DNA of 64,000 nucleotides from Narcine bancroftii. Its lineage: Eukaryota. The notes under the pieces were generated by a model. The model searched no databases. It had not been told where the DNA came from and worked only from the letters and a program-made list of their open reading frames with translations. Positions 1 through 64,000 of this stretch are shown here, in pieces. Numbering within the stretch: position 1 is the first letter of the stretch; every line of letters starts with the position of its first letter. The DNA lies in the NCBI RefSeq assembly GCF_036971445.1, contig NC_091469.1:212660001-212724000 (forward strand). Reading direction: 5' to 3'. A program made the position numbers and the translations under genes.

Positions 1-508
1 GACAGAGAGAATCCATTCCATCTCAATTTCCCGCAGCCGTGGAAAAGCAGCCAACATATTAAAAGGCTCCCCCTTCCCCAGACTCCCTTCTCCCTCCTCC
101 CCACAGAGAAGAAGATTCACCAGAGTGAGATCACATCCCACCAGATTCAAGGACAGTTTCTTTCCCGTGTTATCAGACTCCTGACTGATTCTCACATTTG
201 TAAAATAATGTTATTTTTACCTTGTACCAACTGAAGTGTTCCTTTAACTCTGCACTCCTGGACTGTGAATTATTTACTGGACTGTGAATTATTTACTGGA
301 CTATGTATGGGATGTCCAGCTAGACTACTCCAAAACAAACTTCCTCACTGCACCTTTGTACATGTGACAATAAACCTGAACCCAAGAACAAATTGTAAAT
401 TGACAACAATACCAAGACCTGTTTCAATTTGTAGCCTCAATAACCATAAGATTCCACTCCCTCCTGATGTTTGAGTGAGTGGTTTAAATATTCCACACTC
501 TGCAAATG

Positions 509-1330
<822 letters not shown>

Positions 1331-2404
1331 AGCACTGAAATGGGTTCATTGCCTTGGGGACAAGAGGAGGTGACCAGAGGATAAATCAATGCAGTCTTCC
1401 CCTGGAGTGCACAGTGCCTACTTAGCCCAATGGAGGCTCCTGAGAGTTGGTCACAGGTTAAATCAACAGCGAGGCTGGGACTGGGGGAAAGCATCCTCTA
1501 GCCAGGTGCTGCAAGCCCCAGAACCACGGGAGCCCTCCGTTCAGGGACTCGGTGCTGCACACTGCTTCCAGTGCCTGGCACCCAGTGCTGAATCCCTTCG
1601 GTCCCTGACAAGCGCCTTACCCAGGATGCATTGCCAACTCCCCCAGAAGGCAAATGCGCGGAGCTCAGAACAGCAGCTGCAGAGCCCTTTGTCGAATGTG
1701 GGGCATTGTGGTCAGAGATGCCTTCAATGGTCGGGCACTTATGGGCAGCAAGCAAGCCCCCAACTTGGAAATGCATGCAGGGAGAGTAATGGCTGGGCAC
1801 GAGGAGCTGGGGTTGTCTGACACACAGGAGCTGATTTAAAATCCAGATGAGAAAACTTCTCCTGATGCTGCGAAGTTTATGGACGTGATGTCTGTTGCTG
1901 CCTGTAATACAAAAAGATTATAAGCGGGTTAGGCCATTCGACCCATCGAACTGCCTTGCCATTCCATCATGGCTAATATATTATCCCTTTCAACCCCATT
2001 CTCCTCCCTTCTCCCCCCAACCCTTGATTCCCTTCCTACCACCACCTTAAATATCTCCAATGAATCAGTCTCCTCAGCCACTCACATCAACAAATTCCAC
2101 AAATTTACCACCGTCTGCATAAAGGAATCCCTCCTCTCTGTTCCACAGGAACGTTTTGCATTCCAAGGTTGTGCCCTCTGGTCATAGACTCCCCCACCAG
2201 AGGGAGCATCCTCTCCACGTCCACTATATCCAGGCCTTTCAGTATTCTATGGGCTTCAATGAGATCCTGTCCTCATTCTTCTAAACCCCGGTGAGTATCA
2301 TCCCAGAGCCTTTGAATTCTCCTTATGTTATCATCCTTGTATGCCTCTTCTGGGCCCTATCCAATGCAGAGACTGCTCCTCCTACCCCACCCCAGCTTAG
2401 AAGG

Positions 2405-4655
2405 CAATGGGCGAGAAGAGGAGAGTGATTGGAGACTCGTTGGTTAGACAGGAGGATAGGAGGTTTGCTGGATGAGATCAGGGCTCCTGGATGGCATGTT
2501 GCCTCTCAGGTGCCAGGGTCAGGGTCTTCTCTGATTGAGTACAAAGCATTTTGGAGGGAGAGATTGAGCAGCCAGATGTTGTGATCCATGTGAGGATCAA
2601 TGACATAGATAGAAGTAGGGATGAGATCCTGAAGGAAGAATATTAAGGGATTAGGGATGAAGTTTAAAACCAGGACTTCAAGGGTGGAAATCTCGGGATT
2701 TCTGCCTGTGCCACATGCTAGAGAGGGTAGGAACAGGTAGATGTGACAGATGAATGTGTGACTGAAGAGTTGGTGCAGGGGGCAGGGGTTCAGATTTGTG
2801 GATCATTGGGATTTATTCTGGGGAAGGTGTGATGTGTACAGAAAGGATGGCTGCACCTGAACTAGAGGGGGATCAATATCCTGGTGGACAGGTTTGCTAG
2901 AGCTGTTGGGGAGGGTTTAAATTAGTTTGGCAAGGGGGTGGGAATCAGAGCAAGAGTGTGAGATTGGGGGGCGAAAGACAACTAGATTTGAAGGTTGAGA
3001 GGGAGTAGTAAATATAGATGAAGGAGAGGGAGTAGTAAAAGCAGATGGTAATTCAAGGAGTGAATGTGGGGGACATTCTCTCGTGTATATATTTCAATAC
3101 AAGAAGCATAGTGAGTCAGGTGGATGAGCTTAGAGCATGAATTGACACATGGAAATATGATATTGTAGCCATCAGTGAAACTTGGTTGCAGCAGGGGCAT
3201 GATTGGCAGCTAAATGTTCTAGGATTCCGTTGTTTGAGATATGATAGAACAGAGGGGTTAAAAGGTGGAGGAGTCACATTGTTTGTTAGAGAGAACATTA
3301 CAGCAGTGCTGGGACAGGATAGATTGGAGGGCTCATAAAGTGAGGCTATTTGGGTGGAAGTGAGGAATGGGAGAGGCATGAAGATACTAATGGGGATGTA
3401 TTATGGGCACTTAATGGGCTGTGGGAATTAGAGGAGCAAATTTATAAGGAGAGAGCATATATGTGTAATAAACACAAGGTGATGATTGAGGAAGATTTTA
3501 ACTTTCCACACATTGACTGAGACGCCCATACTTTAAAAGGGCTGGATGGATTGGAGTTTGTCAAATGTGTTCAAGAAAGTTTTCTAAATCAATACATAGA
3601 AGAACCAACTCAAGAGTATTGAATCTCCTATTAGGGAACAAGATAGATCAGGTAACAGAGGATTGAGTTGGGGAGCACTTTGGGTCTAGTGATCATAATA
3701 CTATTAGTTATAGGTTAATAATGGAGAAGGATAGGGCTGAGCCACAGATTGAGATTCTTGATTGGAGCAAGGCTAATTTCAAAGAGATGCCACAGGATTT
3801 AAAGGGTGTGGATTGGGATAATTTATTTTCTGGGAAGAATCTAACAGATAAATGGAGGATATTCAGAGGGGAAATTTTTTGAGAGTACAGAGTCAGTATG
3901 TCCCCGTGAGGATTAAAGGAGTGGTGAGAAAATATAGGGAGCCTTGGTTTTCAAGGGATATTGGGAATTTGGTTTGGAGGAAGAGGGATCTGTACAACTG
4001 GTATAGACAGCAGGGAATAGATGAGGTGTTTAAGGACTATAAGGAGTGTTAAAAAAAATCTTAAGAAATAAATTAGAAAGGTTAAAAGGAGATATGAGGC
4101 TGCTTTGACAGGGAAAGTAAAAAATAAATCCAACATGTTTCTATAGGTACATTAAAAGTAAAAGAATAGAGAGGGATAAAATTGGGCCCCTTGAGGATCA
4201 GAAGAGATGGGGGATATTTTAAATTATTTTTTTTCTTCAGTATTCACTAAGGAAAGGAATATTGAGCCACGCAAAGTAAGGGAATCTAGTAGTGAGGTCA
4301 TGGAAAACATACAGATTAATGAGGAGGTAGTACTGGCTATTTTAAAGAGAATCAAGGTGGATAAATCTCTGGGTCCTGACAAGATATTCCCTAGGTTAAT
4401 GTAGAAATAGTGGGGGCTCTGACAGAAATATTAAAAATGCCATTAGCCATGGGGGAGGAGCCAGAGGATTGGAGGGTAGCTCATGTTGTTCCACTGTTTA
4501 AAAAAGGCTCCAAAAGTAAACCAGGTAATTATAGGCCTGTGAGTTAACGTCGGAGGTAGGTAAATTAACAGAGAATGTTTTTAGAGATGAAATATACAAT
4601 TATTTGGAAAGACAGTTATTTGGAGTAGTCAGTATGATTTTGTACATGGTAAATC
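2405..4655 (+). mobile_element. Old CR1-clade LINE, 5' part (ORF1 SGNH esterase remnant, ORF2 endonuclease/RT remnant)
   Basis: Degenerate GDSxVR...CCLxGA...HVxxND esterase motifs at 2430-2870 and DKSxGPDKIFPR at about 4360, with many stops. Continues at 7236. Confidence 0.85.
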
Positions 4656-7230
4656 TTGTAGGGGTGTATACACTTGTAGGGGTGTATTATAGACCACCCG
4701 GAGGGGACCGAGACCTAGAGGAGCAAATCTGTAGGGAGATAGTAGATATTTGTGATAAGCACAGGGTTGTAATTATGGGAGATTTTAATTTTCCACATAT
4801 AGATTGGGAAACACATTCTGTGAAAGGACTGGATGGGTTAGAGTTTGTGAAATGTGGCCAAGATAGTTTTTTACAACAATATGTAGAGGTGCCGACCAGA
4901 GAAGGAGCAGTGTTAGATCTACTGTTGGCAAATGGGATGGGTCAAGTGACGGAGGTTAGTGTTGGCGAGCACTTCGGGTCCAGTGATCATAATGCCATCA
5001 GCTTCAATGTCATTATGGAAAGGGAGAAATCAGGGCCAAGGATTGAGGTTTTTGATTGGGGAAAAGCTAGATTTGAGGAGATGCGAAAGGACTTGCAGGG
5101 TATGCATTGGGACAATTTGTTTTATGGGCAGGATGTAGTAGAGAGATGGAAGTCTTTTAAAGATCAGATTTTGAGAGTGCAAAAGCTTTATGTTCCTGTT
5201 AGGTTAAAAGGAGGGGCAAAAGGTTTGAGAGAGCCGTGGTTTTCAAGGAATATTGGAAACTTGGTTCGAAGAAAAAGGGAGGCGTACATTAGATATAAGA
5301 AGCATGGAGTTAAGGAGATGTTTGAAAGATACATTGAATGTAAGAGGAATCTTAAGAGAGGAATTAGGAAAGCTAAAAGAAGGTATGAGAAAACTATGGC
5401 TAGCAGGGTGAAAACTAATCCAAAAGAGTTCTACAAATATGTTAATGGTAAGAGGAAAGCTAGAGACAAAATTGGTCCCTTAGAAAATCAGAGTGGAAAA
5501 CTGTGTGTGGAGCCTAGAGAAATGGGGGAGATATTGAACAGTTTCTTTTCTTCAGTATTCACTAAGGAGAAGGATATTGGGAGATGTGGGATAAAAAAAG
5601 CAAATTGGGTAAATATGGGGAATATAGAGATTACAAAAGGTGTAGTTTTAAGGCTTTTGAAGAATATAAAGGTGGATAAGTCTCCGGGACCAGACGGGAT
5701 CTTCCCCAGGACATTGAGAGAAGTGAAGGAGGAAATAGCAGAGGCTCTGGCGGTAATTTTCCAAATGTCGTTAGATATGGGGATAGTGCCGGAGATTGGC
5801 GCATTGCGCATGTGGTTCCGTTATTTAAAAAGGGTTCAAGGAGGAAGCCTGGCAACTATCGGCCTGTAAGTTTGACGTCTGTGGTAGGTAAATTAATGGA
5901 GAAAATTCTTAGAGATAGTACTTATAAACATCTGGATAGACAGGGTCTGATCAGGAGCACTCAACATGGATTTGTGGGAGGAAGGTCATGTTTGACCAAT
6001 CTGATTGAATTTTTTGAAGATGTGGATGAGGGTAGCGCAGTGGATGTTGTCTATATGGACTTCAGTAAGGCCTTCGATAAGGTACCACATGGAAGGTTAG
6101 TTAGGAAGGTGCAGTCTTTAGGTATAAATTTTAAGATAGTCAAATGGATTGAACATTGGCTGAAAGGGAGAGGCCAAAGGGTGGTAGTGGATAATTGTCT
6201 GTCAGGTTGGAGGCCGGTGACCAGTGGTGTGCCTCAAGGATCTGTATTGGGCCCATTGTTGTTCGTTATATACATTAATGATCTAGATGATGGGGTGGTG
6301 AATTGGATTAGTAAATATGCAGACGATACTAAGATAGGTGGAATAGTGGATAATGAAGAAGGTTTTCAAGGATTGCAGAGGGATTTGGGCTGCTTAGAAA
6401 AGTGGGCTGAAAAATGGCAGATGGAATTTAATGCTGATAAGTGTGAGGTGCTTCATTTTGGTAAGAAGAATCAGAATAGGATATACGTGGTAAATGGGAG
6501 AGCATTGAGGAATACAGAAGAGCAGAAAGATTTAGGAGTAACGGTACATCGTTCCCTGAAGGTAGAAACTCACGTGAATAGGGTGGTGAAGAAGGCTTTT
6601 AGTATGCTGGCCTTTATCAATCATTGCATGGAATATAGGAGTTGGGAGGTGATGTTGAGATTGTATAAGACGTTGGTGCGGCCTAATTTGGAGTTCTGTG
6701 TGCAGTTCTGGTCGCCTAATTATAGGAAGGATATAAACAGAGTGGAGAGAGTGCAGAGAAGGTTTACCAGAATGTTGCCTGGGTTTAAGCATCTGGAGTA
6801 TGGGGAGAGATTGGACAGATTGGGTCTTTATTCTTTGGAGCGTAGAAGGTTGAGAGGGGATTTGATAGAAGTATTTAAGATTATGAAAGGGATAGACAGA
6901 ATGGATGTGGATAGACTATTTCCGTTAAGAGGAGGAAAGATTAAAACAAGAGGACATGAGTTAAGAATTAAGGGGCAGAGGTTTAGAGGTAACATGAGGG
7001 GGAACTTCTTTACTCAGAGAGTGGTAGCCGTGTGGAATGATCTTCCGGGAGAAATAGTGGCGGCGGAGTCAATTGTATTATTTAAGAAAAGGTTGGACAG
7101 GTATATGGATGAGAAGAAGATGGAGGGTTATGGGCATTGTGCAGGGAGGTGGGACTAGAAAGGGGTGTTTGGTTCGGTGCGGACTAGAAGGGCCTAATGG
7201 CCTGTTTCCGTGCTGTAATTGTTATGTATA
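4656..7230 (+). mobile_element. Younger 5'-truncated CR1 LINE with near-intact ORF2 (APE endonuclease C-terminus + RT), nested in the older CR1
   Basis: ORFs 4604-5869 and 5812-7158 carry GDFNFP, SDHN, PGPDG, QHGF, GVPQGSVLGP and YADD motifs, with one frameshift near 5794. Flanked by AAATC at 4651-4655 and 7231-7235. Confidence 0.92.
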
Positions 7231-7235
7231 AAATC

Positions 7236-8395
7236 AGGTTTAACAAATCTTATAGAGTTTTTGAGGAGGTTACTAAGTAACCTTAGTAACAGACAACAGT
7301 GGATGTTGTCTGTTTGGACTTTAGCAAGGCATTTGACAAGTTTCTGCATAAGAAGTTAGTTATGAAGGTGCAAGCATTAGATATTAATGTTGAAGTATTG
7401 AAATGGATTCAACAATGGTTGGATGGGAGATGCCAGAGAGTAGTGGTGGAAAATTGTTTGTCAAATTGGAGATCAGTGACTAGTGGAGTGCCTCAGGGAT
7501 CAGTACTGGGTCCTTTGTGTTTGTCATATATATTAATGATCTGTGGAATATAGGCCAGTTAGAAAAGTGGGCTGAAAGATAGTAGATGGAGTTTAATACT
7601 GAAAAGTGTGAGGTGCTATATTTTGGCAGGACTAATCAGCAACGGCCGTACACATTAAATGATTGACAATTGAGGAGTGCAGTAGAACAAAGGGATTTAG
7701 GAATTCTGGTACGTAATTCCTGAAAGTTGAGTCACATGGAGATAGGGTGGTGAAGAAAGATTTTGACATGTTAGCCTTTATAAATCAGAGTATTGAGTAC
7801 AGGAGTTGGGATGTCGTGATAAAGTTTTATAAGACAAGGGTGAGGCCAAATTTGGAATACTGTGTGCACTTTTGGTCGCCGAATTACAGTAAGGATATAA
7901 ACAGCATCGAGAGAGTGCAGAAGAGGTTTACGAAAATGTTTCCGGGGTTTCAGGGTTTGAGTTACAGGGAAAGGTTGAGGAGGCTTGGACTTTATTGTCT
8001 GGAGCATAGACAATTGAGGGGTGATTTGATAGAGGTATTCAAAATTATGAGGGGGACCGAAAGAGTCAATCTGGACAGGATTTTTCCATTGAGAGTGGAG
8101 GAGATACAAACAAGAGGACATGGATTGAGATTGAAAGAGAAAAAGTTTAGGGGAAACATGAGGGGGAATTTATTCACTCAGAGGGTGGTGGGTGTGTGGA
8201 ATGAACTTCCGGCTGAAGTGGTAGATGCAGGTTCGATGTTAATATTTAAGGAAAAGTAGGATAGGGTATATGGACGAGAGAAGTACGAAAGGTTATAGGC
8301 TAGGTGTGGGCCAATAGGACTAGGTGGGAGAAGGTGTTCAGCATGGACTAGAAGGGCTGAACTGGCCTGTTTCTGTGCTGGTATCATTATATGGT
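7236..8395 (+). mobile_element. Old CR1 LINE, 3' part (continuation of 2405-4655)
   Basis: The RT sequence resumes where it was interrupted (..CATGGTAAATC|AGGTTTAACAAATCTT..); DFSKAFDK and GVPQGSVLGP motifs, C-terminal ORF2 and a CR1 3' end follow. Confidence 0.85.
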
Positions 8396-8424
8396 GCAAC
8401 ACACACTTCCTTTGATATGGATCC

Positions 8425-8921
8425 TGTAGTGCGCGTCGAAAGAACCAAAGATTTGTTGATCCAAACCAAGGCTTTTATTAACTAAAAGACTGGAGCATAT
8501 CACAAGTAGGTCGACCAGTCCAGAATGACCTGGTCTGGCTAGGAGCAACCCTTTAAGACTTGCCAGTAGGTGTGGCTACACTCTCAGCCAATCACAGTCA
8601 TCCTACACTACCATCTGTACATATACACATTGGTGATAGAATCTGTACTATCACCTGGTCTGGCTAGGAGCAATCCTTTAAGACCTGCCAGTAGGTGTGG
8701 CTACACTCTCAGCCAATCACAGTCATCCTACACTACCATCTGAACATCTGTACATATACACATTGGTGATAGAATCTGTACTATCACCTGGTCTGGCTAG
8801 GAGCAATCCTTTAAGACCTGCCAGTAGGTGTGGCTACACTCTCAGCCAATCACAGTCATCCTACACTACCATCTGAACATATGTACATATACACATTGGT
8901 GATAGAATCTGTACTATCACA
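8425..8921 (-). mobile_element. Solo LTR with an internal triplication of a 125-133 bp unit
   Basis: TG...CA termini, minus-strand AATAAA near 8475 and near-TSD GATCC/GAGCC. Repeat units start at 8528, 8653 and 8786. Confidence 0.7.
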
Positions 8922-8984
8922 GAGCCCAAAGCTGTGCTCTCATCAATGCTTCATAAAGCCTGATTACATCCCTACTTTTATTCA

Positions 8985-9195
8985 GACATATACCATGGTG
9001 ACAGGCCCTCTTGGTCCATGAATCTGTGCCACCCAATTTATACCCAATTAACCTACACATCCCAGTACATTTTGAATGGTGGGAGATAACCAGAGCACCC
9101 GGAGGAAACCCACACAGACAGAAGGAGATGATACAAACTCCTTACAGACAGTGCCGTATTCAAACCCCATTCCCGATCACTGGCGCTGTAACAGA
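8985..9195 (-). mobile_element. HE1/V-SINE-like SINE
   Basis: Shares the core ACAAACTCCTTACAGACAG and flanks with the other SINE copies in the window. Confidence 0.65.
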
Positions 9196-9279
9196 ATATT
9201 GGGGCTGGATTATATTCTATTGAGTGATTATATACTTTAAATAAAAGCAACCATTCTATTTGCCTTGATTGAAGGAAGA

Positions 9280-12095
9280 AGCTGATTGGACTAAGAGATG
9301 ACAGGTGACCTGAGGAGTGGCAGCAGTTAGAATTTAAAAGGGGGTGAAACAGCAGAAGGAAGCAGTTAAGTATCTGTGTAGTGGAGGGGTCATCATTGGA
9401 GTGGACTGAGTCAAAGTGGTCAGGCTTTGGCTCAGCAGGGTTCAGTGAGAACAGATGAGGGATAGTAGGAGTTGAAGTAAGAAAGGGCCACACTTTTCAA
9501 GGAACAAAATGGATTCAGCAGGTAGACACAGGTAAGGGCAGGATTTAGATATCATATTATTTTGTTCCTCTTGTCATAAACAATGGGAATGGCAGCTAAG
9601 GCAGGGCAATGCTCCTCTTGCAGAATGTGGGTTATCAGTGAAGCCAGCAGAATCCCTGATGACCTCATGTGTGAGGAGTGCATCCAGCTGCAGCTCCTGA
9701 CAAACTGAGTTAAGGAAATGGAGGTGGAGTTGGATAATCATTCAGGAGGCAGAGGGGTGAAAGACAGAAGTTACAGGGATACTATCACATTTAGAAGGCA
9801 GGAGGAGGATAAATGGGTGACAGTCAGAAGAGGGAGAGGGAGATGGAAAGGGAACAGGCAGGCAGTGCAGGGCACCTCTGTGGCCATTTCCCTCAATAAC
9901 AAGTATACCATTTTGGACACTGTTGGTGGTGGGGGGGGGGTTTGGACCTACCATGGACAAGCCATGGCGATCAGGTCTCTGGCACAGAGTCTGGTTCTAT
10001 GGCTAAGAAGAGAAGAGAGGAGAAGAGGTGAGCTGTAGTAATAGGGAATCCATAGTTAGGGGGACAGATAAGAAGTTCTGTGGAAGATATGGAATATCAC
10101 AGATGGTCTGTTGCCTCCCTGGTGCCTGGTATTACAGACTGCCCAATTATCAATAAGAATTTTACGAGCAAATCTGTAGAGAGAAGGCAGATAGCTGCAG
10201 GAAACATAAGGATGTGATAGTAGGAGATTTTAACTTTCTACATATTGACTGGGTCTCCCATACTGTAAAAGGGCTGATGGCTTAGTGTTCATCAAATGTG
10301 TTCAGGAAAGTTTTCTAAATCAACATATCAAGGTACCAATAAGGGAGAGTGCAATACTGGATATCCTATTAGAGAATGAGACAGGGCAGATGACAGAAGA
10401 ATGTGCAGGAGAACATTTTGGGTCCAGTGATCATAATGTCATTAGTTTCAAGTTAATTATGGATAAGGATGAATATGAGATTCTAAATTGGAGAAAGGCC
10501 AATTTTGAGGAAATTTAAAATTAAATTTAATTTTGAAAACAAATTTTAGACATACAGCACATTATGGCCCATTAGTCCGTGCCGCCCAATTTACACCCAA
10601 TTAACCTACCCTCAAGAATGTTTTGAATTGTGGAAGGAAACCAGAGCCCCCAGGGAAAATCCACACTGACTTGGGGAGAACATACAAACTCCTTAACAGA
10701 CAGCATGGAATTTGAACCCCGATCGCTGGCACTGTAAAGGCATTGCGCTAACTGCTATGCCAACCTTGCACACTAAATGAGAAAGAATCCAGAATGCATG
10801 GAATGGGTAAGTTGTTTTCGGACAAGGATGTGCAAGATAAGTGGAGGACCAAAGGTGAAATTTTGAGAGGACAGTTTGTATGTCCGTGTCATGATTAAAG
10901 GCAAGGTTAGCAGGCATTGGGAACCTTGGTTTTCACGGTTATTTGGGATCTTGTTCGTAAGAAGAGAATGGTGTATAGCAGGTATAGGCAACATGGAACA
11001 AATGAGCTACTTGAATATTAAAAAATGCAAGATAAACCAAGAAAGAAATCAGGAAGGCTAAAAAGAAGACATGAAATTGCTTTGGCAGATGATGTTTCTA
11101 CATTAAGAGCAGAAGGATATTGAGGGACAAAATTAGTCCCCTTGAAGATCAGAGTGGTCTGCTTTGTATGGAGTCAAAAATGATGAGAGAGGTTTCAATT
11201 TTTTTTTCATCAGTATTCACTCAGGAAGTGGGCATAGAGTTGTGGGAAACAAGGAACACAAGCAGTGAGGTCATGGAACTTATACAGATTAAAGAGGAGG
11301 AAATGTTTGCTGATTTAAAGTAAATAAGGGTGGTAAAACACCCCAGGGGCTCACAAGACCTTGAGGGTGGCTAGTGTAGAAATTTCAGGGGCTCTGGCAG
11401 AAATATTTAAAATGTCCTTTGCCACAGGTTTGGTGCCGGAGGATTGGAGGGTAGCTCACGTTGCCCCTTTGTTTAAATGAGGCTCCAAAAGTAACCCTGG
11501 AAATTATAGACTGGTGAGCATAACATCAGTACTGTAGAATGTAAATTATTGGAAGGTGTTCTAAGAGATCAGATATACAATTATTTGGATAACCAGATTT
11601 TACCAGGAATGTTGATGAAGGAAAGGCTGTGGATGTTGTCTACATGGACTTTAGTAAGACTCTAAGTATTCATGGTGAAGAGTGAAGTAGATTCAACAAT
11701 GGCTGGACAAGAGAAGCCAGAGATTGGTGCTGTAACCAATGTTGTTGGTCATCTATATCGATGATCTGGATGACAATGTGGTAAATTAGAGCAGCAGGTT
11801 TGCAGATGACACTAACATTGGAGGTATTGTGGACAGCAAAGAATGTTTTCAAAGCTTGCAGAGGGATCTGGACCAGGTGGAAAAATGGGCTGAAAATGGC
11901 AGATGGAATTTAATGCAGACAAATGTGAGGTGTTGCATTTTGAAGGACAAACCAAGAAAGGACAATGGTAGGGCACTAAGGAGATGAAAGAAGAGGGATC
12001 TGGGAACAGAGATGCATAATTCCCTGAAAGTGGTGTCACAGGTGGATAGGGTTGTAAAGAGAGGTTTAGGCGTATTGGCCTACATAAATCAAAGC
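9280..12095 (+). mobile_element. Degraded, internally deleted CR1 LINE (ORF1 zinc-finger/esterase and ORF2 remnants)
   Basis: CSSCRMW...CEECIQLQLL ORF1 motif at 9610-9700, plus GDFNF, SDHN and RT fragments. Interrupted by a SINE at about 10525-10770. Confidence 0.8.
10525..10770 (-). mobile_element. HE1/V-SINE-like SINE inserted in CR1
   Basis: Core GGGAGAACATACAAACTCC and a tRNA-like head at the right end. Confidence 0.7.
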
Positions 12096-14191
12096 TGGCC
12101 ACCTGGCATGGTGACACACTCCCACCTTCACCACCTCTAACACCATATCTTACATTGGCCCTAGCTGTCACCCCGGCCCCGGAGAGTCGTAACCCAGCTG
12201 GGATGGTGGTGGTGGGGGGGGAAGAGCCCTGCCGTGTGAAGCTGAAGCTGGCTGGGGAGTCAGGGGGAATTCGGTTGGGGGAGATCAGCTGGGGGGGGGT
12301 CAAGGAGTGGGAGCATGAGCTGGGCAGCAAGGGTAAAAAAGGGGGAGAACTTTGAGGGGAGGAGAATGTTTCCACAATGATTTCAGTGCAGACCTCAGAT
12401 GATGAGAAAAGAGCTGATCATAACACTCATCCCCATCCCCGATCCATCTTTGCTAGATGGAAAGGGTCCTCAATAATTCTTTGAGGTAGAAGCTGACCGA
12501 AGGAGTATCTGCTCCAAACCTCTCTCCAACATTTGTCAATTGGTGTTTGGAAACTCCTCTCCCGAGGCCTCAGGAGGGGAGAAATGCCTGTTAATTGAGT
12601 TATTCAATGTTTGATAAGGGATCTTAACCCATTGCACTGGGAAAGAGTTCACAGGTTGATCCTTCCATTCAGAACAGTTGTGTCCCCATCAACGCATCAG
12701 TCTTAGTGCTAGAGAAACATGCTGGAGGAACTCAGTAGGTCACGCAGCATGTATAATGAAGGATAAGAATCTTTCGGGCCTGAGCCCAATAAGCAAAATC
12801 AGGCAGGTGTCAGAATAAAAAGGTGGGGGTGAGGAGAGAGAAGAGGAGGGAGAAAAGGATCACTTGGTTGTAGAGCTCGAGTGCAGCAGAGATACAGAGG
12901 AGGAGCAGCGAGAGTGCCTCTCCCAGGCCTCCCTTTCAAGATGGGAGGAGAACCTCTTCAGACTCAACCCACGTGAAGTTTTGGAGGGTGGGAAGAAATG
13001 GGAGCCCCCAGAGAAAACCCACACAAAGGTGGGGAAAACATACAAACTCATTGCAGAGGGTGCAGGATTCAAACCTCTATCTGTGCCGCCCAGGTATGAA
13101 TATTTATAAATATTTCAGAATGATCTTCTCAGTAACGGGGCACTCTCATTAATCTCAGAGCCTGCAAGAAGATTCTATTTCCCAGCCTGCTCGCCCTGAT
13201 TTTGATGCTCTGATATCTTCTACCTGATGGAAGTGGGTCAAAGATGCTGGCAGCTGGAGAAACTCAGCAGTTCAGGCATCATGAGTGGCAGAAAAATAGT
13301 GAGCGTTTCAGGCCAGAGCCCCTCATCGAGTGGTTTGGCTGGTGGAGTTTAGCTCCGGACTCCAACAGTCTCTAGTGTCTCGGCTATTTTTTCAAGTCAA
13401 GTTTATTGTCATCTGATTGCACAAGGACAACCCGACGAGACATTGTTTTCCAGTCCTAAGTTCAAAACATTACACAACCACACATAACACACTGTTACAT
13501 AACAGACTGTTCCCTGGTGTACAAAATGGAGAACATCCAACTCTGGAGGTCTGCGCAGCGCAAAGGACTGCTGTGTTCCAGTCTGCACTGAAACGTGGCT
13601 CAGCGACAGGGTCCTGGATGCCGCCGTTCAGTTGGATCAGCTCACTTTATTTCCAGCTGACAGAAATGCTGCTCTGTATAGTAAAGCCTGTGGCGGTGGC
13701 CTGAGTGTTTATATCAACACAGAATGGTGTACGGACTATGTACTAGTCTCCAGTCACTGCTCAGCACTGGTGGAAGTTCGTCAGGCCCTCGACACCACAG
13801 CGTGGATGTAATGCCACTGGCTGCTGCGACGATTGTTCCCACCCCATGACCCCCAGGGATTTCTCCTGCTTTGTATCATCAATCTTGTCATGATGCATTG
13901 TGGGCAACAGGCATGCACGTTTCTCTGCTGTTGGTACTTTCAGAGTGTTTCCAGCTGTGTGGGGGATTATGGGTAACAAAGACAACCATTAATCCCACTG
14001 TGACCACCGCTTTCTTTCTCTGTTGCTCAGCAGATGGAGTCCAGGAAGGTGGACAGGCAAATTGTGGCTGTTCGGTTCTGCAGACCTTGCCGGGATCCAA
14101 ACCCGGGGTACAGTTGGAACTGACACAAAGCACAAATAAAAAATGGATAATAAAAGCAGAAAACACTGGGACATTCAGGCAGCGTCTAAAG

Positions 14192-14323
14192 CAGAGGTTC
14201 TCAACCTTTTTCTTTCCACTCACATTCCACTTGAAGTAATCCCTTACACAGGATGCCATAGGTGCTCTGCAAGGGATTACTTCAAGTGGTTTGCGAGTGG
14301 GGAAAAAAGGTTGAAAATCTTTG
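14192..14323. mobile_element. hAT-type MITE
   Basis: TIRs CAGAGGTTCTCAACC...GGTTGAAAATCTTTG, internally palindromic, with an imperfect 8-bp TSD GTCTAAAG/GTCTGAGG. Confidence 0.75.
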
Positions 14324-15039
14324 GTCTGAGGGCTCGGACTCCATATGTTGACAATTCTTTCCCCCCCACTAAAGCCCTTCGAGCTGTTGACTTACTCCAG
14401 CAGATTGGATTTTGCTTCATATTCTAGAATTTGCCATCTCTTGAACCTGGACCCTAATGTCTCCAGCTTTTCAGGTCTGATCCTCTTTGATTAATTAAAA
14501 CGTAAACTCTTTCCTGCTTTTGTTCTGATTCGACTTCCAGCATCTGGCAGTATTTTACTTTCAAAAAATAAGAAGTTGAATTTAAGCCTGAAAGGACACA
14601 AGATTCTTTCATTCAAGCATTTAAATTAACAAGCCTTTCTTCTGCCTTTCTCTCTATTTAGATAGCTCATCGCAACCTCCTCTGTCCCTAGGTGAGCTAC
14701 CCAGCTTTTCCACAGACAAACCAGGTAATGGAAGGCCCTCATCTAGGTAATGGAAGGCCCTCATACCGTGAATCACTCTGGGATAATTTCCCAATTCATC
14801 TTCAAAATATCCAAAGGCATGTTTAAAGATTCCTATGAAAGACATCACCCTATTGGCTGGCAGCACAGTTAGCTTAGTGCCTAGTGCAATGGTATTATTA
14901 TGGTGCAAACACTATGGATACAAATCCAGCACTGTCGAGAAGGAGTTTGTACATTCTCCCTGTGATTGTGTGGACTTCCTCTGGGTACTGCTGCTTCCAA
15001 TTATCTTTCAAAAGTGTACGGGATTTGTAGGTTCAATTT

Positions 15040-15280
15040 ATTTTCAACATACAGCAGGTTAACAGGCCCTTTTGGCCCAGGAGCCTGTCCCACCCAATTG
15101 ACCTACAACCCCAGTATGTTTTGAATGATGGGAGGAAACCGCAGCCCCCAGGGAAAGCCCACGTAGCCACAAGATGAATGTACAAACTCCTTACAGACAG
15201 CACGGGATTCGAACCCCGGCCCCACTCACTGGCACTGTAATAGCATTGTATTGATCTCTACATTAACCGTGCCACCCCAG
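15040..15280 (-). mobile_element. HE1/V-SINE-like SINE
   Basis: Same SINE core; B-box-like GGGTTCGAATCCC on the minus strand. Confidence 0.7.
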
Positions 15281-16439
15281 TCTCTTCACCCACTCCAAAG
15301 CATCTCCATCCCTCCTGTAACACAGCAACCAGAACTGAATGCAATGTTCTCTTCACAATGTCGTCCCATTATTGGCCAATCTTAACAAACCCTCTGACCA
15401 GTTCTTTCCCATTACTGTTCACGCCAGTGGATAAGAGAGGAAAACAGTCGATCGAGATACATACGCAAGAACTAACATACAAGTCTCTGTTTGAAGGGAG
15501 TTCTGTGAGAGTCCCCCTTATTTTTTCCCCTCTGTAAACCTCTGCTCTCAACCAACATCTGCAGACTTACTTTCTTGTTTAACTCCATTCAGATGCTCCA
15601 CTACAGTCTCTTCGAGGAAACCCTGAAGTGGTTTTCCTTTGCAGACAATATAAAGATTGGAGGAGGGGCAGGTAGTTTAAAACACCCTGAAATGCTGGAG
15701 GAATTCAGCCAGTCTTTACAGCGTCTATAAGGGACAAATATATAATTGCCGATGTTTCAGGCCTGAGCTCTTCTTCAAGGAATAATTAGAAGACGCAGGA
15801 AATCTCAGAATTCAAACAAAGGGGGAGGAATCCAAACCAACAAAAGGTGTTAATTGGATATGAGAAGGGACGAGGTGAGAATTTATCATGTCTGTGTGAG
15901 AGGAGACAGGGAATGGAGAGATAGAGATGAGGGAAAGGGCAAGGGAGTTGATTGTGGCTGATTGGCTGTGGACTCAGCTTCTCTTACCTGCCATTCCCAC
16001 AACCCTTAATTACCCAATCCATTAAAAATCTACTCATTTGTGTCTTAAATACTTTCAACAAGGCAACCTCCTTGTTGGGCAGAGAATTCCACAGATTCAT
16101 CACTCAATGAGAAGCCAATTTCCGATTCCACCCAGATGGCGGGTCACAAATGTGCTGGAGAAACTCACCAGGCCAAGCATCAGAAGTTGTTGGCCTATTG
16201 GTTGTGATTGGGTGGCATGGGCTCCTGGGCCAAAATGGTCTGTTACTGTGCTGTATGTCTAAAAAAAATCTAAAAGATCATAGGAGCAGCTCAGCACCTT
16301 GGCCAAATGTTCCATTTCAAGTTCATGTTGTAATTAGATAAAATCAGTAGGTTTTTCAGGGATTCAGATCAATGAGGGAGAAAGAACACATCCAGGTGCA
16401 AAGGTGCAGTAAGGTACATGAAAGATTAATAAAACAAAA

Positions 16440-19400
16440 TGCGAAGAGAAGGAGGCAAGATGAGTGTGAGGGCAATTTTCTGCTCTCAGAGTCACATGTG
16501 GGAAGTCATGGAGTCTTCTTGTCTCCCGGACATCCACGTGTGCACAAAGTGGGCTGAGCTGCTGCGTCTAAGGGACCGAATCAGGGACAAGAATTATAGT
16601 CGTAGTACATGTTAGTACCAATGATGTTGGAGGGGCAGTGGGTTACCATTATGAGGGGGAAAGGGAAGGGTAAGGTTCAAGAGAAAGCACCTTAGTCTGA
16701 AATCCTCAGCATTCAGTACTCCTCCTTGAGTACTGAGGAGGGGGATAGTCAGACTATGGTGGGTAGAGGTGTAGGGTTAGCCTCTGTAGCCCAGAAAGGT
16801 AGGGATAGGAGGAAAAGGGTAATAGTTATAGAGGATTTGATGGTCAGGGGAACTGACAGAGGTTTTTGTGGACACAATAAAGAAAACCGGATGGTGGTTT
16901 GCCTCCCTGGTGCCAGGGTCCGAGATGTGACTATGCGTGCCCAGAACATCCTAAAAGGGGAGGGTAAAGAGCCTGAGGTCGTGGTGCATGTTGGTACCAA
17001 TGACGTTGGAAGGAAGGAGGAAGTGGTCCTGCAGAATGAATATAGAGAGTTAGGTAGGGAGTTTAGAAGAAGGACCACTAAGGGTATAATCTCTGGATTG
17101 CTTCCTGTGCCACGTGACAGTGATGACAGGAATAGAATCAGGTGGAGGTTAAATACATGGCTAGAGGGTTGGAGTAAGAGACAGGGATTTAAGTTCTTCG
17201 ACCACTGGGACCTTTTTTGGGGGAGATGGGACCGATACCATAATGATGGGTTACATCTGAATCCCAGAAGGAACAGTCTCCTGGCAGGGGCATTTGCTAG
17301 GGCTGTCAGGGGAGCTTTAAACTAGTATGGTTGGGGACAGGGGTTCAGTAAGGGAGGACACCAGAGAGGGGGGTTTGTAGGCAAAGGAAAAAGGCATATT
17401 CACATAATTTGGGGGTGGAATGGCGGGAAGTAATGAATAGATGCTATAACAACAATTGTGAGAATGGTAGAGAGGGTGAAAGGCAGAAGGTAAGATGTGG
17501 GAGATCTCTGAGATGTATTTATTTCAATGTGAGGAGTGTTGTAAGGAAGGTGGATGAGCTAAAGGTGTGGATTTATACGTGGCGTTATGTTGTGGCCATT
17601 AGTGAGACATGGATTTTGCTGCTTCAGATGTGTCAGAATTGGAGGAGTAAGAGGGGGAGGTGTGGCATTACTTGTCAGGGAAGATATTACAGTGGTGCTG
17701 AGGCAAGATGGACTGGAGGGCTCATTGAGGGAGGCAGTGTGTGTAGAATTAAAAAATAAGAAGGGTGAGGTTGCTATTATAGGGGTATATTATAGGCTGC
17801 CAAATGGGGAGAGGGAACTAGAAGAGCAAATATGCAAGGAAATAGCTGAGATGTACAGTAGGAATAGGGTGGTGTTGGTTGGGGATTTAAATTTTCCTAA
17901 AATAGATTGGGAAACACAGTCAGTGAGAGGGCAGGGTGACTTAGAATGTATATAATGTGTTCAGGACTGCTTTTTGCAGCAGTATGTGGAGATGCCCACT
18001 AGAGGGGAAGCAGTGTTAGAACTGTTGTTAGGGAATGAAATAGGGCAGGTAGCGGAGGTGAGCATTGGGGAGAACTTTGGAAACAGTGATCTTCGTCCAT
18101 TAGCTTTAGCTTACTTATGGAAAGGGATAGGTTGGTTCCGAAGTCGAAGGTATTTGAGCGGGGGAAGGCCAGATTTGGAGAAATGAGAAGGGATTTCCAG
18201 AGAGTTGTGTGGGCTGATCTTTTTGCCAGAAAGGATGTAGGGAAAAATTGGAGGGTATTTAAAGGTGAGATTTTGAGAGTACAGGATCTTTATGTTCCAT
18301 TCTGGCCGAAAGGCATGACAAAAAGTTCAAGGGAGCCATGGTTTTCTAGAAAAATTAGGAAGTTGGTTCGGGATAAGAGGGAGGCCTATGCTAAATATAA
18401 GAAACAAAAGATTGATGAGATGTATGATTGTTACTTAGATTGCAGAAAGAACCTTAAGAGGGAAATTAGAAAGGCAAAAAGAAGGTATGAAGTGTCCATA
18501 GCTAATAAGGTGAAAGTGAATCCAAAGGATTTTTACAGATACATGAATAGTAAAAGGAGGATGAAGTTTAGAGTAGGTCCACTGAAAAATGGGAACGGTG
18601 GACTATGTGAGGAACCATATGAGATGGGGGAGATATAAAATGATTTTTTCTTATTTGTATTCACAAGAAAAAGGGACATTGAACGATGTGAGATGTGAGA
18701 GAAATGGCTTAGTTATGGAAAGGATAGGGATTAGTAAAGAAAGGGTTTTGGAGCTTCTAGGGTCAATAAAGGTGGCTAAGTCTCCTGGTCCAGATGGGAT
18801 TTTTCCCAGGACGTTAAGGGAAGTCAGGGAACAAATAGAGGTGGCTCTGACAGTGATTTTTCAATGATCACTGGAGGTGGGTGTGGTGCCGCAGGATTGG
18901 AGGGTTGAAAATGTAGTTCCATGTTTAAAAAAAGACACAAGGTACAGGCCAAGTAATTATCAGCCAGTAAGTTTGACTTTGGTGGTGAGCAAAGTTATGG
19001 AGGGTATTCTTAGAGATAGTATGTACAAATATTTGGATAGGCAGGGGCACCCAGCATGGGTTTGTGAAGGGAAAGTCATGTTTGATGAACTTTGTTGAGT
19101 TTTTTGAAGAGGTGACAAAAGTAGATGAAGGTAGAATGGTTGACATGATCTATTTGGATTTCAGTAAGGCTGTTGATAAGGTTCTGCATGTAAGGTGAGT
19201 AAGGAAGGTTCAGTCACTAGGGATTAATAGAGAGATAGTGAGATGGGTTGAGAGGTGGCTGGAAGATAGACAACAGAGAGTCATGGTGGACAACTGTCTG
19301 TCAGGATGGAAGCCAGTGATGAGCGGTGTGTCTCAGGGATCAGTGCTGGGTCCCCTGTTGTTTATTATTTATTTATATTAATTATTTAGATAAGGGGGTG

Positions 19401-20345
19401 GTTAACTGGGTAAGCAAATATGCAGACGATATGAAAATAGGCGGAGTGGTGGATAGTAAGGAAGGTTTTCTTGGATTACAGAAGGATTTGGTTTGTTTGG
19501 AAAAGTGGGCTGAAAGATGGCAGATGAAATTTAATGTAGACAAGTGCGAGGTGATGCATTTCGGAAAAAATAACCAAAATAGGACATATGCAGTTAAAGG
19601 GAGGGCATCAAGGTATGCAAGGGAACAGAGGGATCTTGGCGTTATGGTAAAGATTTCCTTGAAAGTGGATTCCCAAGTAGACAGGTTAGTTAAGAAGACA
19701 TATGGTATGCTGGTCTTCATAAATCATAGGATAGAGTATAGAAACTGGGAAGTGATGCTGCTACTGTTTAACAAATTGGTGAGGCCAGGTTTGGAGTACT
19801 GTGCTCAGTTCTGGTCCCCAGATTATAGGAAGGATATAGATAAAGTGGAGAGGGTGCAGAGAAGATTTACAAAGATGTTGCCTTGCTTACAACATCTAGA
19901 GTACAGAGAAAGATTAAGGAGACTGGGACTTTATTCACTAGATCGTAGACGGTTAAGATGGTTGATAGAGGTGTTTAAAATTATGAAGGGAATAGTTAGA
20001 CTAAAGGTGAGTAGATTCTTTCCCCTGAGGGCAGGAGAGGTTGGAATAAGAGGGCATGAGTTAAGGGTAAGGAGGCAAAACTTTAGGAGAAATGTTAGAG
20101 GATGCTTCTTCACTCAAGAAGTGGTGGCTGAATGGAATGATCTTCCAGAGGAGATAGTTGTGACAGAGTCACTTCTGTCATTTAAGAGAAGGTTGGATGT
20201 GTACATGGATATGAAGGGTTTTGAGGGTTATGGGCGGAGAATGGGAGGGGGGAGCTAGTGGAGTTGTTCAAGTGAACTGGCGCGGATTCAAAGGGCTGAT
20301 ATGGCCTGTTTCCATGCTGTAAACTGTTATATGGTTATATATGAT
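16440..20345 (+). mobile_element. Near full-length but disabled CR1 LINE (ORF1 SGNH esterase + ORF2 EN/RT)
   Basis: ORF 16726-17325 has CLPGA, HVGTND and DGLHLN. ORF2 pieces carry GDLNFP, PGPDG and YADD (19326-20258) with several stops and frameshifts, followed by a 3' microsatellite tail. Confidence 0.9.
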
Positions 20346-20688
20346 AAGAACTTGCTCACAACTCATAATCAAAGAGTATTTCCTTTGGTCATTCAGCATT
20401 CTCATGCCCAAGGGAAGAAGCTGTTCCTGAGCCTGGTGGTGCTGGCTCTGATACTCCTGTATCTCTTCCCCAACAGGAGCAGCTGAAAGATGCTGTGGGC
20501 AGGGTGGAAGGGGTACTCACTGATTTTGTGCACTCTCCTTAAACAATGATCCTAATGGATCACATTGATGGGGGGAAGGGAGACTCCAGTGGTCGTTTCT
20601 GCCACAAATATGGTTCTGTGGATTGACCTCTGATAAGAAATAGATAATAAAAGCAGAAAACACTGCGATATTCAGGCAGCGTCTAAAG

Positions 20689-20821
20689 TAGAGGTTCTGA
20701 ACCTTTTTCTTTCCACTCACATTCCACTTGAAGTAATCCCTTACACAGGATGCCATAGGTGCTCTGCAAGGGATTACTTCAAGTGGTTTGTGAGTGGGTG
20801 AAAAAAGGTTGAGAACCTTTG
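20689..20821. mobile_element. hAT-type MITE (duplicate of 14192-14323)
   Basis: Near-identical to the first copy; TSD GTCTAAAG/GTCTAAGG. Confidence 0.75.
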
Positions 20822-21039
20822 GTCTAAGGGCTCGGACTCCATATGTTGACAATTCTTTTCCCCCGACTAAAGCCCTTTGAGCTGTTGACTTCCTCCAGCA
20901 GATTGGATTTTGCTTCATATTCTAGAATTTGCCATCTCTTGAACCTGAACCCTAATGTCTCCAGCATTTCAGGACTGGTCCTTTTTGATTAACGACAGAA
21001 CTAAAATGTAAATTCTTTCCTGCTTTTGTTCAAATTTGA

Positions 21040-21465
21040 TTCAAAGATGGGATTTTAATGTCATTTGAACAAATGAAACAAACTTGTGATGTTCCAAATG
21101 GCATTTTTCTTCGTTATTTACAACTAAGGGCTTTTCTAAGAGAAATTTGTGGAAATGATATGGCATTTTCAGGAGTGAGTCAATTGGAGCTTATATTATG
21201 GATGGGTAGAGTACCTAAATTTATTACTCGAATATATTATGCCCTCCAAATTGAGAGGAAGGAAGAAGTCTGGAATACAAAGATGGGAAGCAGATCTAGC
21301 AGTGAACATGTGTATGGTTTGGTGCAATCTAATTTTTTTGCATCAGTTATATTTGACTCCGCAAAGATTGCACAAATCAAAACCAGAAATATCAGACAGA
21401 TGTTTTTGATGCGAAATAGAGGAAGGAACATTTCTTCATTCAGTGTGGTCATGTACCAAGGTCAA
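21040..21465 (+). mobile_element. L1/Tx1-clade LINE ORF2 C-terminal fragment
   Basis: SFEQMK...FLRYLQLRAFL resembles the L1-clade ORF2 C-terminus; frameshifted. Confidence 0.55.
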
Positions 21466-21859
21466 TCTGCAGTATTTTACTCTCCATATATATAAGAAGG
21501 CGAATTTATGCCTGAAAGGACATTTAAGATTCTTTTCCAGGGGGATAGAATATGAAAGTAGGAATGTAATGAGGTTTTATGAAACATTAGTGAGAGCACA
21601 GTTTTGGGCTCCATATCAAAGGAAGGTTGCCCTTAGAGAGGGCCCAGTGGAGGTTGACATGGATAATCCCTGGAGTGATTGATTTTCATGCAAGGAGAAT
21701 TTGAAGGCTCTGGGGTTTAGAAGAATGAGGGTGGGGTCTCATTGAAACCATGGAATAGGCAAAGGCCTGGATATAGTGGATGTGGAGGGGATGTTTCCTC
21801 TGGTGGGGAAGTCCCAATAGAACCAAGAGGAGGGGACGCATCTGTGCTTGCTTTTGAAA

Positions 21860-22555
21860 TTGCTTTTATTGAGTTTAACATAAAAGCATAAATACAGAAT
21901 TGACAATTACATAGTAATTCATTCTTATGTGAGAAAGCACACATGAAAAAAGGTAGCAAAAACTACATCACTAATTGCTTGTCAGACCTCAAAAACAGTT
22001 AAACTGCAACCAGGTTAAACCCTTTTATTGAAATAACGCGTATAAAATAAAGGGAAAAAAGAAATTAAAAAATTAAAGACTGACTCTAATCTACACCCTC
22101 CTTCTAATAATAATTAATAAAAAGATCAATAATGTGGAAAAACTGGCAACCCCGAGAGAACACGCAATGAACGACTGGAACATAGAACAAGTGATAATTC
22201 CTCCAATTATAATGGAAGAGTTAGGAATGAGCCCCACAATTTCAAAAGTTGAAACTTTCTATCTTAAACGTTATATCAGATTTATTTCCAATAGAACATT
22301 AAACTACTGAGTGTGAATCTCCCTTCCATTTCAATAAGCTAGCTCGTCTGGCTATCAACTTGGTAAAAGCTACAGCTTTTTCTGAAGACAACAATACAGG
22401 TTTATCTGGATCACAAGAAAAACCAAACAAAGCAATTAATGGGTAAGGTTCCAAATTAATCTTAAGAATCGTTGATAAAGGTCTTTCCAAAAACTCTCTA
22501 AATCTGGGCACTCCCCAAAACTTATGGATCAGAGAAGCTTGAAAAAATTTACATT
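21860..22555 (-). mobile_element. L1-clade LINE 3' fragment
   Basis: ORF 22299-22559 (PLIALFG...IARRASLLKWK) followed by a T-rich 3' UTR with minus-strand AATAAA. Confidence 0.55.
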
Positions 22556-22574
22556 TCACACATAATGGACAGAC

Positions 22575-22582
22575 AGAGAGAA

Positions 22583-22657
<75 letters not shown>
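22575..22657. repeat. (GA)n microsatellite
   Basis: Directly visible. Confidence 0.95.
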
Positions 22658-22658
<1 letters not shown>

Positions 22659-22856
22659 AAGGAAGAGAATGATGAAGAATCAGATGGAAATGAAATTGCA
22701 AGAACTGAGGGGAAGGCGACAGGGATAAGGAGGGATTTTTGTGCGGTTTCGTTTGTGACAACAAATGGAATTTTAATTTTGAGTGAGGGAGGGGAAAAGT
22801 GAATGAAACTGGCAGAACCAGAAATGGTAAAGTTTATGTGAAATGTCCTGTATCTC

Positions 22857-23097
22857 TGTGGTGCTCTGAGGTGGACAAACTCAGAAAAGACTGTACAGCA
22901 GGCTTTATTCCAGTAGAAGTCCAAACACCAGTTCATGCCTTGGTGGCTCCCCTAGTGACTGGCTCAAGAGGGGCCCGCTCAGGTTTATATCCAGATCAGC
23001 TGATTGACAGCCTGCCAGTTGGAGTCAGCCTCTTAGGTGGTCTTTCTGCAGGTAAAGAGATCGCCCCCTGCAGTTAGCTGGTGGTCGTATCACCACA
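22857..23097 (-). mobile_element. Solo LTR (Gypsy-type, related to the LTRs at 24.5-28.8 kb)
   Basis: TGTGGTG...CACCACA termini and a perfect 5-bp TSD ATCTC (22852-22856 and 23098-23102). Confidence 0.85.
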
Positions 23098-23594
23098 ATC
23101 TCCTGTAGCGAAGCAGGGCCTGGTCAGTGAGGAACGAACTGGTGAATAAATATCCTGCCCCTCCTCTCTCCACCATAACATTCCGTTGATTGTCATGTCC
23201 ACAGAAAACACAAAACTCTTTCTTTGTTTGCCTTGTAAAAGCACATCTTGAAGTGCCATCAATGCTGGGCCACAATCCAGAAAAGAAAGAAAACAAAAGA
23301 GAGTCCCTTTTGAGGCACTGGGTACCCTTGGATCCCTCCATCCGCTATGAGGCCGCCTTCATCTCAGCCCTTGTCAGCTCAGGAGCCTCAAGGCCTCCTG
23401 CCCTGTTTAGCGGTGAGCCCGAGCTCAAGTCATCCGAGCTGCATCTCTTTGAGCCGTGGTTCTGGACACCTGAAGTACGGGAAAGCAGTAAGTGTCAAAA
23501 CTCTTTGGGAGCCTCGCGATCCCTCAGTAACTTCACCAATCCCAGTAACCAAAAGCCGTTTGCCCGAATTGTGCCAGCCTCTGCATTCAACACA

Positions 23595-24070
23595 TCCTCC
23601 TCGGCCATTTCTGCCATGTACTAGGTGATCCCACCACTAGATACATATTCCCCTCTCCTCCCCTCACTACCTTCTACAGGGACCGCTCCCTCCGTGACTC
23701 CTCCCTCCCCATCTTGTACCTTCCACTTGCGCCAACACCTTCTCCCTCAGCTCTATTCGGGGCTACAAACAGTGCTGGTGAATCTGCAGGGGTCATCTAC
23801 AGCATCCACTGTTCCCGTTGTGGTCTCCACGACATCAGAGAGACTGGACACAGACTAGGATATCAATTTGTTGAACGCCTCGTCTCTGTCCACCACAATA
23901 ATCTGGATCTCCCAGTGGCCATCTATTTCATTCCTTTGCTGACATGTCTGTCCATGGTCTCATGTGCTGCCAGACTGAGACCACCTGCAAATTGGAGGAC
24001 AACACCTTATCTTCCAACTGGGCTCCTTCCAACCAGATGGCATTAATATCGACTTTTCTAGCTTTTGTTA
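23595..24070 (+). mobile_element. Penelope-like element fragment (GIY-YIG endonuclease remnant)
   Basis: GVIYSIHCSRCGLHDIRETGHRLGYQFVERL matches the VIYCIxCxxCxxxYIGETxRxLxxRFxEH pattern. Confidence 0.7.
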
Positions 24071-24406
24071 AACATTCGCCTCCTTTTACACAAACATGAT
24101 AAATTCTTACCTCGCTCCTTATCTTATCCAATGAACACCTATTGTGGGTGTGGATATCTCCCCCAGCCAGCAATGTCAGAATTACGGGACTTTCTGAGAA
24201 TTCCTGCTCCTGGCTCATTCTGCTTATTCCTTGAAGGAGAGCTCAGGCCTGAAATATCAGAAATATATCTTGTCTCTGAGAGACGCTGAAAATACTGGCT
24301 GGGTTCCTCCAGTATTTCAGTGTATTTTGACAACAAACACAGCGTCTGCAGACTTTCGTGTTTCATTCACATTGGAAGTGATGGACAAATAAAGTACAGT
24401 GATTCT

Positions 24407-24950
24407 CCAGTCAGTAGCTTACTGACAGAGCAGGGTAAATGTTCAGCAGTCAGTCATGTACTGACAGAGCAGGGTATCTGTACACCAATCAGTAACATAC
24501 TGACAGAGCAGGATATCTGTTTACCAGTCAGTAACGCACTGACAGAGCAGAGTGTGGTGCACAGTTATCCAGAATCAGACACACACAAAGATAAAGACTG
24601 TACAACAGGTTTAATCCACAAAGACTTCCACAGAGCCAGGCTGGCTGTGGCTGCAGCAACTCTGAATGAGGCCTCAGGAGGCCAACGCAGGCTTACATCC
24701 CGGAGGATGATTGACACCTAACCGGGTGGGGCTTGATCCATTCCATCCGACTGATTGTCAGCCGGCCAGGTGTTGTCCTGTCCTGACAAAGGTTGCCCCA
24801 TGCAGTAGATTGATGGTATACCACCACACAGAGTATCTGTACACCAGTCAGTAACATACTGACAGAGCAGGATATCTGTTTACCAGTCAGTAACGTACTG
24901 GCAGACCAGGGTATCCGTACACCAGTCAGTAACGTACTGATAAAACAGGG
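24407..24950. repeat. 39-bp minisatellite (GGGTATCTGTACACCAGTCAGTAACRTACTGACAGAGCA), split by LTR insertions; last unit at 28804-28850
   Basis: About 8 units; each contains the inverted repeat GTCAGTA-nnn-TACTGAC. Confidence 0.85.
24553..24828 (-). mobile_element. Solo LTR of the same family as the adjacent Gypsy element
   Basis: The reverse complement of the right end (TGTGGTGGTATACCATCAATCTACTGCATGGGGCAACC) matches the LTR start at 24951 and 28512; TSD CAGAG at 24548-24552 and 24829-24833. Confidence 0.85.
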
Positions 24951-27900
24951 TGTGGTGATACACCACTAGCCTACAGCAGGGGGCAACCTATATACCTGGA
25001 GAAGAGCACAGGAGGACAAAGCAACACCTGGCTGGCTGTCTACTCCGGGACTATAATGATGTCACGTCCGGTCCACGGAGTGACGTCACTTCCACCGCCC
25101 GCGATGACGTTACCCACGCCAACGGTCGATGGCATGACGTCACTTCCCCCAGCACAACCAGTGCAACCGGGGAGGTAGGCCAGACATGCCACCGCCACAC
25201 ACCCCAACGTGGCACCACCATCTTGTACTGGACAGGCACAGGCGCCACAGTCACCCAGACCCTTCCAGGCCTACAACGAGCACAGCACTGATGACGATGA
25301 CGATGTGGTCAACACGAGCGCTGACCAGGCCGCCCTACTGACGCATCCCATGCCTCCAGACACAGCCAATCACCACCCACCGGAACCCACGCTTAGGGAG
25401 AGCACCACCGGTCAACACTCACCTCTCACAATGCACCCCATGCCCACAGAGGATACAGCCGACTGCAACTCACCTCCATGGTCAGGGAATGATGACTCAG
25501 ACCCCAAGATAGTCTTAGCAGCCACCACACTGACCAGGGACATCCCTCATGGCCTCAGGCGCTCCATGATGGATGTCAAAATCAACGGGCAGATAACGGT
25601 GCCTAATCGACAATGGCAGCACCAAGACCTTTATTCATCCGAGCATGGCCCACTCCCTAAAGCTAAAAATCCACCCCACCACCTTCTCTATCACCTTCGC
25701 CGCCCAGGACCGAACTATTAATACCCTCGGGTGCTGCTCTGCCAATTTGACTGTGGGGTGGGAGACATACACCAGGTTCAGGCTCCTGGTCATGCCCAAA
25801 ATCTGCGCCCCAGTCCTCCTGGGCTGAAACTTCCAATGCCACCTGCAGAGCATCACATTCGCCTTTGGGGGGCGCTATCCCCATTCACACTCCTCAGTGC
25901 GCCATCCAACCAGCCCTGTCCAACCTGTGGCCTCTACACGCTGCGCATCACCCCTCCTGCCCTCTTCTCACACCTCACGCCAGACTGTAAGCCGATAGCC
26001 GCCAGAAGTAAGTGTTATTGTGCCACGGACAGAGAGTTAATCAGGATGGAGATGGAACGGTTTCTGGCAGAAGGCTTCATAGAGCCCAGCACCAGTCCCT
26101 GGAGAGCCCAAATGCTAGTGGTAAAAGGGGGCGGCAAACCAAGGATGGTTATCGACTACAGCCAGACCATCAACCAAAACACCCAGTTGGACATCTACTC
26201 CTTACTGAGGATAACCGACATGATCAACGAGATAGCCCACTATTGGGTCTTCTCCACAATTGACCTGAAGTCAGCCTATCACCAACTCCCCATCCACCCG
26301 CTGGACAAGCCTTACACTGCCTTCAAGGCATATGCGCACCCCTACCAGTTCTACTGAGTTCCATTTGGGGTCACAAATGGGGTCTCCGTCTTCCAACGGA
26401 AGATAGATCGCATGGTAGACCGGCACAAGCTAAAGGCAATTTTCCCGTACCTGGATAATGTCACCATCTGCGGCAATGACCAGAAGGACCACGATGCAAA
26501 CCTGGAGAAATTTCTGCAGACAGCCAAGAAGCTGAACCTCATGTACAATAAAGAGAAGTGTGTGTTCAGCACCACTCGCCTCGCCATCCTGGGGTACATC
26601 GTGGCACATGGTGTCATCAGCCCAGATCCAGAATGGATGCGCACATTAATGAAGCTGCCCATTTCCCTCATGCTCAAAGCCCTCCACAGGTGCCTTGGCC
26701 TGTTCTTCTATTACTCACAGTGGGCTCCTCGCTTCTCGGACAAGGTCCACCCACTGGCCTAGGCCACAACTGTTCATCTCGCACCTGAGGCGCAGGCAGC
26801 CTTCACGTGCATCAGGCAGGATATCGCAGATGCCATGATGCATGCCATGGAGGCGAACACCCCCTTTTGTGTGGAAAGCAATGCCTCCAATGTGACCCTC
26901 ACCGCTACCCTAAACCAGGAGAGGCGCCCTGTCACCTTCTTGTCCAGGACCCTCCACAGTTCCGAGCTAGGGCACTCCACGATTGAAAAGAGGCCCAGGA
27001 AAGCAGTCTGCCTCTGGCACCACTACCTGGCCAGCAGGAGGTTCACCCTCCTCACCGACCAGTGTGAAGTAGTGTTCATGTTCAACACCTCCCACAAAGG
27101 CAAGATCAAGAATGATAAGATCCAGCACTGGAGAATTGAGCTAGCAATGTACAGCTACGACAACCAGTACCGTTCTGGGAAGTTTAACGACTCCCCCGAC
27201 ACCCTCTCCTGGACCTGCGTGTCACTCCACGACGACCAGCTGCAGGCACTGCACGAGTCCCTCTGCCACCCAGGTGTCACCCGCTTATACCAAATTATCA
27301 AGTGTTGAAACCTCCCCTACACCGTCAGGTATGTCAGACCCATGACTGGGGCATGTCGGGTCTGCATGGAATGCAAGCTCCGCTTCTTATGCCCACCCAA
27401 GGCCCATGTCGTAAAGGCCACTCGGCCCTTTGAGTGCCTCAGGATGGACTTCAAGGGCCATGAATCAGAATGTCTATTTTCTCACGGTCATAGACAAGTA
27501 CTCCCGCTTCCCTTTTGCCGTCCTTTGCCCAGACACCTCCACAGCCACCGTCATCAGGGAACTGACGCAGATATTCACCATGTTCAGCTACCTGACATTC
27601 ATTCATAGTGGTTGGGGGTCTAGCTTCATGAGTGAGGACCTACGCCAGTACCTGACAGCAAGGGGCATTGCAATTAGTTGCACGACTAGTTACAACCCGA
27701 GACATAATGGACAGGTGGAGTGCGAAAATGGGATAATCTGGAAGGCAGTCCTCCTGGCCCTTAAGTCTAAAGGGTGGTCCGTAGAGTACTGGTAGGATGC
27801 CCTCACTGAGGTGCTCCATGCCATCAGGTCACTCCTGTGCACAGCTACCAATGTGACCCCTCACGAATGCCTGTTTTCGTTCCCCAGGAAATCGGCCACG

Positions 27901-28803
27901 AGAACATCACTCCCAGCATGGCTCATGTCCCAACGACCAGTGCTCCTGTGTAGACACGTGTGGGCACACAAGGCTGAACCCCTGGTTGAGCAGGTGTTCC
28001 TCCTACATTCAAACCATAACTACGCCGACGTGATGTTCAGCAGCAGGAGGGAGGACACCTTCTCAACCAGGGACCTGGCACCTGCAGGAGCACCCACCAC
28101 AGCACAACAGCATCCTTCATCCCAGGACCACGCTGGCCTGATACACTCCCCTGACCCCAGACAGCAGTGGGACATCCAAGACTACCCTGGGCACCCCAGA
28201 CTGGCTCCTACCGTGGGCGATGAACCTGCCCCCTCACCCATCCAACACCTTACACACACTTCAAATCCAGCCGCCCCAGCCACTCCACCGCGCTGCATCA
28301 CGCCAGCCACTAAGTCCCCGCCCTGCACCCATGGACTAGCCCCTGCTTACCCTCGCCAACCTTTGACCAGGAGCTAAGCTTGCAACGGTCGCAGAGACTC
28401 CGACGGCTGCCGGACCGTCTAAATTTGTAAATAATATATATGTATATATGTTTGGGGCTTTGGTAGAACATGGAATGTAACCTCCCCCTCCCCCTTAAAG
28501 AATGGCGTGAATGTGGTAATACACCACTAGCCTACTGCAGGGGTGACCTGTGTACCTGCACAAGAGCACTGGAGGACAAGGCAACACAAGCCCGGCTGTC
28601 AATCAGCTGACCTGAATGGACCAAGCCCAACCAGGTCAGCTGCCAATCACCCTCAGGGATATAAGCTACATCTGGCCCCTTGAGGTCAGTCTCAGAGCTT
28701 GTACGGCATTCACACAGCCAGCTCTGTGGAAGTTTATGTAGAATAAAGCCTGTTAAACAGTCTTTATGTTTTCTATCTGCTTTCTGCTCAATAGCGCATC
28801 ACA
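24951..28803 (+). mobile_element. Decayed Ty3/Gypsy LTR retrotransposon (partial 5' LTR 24951-25040, gag remnant, PR-RT-RNaseH-IN, 3' LTR 28512-28803)
   Basis: Protease LIDNGST (~25605), RT SPWRA..PRMVIDYS..FSTIDLKSAYHQ..YLDN, RNase H FTLLTD, and integrase HPGV..CxxC, IDKYSRFPFA, YNPRHNGQVE. TSD CAGGG at 24946-24950 and 28804-28808. Many stops and frameshifts. Confidence 0.92.
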
Positions 28804-29189
28804 CAGGGTGTCCTTTTTACACCAGTCAGTAACTTAATGATTGAGCAGGTATTAACAGCAGGATACAAAGGACATTTTACACATTTTTTGCTGTCCCTTT
28901 TTTTCTTTAACAGGTACTTTCTCATGGCCTTCCCCACTCTTTCACTCTCCTTTCCTCTCTATTTCCGTATCAGTTATTTGGAACCTTTCTCCATCTTTCT
29001 CTCACTGTCTGCTTGTCTGTTTCTCTCTCTGTCTACCCCTCTCTTTCTCTCTCTCTCTCCTCTCTCTCTTTCTCTCTCTGTCTGCCCCTCTCCCTTTTTT
29101 TCTCTCTCTGTCTGCCCTCCTCTCTCTTTCTTTGTTTGTCTCTCTCTATCTGTCTGTCAACCTTCTCCTTTGTCTGCTCCGTTTCAGAT

Positions 29190-30823
29190 CTTTTTTTAAT
29201 TTTTTTTAATTTTTCACACTATAAACCATACTGAACAAAATACATAGACATTTTTCTCTTGAATATATACAGTGTCATTTTCTCCCCTTTTCCCCCTCCC
29301 TTCCCTCCCTCCCTCACCTCCCCCTTCCCATTTATTTAAAGTTCAATCTATAAGATACATTAAACCCGTTAAACAATGTCATCACAATAAAAATAAACAA
29401 GACATTTTTGTCTTTTACTTATAAATACTGAGTCAGTTCATTTCGTCGTCTTCTCCTTCTGTCATTTTAAGTGGTGGAGGTCCATGGTAGGATTTCTCTA
29501 TTGTATTTCATGTATGGTTCCCATATTTGTTTGAATATTGTGATATTATTTCTTAAATTATATGTTATTTTTTCTAATGGAATACATTTATTTATTTCTA
29601 TGTACCATTGTTGTATTCTCAAGTTGTCTTCTAATTTCCAGGTTGACATAATACATTTTTTTGCTACAGCTAAGGCTATCATAATAAATCCTTTTTGTGC
29701 TCCATCTAAATCAAGTCCAAATTCTTTATTTCTTATATTACTTAAAAGGAAGATCTCTGGGTTTTTTGGTATGTTGCTTTTTGTGATTTTATTTAATATC
29801 TGGTTTAGATCTTCCCAAAATTTTTTCACTTTCTCACATGTCCAAATTGCATGTATTGTTGTACCCGTTTCCTTTTTACAGCGAAAACGTCTGTCTGATA
29901 CTGTTGGGTCCCATTTATTTAACTTTTGGGGTGTGATGTATAGCCTATGTAACCAATTATATTGTATCATGCGTAACTTCGTGTTTATTGTATTTCTCAT
30001 AGTTCCGGACCATAGCTTTTCCCATGTTTCATTCTTTATGTTTAGATCTTGTACCCATTTTTGTTTAGGTTTACAGTTAGTTTCCTCATTCTCCTTTTCT
30101 TGCAGTTTGATGTACATGTTTGTTATAAATTTTTTAATTATCATTGTGTCTGTAATCACATATTCAAAATTGCTTCCTTCTGGTAACCTCAGACTGTTTC
30201 CCAATTTGTCCTTCGAGTAGGTTTTCAGTTCATGGTATGCAAACATTGTATCGTGAGTTATATTATATTTGTCCTTCATTTGTTCAAAAGATAATCATTT
30301 ATTATTATTAATAAATAATAATTTATTATTATTATTATTACTTCAAGGGAAGTCACGTGATGGAGCAGTGACCAGTAAGAAAATACCAGCCCTCACCAGA
30401 AAAGTTAAAAAAAAGTAAAGAAAAAGCAAAACTACAAACACAGAAACCACAACAAATTAAAAATAAAAGTGTGGAAAAAATGGCAGCAAAGAAAGAAAAA
30501 CCAAAAACAGCAGGAAGAAAAGAAGAAGGAAAGACGTCGGAAGAGAAAGGTGAAGGCCTTACCTGTACGAGGAGGCTCGCCGTGGAGAGAGAAGCCCGCT
30601 TCCTGAGGTCAGTGGAAACCCCAAACTCAGGACTACAAAAATGGCTCACGGAGCCAAACAAAAGTTTGCAACCGTGCATACGTGAATCCTCGCGCATGCG
30701 TGGTGCACAAGACAAGAACAACACCGACGGGAGGAGGGACCAGCTGAGGAGTAAATCTCCACAGCTGAAACAGTCAAGTATAACACAACAGCAAGACTCC
30801 CAACAGGAAAACATAGAAAATAA
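29190..30823 (-). mobile_element. L1-clade LINE insertion: 3' ORF2 and tail on the minus strand plus an inverted 5' UTR/ORF1 start on the plus strand
   Basis: ORF 29467-30279 (-) has the zf-RVT-like RCKKETGTTIHAIWTC motif, with a poly(T)-rich tail at 29191. The + strand 30348-30823 carries a MAAKKEK.. ORF1-like start. A 10-bp direct repeat CGTTTCAGAT lies at 29180-29189 and 30824-30833. Confidence 0.75.
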
Positions 30824-33800
30824 CGTTTCAGATTTCCATACCTGGTCCCACTCCATCTTCTTTCTCTTCTCTCCATTGCTCTTTTTCTCCTTCCCCTTGT
30901 TCTCCATCTCAGCCTGACTCTCTGTCCTCTGACATCACCCCTAAATTTTCCACCTCTCTCCTTAAAGAAATGTCCTCTGGGACTTGCTTTTGTTCCCCGG
31001 GAAAAGTGGTGCTGGTCTCCACACTTCTAAGCCCCACAAAATCTTAAATCCCTTTAATAAGGAACGTCAAATCAAAGAGAAAAGCTCTCGTTCTGTCAGT
31101 CTTGTTCCATGAGACATGTTCTCCAATCCAGGCAATATTCTGGTACAATCCTCTGCACCCTCTCCAAAGTATCTACTTCCTTCCTACAATGAGAGAATGT
31201 ATTGGATCACAATGTACTAACCTATTTGGAAGTCTGAGACAGAGCATATGAAAGAGAGAAAGAGCGTGAAAATAACGTCCAAAAATAACATGGGTACAAA
31301 TTAAAGAGGAGTAAGACACTGTTTTAAAATGACTATCAGTCATCTTTGGACTTTGGTGAGGATGTTCCTCAAACAGATTAATCGACATGAGTGCTGGGCT
31401 CCCACATGGAGGAACCTCTGTATGTGGGAATCAATTCATGCCTAATATCAGGGACATTCAGGGTCCTGGGGATATAAATTTACTGGAGCAAATCTCAAAT
31501 GATAATGTTTTTTGTCATACACGGAGGACAATGTCAACATGCATTGAAACACTTACTTGCTGCTGCCATCTAGGTACTTTTAAAGATAAACCTGAATATT
31601 ACTCTCATCGATTAAATTAGGAGAGATAACTACATAAGATGGATGTTCACAAAGATCCTCATGCAAAGAAAAGTGAGTCCAAATTGTACGGACAGTCCTT
31701 TTGGGGTGTTGGAACAGTCCTCAGTTCATGAAACAAGGGGAGGATCAAGAGTCTGATAGTTGTTGGATAGAAACTGTTCTTAAATCTCTGATCTGCCTTC
31801 TCCAAAATTAATTCAGAGTTCAAAGAGATTCCAATCCAGTTATATTTTATTGAAGGTGAACACAAAAATCAAACAACAAGATACCATCACAAGCCTGTGA
31901 AAGGAACACAATGATACACATATAACCATAACCATATAACCATTTACGGAGCGGAAACAGGCCATGTTGGCCTTTCGAGTCCGCACCGGTTCACTCATTT
32001 TGTGCGCCCTCTTCAGGCATTGGTCCCGGTAGATCTTCATTCAATAACGATGGGCGAATTCAATGCAGGTGGAATCAGTCGTAGAAATGTTTGTGATGTT
32101 GGAGGACAAACTGTCAGGGACAAGCCATGGCTGTCAGGTTATCACTGTCTTGATGCCAGAAGGCAGATTTGAAGCTATTGCAACTCACAGACATCTTCAG
32201 TCTTTCATCTACACTCAGACAGAATGAATAGTGTCTTGGCAAAATGTCCATCTTGAAGTCCTTTCATCTTCAGGGCCTGTGGTCTCCCAAACCAGTCATG
32301 ACCCTTAGTTTACATGGAGATTCAGTGTTGTCGTCAGATGGAGATCTGGATCAGTGGGAAAAAACTCAATGTAAATCGTTGGTGGGAGCCCTCAACCCCG
32401 GCAGAACCAAAAACGCAGGCTGCCCTGCGTCTGAACCACAATTAATCAATCGATCGATCCTCAACAGTCAATCACCGTTGGTCTGAGCCCATTTCTTACC
32501 AGTTACCATTGTCCTAAAATGGTAAGAGGGCCTTGATATCTATGGTTCTCACAGCCGCAGGTTTCCATTCCTTCAGTCCCGTCCTGTTCGGTAAACACAA
32601 ACCTGTTGGCTGGTGCAAAGAACGACCTCAGTAATGTATTCCAGATGCAAATCAGTGTGCTTATTCTTTTTAGTAACAGGTCTGCACTGGGAGGGCCCCC
32701 TGCTTGAATTAAACCGGCCTGTACAACCCAAGAGGAAGTCGAACGAGAAGGACTGATCTTCACATTGTCACAGAGTTTCAGACATCTGTCCGCTATTAAT
32801 AGCAATCAGTTAGAGAGCTTCAAGTGAGCCACAGGCTGTCACTGAAAGTTCATGAAGTTTTTTTTTATCCAAGGTTAATTCAAAACCTGAGGAACTTTGT
32901 AGCCCAAAAGCCATCTCTGCACTCCTTCCTCTCGGTGCCATGAATCCCTCCAAGCAGGGACTCTATCTCTTTGCTACTGCAATGCAGTGGATTGAACAGA
33001 GTGAGGTCCTTTTGTGTGTAAATGTGGAACAAATGCTGACATAATTGTTGGCATCATTGAAATGTTTAGATACTCATGTTAAACCTGCATGCAATCTTCA
33101 CAAAGAGAAGATTCAAGGTGAATGGATATTTCCACTTTCAAGATGATAACATTGTGGAGGAAAAGGACATTTCATTCTGCAGGGGTACGGAGACAAGTGT
33201 CAGTGATCTCTCATGATCTCATTGAGATGATGATTTATATAGAGAGTTGGGAGAATGTGGAACTCTCCCAAAGGGGTAAAAGAGCGAGGAAGGAATAGAC
33301 GGAGATGTTGACCCAGTCGGACAGTGTGGTGGTGGCTGAAGGCTCGTGTGGAAACTAAACCCTGGTGTGGAAAAGCTGATCTGAATCTTCCCCTTTGTGG
33401 TGCGTTCAGTATGAATCAGTGCAATCTCAGAGTCACGTGGAAGCAATAGCAGGAAATAAATCTCCCACTAGAATGTTGTCGCATCCTCCAGGACAGGAAT
33501 AACACAGGTTTAAGACAGAGTGAGGTTCCTTTCACTGATCCCAACCATTTCACCCAGGGACAGGAGGTGGTGAACACGTAAACGTGACATTGACACAGAT
33601 TGGGTGACGTGAAAAACATTACTGCATTTATTGGGAAGGTTGATAAGCATGATGCAGAAAGGTGCAGGTAATATACTCATGGCTTTTTTTAGCAGAAACT
33701 CGTGGTACAATAATGAAAGACAATAGATGTATATACAGTTATATCCAAGAGGAATGTCCTCAACAGCAGAGATAATGCACAGCCAATGTTAGTATACCAA

Positions 33801-34739
33801 GGCTCACCAGAGGGGAGACAGGAACCTTAGCAGACATACACCACACTCAAGAAAGCAGCTTCTATCATCAAGGACTCTCACCAGCCAGGCCTCGCCCTTT
33901 TCTCACTGCTACCATCAGGGAGGAGGAACAGGACTCCATGCATTCGACTTTATCAAAACAGATTCTTCCCCTCCGCCATCATATTTCTAAATGGACAATG
34001 AACCGTAGACACGGCCTCACCTTTTGCTCCTTGTTCTCCACAACACCTCCGAATTCTGTGATCGGCATTTGTGACCATAAACCTGATTCTGGCTCTGAGA
34101 TGGAGGACATGAATGTCAGGGTGAAGGGACAGAGAGCCTCCTTCACCTCTGTCTGCTCATCTGTGTGCAAGGGACTGAGTTACACTGCAGGGATTGTGGG
34201 CCCGGAGGGTGCAGCGGTGCTGTGGAATGAAGTTACTCCCAAGTGCAGCTCATAAATCAAAAGTGATTTTGGGGATGAGAGGGTATTGGATTGTGAGATG
34301 GAGGTTCTACATCACTGGCACCTTCATTCTGGGATACTTGCTCCTGTTATTGGCATCAGTTTTTCAGTGAACCAGGTCTCCAACTCACGGTCATTTCCTT
34401 CTTATTTCTGGCTCAGCCAATCACAGAATGACTCACAGTTAACAAGCAGAAGAATTGTTGACAGAGAAGAAAATGATGATTCGGTGAAAAATTGTTCCGC
34501 TGATGACCCCTCTCAGGATGGGTTTGAAAATTAAGGTCAGGTTCAAATAGTTGTGTGGACCCCATTTCTGCGCCCACTTCCAATCCTCACACCTCCCACT
34601 TGGCACAGTCACTATCACTGCCAGCTTCATGCAGTGAGAGGAGAGAGGAGGTCTAGAACAGCCTGTGGCCTGTTGAAGGCAGTGCAGGGTGCTGATTGGT
34701 CCATTTGGTTGATGCAGATGCAATCTTAAATTTTTTAAT

Positions 34740-34980
34740 CTATTTTTAAAAAATGTAGATATACAGCATGGTAACAGGCCCTTTCGGGCCACGAGTCCAT
34801 CCTGCCCAATTCTAACCAATTAATTTACAGCAGTGGGACGAATCCGGAGACCCTGGGGTAAACCTAAGCAGACACGGGGAGAACGTACAAATCCTTACAG
34901 GCACGAGGGATTCGAACTCTGGTCCTGATCGCTGGTGCTGTAACAATGTTGCACTAACCGCTACGCTAACCGTACCACCC
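34740..34980 (-). mobile_element. HE1/V-SINE-like SINE
   Basis: tRNA-like head (GGTACGGTTAGCGTAGCGGTTAGTGC on the minus strand) plus the V-SINE core. Confidence 0.7.
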
Positions 34981-37900
34981 TCATTGGTCTGCCTTTATCT
35001 GGTATGGTCATTGTATGAACTGGGAATCACATCCAACAAACATGTTAATGACGATTCACTGACAGCCAAAAGATGGACAGGTTCCCCTGCCCAGAAATGT
35101 CCCGGTTGACCCAGGGATCTGATCTTCTTCACCAGGCAACACTTAACAAGCCTCAGAATGACCTGGCTTCACCAACTCATCCAGAGGTAACCATGTATGA
35201 GTGCCAATGTGGTCTTGACCTTTCAACCATTTTCCAACTCCTGAGATGATGACTGCATCCGTGAATCTTTTCATTCCAATGTCACTGCTTCCCACATGAC
35301 CCATGACTTTTCACTGTCTCCTCTTCCCCTCAACATATTCTGCATCCTGCTGGTAAAGCCCTTTTACCTAGGCAAGCAGCCCACTGTGCCAGGCCTGTGT
35401 GGCTGGTGAAAGAAATGCCCTTCAGTTCTACGCCTGGCTGTTGAATCCCCGATAATCGAACATTGGTGCTCAGGGGGACAGGCTCTTCAGGGCTTCGATG
35501 TCTCTGCTGAACATGATGGCCAAATTAAACAAAATCGCTGCTGCTGGCATGTGATGCATTTCCCTCAAGATAAGAGAAGAAGAGACCTTTACAGCACCAG
35601 AGATTGGGACCCTGCACTGTCTGTAAGGAGTTTGTACGCTATCCCAGTGTCTGTGTGGGTCCCCGAGGGCTCCGGTTTCCTCCCACCTTTCAAAACCTTC
35701 TGGGGTGCATCGGATTTGAGGGCCAAAATGGCCTGTCACCATGCTGTATGTCTAAGAAAAACAGAAGCAATGAGTGATTTGCCCTGTCACTGATCAGAGG
35801 ATGTGCAGTAAATTGAACAGATCAAGTTTTTGGTCAAAGGAGCTGAGATGAGGCTGTGTTGAGGTGTTATTAGTCATTGCAGCTCCTACATCCACCCACG
35901 CCACCACCCCCACCACCTCTCTCTCTCCTCTCCCTCTCTCTCTCCACCCCATATTCCTTCTATCAGTGTCTCCTCCTCATAATCTCTTCCATTCCCTCTC
36001 TTACCTTTCTTGCCTTTCCTCCAGACCCCATCCTCTTCCTCATTCTTTCTTTCTCCCCTCTTCCCATCTCTTGGGATCCATCCACGGTTCACACATTTCC
36101 ACACTCCTCCCTTTGTCACCCCCTCCCCTTCTCTTCCTCCCCTTTCCATTTTCTGCCACATCACATCTCTTTCCTCCTTCCGGCCCCTCCCATTCTCTCT
36201 TTATTTCCCTTTATATTTTTCCCCATCTCCCACCACCAAATTCACCCCCAGGACGGAGCTGCTGTTTCCCAATTGACAGTATTAGAGCCCATCCTGTTAC
36301 CTGTAGGTCGGATTGTAAGACTCAAAGAACCTCTGCTTGCACTCCACGTCTCCGTTCGGAATGGGAGATGAAGGCAGAGGATATTAGAGATGGGAGAGCC
36401 AGCTGTGTGGCTTTTATCTAACAGCCATTGGGCTGGAAGGTCTGAATGAAACTGGTCATGATACAGGTATCGGATAAGTCAAGCCAGGTTTGCCTGAAAG
36501 ATTTCAGCTATAATGAGAAGGGAGATACCCTCAGGGTCAGTCGTCTCTCAAATGACTGACATAGATTCATTCAGGCAATGACAAATCCCACTGGACAAAA
36601 GAGGAAAGGGGGAAGGGGGCTGTGTGCTGTGAGATCACCTGACGCTCTGTGCCTTGATTGATCATAAGGATGTATTTAAACCAAATCTGCAATGTTCATA
36701 CAATGACCAAATCAGTCAAGGGGGGGACACGGATACAGAGGAACATGTTGCATAGAGTGGAGCTCTGGTTAGACCAACTCTGGAGCAGTGCGTGTGACTC
36801 CAGGAGCCACCATTCAGGAAGGGCCAGCAGAGTGGCAGAGAGACTGAAGGTATGAGAAGATCTGGTCTTGTCTCATGTTCCCTGAAGTGTGGGAAAAAAT
36901 GAAGCCTGCTGGAATTGGGGGTTTAAATTCATGAAAGGGAGCACTGGGGGAGACAGAGACTCCGCTGCTCCCTCCTATGCCTTCCAGAATAAGGGCAAAA
37001 ACTACTTCAATTGGATCCAGACTATTGAGAGCACAAGTAATCTGGAACCCTTCCTGGAAAACTGTCAAGGATGGGGGTCAGTGACAGACTTTCCTCGGAT
37101 TTTGGTTCCCAAGGAGGGTAAATGGAGTTCAGATACATGTCAGCAATGAATGGGAGGCCAGGGAAGCCTGAGCCCCCTCCTGCTGATACTCTCTGCATGG
37201 GACAAATTTCAGCAGAGACTTTGTGTGCAGTTGTTGATTGACCAGAGTCATGCCTGACATTCTCATTGTTGGCAGGTGTGTGAAACTGGGCACTGATCTG
37301 GGGACTATTTCCTTCACCCAGACTTCCTGTGGAAGATGTCAGCTGTACTTAATGTGAGCAGGGGACCTCCCAGAGGGAACAGACTTACTAAAAAGAAAAA
37401 GCATGCTGCCTGATGTATGGAAATGTGTTTCTCATTTAGTGTCAACACCGACAAGCATTTCTCACCTTACTGAACAGATAGCTGGCCAGTGTGTTTGGAA
37501 TGGTGAAGTCAGGTAAGGGTGCAAGTGTTGCACAGTGTCTGTCCTTAATGGAGAGAAACATCACCTCGAGCCAAACTGAAATACTGGATTCACTTGAGAA
37601 AAAAACAGAACTTGGCTCAGATTAATGTGGCTGCTTAGTTATGCTGCAACCAGGAAGTTGGGGATATGACGTGATCCCATTGAAATGGAGAATTCATGCA
37701 AAGTGTTCCAGAGCAGATACATCACTGATAACTGCACTATCACATGAACAATTATCCAGGAGTCCCCAGTTCTTGGACATTCTATTGAGTTAATCTATGA
37801 TGTCTTTCGACTCAATCCTCAGCAAAGTGATGGGCATGTTTTGCTGTGGTGTCAAGTGCCACTTATTCTCAATTCACCTCGTCACCAATGACCAGTGTAG

Positions 37901-39649
37901 GTGTTACCAGGGCCACTTGCAGATGAGAGCTGAATTCCAGAGATAAGCCAGAGAATGATGAGCTTCCCGCCACTTGTGGGTAAGTGGTTGGAGGGGACGC
38001 TGAGAGACATGGTCTACCAGAATTTTGGAATGGCAGTCAATGACTAAAGATACCATGGCTTCTTGTGTGGGAATTTGCATCTCGTGACCTTGATTGACAT
38101 TTTGAAGGTAACCAGGAAGATTGCATGTGGCAGGGCAACAGAAGTTGGCCATGTAGAATTTATTAGCAAGGCCTTTGACAAGGTCCAACATGGTAGGCTG
38201 ACCTGCAAGGTGAATTTGATTGGAATCACGGGTGAGCTTCCCAATTGGGTACAGATTTGAGTTGATGATAAGAGACAGAGGAAGGTTGTGGAGAGATTTA
38301 GAGCATTGATCATTACAGCACCATACAGGCCCTTTGGCCCCCGATGTTATGCCAACCTGTCTAAACCAACTCAACAAACTAATCCTTCCTTGTCAAACAC
38401 CCTAAACCCACTATTTATTTGTATCCATGGGCATGTCCAAGAGCCTTTTAAATGTCACCATTGTACCAGCCTCCACCACCACCCCTGGCAATGAATTGCA
38501 GGCACCCACTACTCTGTGTAAAAACTTACCCCTGTCATCACCCTTAAACTTTCCTCCCCTCACCTTATATCGATGTCCTCTGATATTTGCTTCTGTCATC
38601 CTGGCAGTCCATCCTATCGATGCCACTCATAATCTTATCAAACTCTATTCAGTCACCTTTCATCCTTCTTTGTTCCAACACAAGAAGCCCAAGATCTTTT
38701 AACCTTGCCTCATAAAACATGTTCTCCAATCAGGCAACATCCTATACACTCTGCACCGTCTCTGAAACTTCCACATCCTTCTTACAGTAAGATGACCACA
38801 ACTGAACACCATATTCAAAGTGTGATCAAAACAAAGTCTTATAGAGCTGCAATATTACCTCCAGACTCTTGAATTCAATCCCCTTCCTAATAAAGGCCAG
38901 CATACCATAAGCCAGTGGTTCTCAACTCTTTTCTTTCCACTTTAAGTTTTCCCTATGCCATCAGTGCTTTGTGATTAGTAAGGGATTTGCTCGTTGTTTA
39001 TCTCACTACTATTGCCGTTACATTCAGTGATATACAGCAATTACGATTTAACAGTAACATGAGTACAAAAATCATTGCTAAGGTTTCTGTAGGGACTAGT
39101 ACGGGAGGAGGGGCGACACCGTGAGTTACAGCACTGGGTGAGACCAACCCTAGTGACGCCACTGACCATGCTACCTTTTCCCTGTCCCAATGGGACAAAC
39201 ATGTCCAAATCGCCGTGCAAGTGGTCACTAAACATTCTCCACATTTACATCTGAGAGCATCTGTTCCTAATTTCCCCTCCCCAGTTCCTGCCTAATTTCA
39301 TCTCAATTCGCCCTTCCCCAATTAAATCCTTGATCACTTTGTCTACTCCCATCCTTTGCTGTGCTAAAGATCAGGGCATTGTGGTCAATGTCATCGAAAT
39401 GCTCCCCCACATTGAGCTCTATCAACTGATTCGGTTTATTACCTGGTACCAGATCCAGAATGGCCTCTCCCCTATTCGGCTTGTTCACATATTGTGGCAG
39501 GAATCCTCCTTGGACACCCCTGGCAAATTCTGTCCCATCTAGTCCTCTTGCAGTCAGGAGGCCACAGGCAATGTGAGAGAAGTTGAAGTCTCCCAGAGCA
39601 ACAAGCAGTTATTTTTGCACGATTCCACACTGCTCCTCAACGTCCCAAG

Positions 39650-40600
39650 GGCTACTGCATAAATGCGTGTAATCATCGAAATTTGTGGACCAACTTTTAG
39701 GGTAAAATTTAGGGAGTCGACTATTACACACATAATACTTTCAACCATGCGTGGAGCTCAGATGGGGAGGTGGGCAGGGCTGAGGTGTTGTCCATGGTTA
39801 GGTTGTCTGGAGCTTGGATGGGCAAATTGGTGGGGCGGTGGTGTTGTCCATGGTCAGGGTATCTAGAGTTCAGATGGGCGGGGCTGAGGTGTGTGAGGTT
39901 GGGCCGTCTGGAGCTCAGATGGGGAGTTGAGCGGGGCTGTGGTGTTGTCCATGGTAATGGTATCTAGAGTTCAGCTGGGCAGTTCAGAGGTGTTGTGTGT
40001 GGTTGGGGCGTCTGGAGCTCGGATGGGGAGGTGGGTGGGGCTGAGGTGTTGTCCATGGTCAGGGTATCTAGAGTTCAGGTGGGCAAGGCTGAGGTGTTGT
40101 GTGTGGTTTGGGCGTCTGGAGCTCAGATGGGAAGGTGGGCGGGGCTGAAGTGTGTTCTATGGTCAGGGTATCTAGAGCTCGGATGGGCAGGTGGGCAGGG
40201 CTGAGATGTTGTGTGTGGTTTGGGCATTTGGTGCTTGGATGGAGAGGTGAGCAGTTCTGAGATGTTGTGCGTGGTCGAGGCATCTGGAGCTCTGATGGGT
40301 GGGCGGGCAGGGCCGAGATGTCGTCCGTGGTCGGGGCGTCTGGAGCTCGGATGAGCAGGTGGACAAGGCTGTGGTGTTGTCTGTGCTCAGAGCATCTGGA
40401 GTTCGGATGGGCAGGTGGCAGGGCTGAGGTGTTGTCTGTGGTTGGGGTATCTAGAGCTTGGATGGGAGGATAGGTGGGGCCAGAGAAAGGATGGGCGTTG
40501 AATTTTACACACGATATATAGAAAATATCAGATTTTTGGGGTAAAAACTGGTGGGTCGACTTCTACATGGTTTTGACTATTACATGTGTACATACTATAT
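39650..40600. mobile_element. Non-autonomous TcMar (Tc2/pogo-like) element carrying an internal ~50-bp G-rich tandem repeat (39750-40480)
   Basis: Degenerate subterminal GTCGACTATTACAC-type motifs at both ends and repeated GGGCTGAGGTGTTGTCCATGGTCAGGGTATCTAGAG units inside. Confidence 0.5.
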
Positions 40601-41989
40601 TCGGGGCCTATAAACTACTCCCAACAGTGATCGCTCCCTTCCAGCTTCTGACTTTCATTCCCCCTGAGTCAATCGACAATCCCTTTCTGCAGGGTGATAC
40701 TATCCCTTATTAGTAATCCTACTTCCCCCCTCATCATTCATTCCCCCTCCCCCCTCCCCATCCTATCCCTTTTGAAACATCTAAACCCAGGTACCTGCAT
40801 CAGCTAATCCTGACTTTGTGTCAGCCAAGTCTCTGTAACAGCCAGAATATTGTAATTCCACAAAGTGATCCGTGCTCTGTTCATCACCTTTGTTCCCAAT
40901 ACTTCTAGCATTGAAAGAAACACATTTAAAGCCCTCCAACTGACCACATTTTTGGTCCCTCCACTGTCTCTTTTTCCTCACCATCTCATTCCACATAGCA
41001 TCAACTTTTCCACAATTTGCTCTATTCTCCACCCTATCGTCCTGATTCCCACCCACCCTGCCAAACTACTTTAAACCCTCCTGAGATTAACTGGGAAAGT
41101 GGACCAAAGAATGACAGTGGGAATTTAACACAGATGAGTGGAAAGTTTTGCCCTTTGCTAGGTTCAACCATGGCAGGGTTGCACTGTGAGCAGTGAGTGC
41201 TGGGGAGTTCTGGGGGTGGAGGGACATGATTCCCTGAAAGCGGCAACTCAGGTGGACAGCAGGGTAAAGAAGGCAATTCACATGTTTGCCTTCATCGATT
41301 CGTGGACAGACTACAGGAATAGGGGAATTACGCTGCGACTACACAGGACATTTATGTTGAGCGAAGGTAGAGGGTTGTGTACAATATTGGTCAACTAACT
41401 TTTGGAAAAATATCATTAAGCTGGAAAGGGAGCAGAGAAAATACACAAGAATGTAAGTGAGACTAGCTGTCTTGAACAATAAGGAGAGTGTGGAAAGGCT
41501 GGGATATTTATTTCCATGGAGTCTAGGAGGCAAACAGTAGGCCTCATAGTGGCATTTCAAATCAGAGATAATGTAAATAGTTAAGAGTCTTCACAGATTC
41601 AGTGAATTTAAACCTATATTGCATTATTTTAATGTGAGAGGACAGATTAAGAAGAGCCTTGAAAAGCACCTTCTTCAATCTGAAGGTGGCTGGTATATTG
41701 AACAAGGTAGCAGAGGAAGTGCTTGAAGCGGAAACAAGATGTGCTTTGGAAAGACATTTTGACAGGTGCATGGGCTGGAATGGTGGAGAGGGATATGGAC
41801 CGAATGCAAGTAAATGGGCCGAGCTTGGTCAGCATGGACACATTGGGCCAAGGGAATGTTTTGTGTGGTGTATGGCTGTGCGAGTTGTGACTTATTGCCT
41901 TGACAACAAATGGGCATAAGAGCTGTGGTGAAGCTGAAATCAATGGGCAAGACAGGTAAGACAGTACAGAACTGGAGATAAACAAGATG

Positions 41990-44165
41990 CCCTCCATACC
42001 CCTCCTATCCATTTACCTGTCCAAATTCCCCTTAAATGTTTGAATTGAACCTGTATTCACCACTTCAGTTGGCAGCTCGTTCCACACTCCCACCACTCTC
42101 TGTGAAGAAGTTCTACCTCATGTTCCTCCTAAACTTCTCCCCTTTCACCCTTCATCCATATCCTTTTGTTTGTATATAACCTATTCTCAGTGGAAAAAGC
42201 CAACTTACATTAACTGTACCCCTCATAATTTTAAATACCCCTATCAAATCTCCCCTCATTCATCTGTGCTTCAAGGAATAAAGTCCTAACCTGTTTAACC
42301 TTTCCCTGTAATTCAGTTCCTGAAGTCCGAGCAACATCCTGGTAAATCTTATCTGCAAGCTTTCTACCTTATCGATATGTTTCCTGTAATTAGGTGTCCA
42401 AAAATGCACATAATACTCCAAATTTGGCCTCACCAATGTCTTATACAAGTTGACCATAAATTCCCAACTCCTAAGCTCCATACTTGAGTTATGCCAAAAC
42501 CACTCTTGGCAGCCCATCCACCTGTGACACTACCTTCAGGGAATTATGTATCTGTATTCCCAGATCCCTATGCTCTAATGCATTGCTCAGTGCCCTACCA
42601 TTTACCGTGTATGTCCTTTCACAGTCCGTCCCTCGAAAATCCATTGGGGTGGCATGGTTAGCATAGAGATGGCACAGTTAGTACAGTGGATAGGATGCAG
42701 CACAGTTAATGTCACGGTTAGCACAACACTGTTATAGTGCCCGGAATCAGAACCGGTACTCGAATTCCATGCTGTCTGTGAGGAGATTTTATGTTCTCCC
42801 CGTGTCTACATGGGTTTTCCCCACCTTTCAAATAATACCAGGGTTGTAGGTCCATTGGGGCAGTACCTGCTTGTGGGCCAAAAGGGCCTGTTGCAATGCT
42901 GTCTGTCTAAATTATATTAAATTAAAATGCAGCATCTCACACTTTTCTGCATTAAATTCCATCTGTCAGTTTTCAGCCCATTTTTTCCCACTGGTCTAGA
43001 TCTCTCTGCAAATAATAAAAGCCTTCCTCGCTGCCCACAACATCTCCAATCTTAGTGTGATCAGCAAACGTGCTGACCCAATTTACCACAGTACCAACCA
43101 GCTTACTGATATAGATGACAAACAATTTTGGCCTCGGTACTGATCCCTGAAGGCACACCATTAGTCACAGGCCTCCAGTCTGAGAAGCAATCATTCACTT
43201 CCACTCTCTGGCTTCTCCCTCATAGCCAATGTCGAATCCTGTTCACTACCTCACCATGAATACTGAGCGTCTGACCTTCCTGACTAACCTCCCATGCGGC
43301 ACTTTGTCAAAGACCTTACTCAAGTCCACAGCCTTTCCTTCATCAACTTTCCTGGTAACCTCCTTGAAAAATTCTGTAAGATAGGTTAAACAAAGCCTAA
43401 TCAGTCCCTGGAAATCTAAATAACTGTATATACAATCTCTTAGAACACCTTTCAATAATTTACCTACTACTGATGTCAGGCTCACTGGCCTATAATTACC
43501 AGGCTTAATTTTGGACCCTTTTTTAAACAACAGAACAACGTGAGCTACCCTCAAATCCTCTGGCACCCACCCATAGCTAAGGACATTTGAAATATTTCTG
43601 TCAGAGCCCCAGCAATTTCTACACTCACCTCTGTCAAGGCCCAAGGGAATAACTTGTCAGACCCTGGGGATTTATCCACCCTTATTTGTTTTAAGACAGA
43701 AAGCACTTCCTCCTCTTTAATCAGATAGGTTACATGCTTGTTTTCCTTACTTCCCACAACTCTATGTCTCTTTCTTGAGTGAATACTGATGAAAAGAAAA
43801 CATTTAAGGCTCTCCAATCTCTTTGGCTCCATACAAAGCCGACCTTCAAGGTCCCTTACTATCCTTTTGATCTTAATAGACCTGTAGAAACCCATAGGAT
43901 TTTCCTTCACGTTGTCTGCAAAGCAACCTCATGTCTTCTTTTTTAGCCTCATGATTACTCTCTTGAAGTCTTTCTTGCATTTTTTATACTCAAGTACATC
44001 ATTTGCTCCATGTTGCCTATACCAGTTATATACCTCTCTCATCTACCGAACCATATCCCTAATTCACTCAAAAACCAAGGTTCCATATGCCTTCTAACCT
44101 TGCCTTTGATCCTGACAGGAGCGTACAAACTCTGAACTCCCAAATTTTTACCTTTGAAGGTCAAG
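41990..44165 (-). mobile_element. Degraded CR1 LINE (ORF2), interrupted by a + strand SINE at about 42647-42925
   Basis: Minus-strand ORFs contain GNYRPVSLTSVVGK, FADHTK and LVRPNLEY. Confidence 0.8.
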
Positions 44166-44624
44166 CCAATGGTATATTGGTCTTTATTGGAAGAGAATTG
44201 GAGTAGAGGAGCAGAGGAAAGTTGCTCCAATCATACAGGGCTCAGATGAGACAATATTTGGAATAATTAGTCCAGCTCTGAAGGAAGGATTGGCGTGATT
44301 GTGGGACTGCAGGGATTGCTTTCTGGGATGTGGGTTTGTTGCATGATAGGCAAGAAACAGGCTGCCTCTGGGTTCTCCAGAGTTTGGAACAGCTGTTCAA
44401 ATCAATCAGCGGCAAGACCCCTGTAATTAGCACCAACACAGAGAACACTCACTCTCTCTGCCTTGCGGTGACAGCCTCAGACACCACTCCATGCCAGGTC
44501 ACTGCTGCAAACGTTGTTTGGAAGGTCGTGGGTAAGGTGCACACTGCGCTGAAGCTGAGCGTGGGATTGCTATAGCTCAAATCACTATAGGTCAATACTG
44601 GCAGTAGAGTCGTATCTCTAGACA

Positions 44625-45050
44625 GATCAAGGGTCCAGGAGGGTGTGTATAACCCCTGTGGGTACAGTGGTACCAGATCCATCTCCCAACCGATCAGAGA
44701 TCCAAGCGCATGTTTTACCTCTGTGGGTACAGTAGTACCAGATACACCTATCAACTGATCAGGGGTCTGGGAGGGTGTGTATAATCCCTGTGAGTACAGT
44801 GGTACCAGATCCACCTCCTAACCGATCAGGGATCCGAGGCATGTTTTACCCCTGTAGTACAGTAGTACCAGATGCACCTATCAACAGATCAGGGGTCTGG
44901 GAGGGTGTGTATACCCCTGTGGGTACAGTGGTACCAGATCCATCTCCCATTTCTCAGGGGTCCGGGAGGGTGTATATAACCCCTGTGGGTACAGAGGTAC
45001 CAGATCCAACTCCCCTTTTACAGGGGTCCGGGTGGGTGAGTATATATCCT
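44625..45050. repeat. ~65-bp tandem repeat (about 7 units, alternating variants)
   Basis: Repeated CCCCTGTGGGTACAGTGGTACCAGATCC core. Confidence 0.8.
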
Positions 45051-45694
45051 GCTTACAGGGTGTGAATGACTGCATCACCTGTGTAAATTAATACTTGAAT
45101 ACTGTAATGTTTTTTCTTGTTTGTTTCCTGATATGATCGGTTCCCACATTCCTTATAAATTGTGTGCGTCTGTTCCCATGCTCCCTCATAAACTGTGTGA
45201 GTCTGTTCCCATGCTCCCTTATAAATTGTATGTGTTTGTACCCACACTCCCTATAAATTGTTTCCTTTCTTGATTGTTGAGTTAATAAACCCTTGTGTCC
45301 AGACTCATCCCTCACACTGTCAACCCTCCTAGATAGTGGATAAATCACCAGACATGCTGCACTGAGGAGCCTTTCCACTGCACCATTATTTACCTGGTTA
45401 AATGGCAACACGTCATTTTAAGGGCGATGCAACCTTCAGCAGTGATGATACGAGAGCAGTTTGTGCTTACACACCATCAGAAGGCGAATAGTGAGTTAAC
45501 TCAGCAATGATCTGACAATGACACCCCCGACCCACCATCCCACCAAGTATCAGAGCCCAGTTGAATTTAACTTGCCCTGCTAGGTTGGGGCATTTCACAC
45601 TGCACAGTTACTAGGAACGGACTCGCTAAATTAGCTGGTTAATCCACACGGAATCAGCGGTATGTAAAAGCACTGACAGTGTCACTCAGTCATC

Positions 45695-48600
45695 CTGTCT
45701 CAGTGGGATATCTATACAGTGACCAGTAATCTCTCAGGGGGATATCTGTACACTGACAAGTATCTCCCAGTATCTCTCTCAGGGGGAAGGACATCTGTAC
45801 ACTGACCAGTGTCTCTCAGTCCCTCTCTCTCAGGGGGATATCTGAATACTGACCAGAGTCTCTCAGTTCTTCTCTCTCATGGGGATATCTGTACATAGAC
45901 TAGTAATCTCTCTGACCCTCTCTCTCAGGGGGATGTCTGTATACTGACGAGTATCTCTCAGTCCCTTTAACTCAGGGAGATATCTGTACACTGACCAGTA
46001 CCTCTCAGTCCCTCTCTCTCAGGGGGATATCTGCACATTGACCAGTAATCTCTCAGTTCCTCTCACTCACAGGGATATCTGAACAGTGACCAGTATCTCT
46101 CAGTCCCTCTCTCTCAGGGGGATGGATATCTGTAAATAGACCAGTGTCTCTCAGTTCCTCTCTCTCAGGAGGATATCTGTACATAGACCAGTGTCTCTCA
46201 GTTACTCTCTCTCAGGGGGATCGATATCTGTACAGAGACTAGTAATCTCTCAGTCCCTCTCTCTCAAGGGGATATCTGTACACTGACCAGTATCGCTCAG
46301 TCCCTTTCTCTCAGGAGGATATCTGTACAATGACCAGTAACTCTCAGTCCCTCTCTCTCAGGGGGATATCTGTACACTGACCAGTATCTCTCAGTCCTCT
46401 CTCTCAGGGAGATATCTTACACTGATCAGTATCTCTCAGTCCTCTCTCTCAGGGAGATATCTTACACTGACCAGCATCTCTCAGTCCTCTCTCTCAGGGG
46501 GATATCTTACACTGACCAGTATCACTCAGTCCTCTCCCTCAGTGAGATATCTTACACTGACCAGTATCTCTCAGTCCCTCTCTCTCATGGGAATACCTGT
46601 ACACTGACCAGTGTTCCTCATTCAATCTATCGGGGGATATCTGTTCACTGACCAGTATCTCTCAGTCCGCTCTCTCAGGGAGATATCTTACACTAACCAG
46701 TATCTCTCAGTTCCTCTCTCTCAGGGTGATATCTTACACTGACCAGTATCTCTCAGTTCCTCTCTCTCAGGGAGATATCTTACACTGACCAGTATCTCTC
46801 AGTTCCTCTCTCTCAGGGGGATATCTTGCACTGACCAGTATCTCTTAGTCCTCTCTCTCTGGGGGATATCTGTACTCAGACCAGTATCTCTCAGTCCCTC
46901 TCTCTCAGGGAGATATCTTGCACTGACCAGTATCTCTCAGTCCTCTCTCTCAGGGGGATATCTTACACTGACTTGTATCTCTCAGTCCTCTCTCTCAGGG
47001 GGATATCTTACACTGACCAGTATCTCTCAGTCCCTCTCTCTCAGGGAGATATCTTACACTGACCAGTATCACTCAGTCCTCTCTCAGGGGGATATCTTAC
47101 ACTGACCAGTATCACTCAGACCCTCTCTCTCAGGGGGATATCTGTACACTGACCAGTGTCCCTCAGTCCCTCTCTCTCAGGGGGATGGATATCTGTACAC
47201 TGACCCATATCTCTCCATCCCTCTCTCTCAGAGGGATATCTGTACTCCAACCAGTATCTATCAGTCCCTCTCTCTCAAGGGGATATCTTACACTGACGAG
47301 TATCTTCAGTCCCTCTCTCTCAGGGGAATATCTGTACATTGACCTGTATCTTTCAGTCCCTCTCTCTCAGGGGGGTAAACTACAGTGACTGGTTTCTCTC
47401 AGTCCCTCTCTCTCAGAGGAATATATGTACACTGACTGGTGTCTCTTAGGCCCTGTCTGTCAGGGGAATACCTGTACACTGACCTGTGTTCCTCAGTCCT
47501 TCTCTCGGGGGTTATCCATACAGTGACCAGTATCTCTCAGTCCCTCTCTCATGGGGTTATCTGAATACTGACCAGTGTCTGTCAGCCCCTCTCTCCTCTC
47601 AGGGGGATATCTATAAACTGACCAGTCTCTCAGCCCCCCTCTCTCTCTCCCCGGGGGATATGTGAACACTGATTAGGGTCCCTCAGCCCCCTCTCTCACT
47701 CTCGGGGGATATCTGTACACTGACCACTATTTGTCAGTGCCTTCCTCTCTCTCTCTCAGGGGGATATCTGTACACTGACAAGTATCTCCCAGTATCTCTC
47801 TCAGGGGGAAGGACATCTGTACACTGACCAGTGTCTCTCAGTCCCTCTCTCTCAGGGGGATATCTGAATACTGACCAGAGTCTCTCAGTTCTTCTCTCTC
47901 ATGGGGATATCTGTACATAGACTAGTAATCTCTCTGACCCTCTCTCTCAGGGGGATGTCTGTATACTGACGAGTATCTCTCAGTCCCTTTAACTCAGGGA
48001 GATATCTGTACACTGACCAGTACCTCTCAGTCCCTCTCTCTCAGGGGGATATCTGCACATTGACCAGTAATCTCTCAGTTCCTCTCACTCACAGGGATAT
48101 CTGAACAGTGACCAGTATCTCTCAGTCCCTCTCTCTCAGGGGGATGGATATCTGTAAATAGACCAGTGTCTCTCAGTTCCTCTCTCTCAGGAGGATATCT
48201 GTACATAGACCAGTGTCTCTCAGTTACTCTCTCTCAGGGGGATCGATATCTGTACAGAGACTAGTAATCTCTCAGTCCCTCTCTCTCAAGGGGATATCTG
48301 TACACTGACCAGTATCGCTCAGTCCCTTTCTCTCAGGAGGATATCTGTACAATGACCAGTAACTCTCAGTCCCTCTCTCTCAGGGGGATATCTGTACACT
48401 GACCAGTATCTCTCAGTCCTCTCTCTCAGGGAGATATCTTACACTGATCAGTATCTCTCAGTCCTCTCTCTCAGGGAGATATCTTACACTGACCAGCATC
48501 TCTCAGTCCTCTCTCTCAGGGGGATATCTTACACTGACCAGTATCACTCAGTCCTCTCCCTCAGTGAGATATCTTACACTGACCAGTATCTCTCAGTCCC

Positions 48601-50112
48601 TCTCTCTCATGGGAATACCTGTACACTGACCAGTGTTCCTCATTCAATCTATCGGGGGATATCTGTTCACTGACCAGTATCTCTCAGTCCGCTCTCTCAG
48701 GGAGATATCTTACACTAACCAGTATCTCTCAGTTCCTCTCTCTCAGGGTGATATCTTACACTGACCAGTATCTCTCAGTTCCTCTCTCTCAGGGAGATAT
48801 CTTACACTGACCAGTATCTCTCAGTTCCTCTCTCTCAGGGGGATATCTTGCACTGACCAGTATCTCTTAGTCCTCTCTCTCTGGGGGATATCTGTACTCA
48901 GACCAGTATCTCTCAGTCCCTCTCTCTCAGGGAGATATCTTGCACTGACCAGTATCTCTCAGTCCTCTCTCTCAGGGGGATATCTTACACTGACTTGTAT
49001 CTCTCAGTCCTCTCTCTCAGGGGGATATCTTACACTGACCAGTATCTCTCAGTCCCTCTCTCTCAGGGAGATATCTTACACTGACCAGTATCACTCAGTC
49101 CTCTCTCAGGGGGATATCTTACACTGACCAGTATCACTCAGACCCTCTCTCTCAGGGGGATATCTGTACACTGACCAGTGTCCCTCAGTCCCTCTCTCTC
49201 AGGGGGATGGATATCTGTACACTGACCCATATCTCTCCATCCCTCTCTCTCAGAGGGATATCTGTACTCCAACCAGTATCTATCAGTCCCTCTCTCTCAA
49301 GGGGATATCTTACACTGACGAGTATCTTCAGTCCCTCTCTCTCAGGGGAATATCTGTACATTGACCTGTATCTTTCAGTCCCTCTCTCTCAGGGGGGTAA
49401 ACTACAGTGACTGGTTTCTCTCAGTCCCTCTCTCTCAGAGGAATATATGTACACTGACTGGTGTCTCTTAGGCCCTGTCTGTCAGGGGAATACCTGTACA
49501 CTGACCTGTGTTCCTCAGTCCTTCTCTCGGGGGTTATCCATACAGTGACCAGTATCTCTCAGTCCCTCTCTCATGGGGTTATCTGAATACTGACCAGTGT
49601 CTGTCAGCCCCTCTCTCCTCTCAGGGGGATATCTATAAACTGACCAGTCTCTCAGCCCCCCTCTCTCTCTCCCCGGGGGATATGTGAACACTGATTAGGG
49701 TCCCTCAGCCCCCTCTCTCACTCTCGGGGGATATCTGTACACTGACCACTATTTGTCAGTGCCTTCCTCTCTCTCTCTCAGGGGGATATCTGTACTCAGA
49801 CCAGTATCTCTCAGTCCCTCTCTCTCAGGGAGATATCTTACACTGACCAGTATCTCTCAGTACCTCTCTCTCTTAGGGGGATATCTTACACTGACCAGTA
49901 TCTCTCATTCCCTCTCTCTCAGGGGGACATCTTACACTGACCAGTATCTCTCATTCCCTCTCTTTCAGGGGGATATCTTGCACTGACCAGTATCTCTCAG
50001 TCCTCTCTCTCAGGGGGATATCTGCACACTTACCAGTATCTCTCAGTCCCTCTCTCTCAGGGAGATATCTTACACTGACCAGTACCTCTCAGTCCCTCTC
50101 TCTCTCTCAGGG
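45695..50112. repeat. Satellite array of 45-47 bp monomers (TCTGTACACTGACCAGTATCTCTCAGTCCCTCTCTCTCAGGGGGATA) with a 2022-bp higher-order duplication
   Basis: Directly visible; identical ORFs at 47185 and 49207 are offset by 2022 bp. Confidence 0.95.
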
Positions 50113-50308
50113 GAAATGAGTGATTTGAAAAGTGTGAGCAATGTTTAATCCGGATCTTACCAGGTCTGCTGACCTGCCGCCTGTTGCACAGACAAACATC
50201 GTTTGGGAACTGAAATCTCTGCTGGGGGCGGGGACAGGAAACAGCGCCTCTGGTTTCAGTGGGTGGGGACCTGTTCGAGCCGCGGCTCCCTCTCGCTGCT
50301 CTCTTCCC

Positions 50309-50315
50309 TATTTAA
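50309..50315 (+). promoter_or_regulatory. TATA-like box (TATTTAA) of the IgW VH promoter
   Basis: Lies about 75-100 bp upstream of the leader ATGs; a GC box GGGGCGGGG is at about 50225. Confidence 0.55.
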
Positions 50316-50407
50316 GCAGCGCTCACTGCAGCTCCCGACAAAGCCGGTCTGAGCTGAAGCCGCCGACCTGTGCAGTGTCCATCATGTCTGGCTCGGTGCG
50401 CGGGGCG

Positions 50408-50453
50408 ATGGGACTCGCTCCTTATCTCTTTCTCCTTCTGTGCTGTCTGGCAG
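50408..50453 (+). CDS. IgW: IgW heavy-chain leader exon (MGLAPYLFLLLCCLAG); an upstream in-frame ATG lies at 50384
   Basis: Hydrophobic signal peptide, phase-1 donor G|GTGGGT, 114-bp intron; resembles shark IgW leaders. Confidence 0.88.
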
Positions 50454-50567
50454 GTGGGTGTCCCCGTGTCTTCACCCCGCCCGCCCGCCCGGGGTCGGCT
50501 GCGTCTCGGACACTCTCTCCCCGTGGAACCGTTCCCTGAAGTCCGCTCTTTTCTCTTTTCTTGACAG

Positions 50568-50865
50568 GCGTGCGGTCCGAGGTGGTGCTGACCCAGCCCG
50601 CGTCAGTGGTGCAAAAGCCCGGGGCGTCCGTCACGCTGACCTGTAAGACCAAGGGGTTCAGTCTCAGTAGCAACTGGATGCACTGGGTGAAACAGGAGTC
50701 CGGGAAAGGGCTGCAATGGGTGTCAGTAGTAACGAGTACTGGTAGCAAATATTATGCGTCTGGATTCCAAGGCCGATTCACCGTTTCCAAGGACAGCAAC
50801 ACCGTCTACCTGGAAATAAACAGCCTGAGCGTGAAGGACACGGCCACCTATTACTGTACGAGAGA
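50568..50865 (+). CDS. IgW: IgW VH segment (GVRS-EVVLTQP...YYCTR), germline and open
   Basis: Acceptor TTTTCTTGACAG; canonical Cys, WVKQ, GKGLQWV and DTATYYC; followed by an RSS. Confidence 0.95.
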
Positions 50866-50904
50866 CACAGCGAGAGGAACCGGGGCTGGGCCGCTGCAAA
50901 AACC
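50866..50904 (+). promoter_or_regulatory. V 3' RSS with 23-bp spacer (CACAGCG-23-GCAAAAACC)
   Basis: Heptamer 50866-50872, nonamer 50896-50904. Confidence 0.92.
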
Positions 50905-51101
50905 CAGCGCCTGCCCTCAGGGTTCAGGGCCCCGGAGTGAATGGGCAGCAGGACTGACCCCAGGGGATTCCCGGCCTCGCTGCGCCGCCGTCGGCCCTCG
51001 CTGGGACTAGGAGGCGAGGGGTCCGCATGACTCCCGGGAAGACCAGGCGATCCGCGGATCGATTCCCAGAGCAGGTCGGCGCCGAGCGCCGCGGATGGGA
51101 C

Positions 51102-51129
51102 TGTTGTTGAGCGGCGCTGTGTCACCGTG
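51102..51129 (-). promoter_or_regulatory. D 5' RSS with 12-bp spacer (TGTTGTTGA-12-CACCGTG)
   Basis: Heptamer 51123-51129, degenerate nonamer 51102-51110. Confidence 0.8.
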
Positions 51130-51135
51130 TGGGAC
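51130..51135 (+). other. IgW: DH segment, 6 nt (TGGGAC)
   Basis: Lies between two inverted heptamers, each with a 12-bp spacer and a nonamer. Confidence 0.85.
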
Positions 51136-51163
51136 CACGGTGATGCGGAGCTGAACAGAAATT
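51136..51163 (+). promoter_or_regulatory. D 3' RSS with 12-bp spacer (CACGGTG-12-ACAGAAATT)
   Basis: Heptamer 51136-51142, nonamer 51155-51163. Confidence 0.82.
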
Positions 51164-51466
51164 GGCGCCGGCCGATCAGCGGCTGCAGGGCAGCCCGTCT
51201 CCACGGATCCCGCACGGCTGCTTCCCACGGCCACCTCCCCGAAACATGGCTGTGGCTGCTGGAGGGGCAGGGACTTTTCCGGCCAATGAAGCGGCCAAAA
51301 GGAGGCGACTGAGTTTCGGGCGGGACGGTGCGAGCCGGCGCCCGCACCACAGCAACACGGCAGGAAGAGACGAGCCCGGAGTCCGTGCCGGGAAGCGGCT
51401 GCCGGGGGTGCAGACGGGCCTCGGACCGGCCCTTGGCGGAGGTGGCTGGACGTGACGGGCCAGCGG

Positions 51467-51505
51467 AGTTATTGTACTGGGCGAGTCGGGAGACGGAGCA
51501 GTGTG
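51467..51505 (-). promoter_or_regulatory. J 5' RSS with 23-bp spacer (AGTTATTGT-23-CAGTGTG)
   Basis: Nonamer 51467-51475, heptamer 51499-51505. Confidence 0.88.
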
Positions 51506-51545
51506 GACTACTGGGGGAAAGGAACCTCGCTGACAGTGGCTTCAG
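51506..51545 (+). CDS. IgW: JH segment (DYWGKGTSLTVAS)
   Basis: WGxG motif; phase-1 donor CAG|GTAAG at 51546. Confidence 0.93.
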
Positions 51546-53469
51546 GTAAGACCCAGCCTCTCCATTCATTCCACCCTTCCCCATTGCTAATTGATGACTT
51601 TGCGGCCTGAGACCAGTGAGATCAAGGGAGCCGTGACTGGAAGCTCCCCGAGACGGGCGGGTGAAGTGTTTCCCGTCGGCTGCTTTCTCGGTTCCAGCCA
51701 GGCTGCGGGAAACGTGTGATCCGGTTAAAGTCTGAATAACCCCCAGGGTCCAGGTGGAGCTCGGTCCGCTCCTGTCATGTCTGCTGTGAGGCCCGTCCCA
51801 GGACACACAACCCCCGACTGCAGAGAGAGACGAGCCCGGGATTTGATGATGGGCGCAGAGATTTATTCCCTGATGGGTGGGCTCGGTGGGAAGCAGCGGG
51901 AGGAGGCGGAATCGGGAAGGAGAGACCGGGAAATGAACACAGAGGGCTTTTCCAGGTGCCTTCTCCGCTAAGAATGCGCATCCCAGCGCAGCTGTCCTTT
52001 CAGCTTTCAACACTGCCACCGAACTGCAATTTAAAGGGACGCTTCTGCTTCTTCAGGCGCCTTCTTGGCAGAGAATGCACCTGGAAAAGGCTACTGAGCT
52101 GAGCTGCTTCTCGCTCTCGGAGGAGGGTAACGTCGCTCGCCTCAAGAGCGCCTCCTGCACATTCAGGTGGCCTCAAAACAGCCGCATATTGCCGGAACAT
52201 GCGGCTTTACGCGCGGGACAATTGGCCACCTGAAAGTGCCTTGAGTGACTTCCTCGGTCCCAGGGCAGGAGATGGGAATCTTCAGTCCATGATCGCTCAG
52301 CGTTTCACAGAAACTAGGGTGGATGCAGCAACTGTGTGATCTGGATCGCACTGAGTGCAAGGTGGTGGGTGGTTATGGCTCCGGGGGGAAACACAGAAGG
52401 AACACAGAAATCCTGGAGGAACTCAGCCGGTCTCGCAGGGTCCACAGGAGGTAATGATATATTCCCCACGTTCGGTTTCTGAAGAAGCCACGTTCAGGTG
52501 TAAGGAACAATTTGGAAATAAAGGCTGGTGACTGGAGAGGGGGAAAGGGGTGGGGGGGGGGGGCGACCAAAATTTGTTAATTGGATATGAGGAAAGGTGA
52601 GAATTGATATTGGCTGTGGAGGGAGGAGGGGAGAGAAAACAGGCGCAAAGGCGAGAGGGGGAAGGAGAGGGGAGTTGGTTTTACGGAACCCGGAGATAAT
52701 AGTATAGAAGGAACAGGAGAGGGACCTCCCCACCACCCCTTTAAGGAAGGGGAAAAGTGGTTGGAGAGTGACCATTCAGTTGAGTGGCAAGCGCTGGTCC
52801 GGTTGGATGAATTGATTCGATCTGTGCGCAGTCATTCAGTGGAACGACTAATTGTATAAATCCAGAAAACACCCACTCGAGGAAATCCCGTGAAATATCC
52901 CAGGGCGCTCAGAGCCGGAGTGAAACGCCGAATTAGGACCCCCATGCACTGTCCTGTCAGATACAAAGTTCCTTTCGAACTTCCTTCTCGATCTCAGAGC
53001 ATGGGGGAGTGGGAGTGGGGGGTTGGGGATGGAGTTCCCTCCACACTCTCCTGTTGTAGCCTCCAGGACATTGACGGACACAATACATGGAATCTAACTC
53101 TCCATGTTGTTGTGTCCAACACTACCGGGGTGGGGGGAATGCGACTGAGCGCAGAGGATTCTATACACTGGGAAAACAATATGATGTGGAAAGTTCGCAG
53201 AAATGAATGGTTGGGACAGAGAGAAAATGTTGTATCCAGTGGGGTTGTGATTTTTCAGGAGGACATATTTCCTGTCTCTACTCTTGAATTGCAATATTCA
53301 GTGTCCAGAAAACAAAGCGTTTCATTCCGTATTAAGTATGAATTTAAGGCTCAGAGTTTGGAGTTTCTGATGTTCTTCCACTTACTGACATCATATCGAA
53401 TCCTAAACTAGCTGTTCATTCCTACATTCCCAGGGAATTCTTTTAGAAATCCCACTCTGCCCTCAAACC

Positions 53470-53630
53470 CCCCTCTCCACCCCAGCACCCTGCTGCCCCA
53501 GCCAGTCCCTCTCCCCCTCTCCACCCCAGCACCCTGCTGCCCCAGCCAGTCCCTCTCCCCCTCTCCACCCCAACACCCTGCTGCCCCAGCCAGTCCCTCT
53601 CCACCCCTGCTGCCCCAGCCAGCCCCTAAC
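53470..53630. repeat. 44-bp C-rich tandem repeat (about 3.5 units) in the J-CH1 intron
   Basis: CCCTCTCCACCCCAGCACCCTGCTGCCCCAGCCAGTCCCTCTCC at 53471, 53515 and 53559. Confidence 0.85.
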
Positions 53631-55719
53631 CCCTCTGTAGCTGACTCCCTGCAGCCAGTTTGATTTGTTTTACAAGTTCACTTCCTTACCACCATTGGGA
53701 ACACTGATCCAAATTAAACTGCACTTAACATCTGCAGGTCCAGCCATGAAAAAGATCCTCAGATGCAAATCCCACTGACTATCACTGTGCCTCTTCTACT
53801 GGAGAGACTCGGCAGCTCTAGGACTCTCTGTGGGGAGAAGAGGCACAGGGATTATGTTTCACATTAATGTCCTTTCATTAATCTCCTTCGGTCAGATTTT
53901 GACATCCAGCCTCTTCATTTTTATTTTTATTTGGTGGAAGCTATTTTGTGTTCTTCATTGACTTTCACATCCCCAGAACATCACAAACTATTCCTCAACC
54001 CATGAGGTGCAGACACATTGTACACAACTTTTCTGCAGCTTGTTCCCACAAACAGAATCAGCAAAAAGTCCAGAAGGTCTGCTTTAGTGAGGACTGACAT
54101 CAATGAAGAGCAGTGAGGTTCCTCAGATTGGAGCTGATCATCCTTTATTTGAATGGCTGAGGATCCCCTGGATCAGACAGTTCTGTCAGTGAGTGGCAGT
54201 TCCAAAGGGAGCCCACAGCATCCAGCCACATGTGCTGCAGTCAATTCTGCACATGCACAGCCCCACTGTACAGGGTTCACTGAGTTGTAGATGCCACTAG
54301 GCCATTCACCACACTCCACCACATAGAGCCAGGCCTTGCTGGACTCCCCAGGATTAGACCAAGGATTCCAACACAATGATTCCTGACCAGGCTGTGCCTG
54401 GCAAAAGCTCACAGTCCCCATTCATTTGAGGACTCTTGGCCTGAAGATTATGGGCACTGAAGGATTTCTGGGTACGTTTTATGATTTTAATGCCCTGTAG
54501 ATTGCTGATTTTGAACAAAAATTTTAAAGTGCCTTTTGAGGCAGAATTTATGCCTGTTTTAATGTTTTGGATTCATTTCAAATTTATGTGACAGCTCTGA
54601 CAGCTCAGGTTTGCCTTGTGTCAGGGTATTCTGAGCCAAGTGACCCAGCATTGCGACCACACGGTGCTGAGGTCTCGGTGCTCCTCATCACTGTTCTCCA
54701 ACATCCAGAGGCCCAGCCAAGTCCCACGTTTTTGCTGTGTGGCAGGTTGAAGTGAGATCCCAGTAGCAGGTCAAAACTAGCACCATTTAGCCCGTTGAGT
54801 GTGGTTATAGTGCAGCTGGCACTGTACCACCTGCCTCCTGTCCTGTGACACTTCACCACAACAGAGGCCAGGTTTGCCCTGCTGTTCTTGACAAGTTCCC
54901 TCCCAACAACCAGTCTGAGTTCTGCATGGCACGGAACAAGTTCCCTCCCAACAGCCAGTCTGAGTTCTGCATGACACGGATTGCTTCAAGCAGACTGATA
55001 AGAATTATTAAAAAGGCAATTTCCCAGCTCTGTCCTTACTTCTGAATCAGTGATAGAAACAGTGTGCTTTTTGGGTTCTGACCGTGATCCTTGAAAATGG
55101 TTCATAAAGGTGTGGCTGGAATTATTTACCATTCCCTTCAATCATGCCCATTGCTATTTGCTTGATTAACTCTTCTATTTGAATGGGCTCAGGGAACACT
55201 GGTTGCCCTTTACTTCTTATCACTGCTGAGTTTCTCCTGGCTTTTGTGTCCAGCAGTTCAACATTTCATCTTCTACTGAAAGAAGCTGTTGTGAAGTAAA
55301 TATTTTGTCATCTTATTTTCCACCTGATTTGAAATCTTGACCGTCCCATTACTTGTTCTCCAAAGTTTGTTCACTGTCCTTCCAACCACAGAATATACTT
55401 TATCCCCATGTGGGACTGCTGACCATCTCACAGTTCTACAGCAGAGCCCTCATCCACTGCAACTCAAACTGTTTGATGTCTCCTTTCTCATCAGTCTCCT
55501 GCTCTGAGCATTCTCGCAAGTCCTTGTCAATTCACAGGGTCAAAATGAGTGATTTTTAACCTGGTCCACATTGGACGTGTGGCCATTGGTGGAGTCTCAC
55601 AGAGTTAAAGACCAGGAGAACACCCCGAGCATTTCCCCTAGGTAGGATAATCCGTAACCAGAGGATACAGGTTTAAGGTGAGAAGGGTACGTGGATAACT
55701 CTGGAGCCATAGAGATGAA

Positions 55720-55915
55720 GTCAGACAGCACAGTAAAAGCCCCTTCCCACAAGCCTGTGCCAGTCAATTACAACCAATCGACCTACACCCCCAGTACATT
55801 TTGAAGGGTGGGAAACCCACACTGACACAGGGAGAACATACAAACTCCTTACAGACAGTGTCAGATTTGAACCCCACTCGCTGTTGCTGGAACAGGATTG
55901 TGCTGCCACAACATT
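55720..55915 (-). mobile_element. HE1/V-SINE-like SINE in the J-CH1 intron
   Basis: Core GGGAGAACATACAAACTCCTTACAGACAG. Confidence 0.65.
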
Positions 55916-56060
55916 ACTGAGAGATAAAGTGGTGAGCCCTTTGTATAACACAGTAAATGAATTTGGAAAGGGTTGGCTTGATGGATAATAACATGTCCTG
56001 ATTCATCTGTTGGTCATGCTTTTATTGCCAGAACTTTCTGTGAATTTATTTACTTTTCAG

Positions 56061-56363
56061 AGGTTGAGTCGTTGCCATCGGTCTTCATCGCCCCTCCCTG
56101 CCACAGAGAAGCTGACCAAGAGATCAGCCTCCTGTGTCTGGTCAAGGATTATCAGCCTGAGAGCATCATCCAGACATGGTCCACGAGCAGTGGGGACATC
56201 ACCACTGGATTCAAGAAATATCCAGCAGTGTTGGGGCAGAATGCAAAGTACACAATGAGCAGCTTACTCCGAGTCCCTGCGGTGGAATGGAAAAGCAACA
56301 ATGTCTACTCCTGTAAGGCAGGGTACAAACCAGACAAGTTTGTGAAAGAGGATTACATGAAAC
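56061..56363 (+). CDS. IgW: IgW CH1 exon
   Basis: EVESLPSVFIAPPC...SLLCLVKDYQPE..QTWS..KKYPAVLGQNAKYTMSSLLRV..YSCKAGYKPD matches IgW CH1 as I recall it. AG/GT phase-1 boundaries; an extra Cys is available for the light-chain bond. Confidence 0.93.
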
Positions 56364-57362
56364 GTTAGTATGAGATTTGATTTCTGTTTCGAACTACATT
56401 GTGTTGAGGGTTAAAACTTGAGCAGGAACCTTGGTCCAAAATGTACAAAGGTGTCCATTCCTCCTTTTCCTCATTTGTTCAATTCCTACAAGCCAGTGGT
56501 GTCTGCAGCTCACAAAAAAGGCCGTGATATATTGTGTGGAAGCAGATGATGAATGAAGCGTTCTCCTCCAGTCCATGAACCTGAGTTTTAGAGGAAGTTA
56601 CAAGCAGCAATTTGTGCTGAACTGCCTCCTTTATATCCACTCATTGATCTCATTTCAGAAGACTCTCCACCATCCCCACTGCCCGGCCCAAGCATCTCCT
56701 TCCAGATTAGCTCCTTGACACAGAACCAGGCATCGATATTAGCCACCGTTCCTGCACAAGCAACACGAGTTCAACTTTGACCCACTCCGTCCGCACTTTC
56801 CCTCAGTCCTGTCCTGTGTCTGAGTAAAACTCGCACTCCTTATGAAGATGACTGAAGAATCGACATCCCCCACTTGACTTTATCCATCACCTCCCAGATG
56901 TGAACAAATCATTGCATTTAAAAGCAAATCATTTCCTCTTGTCTGCCTGTTCTTCTTTCTCATTAAGCTCAAAACTGTGGTTCCCAAACATCCTGTTCCA
57001 CCCCATCTGCTCATACCCACAGGATCTGCAATCAGCCTTTCCTCTGCATGGTATATTCCACAGAATAATCAGATCACTGATGGTCTGCCCATAGAGGCCA
57101 CTTACTGTTTCATCCCCCTCAACACTGCAGTGTGGGACACACTGCTGGGGAGGCCTGTATCATCCATCTAGATCTCCCAATCAGAGCTCTACCCAATATT
57201 TCACGATAGGATCCAGCCTCTCAACAGATCATCTGTTAATGAACAGAATTGTAGAATGGGCTGACGTTGGGCGACTTGCAGTGGAGGTAGGGATGGAGTC
57301 CACCTACACGGTGGCCAGTTGTATCATCAGTAATATTGCATTAATATTGCATTGTTTTACAG

Positions 57363-57668
57363 CTCAATCTCCAAAGCTCACACCTCTGGCTCCAACCCCA
57401 AAGATTCTTTCCAATCAAACAAATACTATCCTGGGCTGTATGATATCACAATTTACTCCTGATCGGATTCGGGTGACCTGGAAAAAAGCCGGATCAGAGC
57501 AATTGAGCAGTCTTCTCCCTTCCAAGAGGAGACCCGATGGTGCATTTGAAACAGTCACCTACCTGACCGTGTCTGTGGACGAATGGACCAGCAAACAGGA
57601 ATATACTTGTGAAGTGATCCACACACCTTCCAACTTCCATCAGAAGATCACCATGACATATCAAGGGG
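57363..57668 (+). CDS. IgW: IgW CH2 exon
   Basis: PQSPKLTPL..LGCMISQFTPDRIRVTWKK..YTCEVIHTPSNF..MTYQG; C1-set Cys/Trp/Cys; phase-1 AG/GT boundaries. Confidence 0.93.
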
Positions 57669-58314
57669 GTGAGTGGTGTCTGAAGGAGAATTAATTTACT
57701 TGCTGTTTTCAACAAGCTGACCTTCACCCAATTCATGTCCCTGATGTAAGTCCTGTTGAGTGATGCATAATGTCTACATTTCTACCCTTCTACATTTCAA
57801 ACTAACCCTTTCCATCAGTAATTTTAACCCAATCTATTGTACAGGACGGGAAAGTTTGCGTCTCCTCTGGCATTTACTCCCACACAATTCTAGTCACAAC
57901 TGTGGAAGGCAAATGGGACATCAAGCAAGATGCATCCCATCTGAAGAAAATCTCCATCTTCACTTTTAGTCTGTTTCTGGGAAAAATACCTCCAGTTGAG
58001 TGTCAGACTGTGGAGAGTCATTCAATCTCCATGGTAACCTAAGAATCTTCCCAGCACGTCATCCACTCACAAAATTGGATCCTTGTTCAGTTTTCCCCCC
58101 CACCCCCCACCCCAAAAGAAAACTGGAATTATGACTTGTGCCCTTGATTTCTCTGATCCCAGACAAGGTACAACAGGTTTGCATTATCCTGATCTGATAG
58201 GATGCTGAATTCAGAGGATAGAGATCGGGACTGTGTGGAGCTGCTTCGTTTGCCAGTGCAGGAAGTACAGGTGAAATTATCTGATGATTAAACCTATGCA
58301 TCTTCCATTTCCAG

Positions 58315-58439
58315 ATGTAACACCTCCCAGCTGTTCGTGTAAGCCGACATTCTTCTACCAGTCTAATGTCAATGCAACATTCTCTGATGGTACCACCCGA
58401 GCATATCATTGTACACAAGGAAAGTGTCAAATAAAGTGA
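58315..58439 (+). CDS. IgW: IgW-short Cys-rich secretory tail exon (DVTPPSCSCKPTFFYQSNVNATFSDGTTRAYHCTQGKCQIK*)
   Basis: Acceptor TCTTCCATTTCCAG, phase 1 with CH2; 4 Cys and an NAT sequon; resembles the known IgW/IgX short tail (..FSDG....YHC..GKC.IK). Confidence 0.88.
58430..58435 (+). terminator. Polyadenylation signal AATAAA overlapping the last codons of the short secretory tail
   Basis: CAA ATA AAG TGA contains AATAAA; GT/T-rich sequence lies downstream. Confidence 0.6.
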
Positions 58440-60528
58440 TTGGCTGCATGTGGAATTCGTCGTTGAATTTTATTACAATCCATTTGCTGGATTCAAATCT
58501 ATCCCATCAAATCCATTGAAATCAAGGTGCAGTAGAGAAAAAACACCAGTTCAAGCTGCCCCATCTCCCCTCCACACCTCACGTGTACACTCATTTATTT
58601 GTGGACATTGTTGGTTCAGTGAGGTTCAGATCCCAGTCCCACTTCCCTCGACCACAGGTCTAATGCCAGTCAGTGAGAACCAGAAACTACATCTCCGCCA
58701 GTGGCTTGGGGCAGGAGGTGGTGAAGATGCACAGGGGTGAAATGTCACATTGGCTCAGTTACAGCATGTGACAACCTGAAAAAAAGCAGGGCCTGTGACA
58801 AATCAGTAAGACAGGCCACAGGACCCCACCAGTGACCTGTCCTATCTCACTCATGTGTTTGGTGTGTAAGGGATGGACAGCAAACATTTGGAAGCATTCT
58901 GTTCACTCACCTCCTGGGCATTGAACTTAGTCCAAGAGAGAAACTCAGTGATCAGTGCGAATGCCACTGGTGGGAGTGTAATCACCCAAGGATTGAGAGG
59001 ATGCTATTAGTATTTTGCACAAAGGAGAGCTATCCTGACACTGTGAGGATATCTGAGGGGCAGTTGCCTCACACCAGAGATGGCTGAGCATTGGATTGTG
59101 TAATTGATATGGGCCGGCACTGAACAATAACACCACAGTGCTGATTAAATCAATATTCCAAAAGCAATAACCCCCAACAGTGCACATCTCACTTTATAAA
59201 TTTCTGACCTGGACTAACACCATGCATCTGCCATAATTTTTTAATTGCTCAAGTTGTGCTAAAAGAAGGAAGGATTGAGTAAACGACCACATTGTATGTC
59301 ATCAAATTAAATGTGTCCTGTCAGCCAGGCACAGAGTTCATTGCATCTGCTCTAAATTGATCTGAATCTCAAGAAGGTTTCAATCCTGACACTAACATAA
59401 TCACCCTCTGTGAATAGTGTTTGACAGCAAACACAGCCCATGTAGGCCAGTGAGTGATTGTGTAACTGACGTGACGATGGTGCTTGAGGAGACAAATGGC
59501 CCTGCAGAATACAGGGAATGAGTGAATCATCTCTTCGTAGCTCAGTGATTCGGAAATGAAATGCAAAAGTACATCTACTGCAAAATAATAATCCCAAACT
59601 GCTGCACGAGGGAGACTTCTGCTATTCTCCAAATTTAGACTGTGCTCTGTTGTTGCTGGAGAGCAGGTTGTCCTCTACTTTCATTCAAATTGTTCTTTTC
59701 AAATATTAAAACACCTCAGCAACTTCACGAGAGCACAGTCACACAAAACCTATTCAAACCCAGAGGACAGGTGTCCCCAAAGCTCTGTCATAGAGGGGTC
59801 CTATTCATTCACAATTTTGTGCCTCTCATTCAAGATCACTCTTGAACTGAGGGTCCTACTGGACCATTTCTGATGGTGATCGGGGCTTGGCCATGTAACT
59901 GCAGGTCTGGAGTCACATGTGGCCAGACCAGTGATGGATGGCAGATTTCCTCTGCTGACGAACAACAGAGAACCGGATGGGATTTATGACAGCACAAATA
60001 CTTTACAATCCCAACCACCAAAGAGAGCATTTTATTCCAGAATGCATTCATTAAATGAATTCAAACTGAGAGAATCCCAGCCTCAATTTAGACAGACAAT
60101 AGGATTCTCATTGATTCCCAAAGCTCAGTGGAGATAACTGATTCCACGGGGGTTCCATGTAAAGAATATATTGAATTGTCTCTGTTGAGAGGTATGCCCG
60201 CTCCTCTCCTGGCTTCACACAAACCTGTGACTGGCTTTGCCGCTTCGAAATGTTGCTTAGCCTCTTACCACCCATGTAGTCCCTGCTCTGAACCTGGTGG
60301 TCACAGTCTGGGGAAGGCTATAAAACCCATTTGGCAGATCCTTTATACTGAGTTTATTTTCCCAGCCAACACTTGCAGTTTATGCAGCACATCATTCAAC
60401 CCTTGCGTGTTTCTACTATTCTCATTCCAATACACTTCGCCACGATATACTTGGATCTGCTCTGACTTTCCATCACCAACAGAAAATCTTCTGCTACAAT
60501 TCTGACATCTCCCATTTCTGATCCACAG

Positions 60529-60828
60529 AATTGTTTGTCTCGATTCAAAATCCCTCCATTAAAGAGATCTGGATCAACAAAACAGCTACACTGGTGTGCA
60601 CAGTCATCTCTGCTGATCCGAGCAAGGTCTTCATCGCCTGGGAGGTGAACGGGGAGGATAGAAGCGATAAAGCTGTGACCTATCAGCCCACAAAGGAAGG
60701 GTTCCAAAACACAAAAATCAGCCGACTCCAGACCAGCGTGGAGGAGTGGTCCAGTGGGATAGAGTACACGTGCTCTGCCCAAGATCCTTTATCCTCAGCA
60801 GTGTCAGCCCGGACAAAAAGCACCAAAG
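60529..60828 (+). CDS. IgW: IgW CH3 exon
   Basis: ELFVSIQNPSIKEIWINKTATLVC..IAWEVNG..EWSSGIEYTCSAQ; phase-1 boundaries. Confidence 0.92.
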
Positions 60829-60913
60829 GTAGGCAAGAGATCACTGATTAAACCACAAACATCAGTGTCATTACGAGAAGGAGTTCAACATTTTCTTTGC
60901 TCTTGTGTTCCAG

Positions 60914-61231
60914 TTGAGACAAAGCCGCCTGAGGTCAGACTGCTACCTCCACCATACGAAGGGTCCAAGCGGAGGAAGACGGCTACCCTCGAATGTGTGG
61001 TCTCAGAGTTCTACCCAGACCACATTGATGTCACCTGGAAGAAAGGTCGCTCCCTGATCTCCTCCAACACCAGCTCGACACGCACTGCTCTGGAGCAGGC
61101 TGGGACTTTCAGTGCCAGTCACTTCCTGACTGTGAGTTCACAGGAGTGGAAGGCAGGCTCAGTCTTTAGCTGCACAGTGTCTCATCCCTCCTCCAACACC
61201 AGCATCACAAAGGAAGCGAGGAATACCCAAG
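60914..61231 (+). CDS. IgW: IgW CH4 exon
   Basis: VETKPPEVRLLPP..ATLECVVSEFYPDHIDVTWKK..FSCTVSHPSS; follows CH3 after an 85-bp intron. Confidence 0.93.
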
Positions 61232-61992
61232 GTAGGGTCCTGTCCCACTCCATTGTGGACATTGTTTGCTTTATGTTGTACATTATGCCAGACAAGCTCA
61301 ACATGGAAACATGGTGCAGGCCTGTTGTGGTTTTGTGCCTCAACAGATCATCCAGAATCTTGGCCAGAGAAATAAGTGTCTCCCTGAAATTCCTTTCATG
61401 ACTTCTTCCAAATGGTCTTTCTTTCTGTCTTTGAATGTAATCTGAGCCTCTGATCATCGCCTCAGCGGTGACGGAATGTTCAACCGGGCAGCACTCTCTC
61501 TGCTCCAGCCTGGGCAATGTGTAAAAGCCTCTGCAGGATGGCTTGAACACAAAACCTTCTGACAAAGCAGATTTCAGTGCACTTCTTGGAGGCAAAATGC
61601 ATTCTAACAGTTGTGACAAAGATCAAGTATTTCTGATGATTGAATTTTAAAAGTATAAAGGAAAAGTGCTGGAATATTTCTCACCTAAAGTATTAGCTCG
61701 GCTTCCCTGGAGCCCGAAATGTTTGAATTTTCTGTGGATGGCAGCAGCTTCAGTGCCCACGAAAATGTCAAACTGACACCAGAGATAAACTTGTTCATTT
61801 CCATTCCTGAGGAGGGTTTATCCTGTCTGCTCAAGTGGGAAACCTCATTCCTCCACCAACGTAGATAATTCTCGACTGATCTGATGGGACCAACAAATCA
61901 CTTGCTGGAGATGAGCAGGAAATGTTGGTCTCATCAGTGACGCCCCCATCCATTAGGGAAAGGTGAAATAATAATTGTGATGTTTCTCCCAG

Positions 61993-62313
61993 AAGACTGT
62001 CCAGATACCCACCTCTCGGTCACTTTAAGGAAACCTTCTTTCCATGAGATCTGGACGAACAGGACGGCGACCATTCTGTGTGAGGTGGTCCGTGGTAATT
62101 TAGACGGATTCAGGGTAACCTGGCAGGTGCACGGAAGTAAGAGAGAAGACGGGGTGAGAACTCAAGGACCAATCAGAGACGGAGATGAAGACACAATCAT
62201 CAGCAGGCTGGTGGTCCCCGCAACAGAGTGGGAGATTGGGACGGAGTACTTGTGCATTGTGGAGGACAAGAGTTTGCCAACACCAGAGAAGAGGTCCATT
62301 AAGAAGGCCACAG
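61993..62313 (+). CDS. IgW: IgW CH5 exon
   Basis: EDCPDTHLSVTLRKPSFHEIWTNRTATILCEV..VTWQVHG..YLCIVEDKSLPTP; phase-1 boundaries. Confidence 0.92.
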
Positions 62314-63748
62314 GTACGTGAAGAGAGAGTTCAGTGTGAGTCTGATCGTAGCAAGTAGAGGAATGATAATGGTAATAAGGTTTTGTCATCGCCAATGTAC
62401 ATTGTACAGAGGCAAGGCAGATGTCACCATCCAGCAGTGGTGGACTCGGGGGGGGGGGGGGGGGGGGGGAATGAGAGCGGGGTAGGCCATTCACCCCTTC
62501 ATTCCTGCTTAGACATTCAATATGATCACAGCAGATCATTCATACTGCGCCCCCTATTCCTGCCTTCTCTCCATGACCCTTGATCCCTTTACCCTTGGAA
62601 CTATATCTAGCTCATCCTTAAATATATTTAATCATGGGCTTCAACTGCTCTCTGTGGCAGAGAATTCCCCAGGTTTGCTGTTCTCCTGGTGAAGACATTT
62701 TCACTCTTACACCATCTTCAGCATGCCACACTGTTCCTGGATTCTGCCATCTTCAGGAACATTCTTCTAGCTTCAAGTCTGTCCAGTCTTGTTCGGAATG
62801 TTGCTGCTTCCATGAGACTCTCCACATTCGTCTTTGCCCTGTTAAAGGTCTTATGTTGGTCAGAGAATATTAGCCTCCAGGGAAGGGTTCTCCAACATGG
62901 TTAATATCAACCCCTGGGGCATGAAGGGACTATCCAAGGAGTTGATAAATGCCTGGGGATCAAAAGGGGGTTGATAAACACTGGGGGGAGGGGTCAATTG
63001 AACTTTGGGGTCAAAAGCAGGGGCATGTCTACATAAAATATCACGAGAGTGGTACCCATGCTGTAATTGGCTTTGGCAACTTAATAGGTAGTGAGTGAAG
63101 GGGGGATGGGGAAGGGTGGACAGAGTGGAGAAGAAAGAGGTCTACATCAGTGCTGCCACTACCCCTCCCCCGGTCAGAACTGCCTGGATCAAGGATTCCA
63201 TGTAGAGGATGATGGTCTAAAAGGTTTGGGGTCCCTGCTCAGTAAAATCCCAAATCACCATAGAGGCCTCACCCAAGACCACACTAGTTCCTGTGGGGTT
63301 GGTTCCTGTGATGGTGTTGAGGGAGAAGGATCTGCAGCTTTCAAACCGTGAGGGACACACTGAGTCAAGGCAGTGAGTGGAAGGGCAGGGAGGCTGAGGC
63401 ACAGAATGAAGTTTAGAAGATCATTTAATCAAAGGGGGAGATGAACAAACAGCACAGGATGGGGCAAGTCCAGGGTCCAACCCAACTTCTGGGTGTCTGT
63501 GTGATCAATGGCTCCCAGTGAATAAAGTGAACAGATAAACCTCTCTGGAAGCTCCAAAATGTATCTGATTCAAGATTTCCTCCCTGCACATCCCCACAAC
63601 GAGCAGAAATGGAAAAGGCTTTAGTGTCAGGTAAAGTGAAATCCCTCGAGGTGTAGAAGTTGCCCATGTTGGTTTGAAACCGTACTGCGTGGGTTAAGCA
63701 CAGAACTATTGAAAGATGCAGTCTAACTGAGGTTCTCTTTGTTTCTAG

Positions 63749-64000
63749 GTGGAGTTGTGACTTCTCCTCACATCTATCTCCTCCCCCCTTCATCAGATGA
63801 GTTCGAGGCAGATCAGTCTGCGACCCTGATGTGCCTGGTCAACAAGTTCTCTCCTGCAGACATCTATGTGGCCTGGATGGCCAACGACACTCTTCTGAAG
63901 ACTGGATACGTGAACCATCCAGTGACCGAGGACACCAGGAGGGACTGGAACACCATGACTAGTCAGTTGAAGATTTCTCTAGAGGAGTGGAATCGCGGCA
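63749..64000 (+). CDS. IgW: IgW CH6 exon (truncated by the window end)
   Basis: Acceptor TTTGTTTCTAG; GGVVTSPHIYLLPPSSDEFEADQSATLMCLVNKFSPADIYVAWMANDT..SQLKISLEEWNRG is open to the window end; not in the ORF track. Confidence 0.9.

What the first reader, a model, noticed from the sequence alone, without database searches (positions are those of the whole stretch)
50866..51545. Single-D IgW cluster: V(23)-(12)D(12)-(23)J with a D of only 6 nt, possibly a germline D1-D2 fusion
Seen: only 640 bp separate V and J, and I find one D (TGGGAC) flanked by two 12-RSS, with no other heptamer/nonamer pair. Established: the canonical elasmobranch IgH cluster is V23-12D1(22/23)-12D2(12)-23J, and sharks and skates carry germline-joined segments attributed to RAG activity in germ cells. 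Inference: this tetrapod-like 12/12 single-D layout is what a germline D1-D2 join with trimming would leave, or else a deletion of D1. Either way the locus needs two joins instead of three and has much less junctional diversity.
Basis: partly seen in the sequence, partly recalled or inferred. Interest (0 to 1): 0.8.

Follow-up and report, generated by a model that had tools for sequence, protein, structure and literature searches.

The report
One-D IgW antibody gene cluster
This is an intact, transcribed ray IgW antibody gene whose V and J pieces are bridged by one 6-base D piece; the same D module occurs in a manta ray, so it is probably an old ray design and not a recent fusion of two Ds.

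Summary
The layout is V exon (to 50865) with a 23-RSS, then 12-RSS/TGGGAC (51130-51135)/12-RSS, then a 23-RSS and J (51506-51545). At least six IgW/IgX-type C exons follow. No second D signal lies in the 640-bp interval, and 0 of 20,000 shuffles give such a D module.

The unrearranged form stands in DNA contigs of two samples. It is also transcribed in RNA of two further individuals.

A recent, cluster-specific D1-D2 germline fusion is not supported. A Mobula birostris gene model reads V + TGGGAR + the same heptamer-12-nonamer + a D-J spacer colinear with this one (E 5e-20). A Pristis model back-translates to a homologous 13-nt D with the same 3' 12-RSS. Four unchecked scan notes report the same one-D layout in other clusters of this genome.

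Family-wide RNA junctions mostly carry longer Ds that this cluster lacks, and relatives' J is 5-8 nt longer. This cluster is therefore a trimmed-down member of its family. Interest is moderate.

The parts
50408..50453 (+). Leader exon. The ATG at 50408 is shared with other batoid IgW leaders (MGLAPYLFLLLCCLAG). An upstream in-frame ATG lies at 50384. The donor GT is at 50454.
   Evidence: P0049 residue 1 aligns at 50408. RNA loose end at 50454 continues with the start of the V exon (table 7).
50568..50865 (+). V exon. It is an intact V-set domain with Cys, Trp and YYC, and it ends in TGTACGAGAGA.
   Evidence: ORF; PF07686, E 7.7e-15; 53-55% identity to batoid VH models.
50866..50904 (+). V 23-RSS: CACAGCG, 23-nt spacer, GCAAAAACC.
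   Evidence: Other batoid gene models read through the same signal (DTVRETGTGPGQKP).
51102..51129 (+). D 5' 12-RSS: nonamer TGTTGTTGA, 12-nt spacer, heptamer CACCGTG.
51130..51135 (+). D coding segment, TGGGAC (6 nt).
   Evidence: Homologous cores are TGGGAR in Mobula P0002 and ATGTGGGAYATHC (back-translated) in Pristis P0044.
51136..51163 (+). D 3' 12-RSS: heptamer CACGGTG, 12-nt spacer, nonamer ACAGAAATT.
   Evidence: This is the most conserved part of the Mobula alignment (WDHGDAELNRNW against WEHGDGELNRNW, 10/12).
51164..51466 (+). D-J spacer. It holds no second D and is colinear with the Mobula read-through.
   Evidence: Identical RNA contig over 51252-51351 (table 8).
51467..51505 (+). 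J 23-RSS: nonamer AGTTATTGT, 23-nt spacer, heptamer CAGTGTG.
51506..51545 (+). J segment (DYWGKGTSLTVAS), with the donor GT at 51546. It is 5-8 nt shorter at its 5' end than the J of relatives.
   Evidence: tables 4, 5c and 7 (CGCTC put in behind 51505; the loose end at 51545 continues with C1).
56061..56368 (+). C1 exon (3' end approximate).
   Evidence: (67% identity to skate IgX C1).
57371..57691 (+). C2 exon (limits approximate).
   Evidence: (59% identity to skate IgX C2).
60531..64000 (+). C3 (about 60531), C4 (about 60925), C5 (about 61977) and C6 (from about 63766, cut by the window end).

Best explanation
This is a structurally intact, unrearranged IgW (skate 'IgX') heavy-chain minilocus of a ray. 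It belongs to an old class of batoid IgW clusters that carry one D flanked by two 12-RSSs.

Mechanism (inferred from the established 12/23 rule). V and J both carry 23-RSSs and so cannot join directly. RAG must join the D 3' 12-RSS to the J 23-RSS and the V 23-RSS to the D 5' 12-RSS, which makes two joins. Six germline D bases will often be nibbled away. The D would then work mainly as a 12/23 adaptor that creates two junctions for N/P addition, so CDR3 would consist mostly of non-templated bases.

The layout is inherited and not a recent accident of this cluster. The D core, its 3' 12-RSS and the D-J spacer are shared with a manta ray. Within its family the cluster is a trimmed-down member, because both its D and its J are shorter, flush with their heptamers, than those of relatives.

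Shown: the anatomy, its non-random nature, the germline state, transcription of the unrearranged locus, and the homology to Mobula.

Inferred: that this particular D is used, the adaptor role, and the age of the layout.
For: Anatomy and statistics.

IgW identity.

Germline state: a 954-nt DNA contig of the source sample spans 50582-51535 with 0 differences. A DNA run of another study tiles 50823-51567 with 0 differences across the D (table 8).

Transcription: in two RNA runs the V-D-J spacers have 5-20 times the depth of the leader and J-C introns. Contigs identical to this cluster lie over 50924-51070 and 51252-51351. In the source DNA run no other contig of at least 80% likeness lies on these spacers (tables 2 and 8).

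Age:
- Mobula P0002 residues 112-206 align to window 51118-51381 at 46% identity, E 5e-20. The RSS module is 10/12 identical, and no stretch is left for a second D.
- P0002 was the only hit of a whole-library HMMER search with the read-through frame over the D (E 1.6e-10).
- Pristis P0044 'PRWWGAEHKL' matches the window's 'PR*CGAEQKL', that is heptamer, 12-nt spacer and nonamer.
- Four other one-D notes exist in this genome (AI notes, unchecked).

N-rich junctions: V-to-J joints in RNA carry 10-37 inserted letters with GC-rich runs (table 5c).
Against: - No rearranged transcript could be assigned to this cluster. The 12 junctions shown come from reads laid at 80% likeness, so from the whole family. 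None holds intact TGGGAC and only two hold TGGGA.
- 7 of the 12 carry a CTAGCTGGAGT-like core that this cluster lacks, and two of those also have a TATATGGA- or GGGATA-like element upstream. Two-D clusters may therefore exist in this species, in which case one D is not universal.
- Mobula P0025 back-translates to a TGGGAYGG end followed by a 23-spacer signal, which is a canonical D1 type.
- The Mobula and Pristis evidence comes from proteins of gene models that read through non-coding DNA. Back-translation leaves third codon positions open, and the Mobula V-D junction could be a modelling artefact.
- The reviews I could read describe cartilaginous-fish clusters as having two or three Ds (PMC6795676, PMC3149040, PMC3308330).
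- The primary skate IgX and nurse shark IgW genomic papers were not held.
Confidence: 0.6

Rival explanations
1. Ancient germline D1-D2 fusion. In an early batoid, RAG acting in germ cells joined D1 to D2 in one IgW cluster. This removed the D1 3' 23-RSS, the D2 5' 12-RSS and the D1-D2 spacer. The product (12-D-12) then multiplied and now forms the one-D class seen here, in Mobula and in Pristis.
For: The outcome, 12-D-12 with a short D, is what such a join leaves. A TGGGA-type core precedes a 12-spacer signal in Mobula P0002 and in this cluster, but a 23-spacer signal in Mobula P0025. That fits a D1 core now abutting a D2 3' RSS. Germline joining by RAG is established in cartilaginous fish (PMC2193156, PMC5192425). 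Pre-joined D segments are reported for bamboo shark IgNAR clusters (PMC8692893).
Against: There is no direct evidence. The flank-homology test could not be run. A 6-nt product would need trimming of most of two Ds. The Pristis homologue has a 13-nt D with the same RSS, so the short length is not tied to the layout. D1 and D2 may simply be old duplicates that share a core.
Confidence: 0.2
2. Recent, cluster-specific germline event. A D1-D2 join or a D1 deletion happened in this one cluster of this species.
For: The V-J interval here is shorter (680 nt) than in the four other one-D clusters noted in this genome (800-846 nt). Both D and J are shorter than in relatives.
Against: The same D core, 3' boundary, 3' 12-RSS and colinear D-J spacer occur in Mobula. 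Other clusters of the same genome are reported to have one D as well (unchecked). No paralog of at least 80% likeness covers the spacers in the source DNA run, so the cluster is not a young copy (table 2).
Confidence: 0.05
3. Erosion of coding ends flush with intact heptamers. The one-D layout is inherited, but the extreme shortness of D (6 nt) and J came from elsewhere. One source would be repeated germline RAG nick-and-reseal ('open-and-shut') events that nibble coding ends. The other would be ordinary small deletions, of which only those sparing the RSS survive.
For: Contigs of a paralog or allele carry CGCTC exactly between the J heptamer and the J coding start (table 4). Junction inserts of relatives end in CGCGCTCA before J (table 5c). 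The Pristis D is about 3 nt longer at its 5' end and about 4 nt longer at its 3' end. Other first-reader notes in this genome report deletions flush with V heptamers (unchecked).
Against: Mobula shares the short 3' boundary of the D, so at least that side is old. The direction of change (loss here or gain elsewhere) is unknown. Survivorship alone can produce flush boundaries.
Confidence: 0.15

Closest known systems
Canonical elasmobranch IgH minicluster (V23 / 12-D1-22/23 / 12-D2-12 / 23-J / C), as in horn shark and nurse shark IgM
   Same: It has one V, one J and one set of C exons in a compact cluster. V and J carry 23-RSSs. Segment spacings are 250-370 bp. The sole D has the 12/12 signals of a canonical D2. 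All segments face the same way.
   Different: There is only one D, and no D with a 22/23-spacer 3' signal. The cluster needs two joins instead of three. The D is only 6 nt long. Reviews describe two or three Ds per cluster (PMC6795676, PMC3149040, PMC3308330).
Skate IgX / shark IgW heavy-chain genes (e.g. Raja eglanteria AAA75596, Pristis 'immunoglobulin delta heavy chain-like')
   Same: C1 is 67% and C2 59% identical to skate IgX. There are six C1-set exons. The leader, V, V-RSS and V-D spacer are homologous to gene models of Pristis, Hemitrygon, Mobula and Narcine.
   Different: I could not find the number of Ds in published skate IgX or shark IgW clusters in the papers held. This D is shorter than the Pristis homologue (about 13 nt by back-translation).
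Tetrapod/teleost IgH D segments (12-D-12 between V23 and J23)
   Same: The RSS logic is the same, with a single D per rearrangement.
   Different: This is a cluster with one D and no D array. The D is 6 nt. From my own memory, not checked here, the shortest well-known Ds are human TRDD1 at 8 nt and IGHD7-27 at 11 nt.
Germline-joined (VD-J, VDD-J, VDJ) clusters of cartilaginous fish
   Same: If the layout arose by a D-D join, it would be the same RAG-in-germ-cell process (PMC2193156). Mobula P0002 looks like a VD-joined version of this very cluster type.
   Different: Here V, D and J are all still split and carry their signals. Nothing in this cluster is demonstrably joined.

Membership tests
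IgW/IgX heavy-chain cluster | VH-type V-set exon with leader, a J with the WGxG motif and a splice donor | tested here: met
   The J-to-C1 splice is seen in family RNA.
IgW/IgX heavy-chain cluster | Six C1-set constant exons with specific similarity to skate IgX / shark IgW | tested here: met
   (six C1-set exons, the sixth cut by the window end). C1 is 67% and C2 59% identical to Raja eglanteria IgX.
IgW/IgX heavy-chain cluster | Secretory and transmembrane exons | not tested
   They lie beyond the window end. Earlier notes of the scan deal with them.
Canonical elasmobranch V-D1-D2-J cluster | V with a 23-RSS and J with a 23-RSS | tested here: met
Canonical elasmobranch V-D1-D2-J cluster | D1 with a 5' 12-RSS and a 3' 22/23-RSS | tested here: not met
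   No 22-24-spacer signal lies inside the interval on either strand.
Canonical elasmobranch V-D1-D2-J cluster | D2 with 12-RSSs on both sides | tested here: met
   The only D has 12/12 signals.
Germline-joined (D-D) cluster | The 5' flank is homologous to D1 5' flanks and the 3' flank to D2 3' flanks of split paralogs, with the break inside the D | not testable with these tools
Germline-joined (D-D) cluster | The configuration is present in germline (non-lymphoid) DNA | tested here: inconclusive
   The configuration is the consensus of DNA contigs in two samples, and the RNA contigs that lie on the V-D and D-J spacers in two more individuals match it without a difference. The tissues are unknown. 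Since it is the unrearranged form, somatic origin is not a concern.
Functional D segment | The D is used in rearranged transcripts | tested here: inconclusive
   Many V-to-J joints were seen, but reads were laid at 80% likeness, so they come from the whole family. No junction could be assigned to this cluster (tables 5 and 5c).

The most novel reading that the evidence does not exclude
Ray IgW clusters as a class use a tetrapod-like single 12-D-12 segment, founded by an ancient RAG-mediated germline D1-D2 join, or else representing the ancestral IgH state. In some members, germline nibbling flush with the heptamers has reduced D and J until D is a 6-nt pure 12/23 adaptor. That would be a heritable record of RAG activity on coding ends, and a correction to the textbook 'V-D1-D2-J' picture for one isotype.
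Probability: 0.2. Interest if true: 0.6.

Novelty: new variant of a known kind. Interest (0 to 1): 0.4.

Why it matters
The reviews I could read describe shark and ray heavy-chain clusters as carrying two or three Ds. A conserved one-D class of IgW clusters across ray orders would mean that the tetrapod-type V23/12-D-12/23J logic also exists inside the cluster system. That bears on how the D1-D2 arrangement and the translocon locus arose.

A 6-nt D also gives a natural test of how much a germline D matters when TdT is active. For this single cluster the finding is modest: it is an ordinary, intact member of a known gene family with an unusually short D and J.

Tried and rejected
- Word search with the 413-aa spurious minus-strand ORF that spans V-D-J, used as a proxy for paralog DNA: no hit.
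- Whole-library HMMER search with the 93-aa read-through frame over the D: only Mobula P0002.
- Hemitrygon read-through models (P0037, P0038, P0046): I could not place a D or its RSSs by back-translation. No conclusion was drawn.
- Narcine P0003. It is a paralog with an internally deleted V. Its tail diverges from this cluster just where the D 5' nonamer starts, and I could not interpret it without DNA.
- Second D. A permissive RSS scan gave only a weak unpaired site at 51348, which I rejected.
- An alternative 5' heptamer, CGCTGTG (51115-51121), would give a 14-nt D. I rejected it because no nonamer lies at 12 or 23 nt.
- Literature. The six reviews and papers read give no D count specific to IgW. 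Harding 1990, Zhang 2013 and Rumfelt 2004 are not held.
- RIC scoring of the RSSs was not available.
- Motif statistics on the junction inserts were not scripted, because that would have meant typing sequences into a call. They were read by eye.
Exons were searched singly by reference.

Full report
**1. What is there**

The stretch is the V-D-J part of a compact immunoglobulin heavy-chain cluster on the + strand.
- The leader exon runs from 50408 to 50453. Its ATG is the one shared with other batoid leaders. An upstream in-frame ATG lies at 50384.
- The V exon runs from 50568 to 50865. It is an intact V-set domain (PF07686, E 7.7e-15).
- V is followed by heptamer CACAGCG, a 23-nt spacer and nonamer GCAAAAACC (50866-50904).
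- The D 5' signal follows at 51102-51129: nonamer TGTTGTTGA, a 12-nt spacer and heptamer CACCGTG.
- The D coding segment is the six bases TGGGAC (51130-51135).
- The D 3' signal follows at 51136-51163: heptamer CACGGTG, a 12-nt spacer and nonamer ACAGAAATT.
- The J signal lies at 51467-51505: nonamer AGTTATTGT, a 23-nt spacer and heptamer CAGTGTG.
- J itself runs from 51506 to 51545 (DYWGKGTSLTVAS) and ends at a GT donor.
- Six C1-set exons follow from 56061 to the window end. C1 is 67% and C2 59% identical to Raja eglanteria IgX.

The window holds no other V.

**2. Is it more than chance, and is there a second D?**

A scan of both strands with spacers 11-13 and 22-24 found only the four signals above. 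The one extra match is a weak unpaired site at 51348 (5/7 + 5/9, 13-nt spacer).

None of 20,000 dinucleotide-preserving shuffles of the interval gave a 12-RSS/short core/12-RSS module of this quality. Only 82 gave even one such 12-RSS.

The two D signals are moderate matches (heptamer 6/7, nonamer 6/9). However, the D 3' signal is the best conserved part of the alignment with a manta ray (section 4).

**3. Germline state and expression (reads laid at 80% likeness)**

DNA evidence:
- A 954-nt contig of the probable source sample spans 50582-51535 without a difference.
- A DNA run of another study, filed under another organism name, tiles 50823-51567 without a difference across the D. This gives a second sample, though probably of the same or a very close species.

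RNA evidence:
- Two further runs behave as RNA, with exon depth more than 100 times intron depth.
- In these runs the V-D and D-J spacers have 5-20 times the depth of the leader intron and the J-C intron.
- They are covered by contigs identical to this cluster (50924-51070 and 51252-51351).
- In the source DNA run no other contig of at least 80% likeness lies on these spacers, so these are transcripts of this unrearranged cluster.

Germline ('sterile') transcripts of split shark Ig genes are known (PMC5192425).

The same runs show dozens of V-to-J joints, from 50857-50866 to 51506-51512, with 10-37 inserted letters. A loose end at 51545 continues with the C1 exon start. At 80% likeness these joints come from the whole IgW family, and I could not assign any to this cluster.

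**4. Relatives**

As a proxy I used gene models of other rays that read through the V-RSS into non-coding DNA.

*Mobula birostris P0002*
- It reads YYCAR-GWE-HGDGELNRNW and then 118 further residues.
- Residues 112-206 align to window 51118-51381 at 46% identity, E 5e-20.
- The D/RSS module is 10/12 identical (WDHGDAELNRNW against WEHGDGELNRNW).
- The alignment continues to ...TRQQETRTE against TRQEETSPE, near the J signal.
- Back-translated, this is TGGGAR | CACGGNG, a 12-nt spacer and a nonamer compatible with ACAGAAATT.
- The manta ray therefore has the same D core, the same 3' D boundary, the same 12-spacer signal and a colinear D-J spacer with no room for another D.
- In that model V abuts the D directly. 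This suggests a germline VD-joined copy, though it could be a modelling artefact.
- P0002 was also the only hit of the whole-library HMMER search with the window's read-through frame (E 1.6e-10).

*Pristis pectinata P0044 and P0049*
- About 95 residues after the V-RSS they carry '...GPVMWDIPRWWGAEHKL'.
- This matches the window's 'PR*CGAEQKL' in another frame.
- It back-translates to a D of about 13 nt (ATGTGGGAYATHC) followed by CACGGTG, a 12-nt spacer and an ACAYAARYT nonamer. Third codon positions are undetermined.

*Other models*
- Hemitrygon, Mobula hypostoma and Narcine bancroftii models share the V-RSS and the V-D spacer.
- The Narcine model also shares the promoter region. This fits the earlier notes that the genome is an electric ray.

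*Earlier notes of this scan*
- Four first-reader notes on other pieces of this genome each report 'only one D (12/12 RSS) between V and J', in intervals of 800-846 nt.
- These are unchecked AI notes and I could not read those windows.

**5.

The first is not found. The second is largely met, because the one-D module is shared with another ray order and apparently with several clusters of this genome. A recent, cluster-specific D1-D2 fusion or D1 deletion is therefore unlikely; I put it at about 5%.

The origin of the class is not settled. An ancient germline D1-D2 join remains possible (about 20%). One hint favours it. A second Mobula model, P0025, back-translates to a TGGGAYGG end followed by CACAGTG, a 23-nt spacer and ACACAAACC. 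The same kind of core thus sits before a 23-spacer signal in one cluster and a 12-spacer signal in another.

**6. Counter-evidence and open points**

Of the 12 best-supported junction inserts (table 5c):
- seven carry a CTAGCTGGAGT-like core that this cluster does not have;
- two of those also carry a TATATGGA- or GGGATA-like element upstream, in that order;
- two others carry an ACTGGGA(A/G)CTA motif.

Other, strongly expressed IgW clusters of this species thus have longer Ds, and some may have two. None of the 12 holds an intact TGGGAC.

The reviews I could read describe clusters with two or three Ds (PMC6795676, PMC3149040, PMC3308330). The primary papers on skate IgX and nurse shark IgW genes were not held. 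I cannot say whether a one-D IgX/IgW cluster has been published.

**7. A trimmed-down member**

- Contigs of a paralog or allele carry five extra bases (CGCTC) exactly between the J heptamer and the J start (table 4).
- Many junctions of relatives end in CGCGCTCA before the J.
- The J here is therefore 5-8 nt shorter at its 5' end than in relatives, flush with its heptamer.
- The D is 7 nt shorter than the Pristis homologue, again flush with both heptamers. Its 3' boundary is shared with Mobula, so that side is old.

Three causes are open: germline RAG nick-and-reseal with nibbling, ordinary deletions filtered by survival of the RSS, or gains in the relatives.

**8. How it most likely works**

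V and J both carry 23-spacer signals, so the 12/23 rule forbids a direct join. The D is needed as a 12/12 adaptor, and two joins build the V domain.

With only six germline D bases, and with the long GC-rich inserts seen in this species, CDR3 would be made mostly of N/P nucleotides. A full-length join without additions is out of frame (2 + 6 bases before J), so productive joins need trimming or additions.

The anatomy is shown. The use of this D and its adaptor role are inferred.

**9. Verdict**

- The finding is a variant of a known kind of locus and of moderate interest.
- It would rise in interest if a survey of germline clusters showed that one-D IgW is the rule in rays and had not been described.

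Noticed in passing
window 49000-50104: A 46-bp minisatellite (23 copies, 80% matches) ends about 280 bp upstream of the leader ATG, directly next to the promoter region of the IgW cluster.
   Followed up: no
window 50873-51498: The unrearranged V-D-J spacers are transcribed in two RNA runs at 5-20 times the depth of the leader and J-C introns. These are germline ('sterile') transcripts in which only the true introns are spliced out (table 2).
   Followed up: partly
window 51505/51506: A paralog or allele has CGCTC inserted exactly between the J heptamer and the J coding start, and relatives' junctions end in CGCGCTCA. This J is 5-8 nt shorter, flush with the heptamer (tables 4 and 5c).
   Followed up: partly
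window 51002, 51096, 51130: The D hexamer TGGGAC occurs three times within 135 nt. The copy at 51096 lies immediately 5' of the D nonamer and is conserved as 'RGWD' in the Narcine paralog P0003.
   Followed up: no
P0002 (Mobula birostris gene model): V appears joined directly to the D (YYCAR-GWE-heptamer) while the D 3' 12-RSS and the D-J spacer are retained. This is a candidate germline VD-joined IgW cluster in a manta ray.
   Followed up: partly
P0025 (Mobula birostris gene model): V is followed by 26 Cys-rich residues (GCYYDVYESIQSYRRRYTMGCDGWDG) and then what back-translates to CACAGTG, a 23-nt spacer and ACACAAACC. This could be a VD1-joined cluster with a long two-Cys CDR3 stub.
   Followed up: no
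window 50778-52019, minus strand: A 413-aa ORF runs antisense through the whole V-D-J region. It has no relatives, lies in 61% GC DNA, and is almost certainly spurious.
   Followed up: yes
window 2000-12000 and 16000-22000: Long stretches show strong G-over-C skew (up to +0.49) at 40-45% GC. They were not examined and may be repeats.
   Followed up: no
window 50382-50385: Paralogs have 1-2-nt deletions around the upstream in-frame ATG (50384). The conserved start is therefore probably the ATG at 50408 (table 4).
   Followed up: partly
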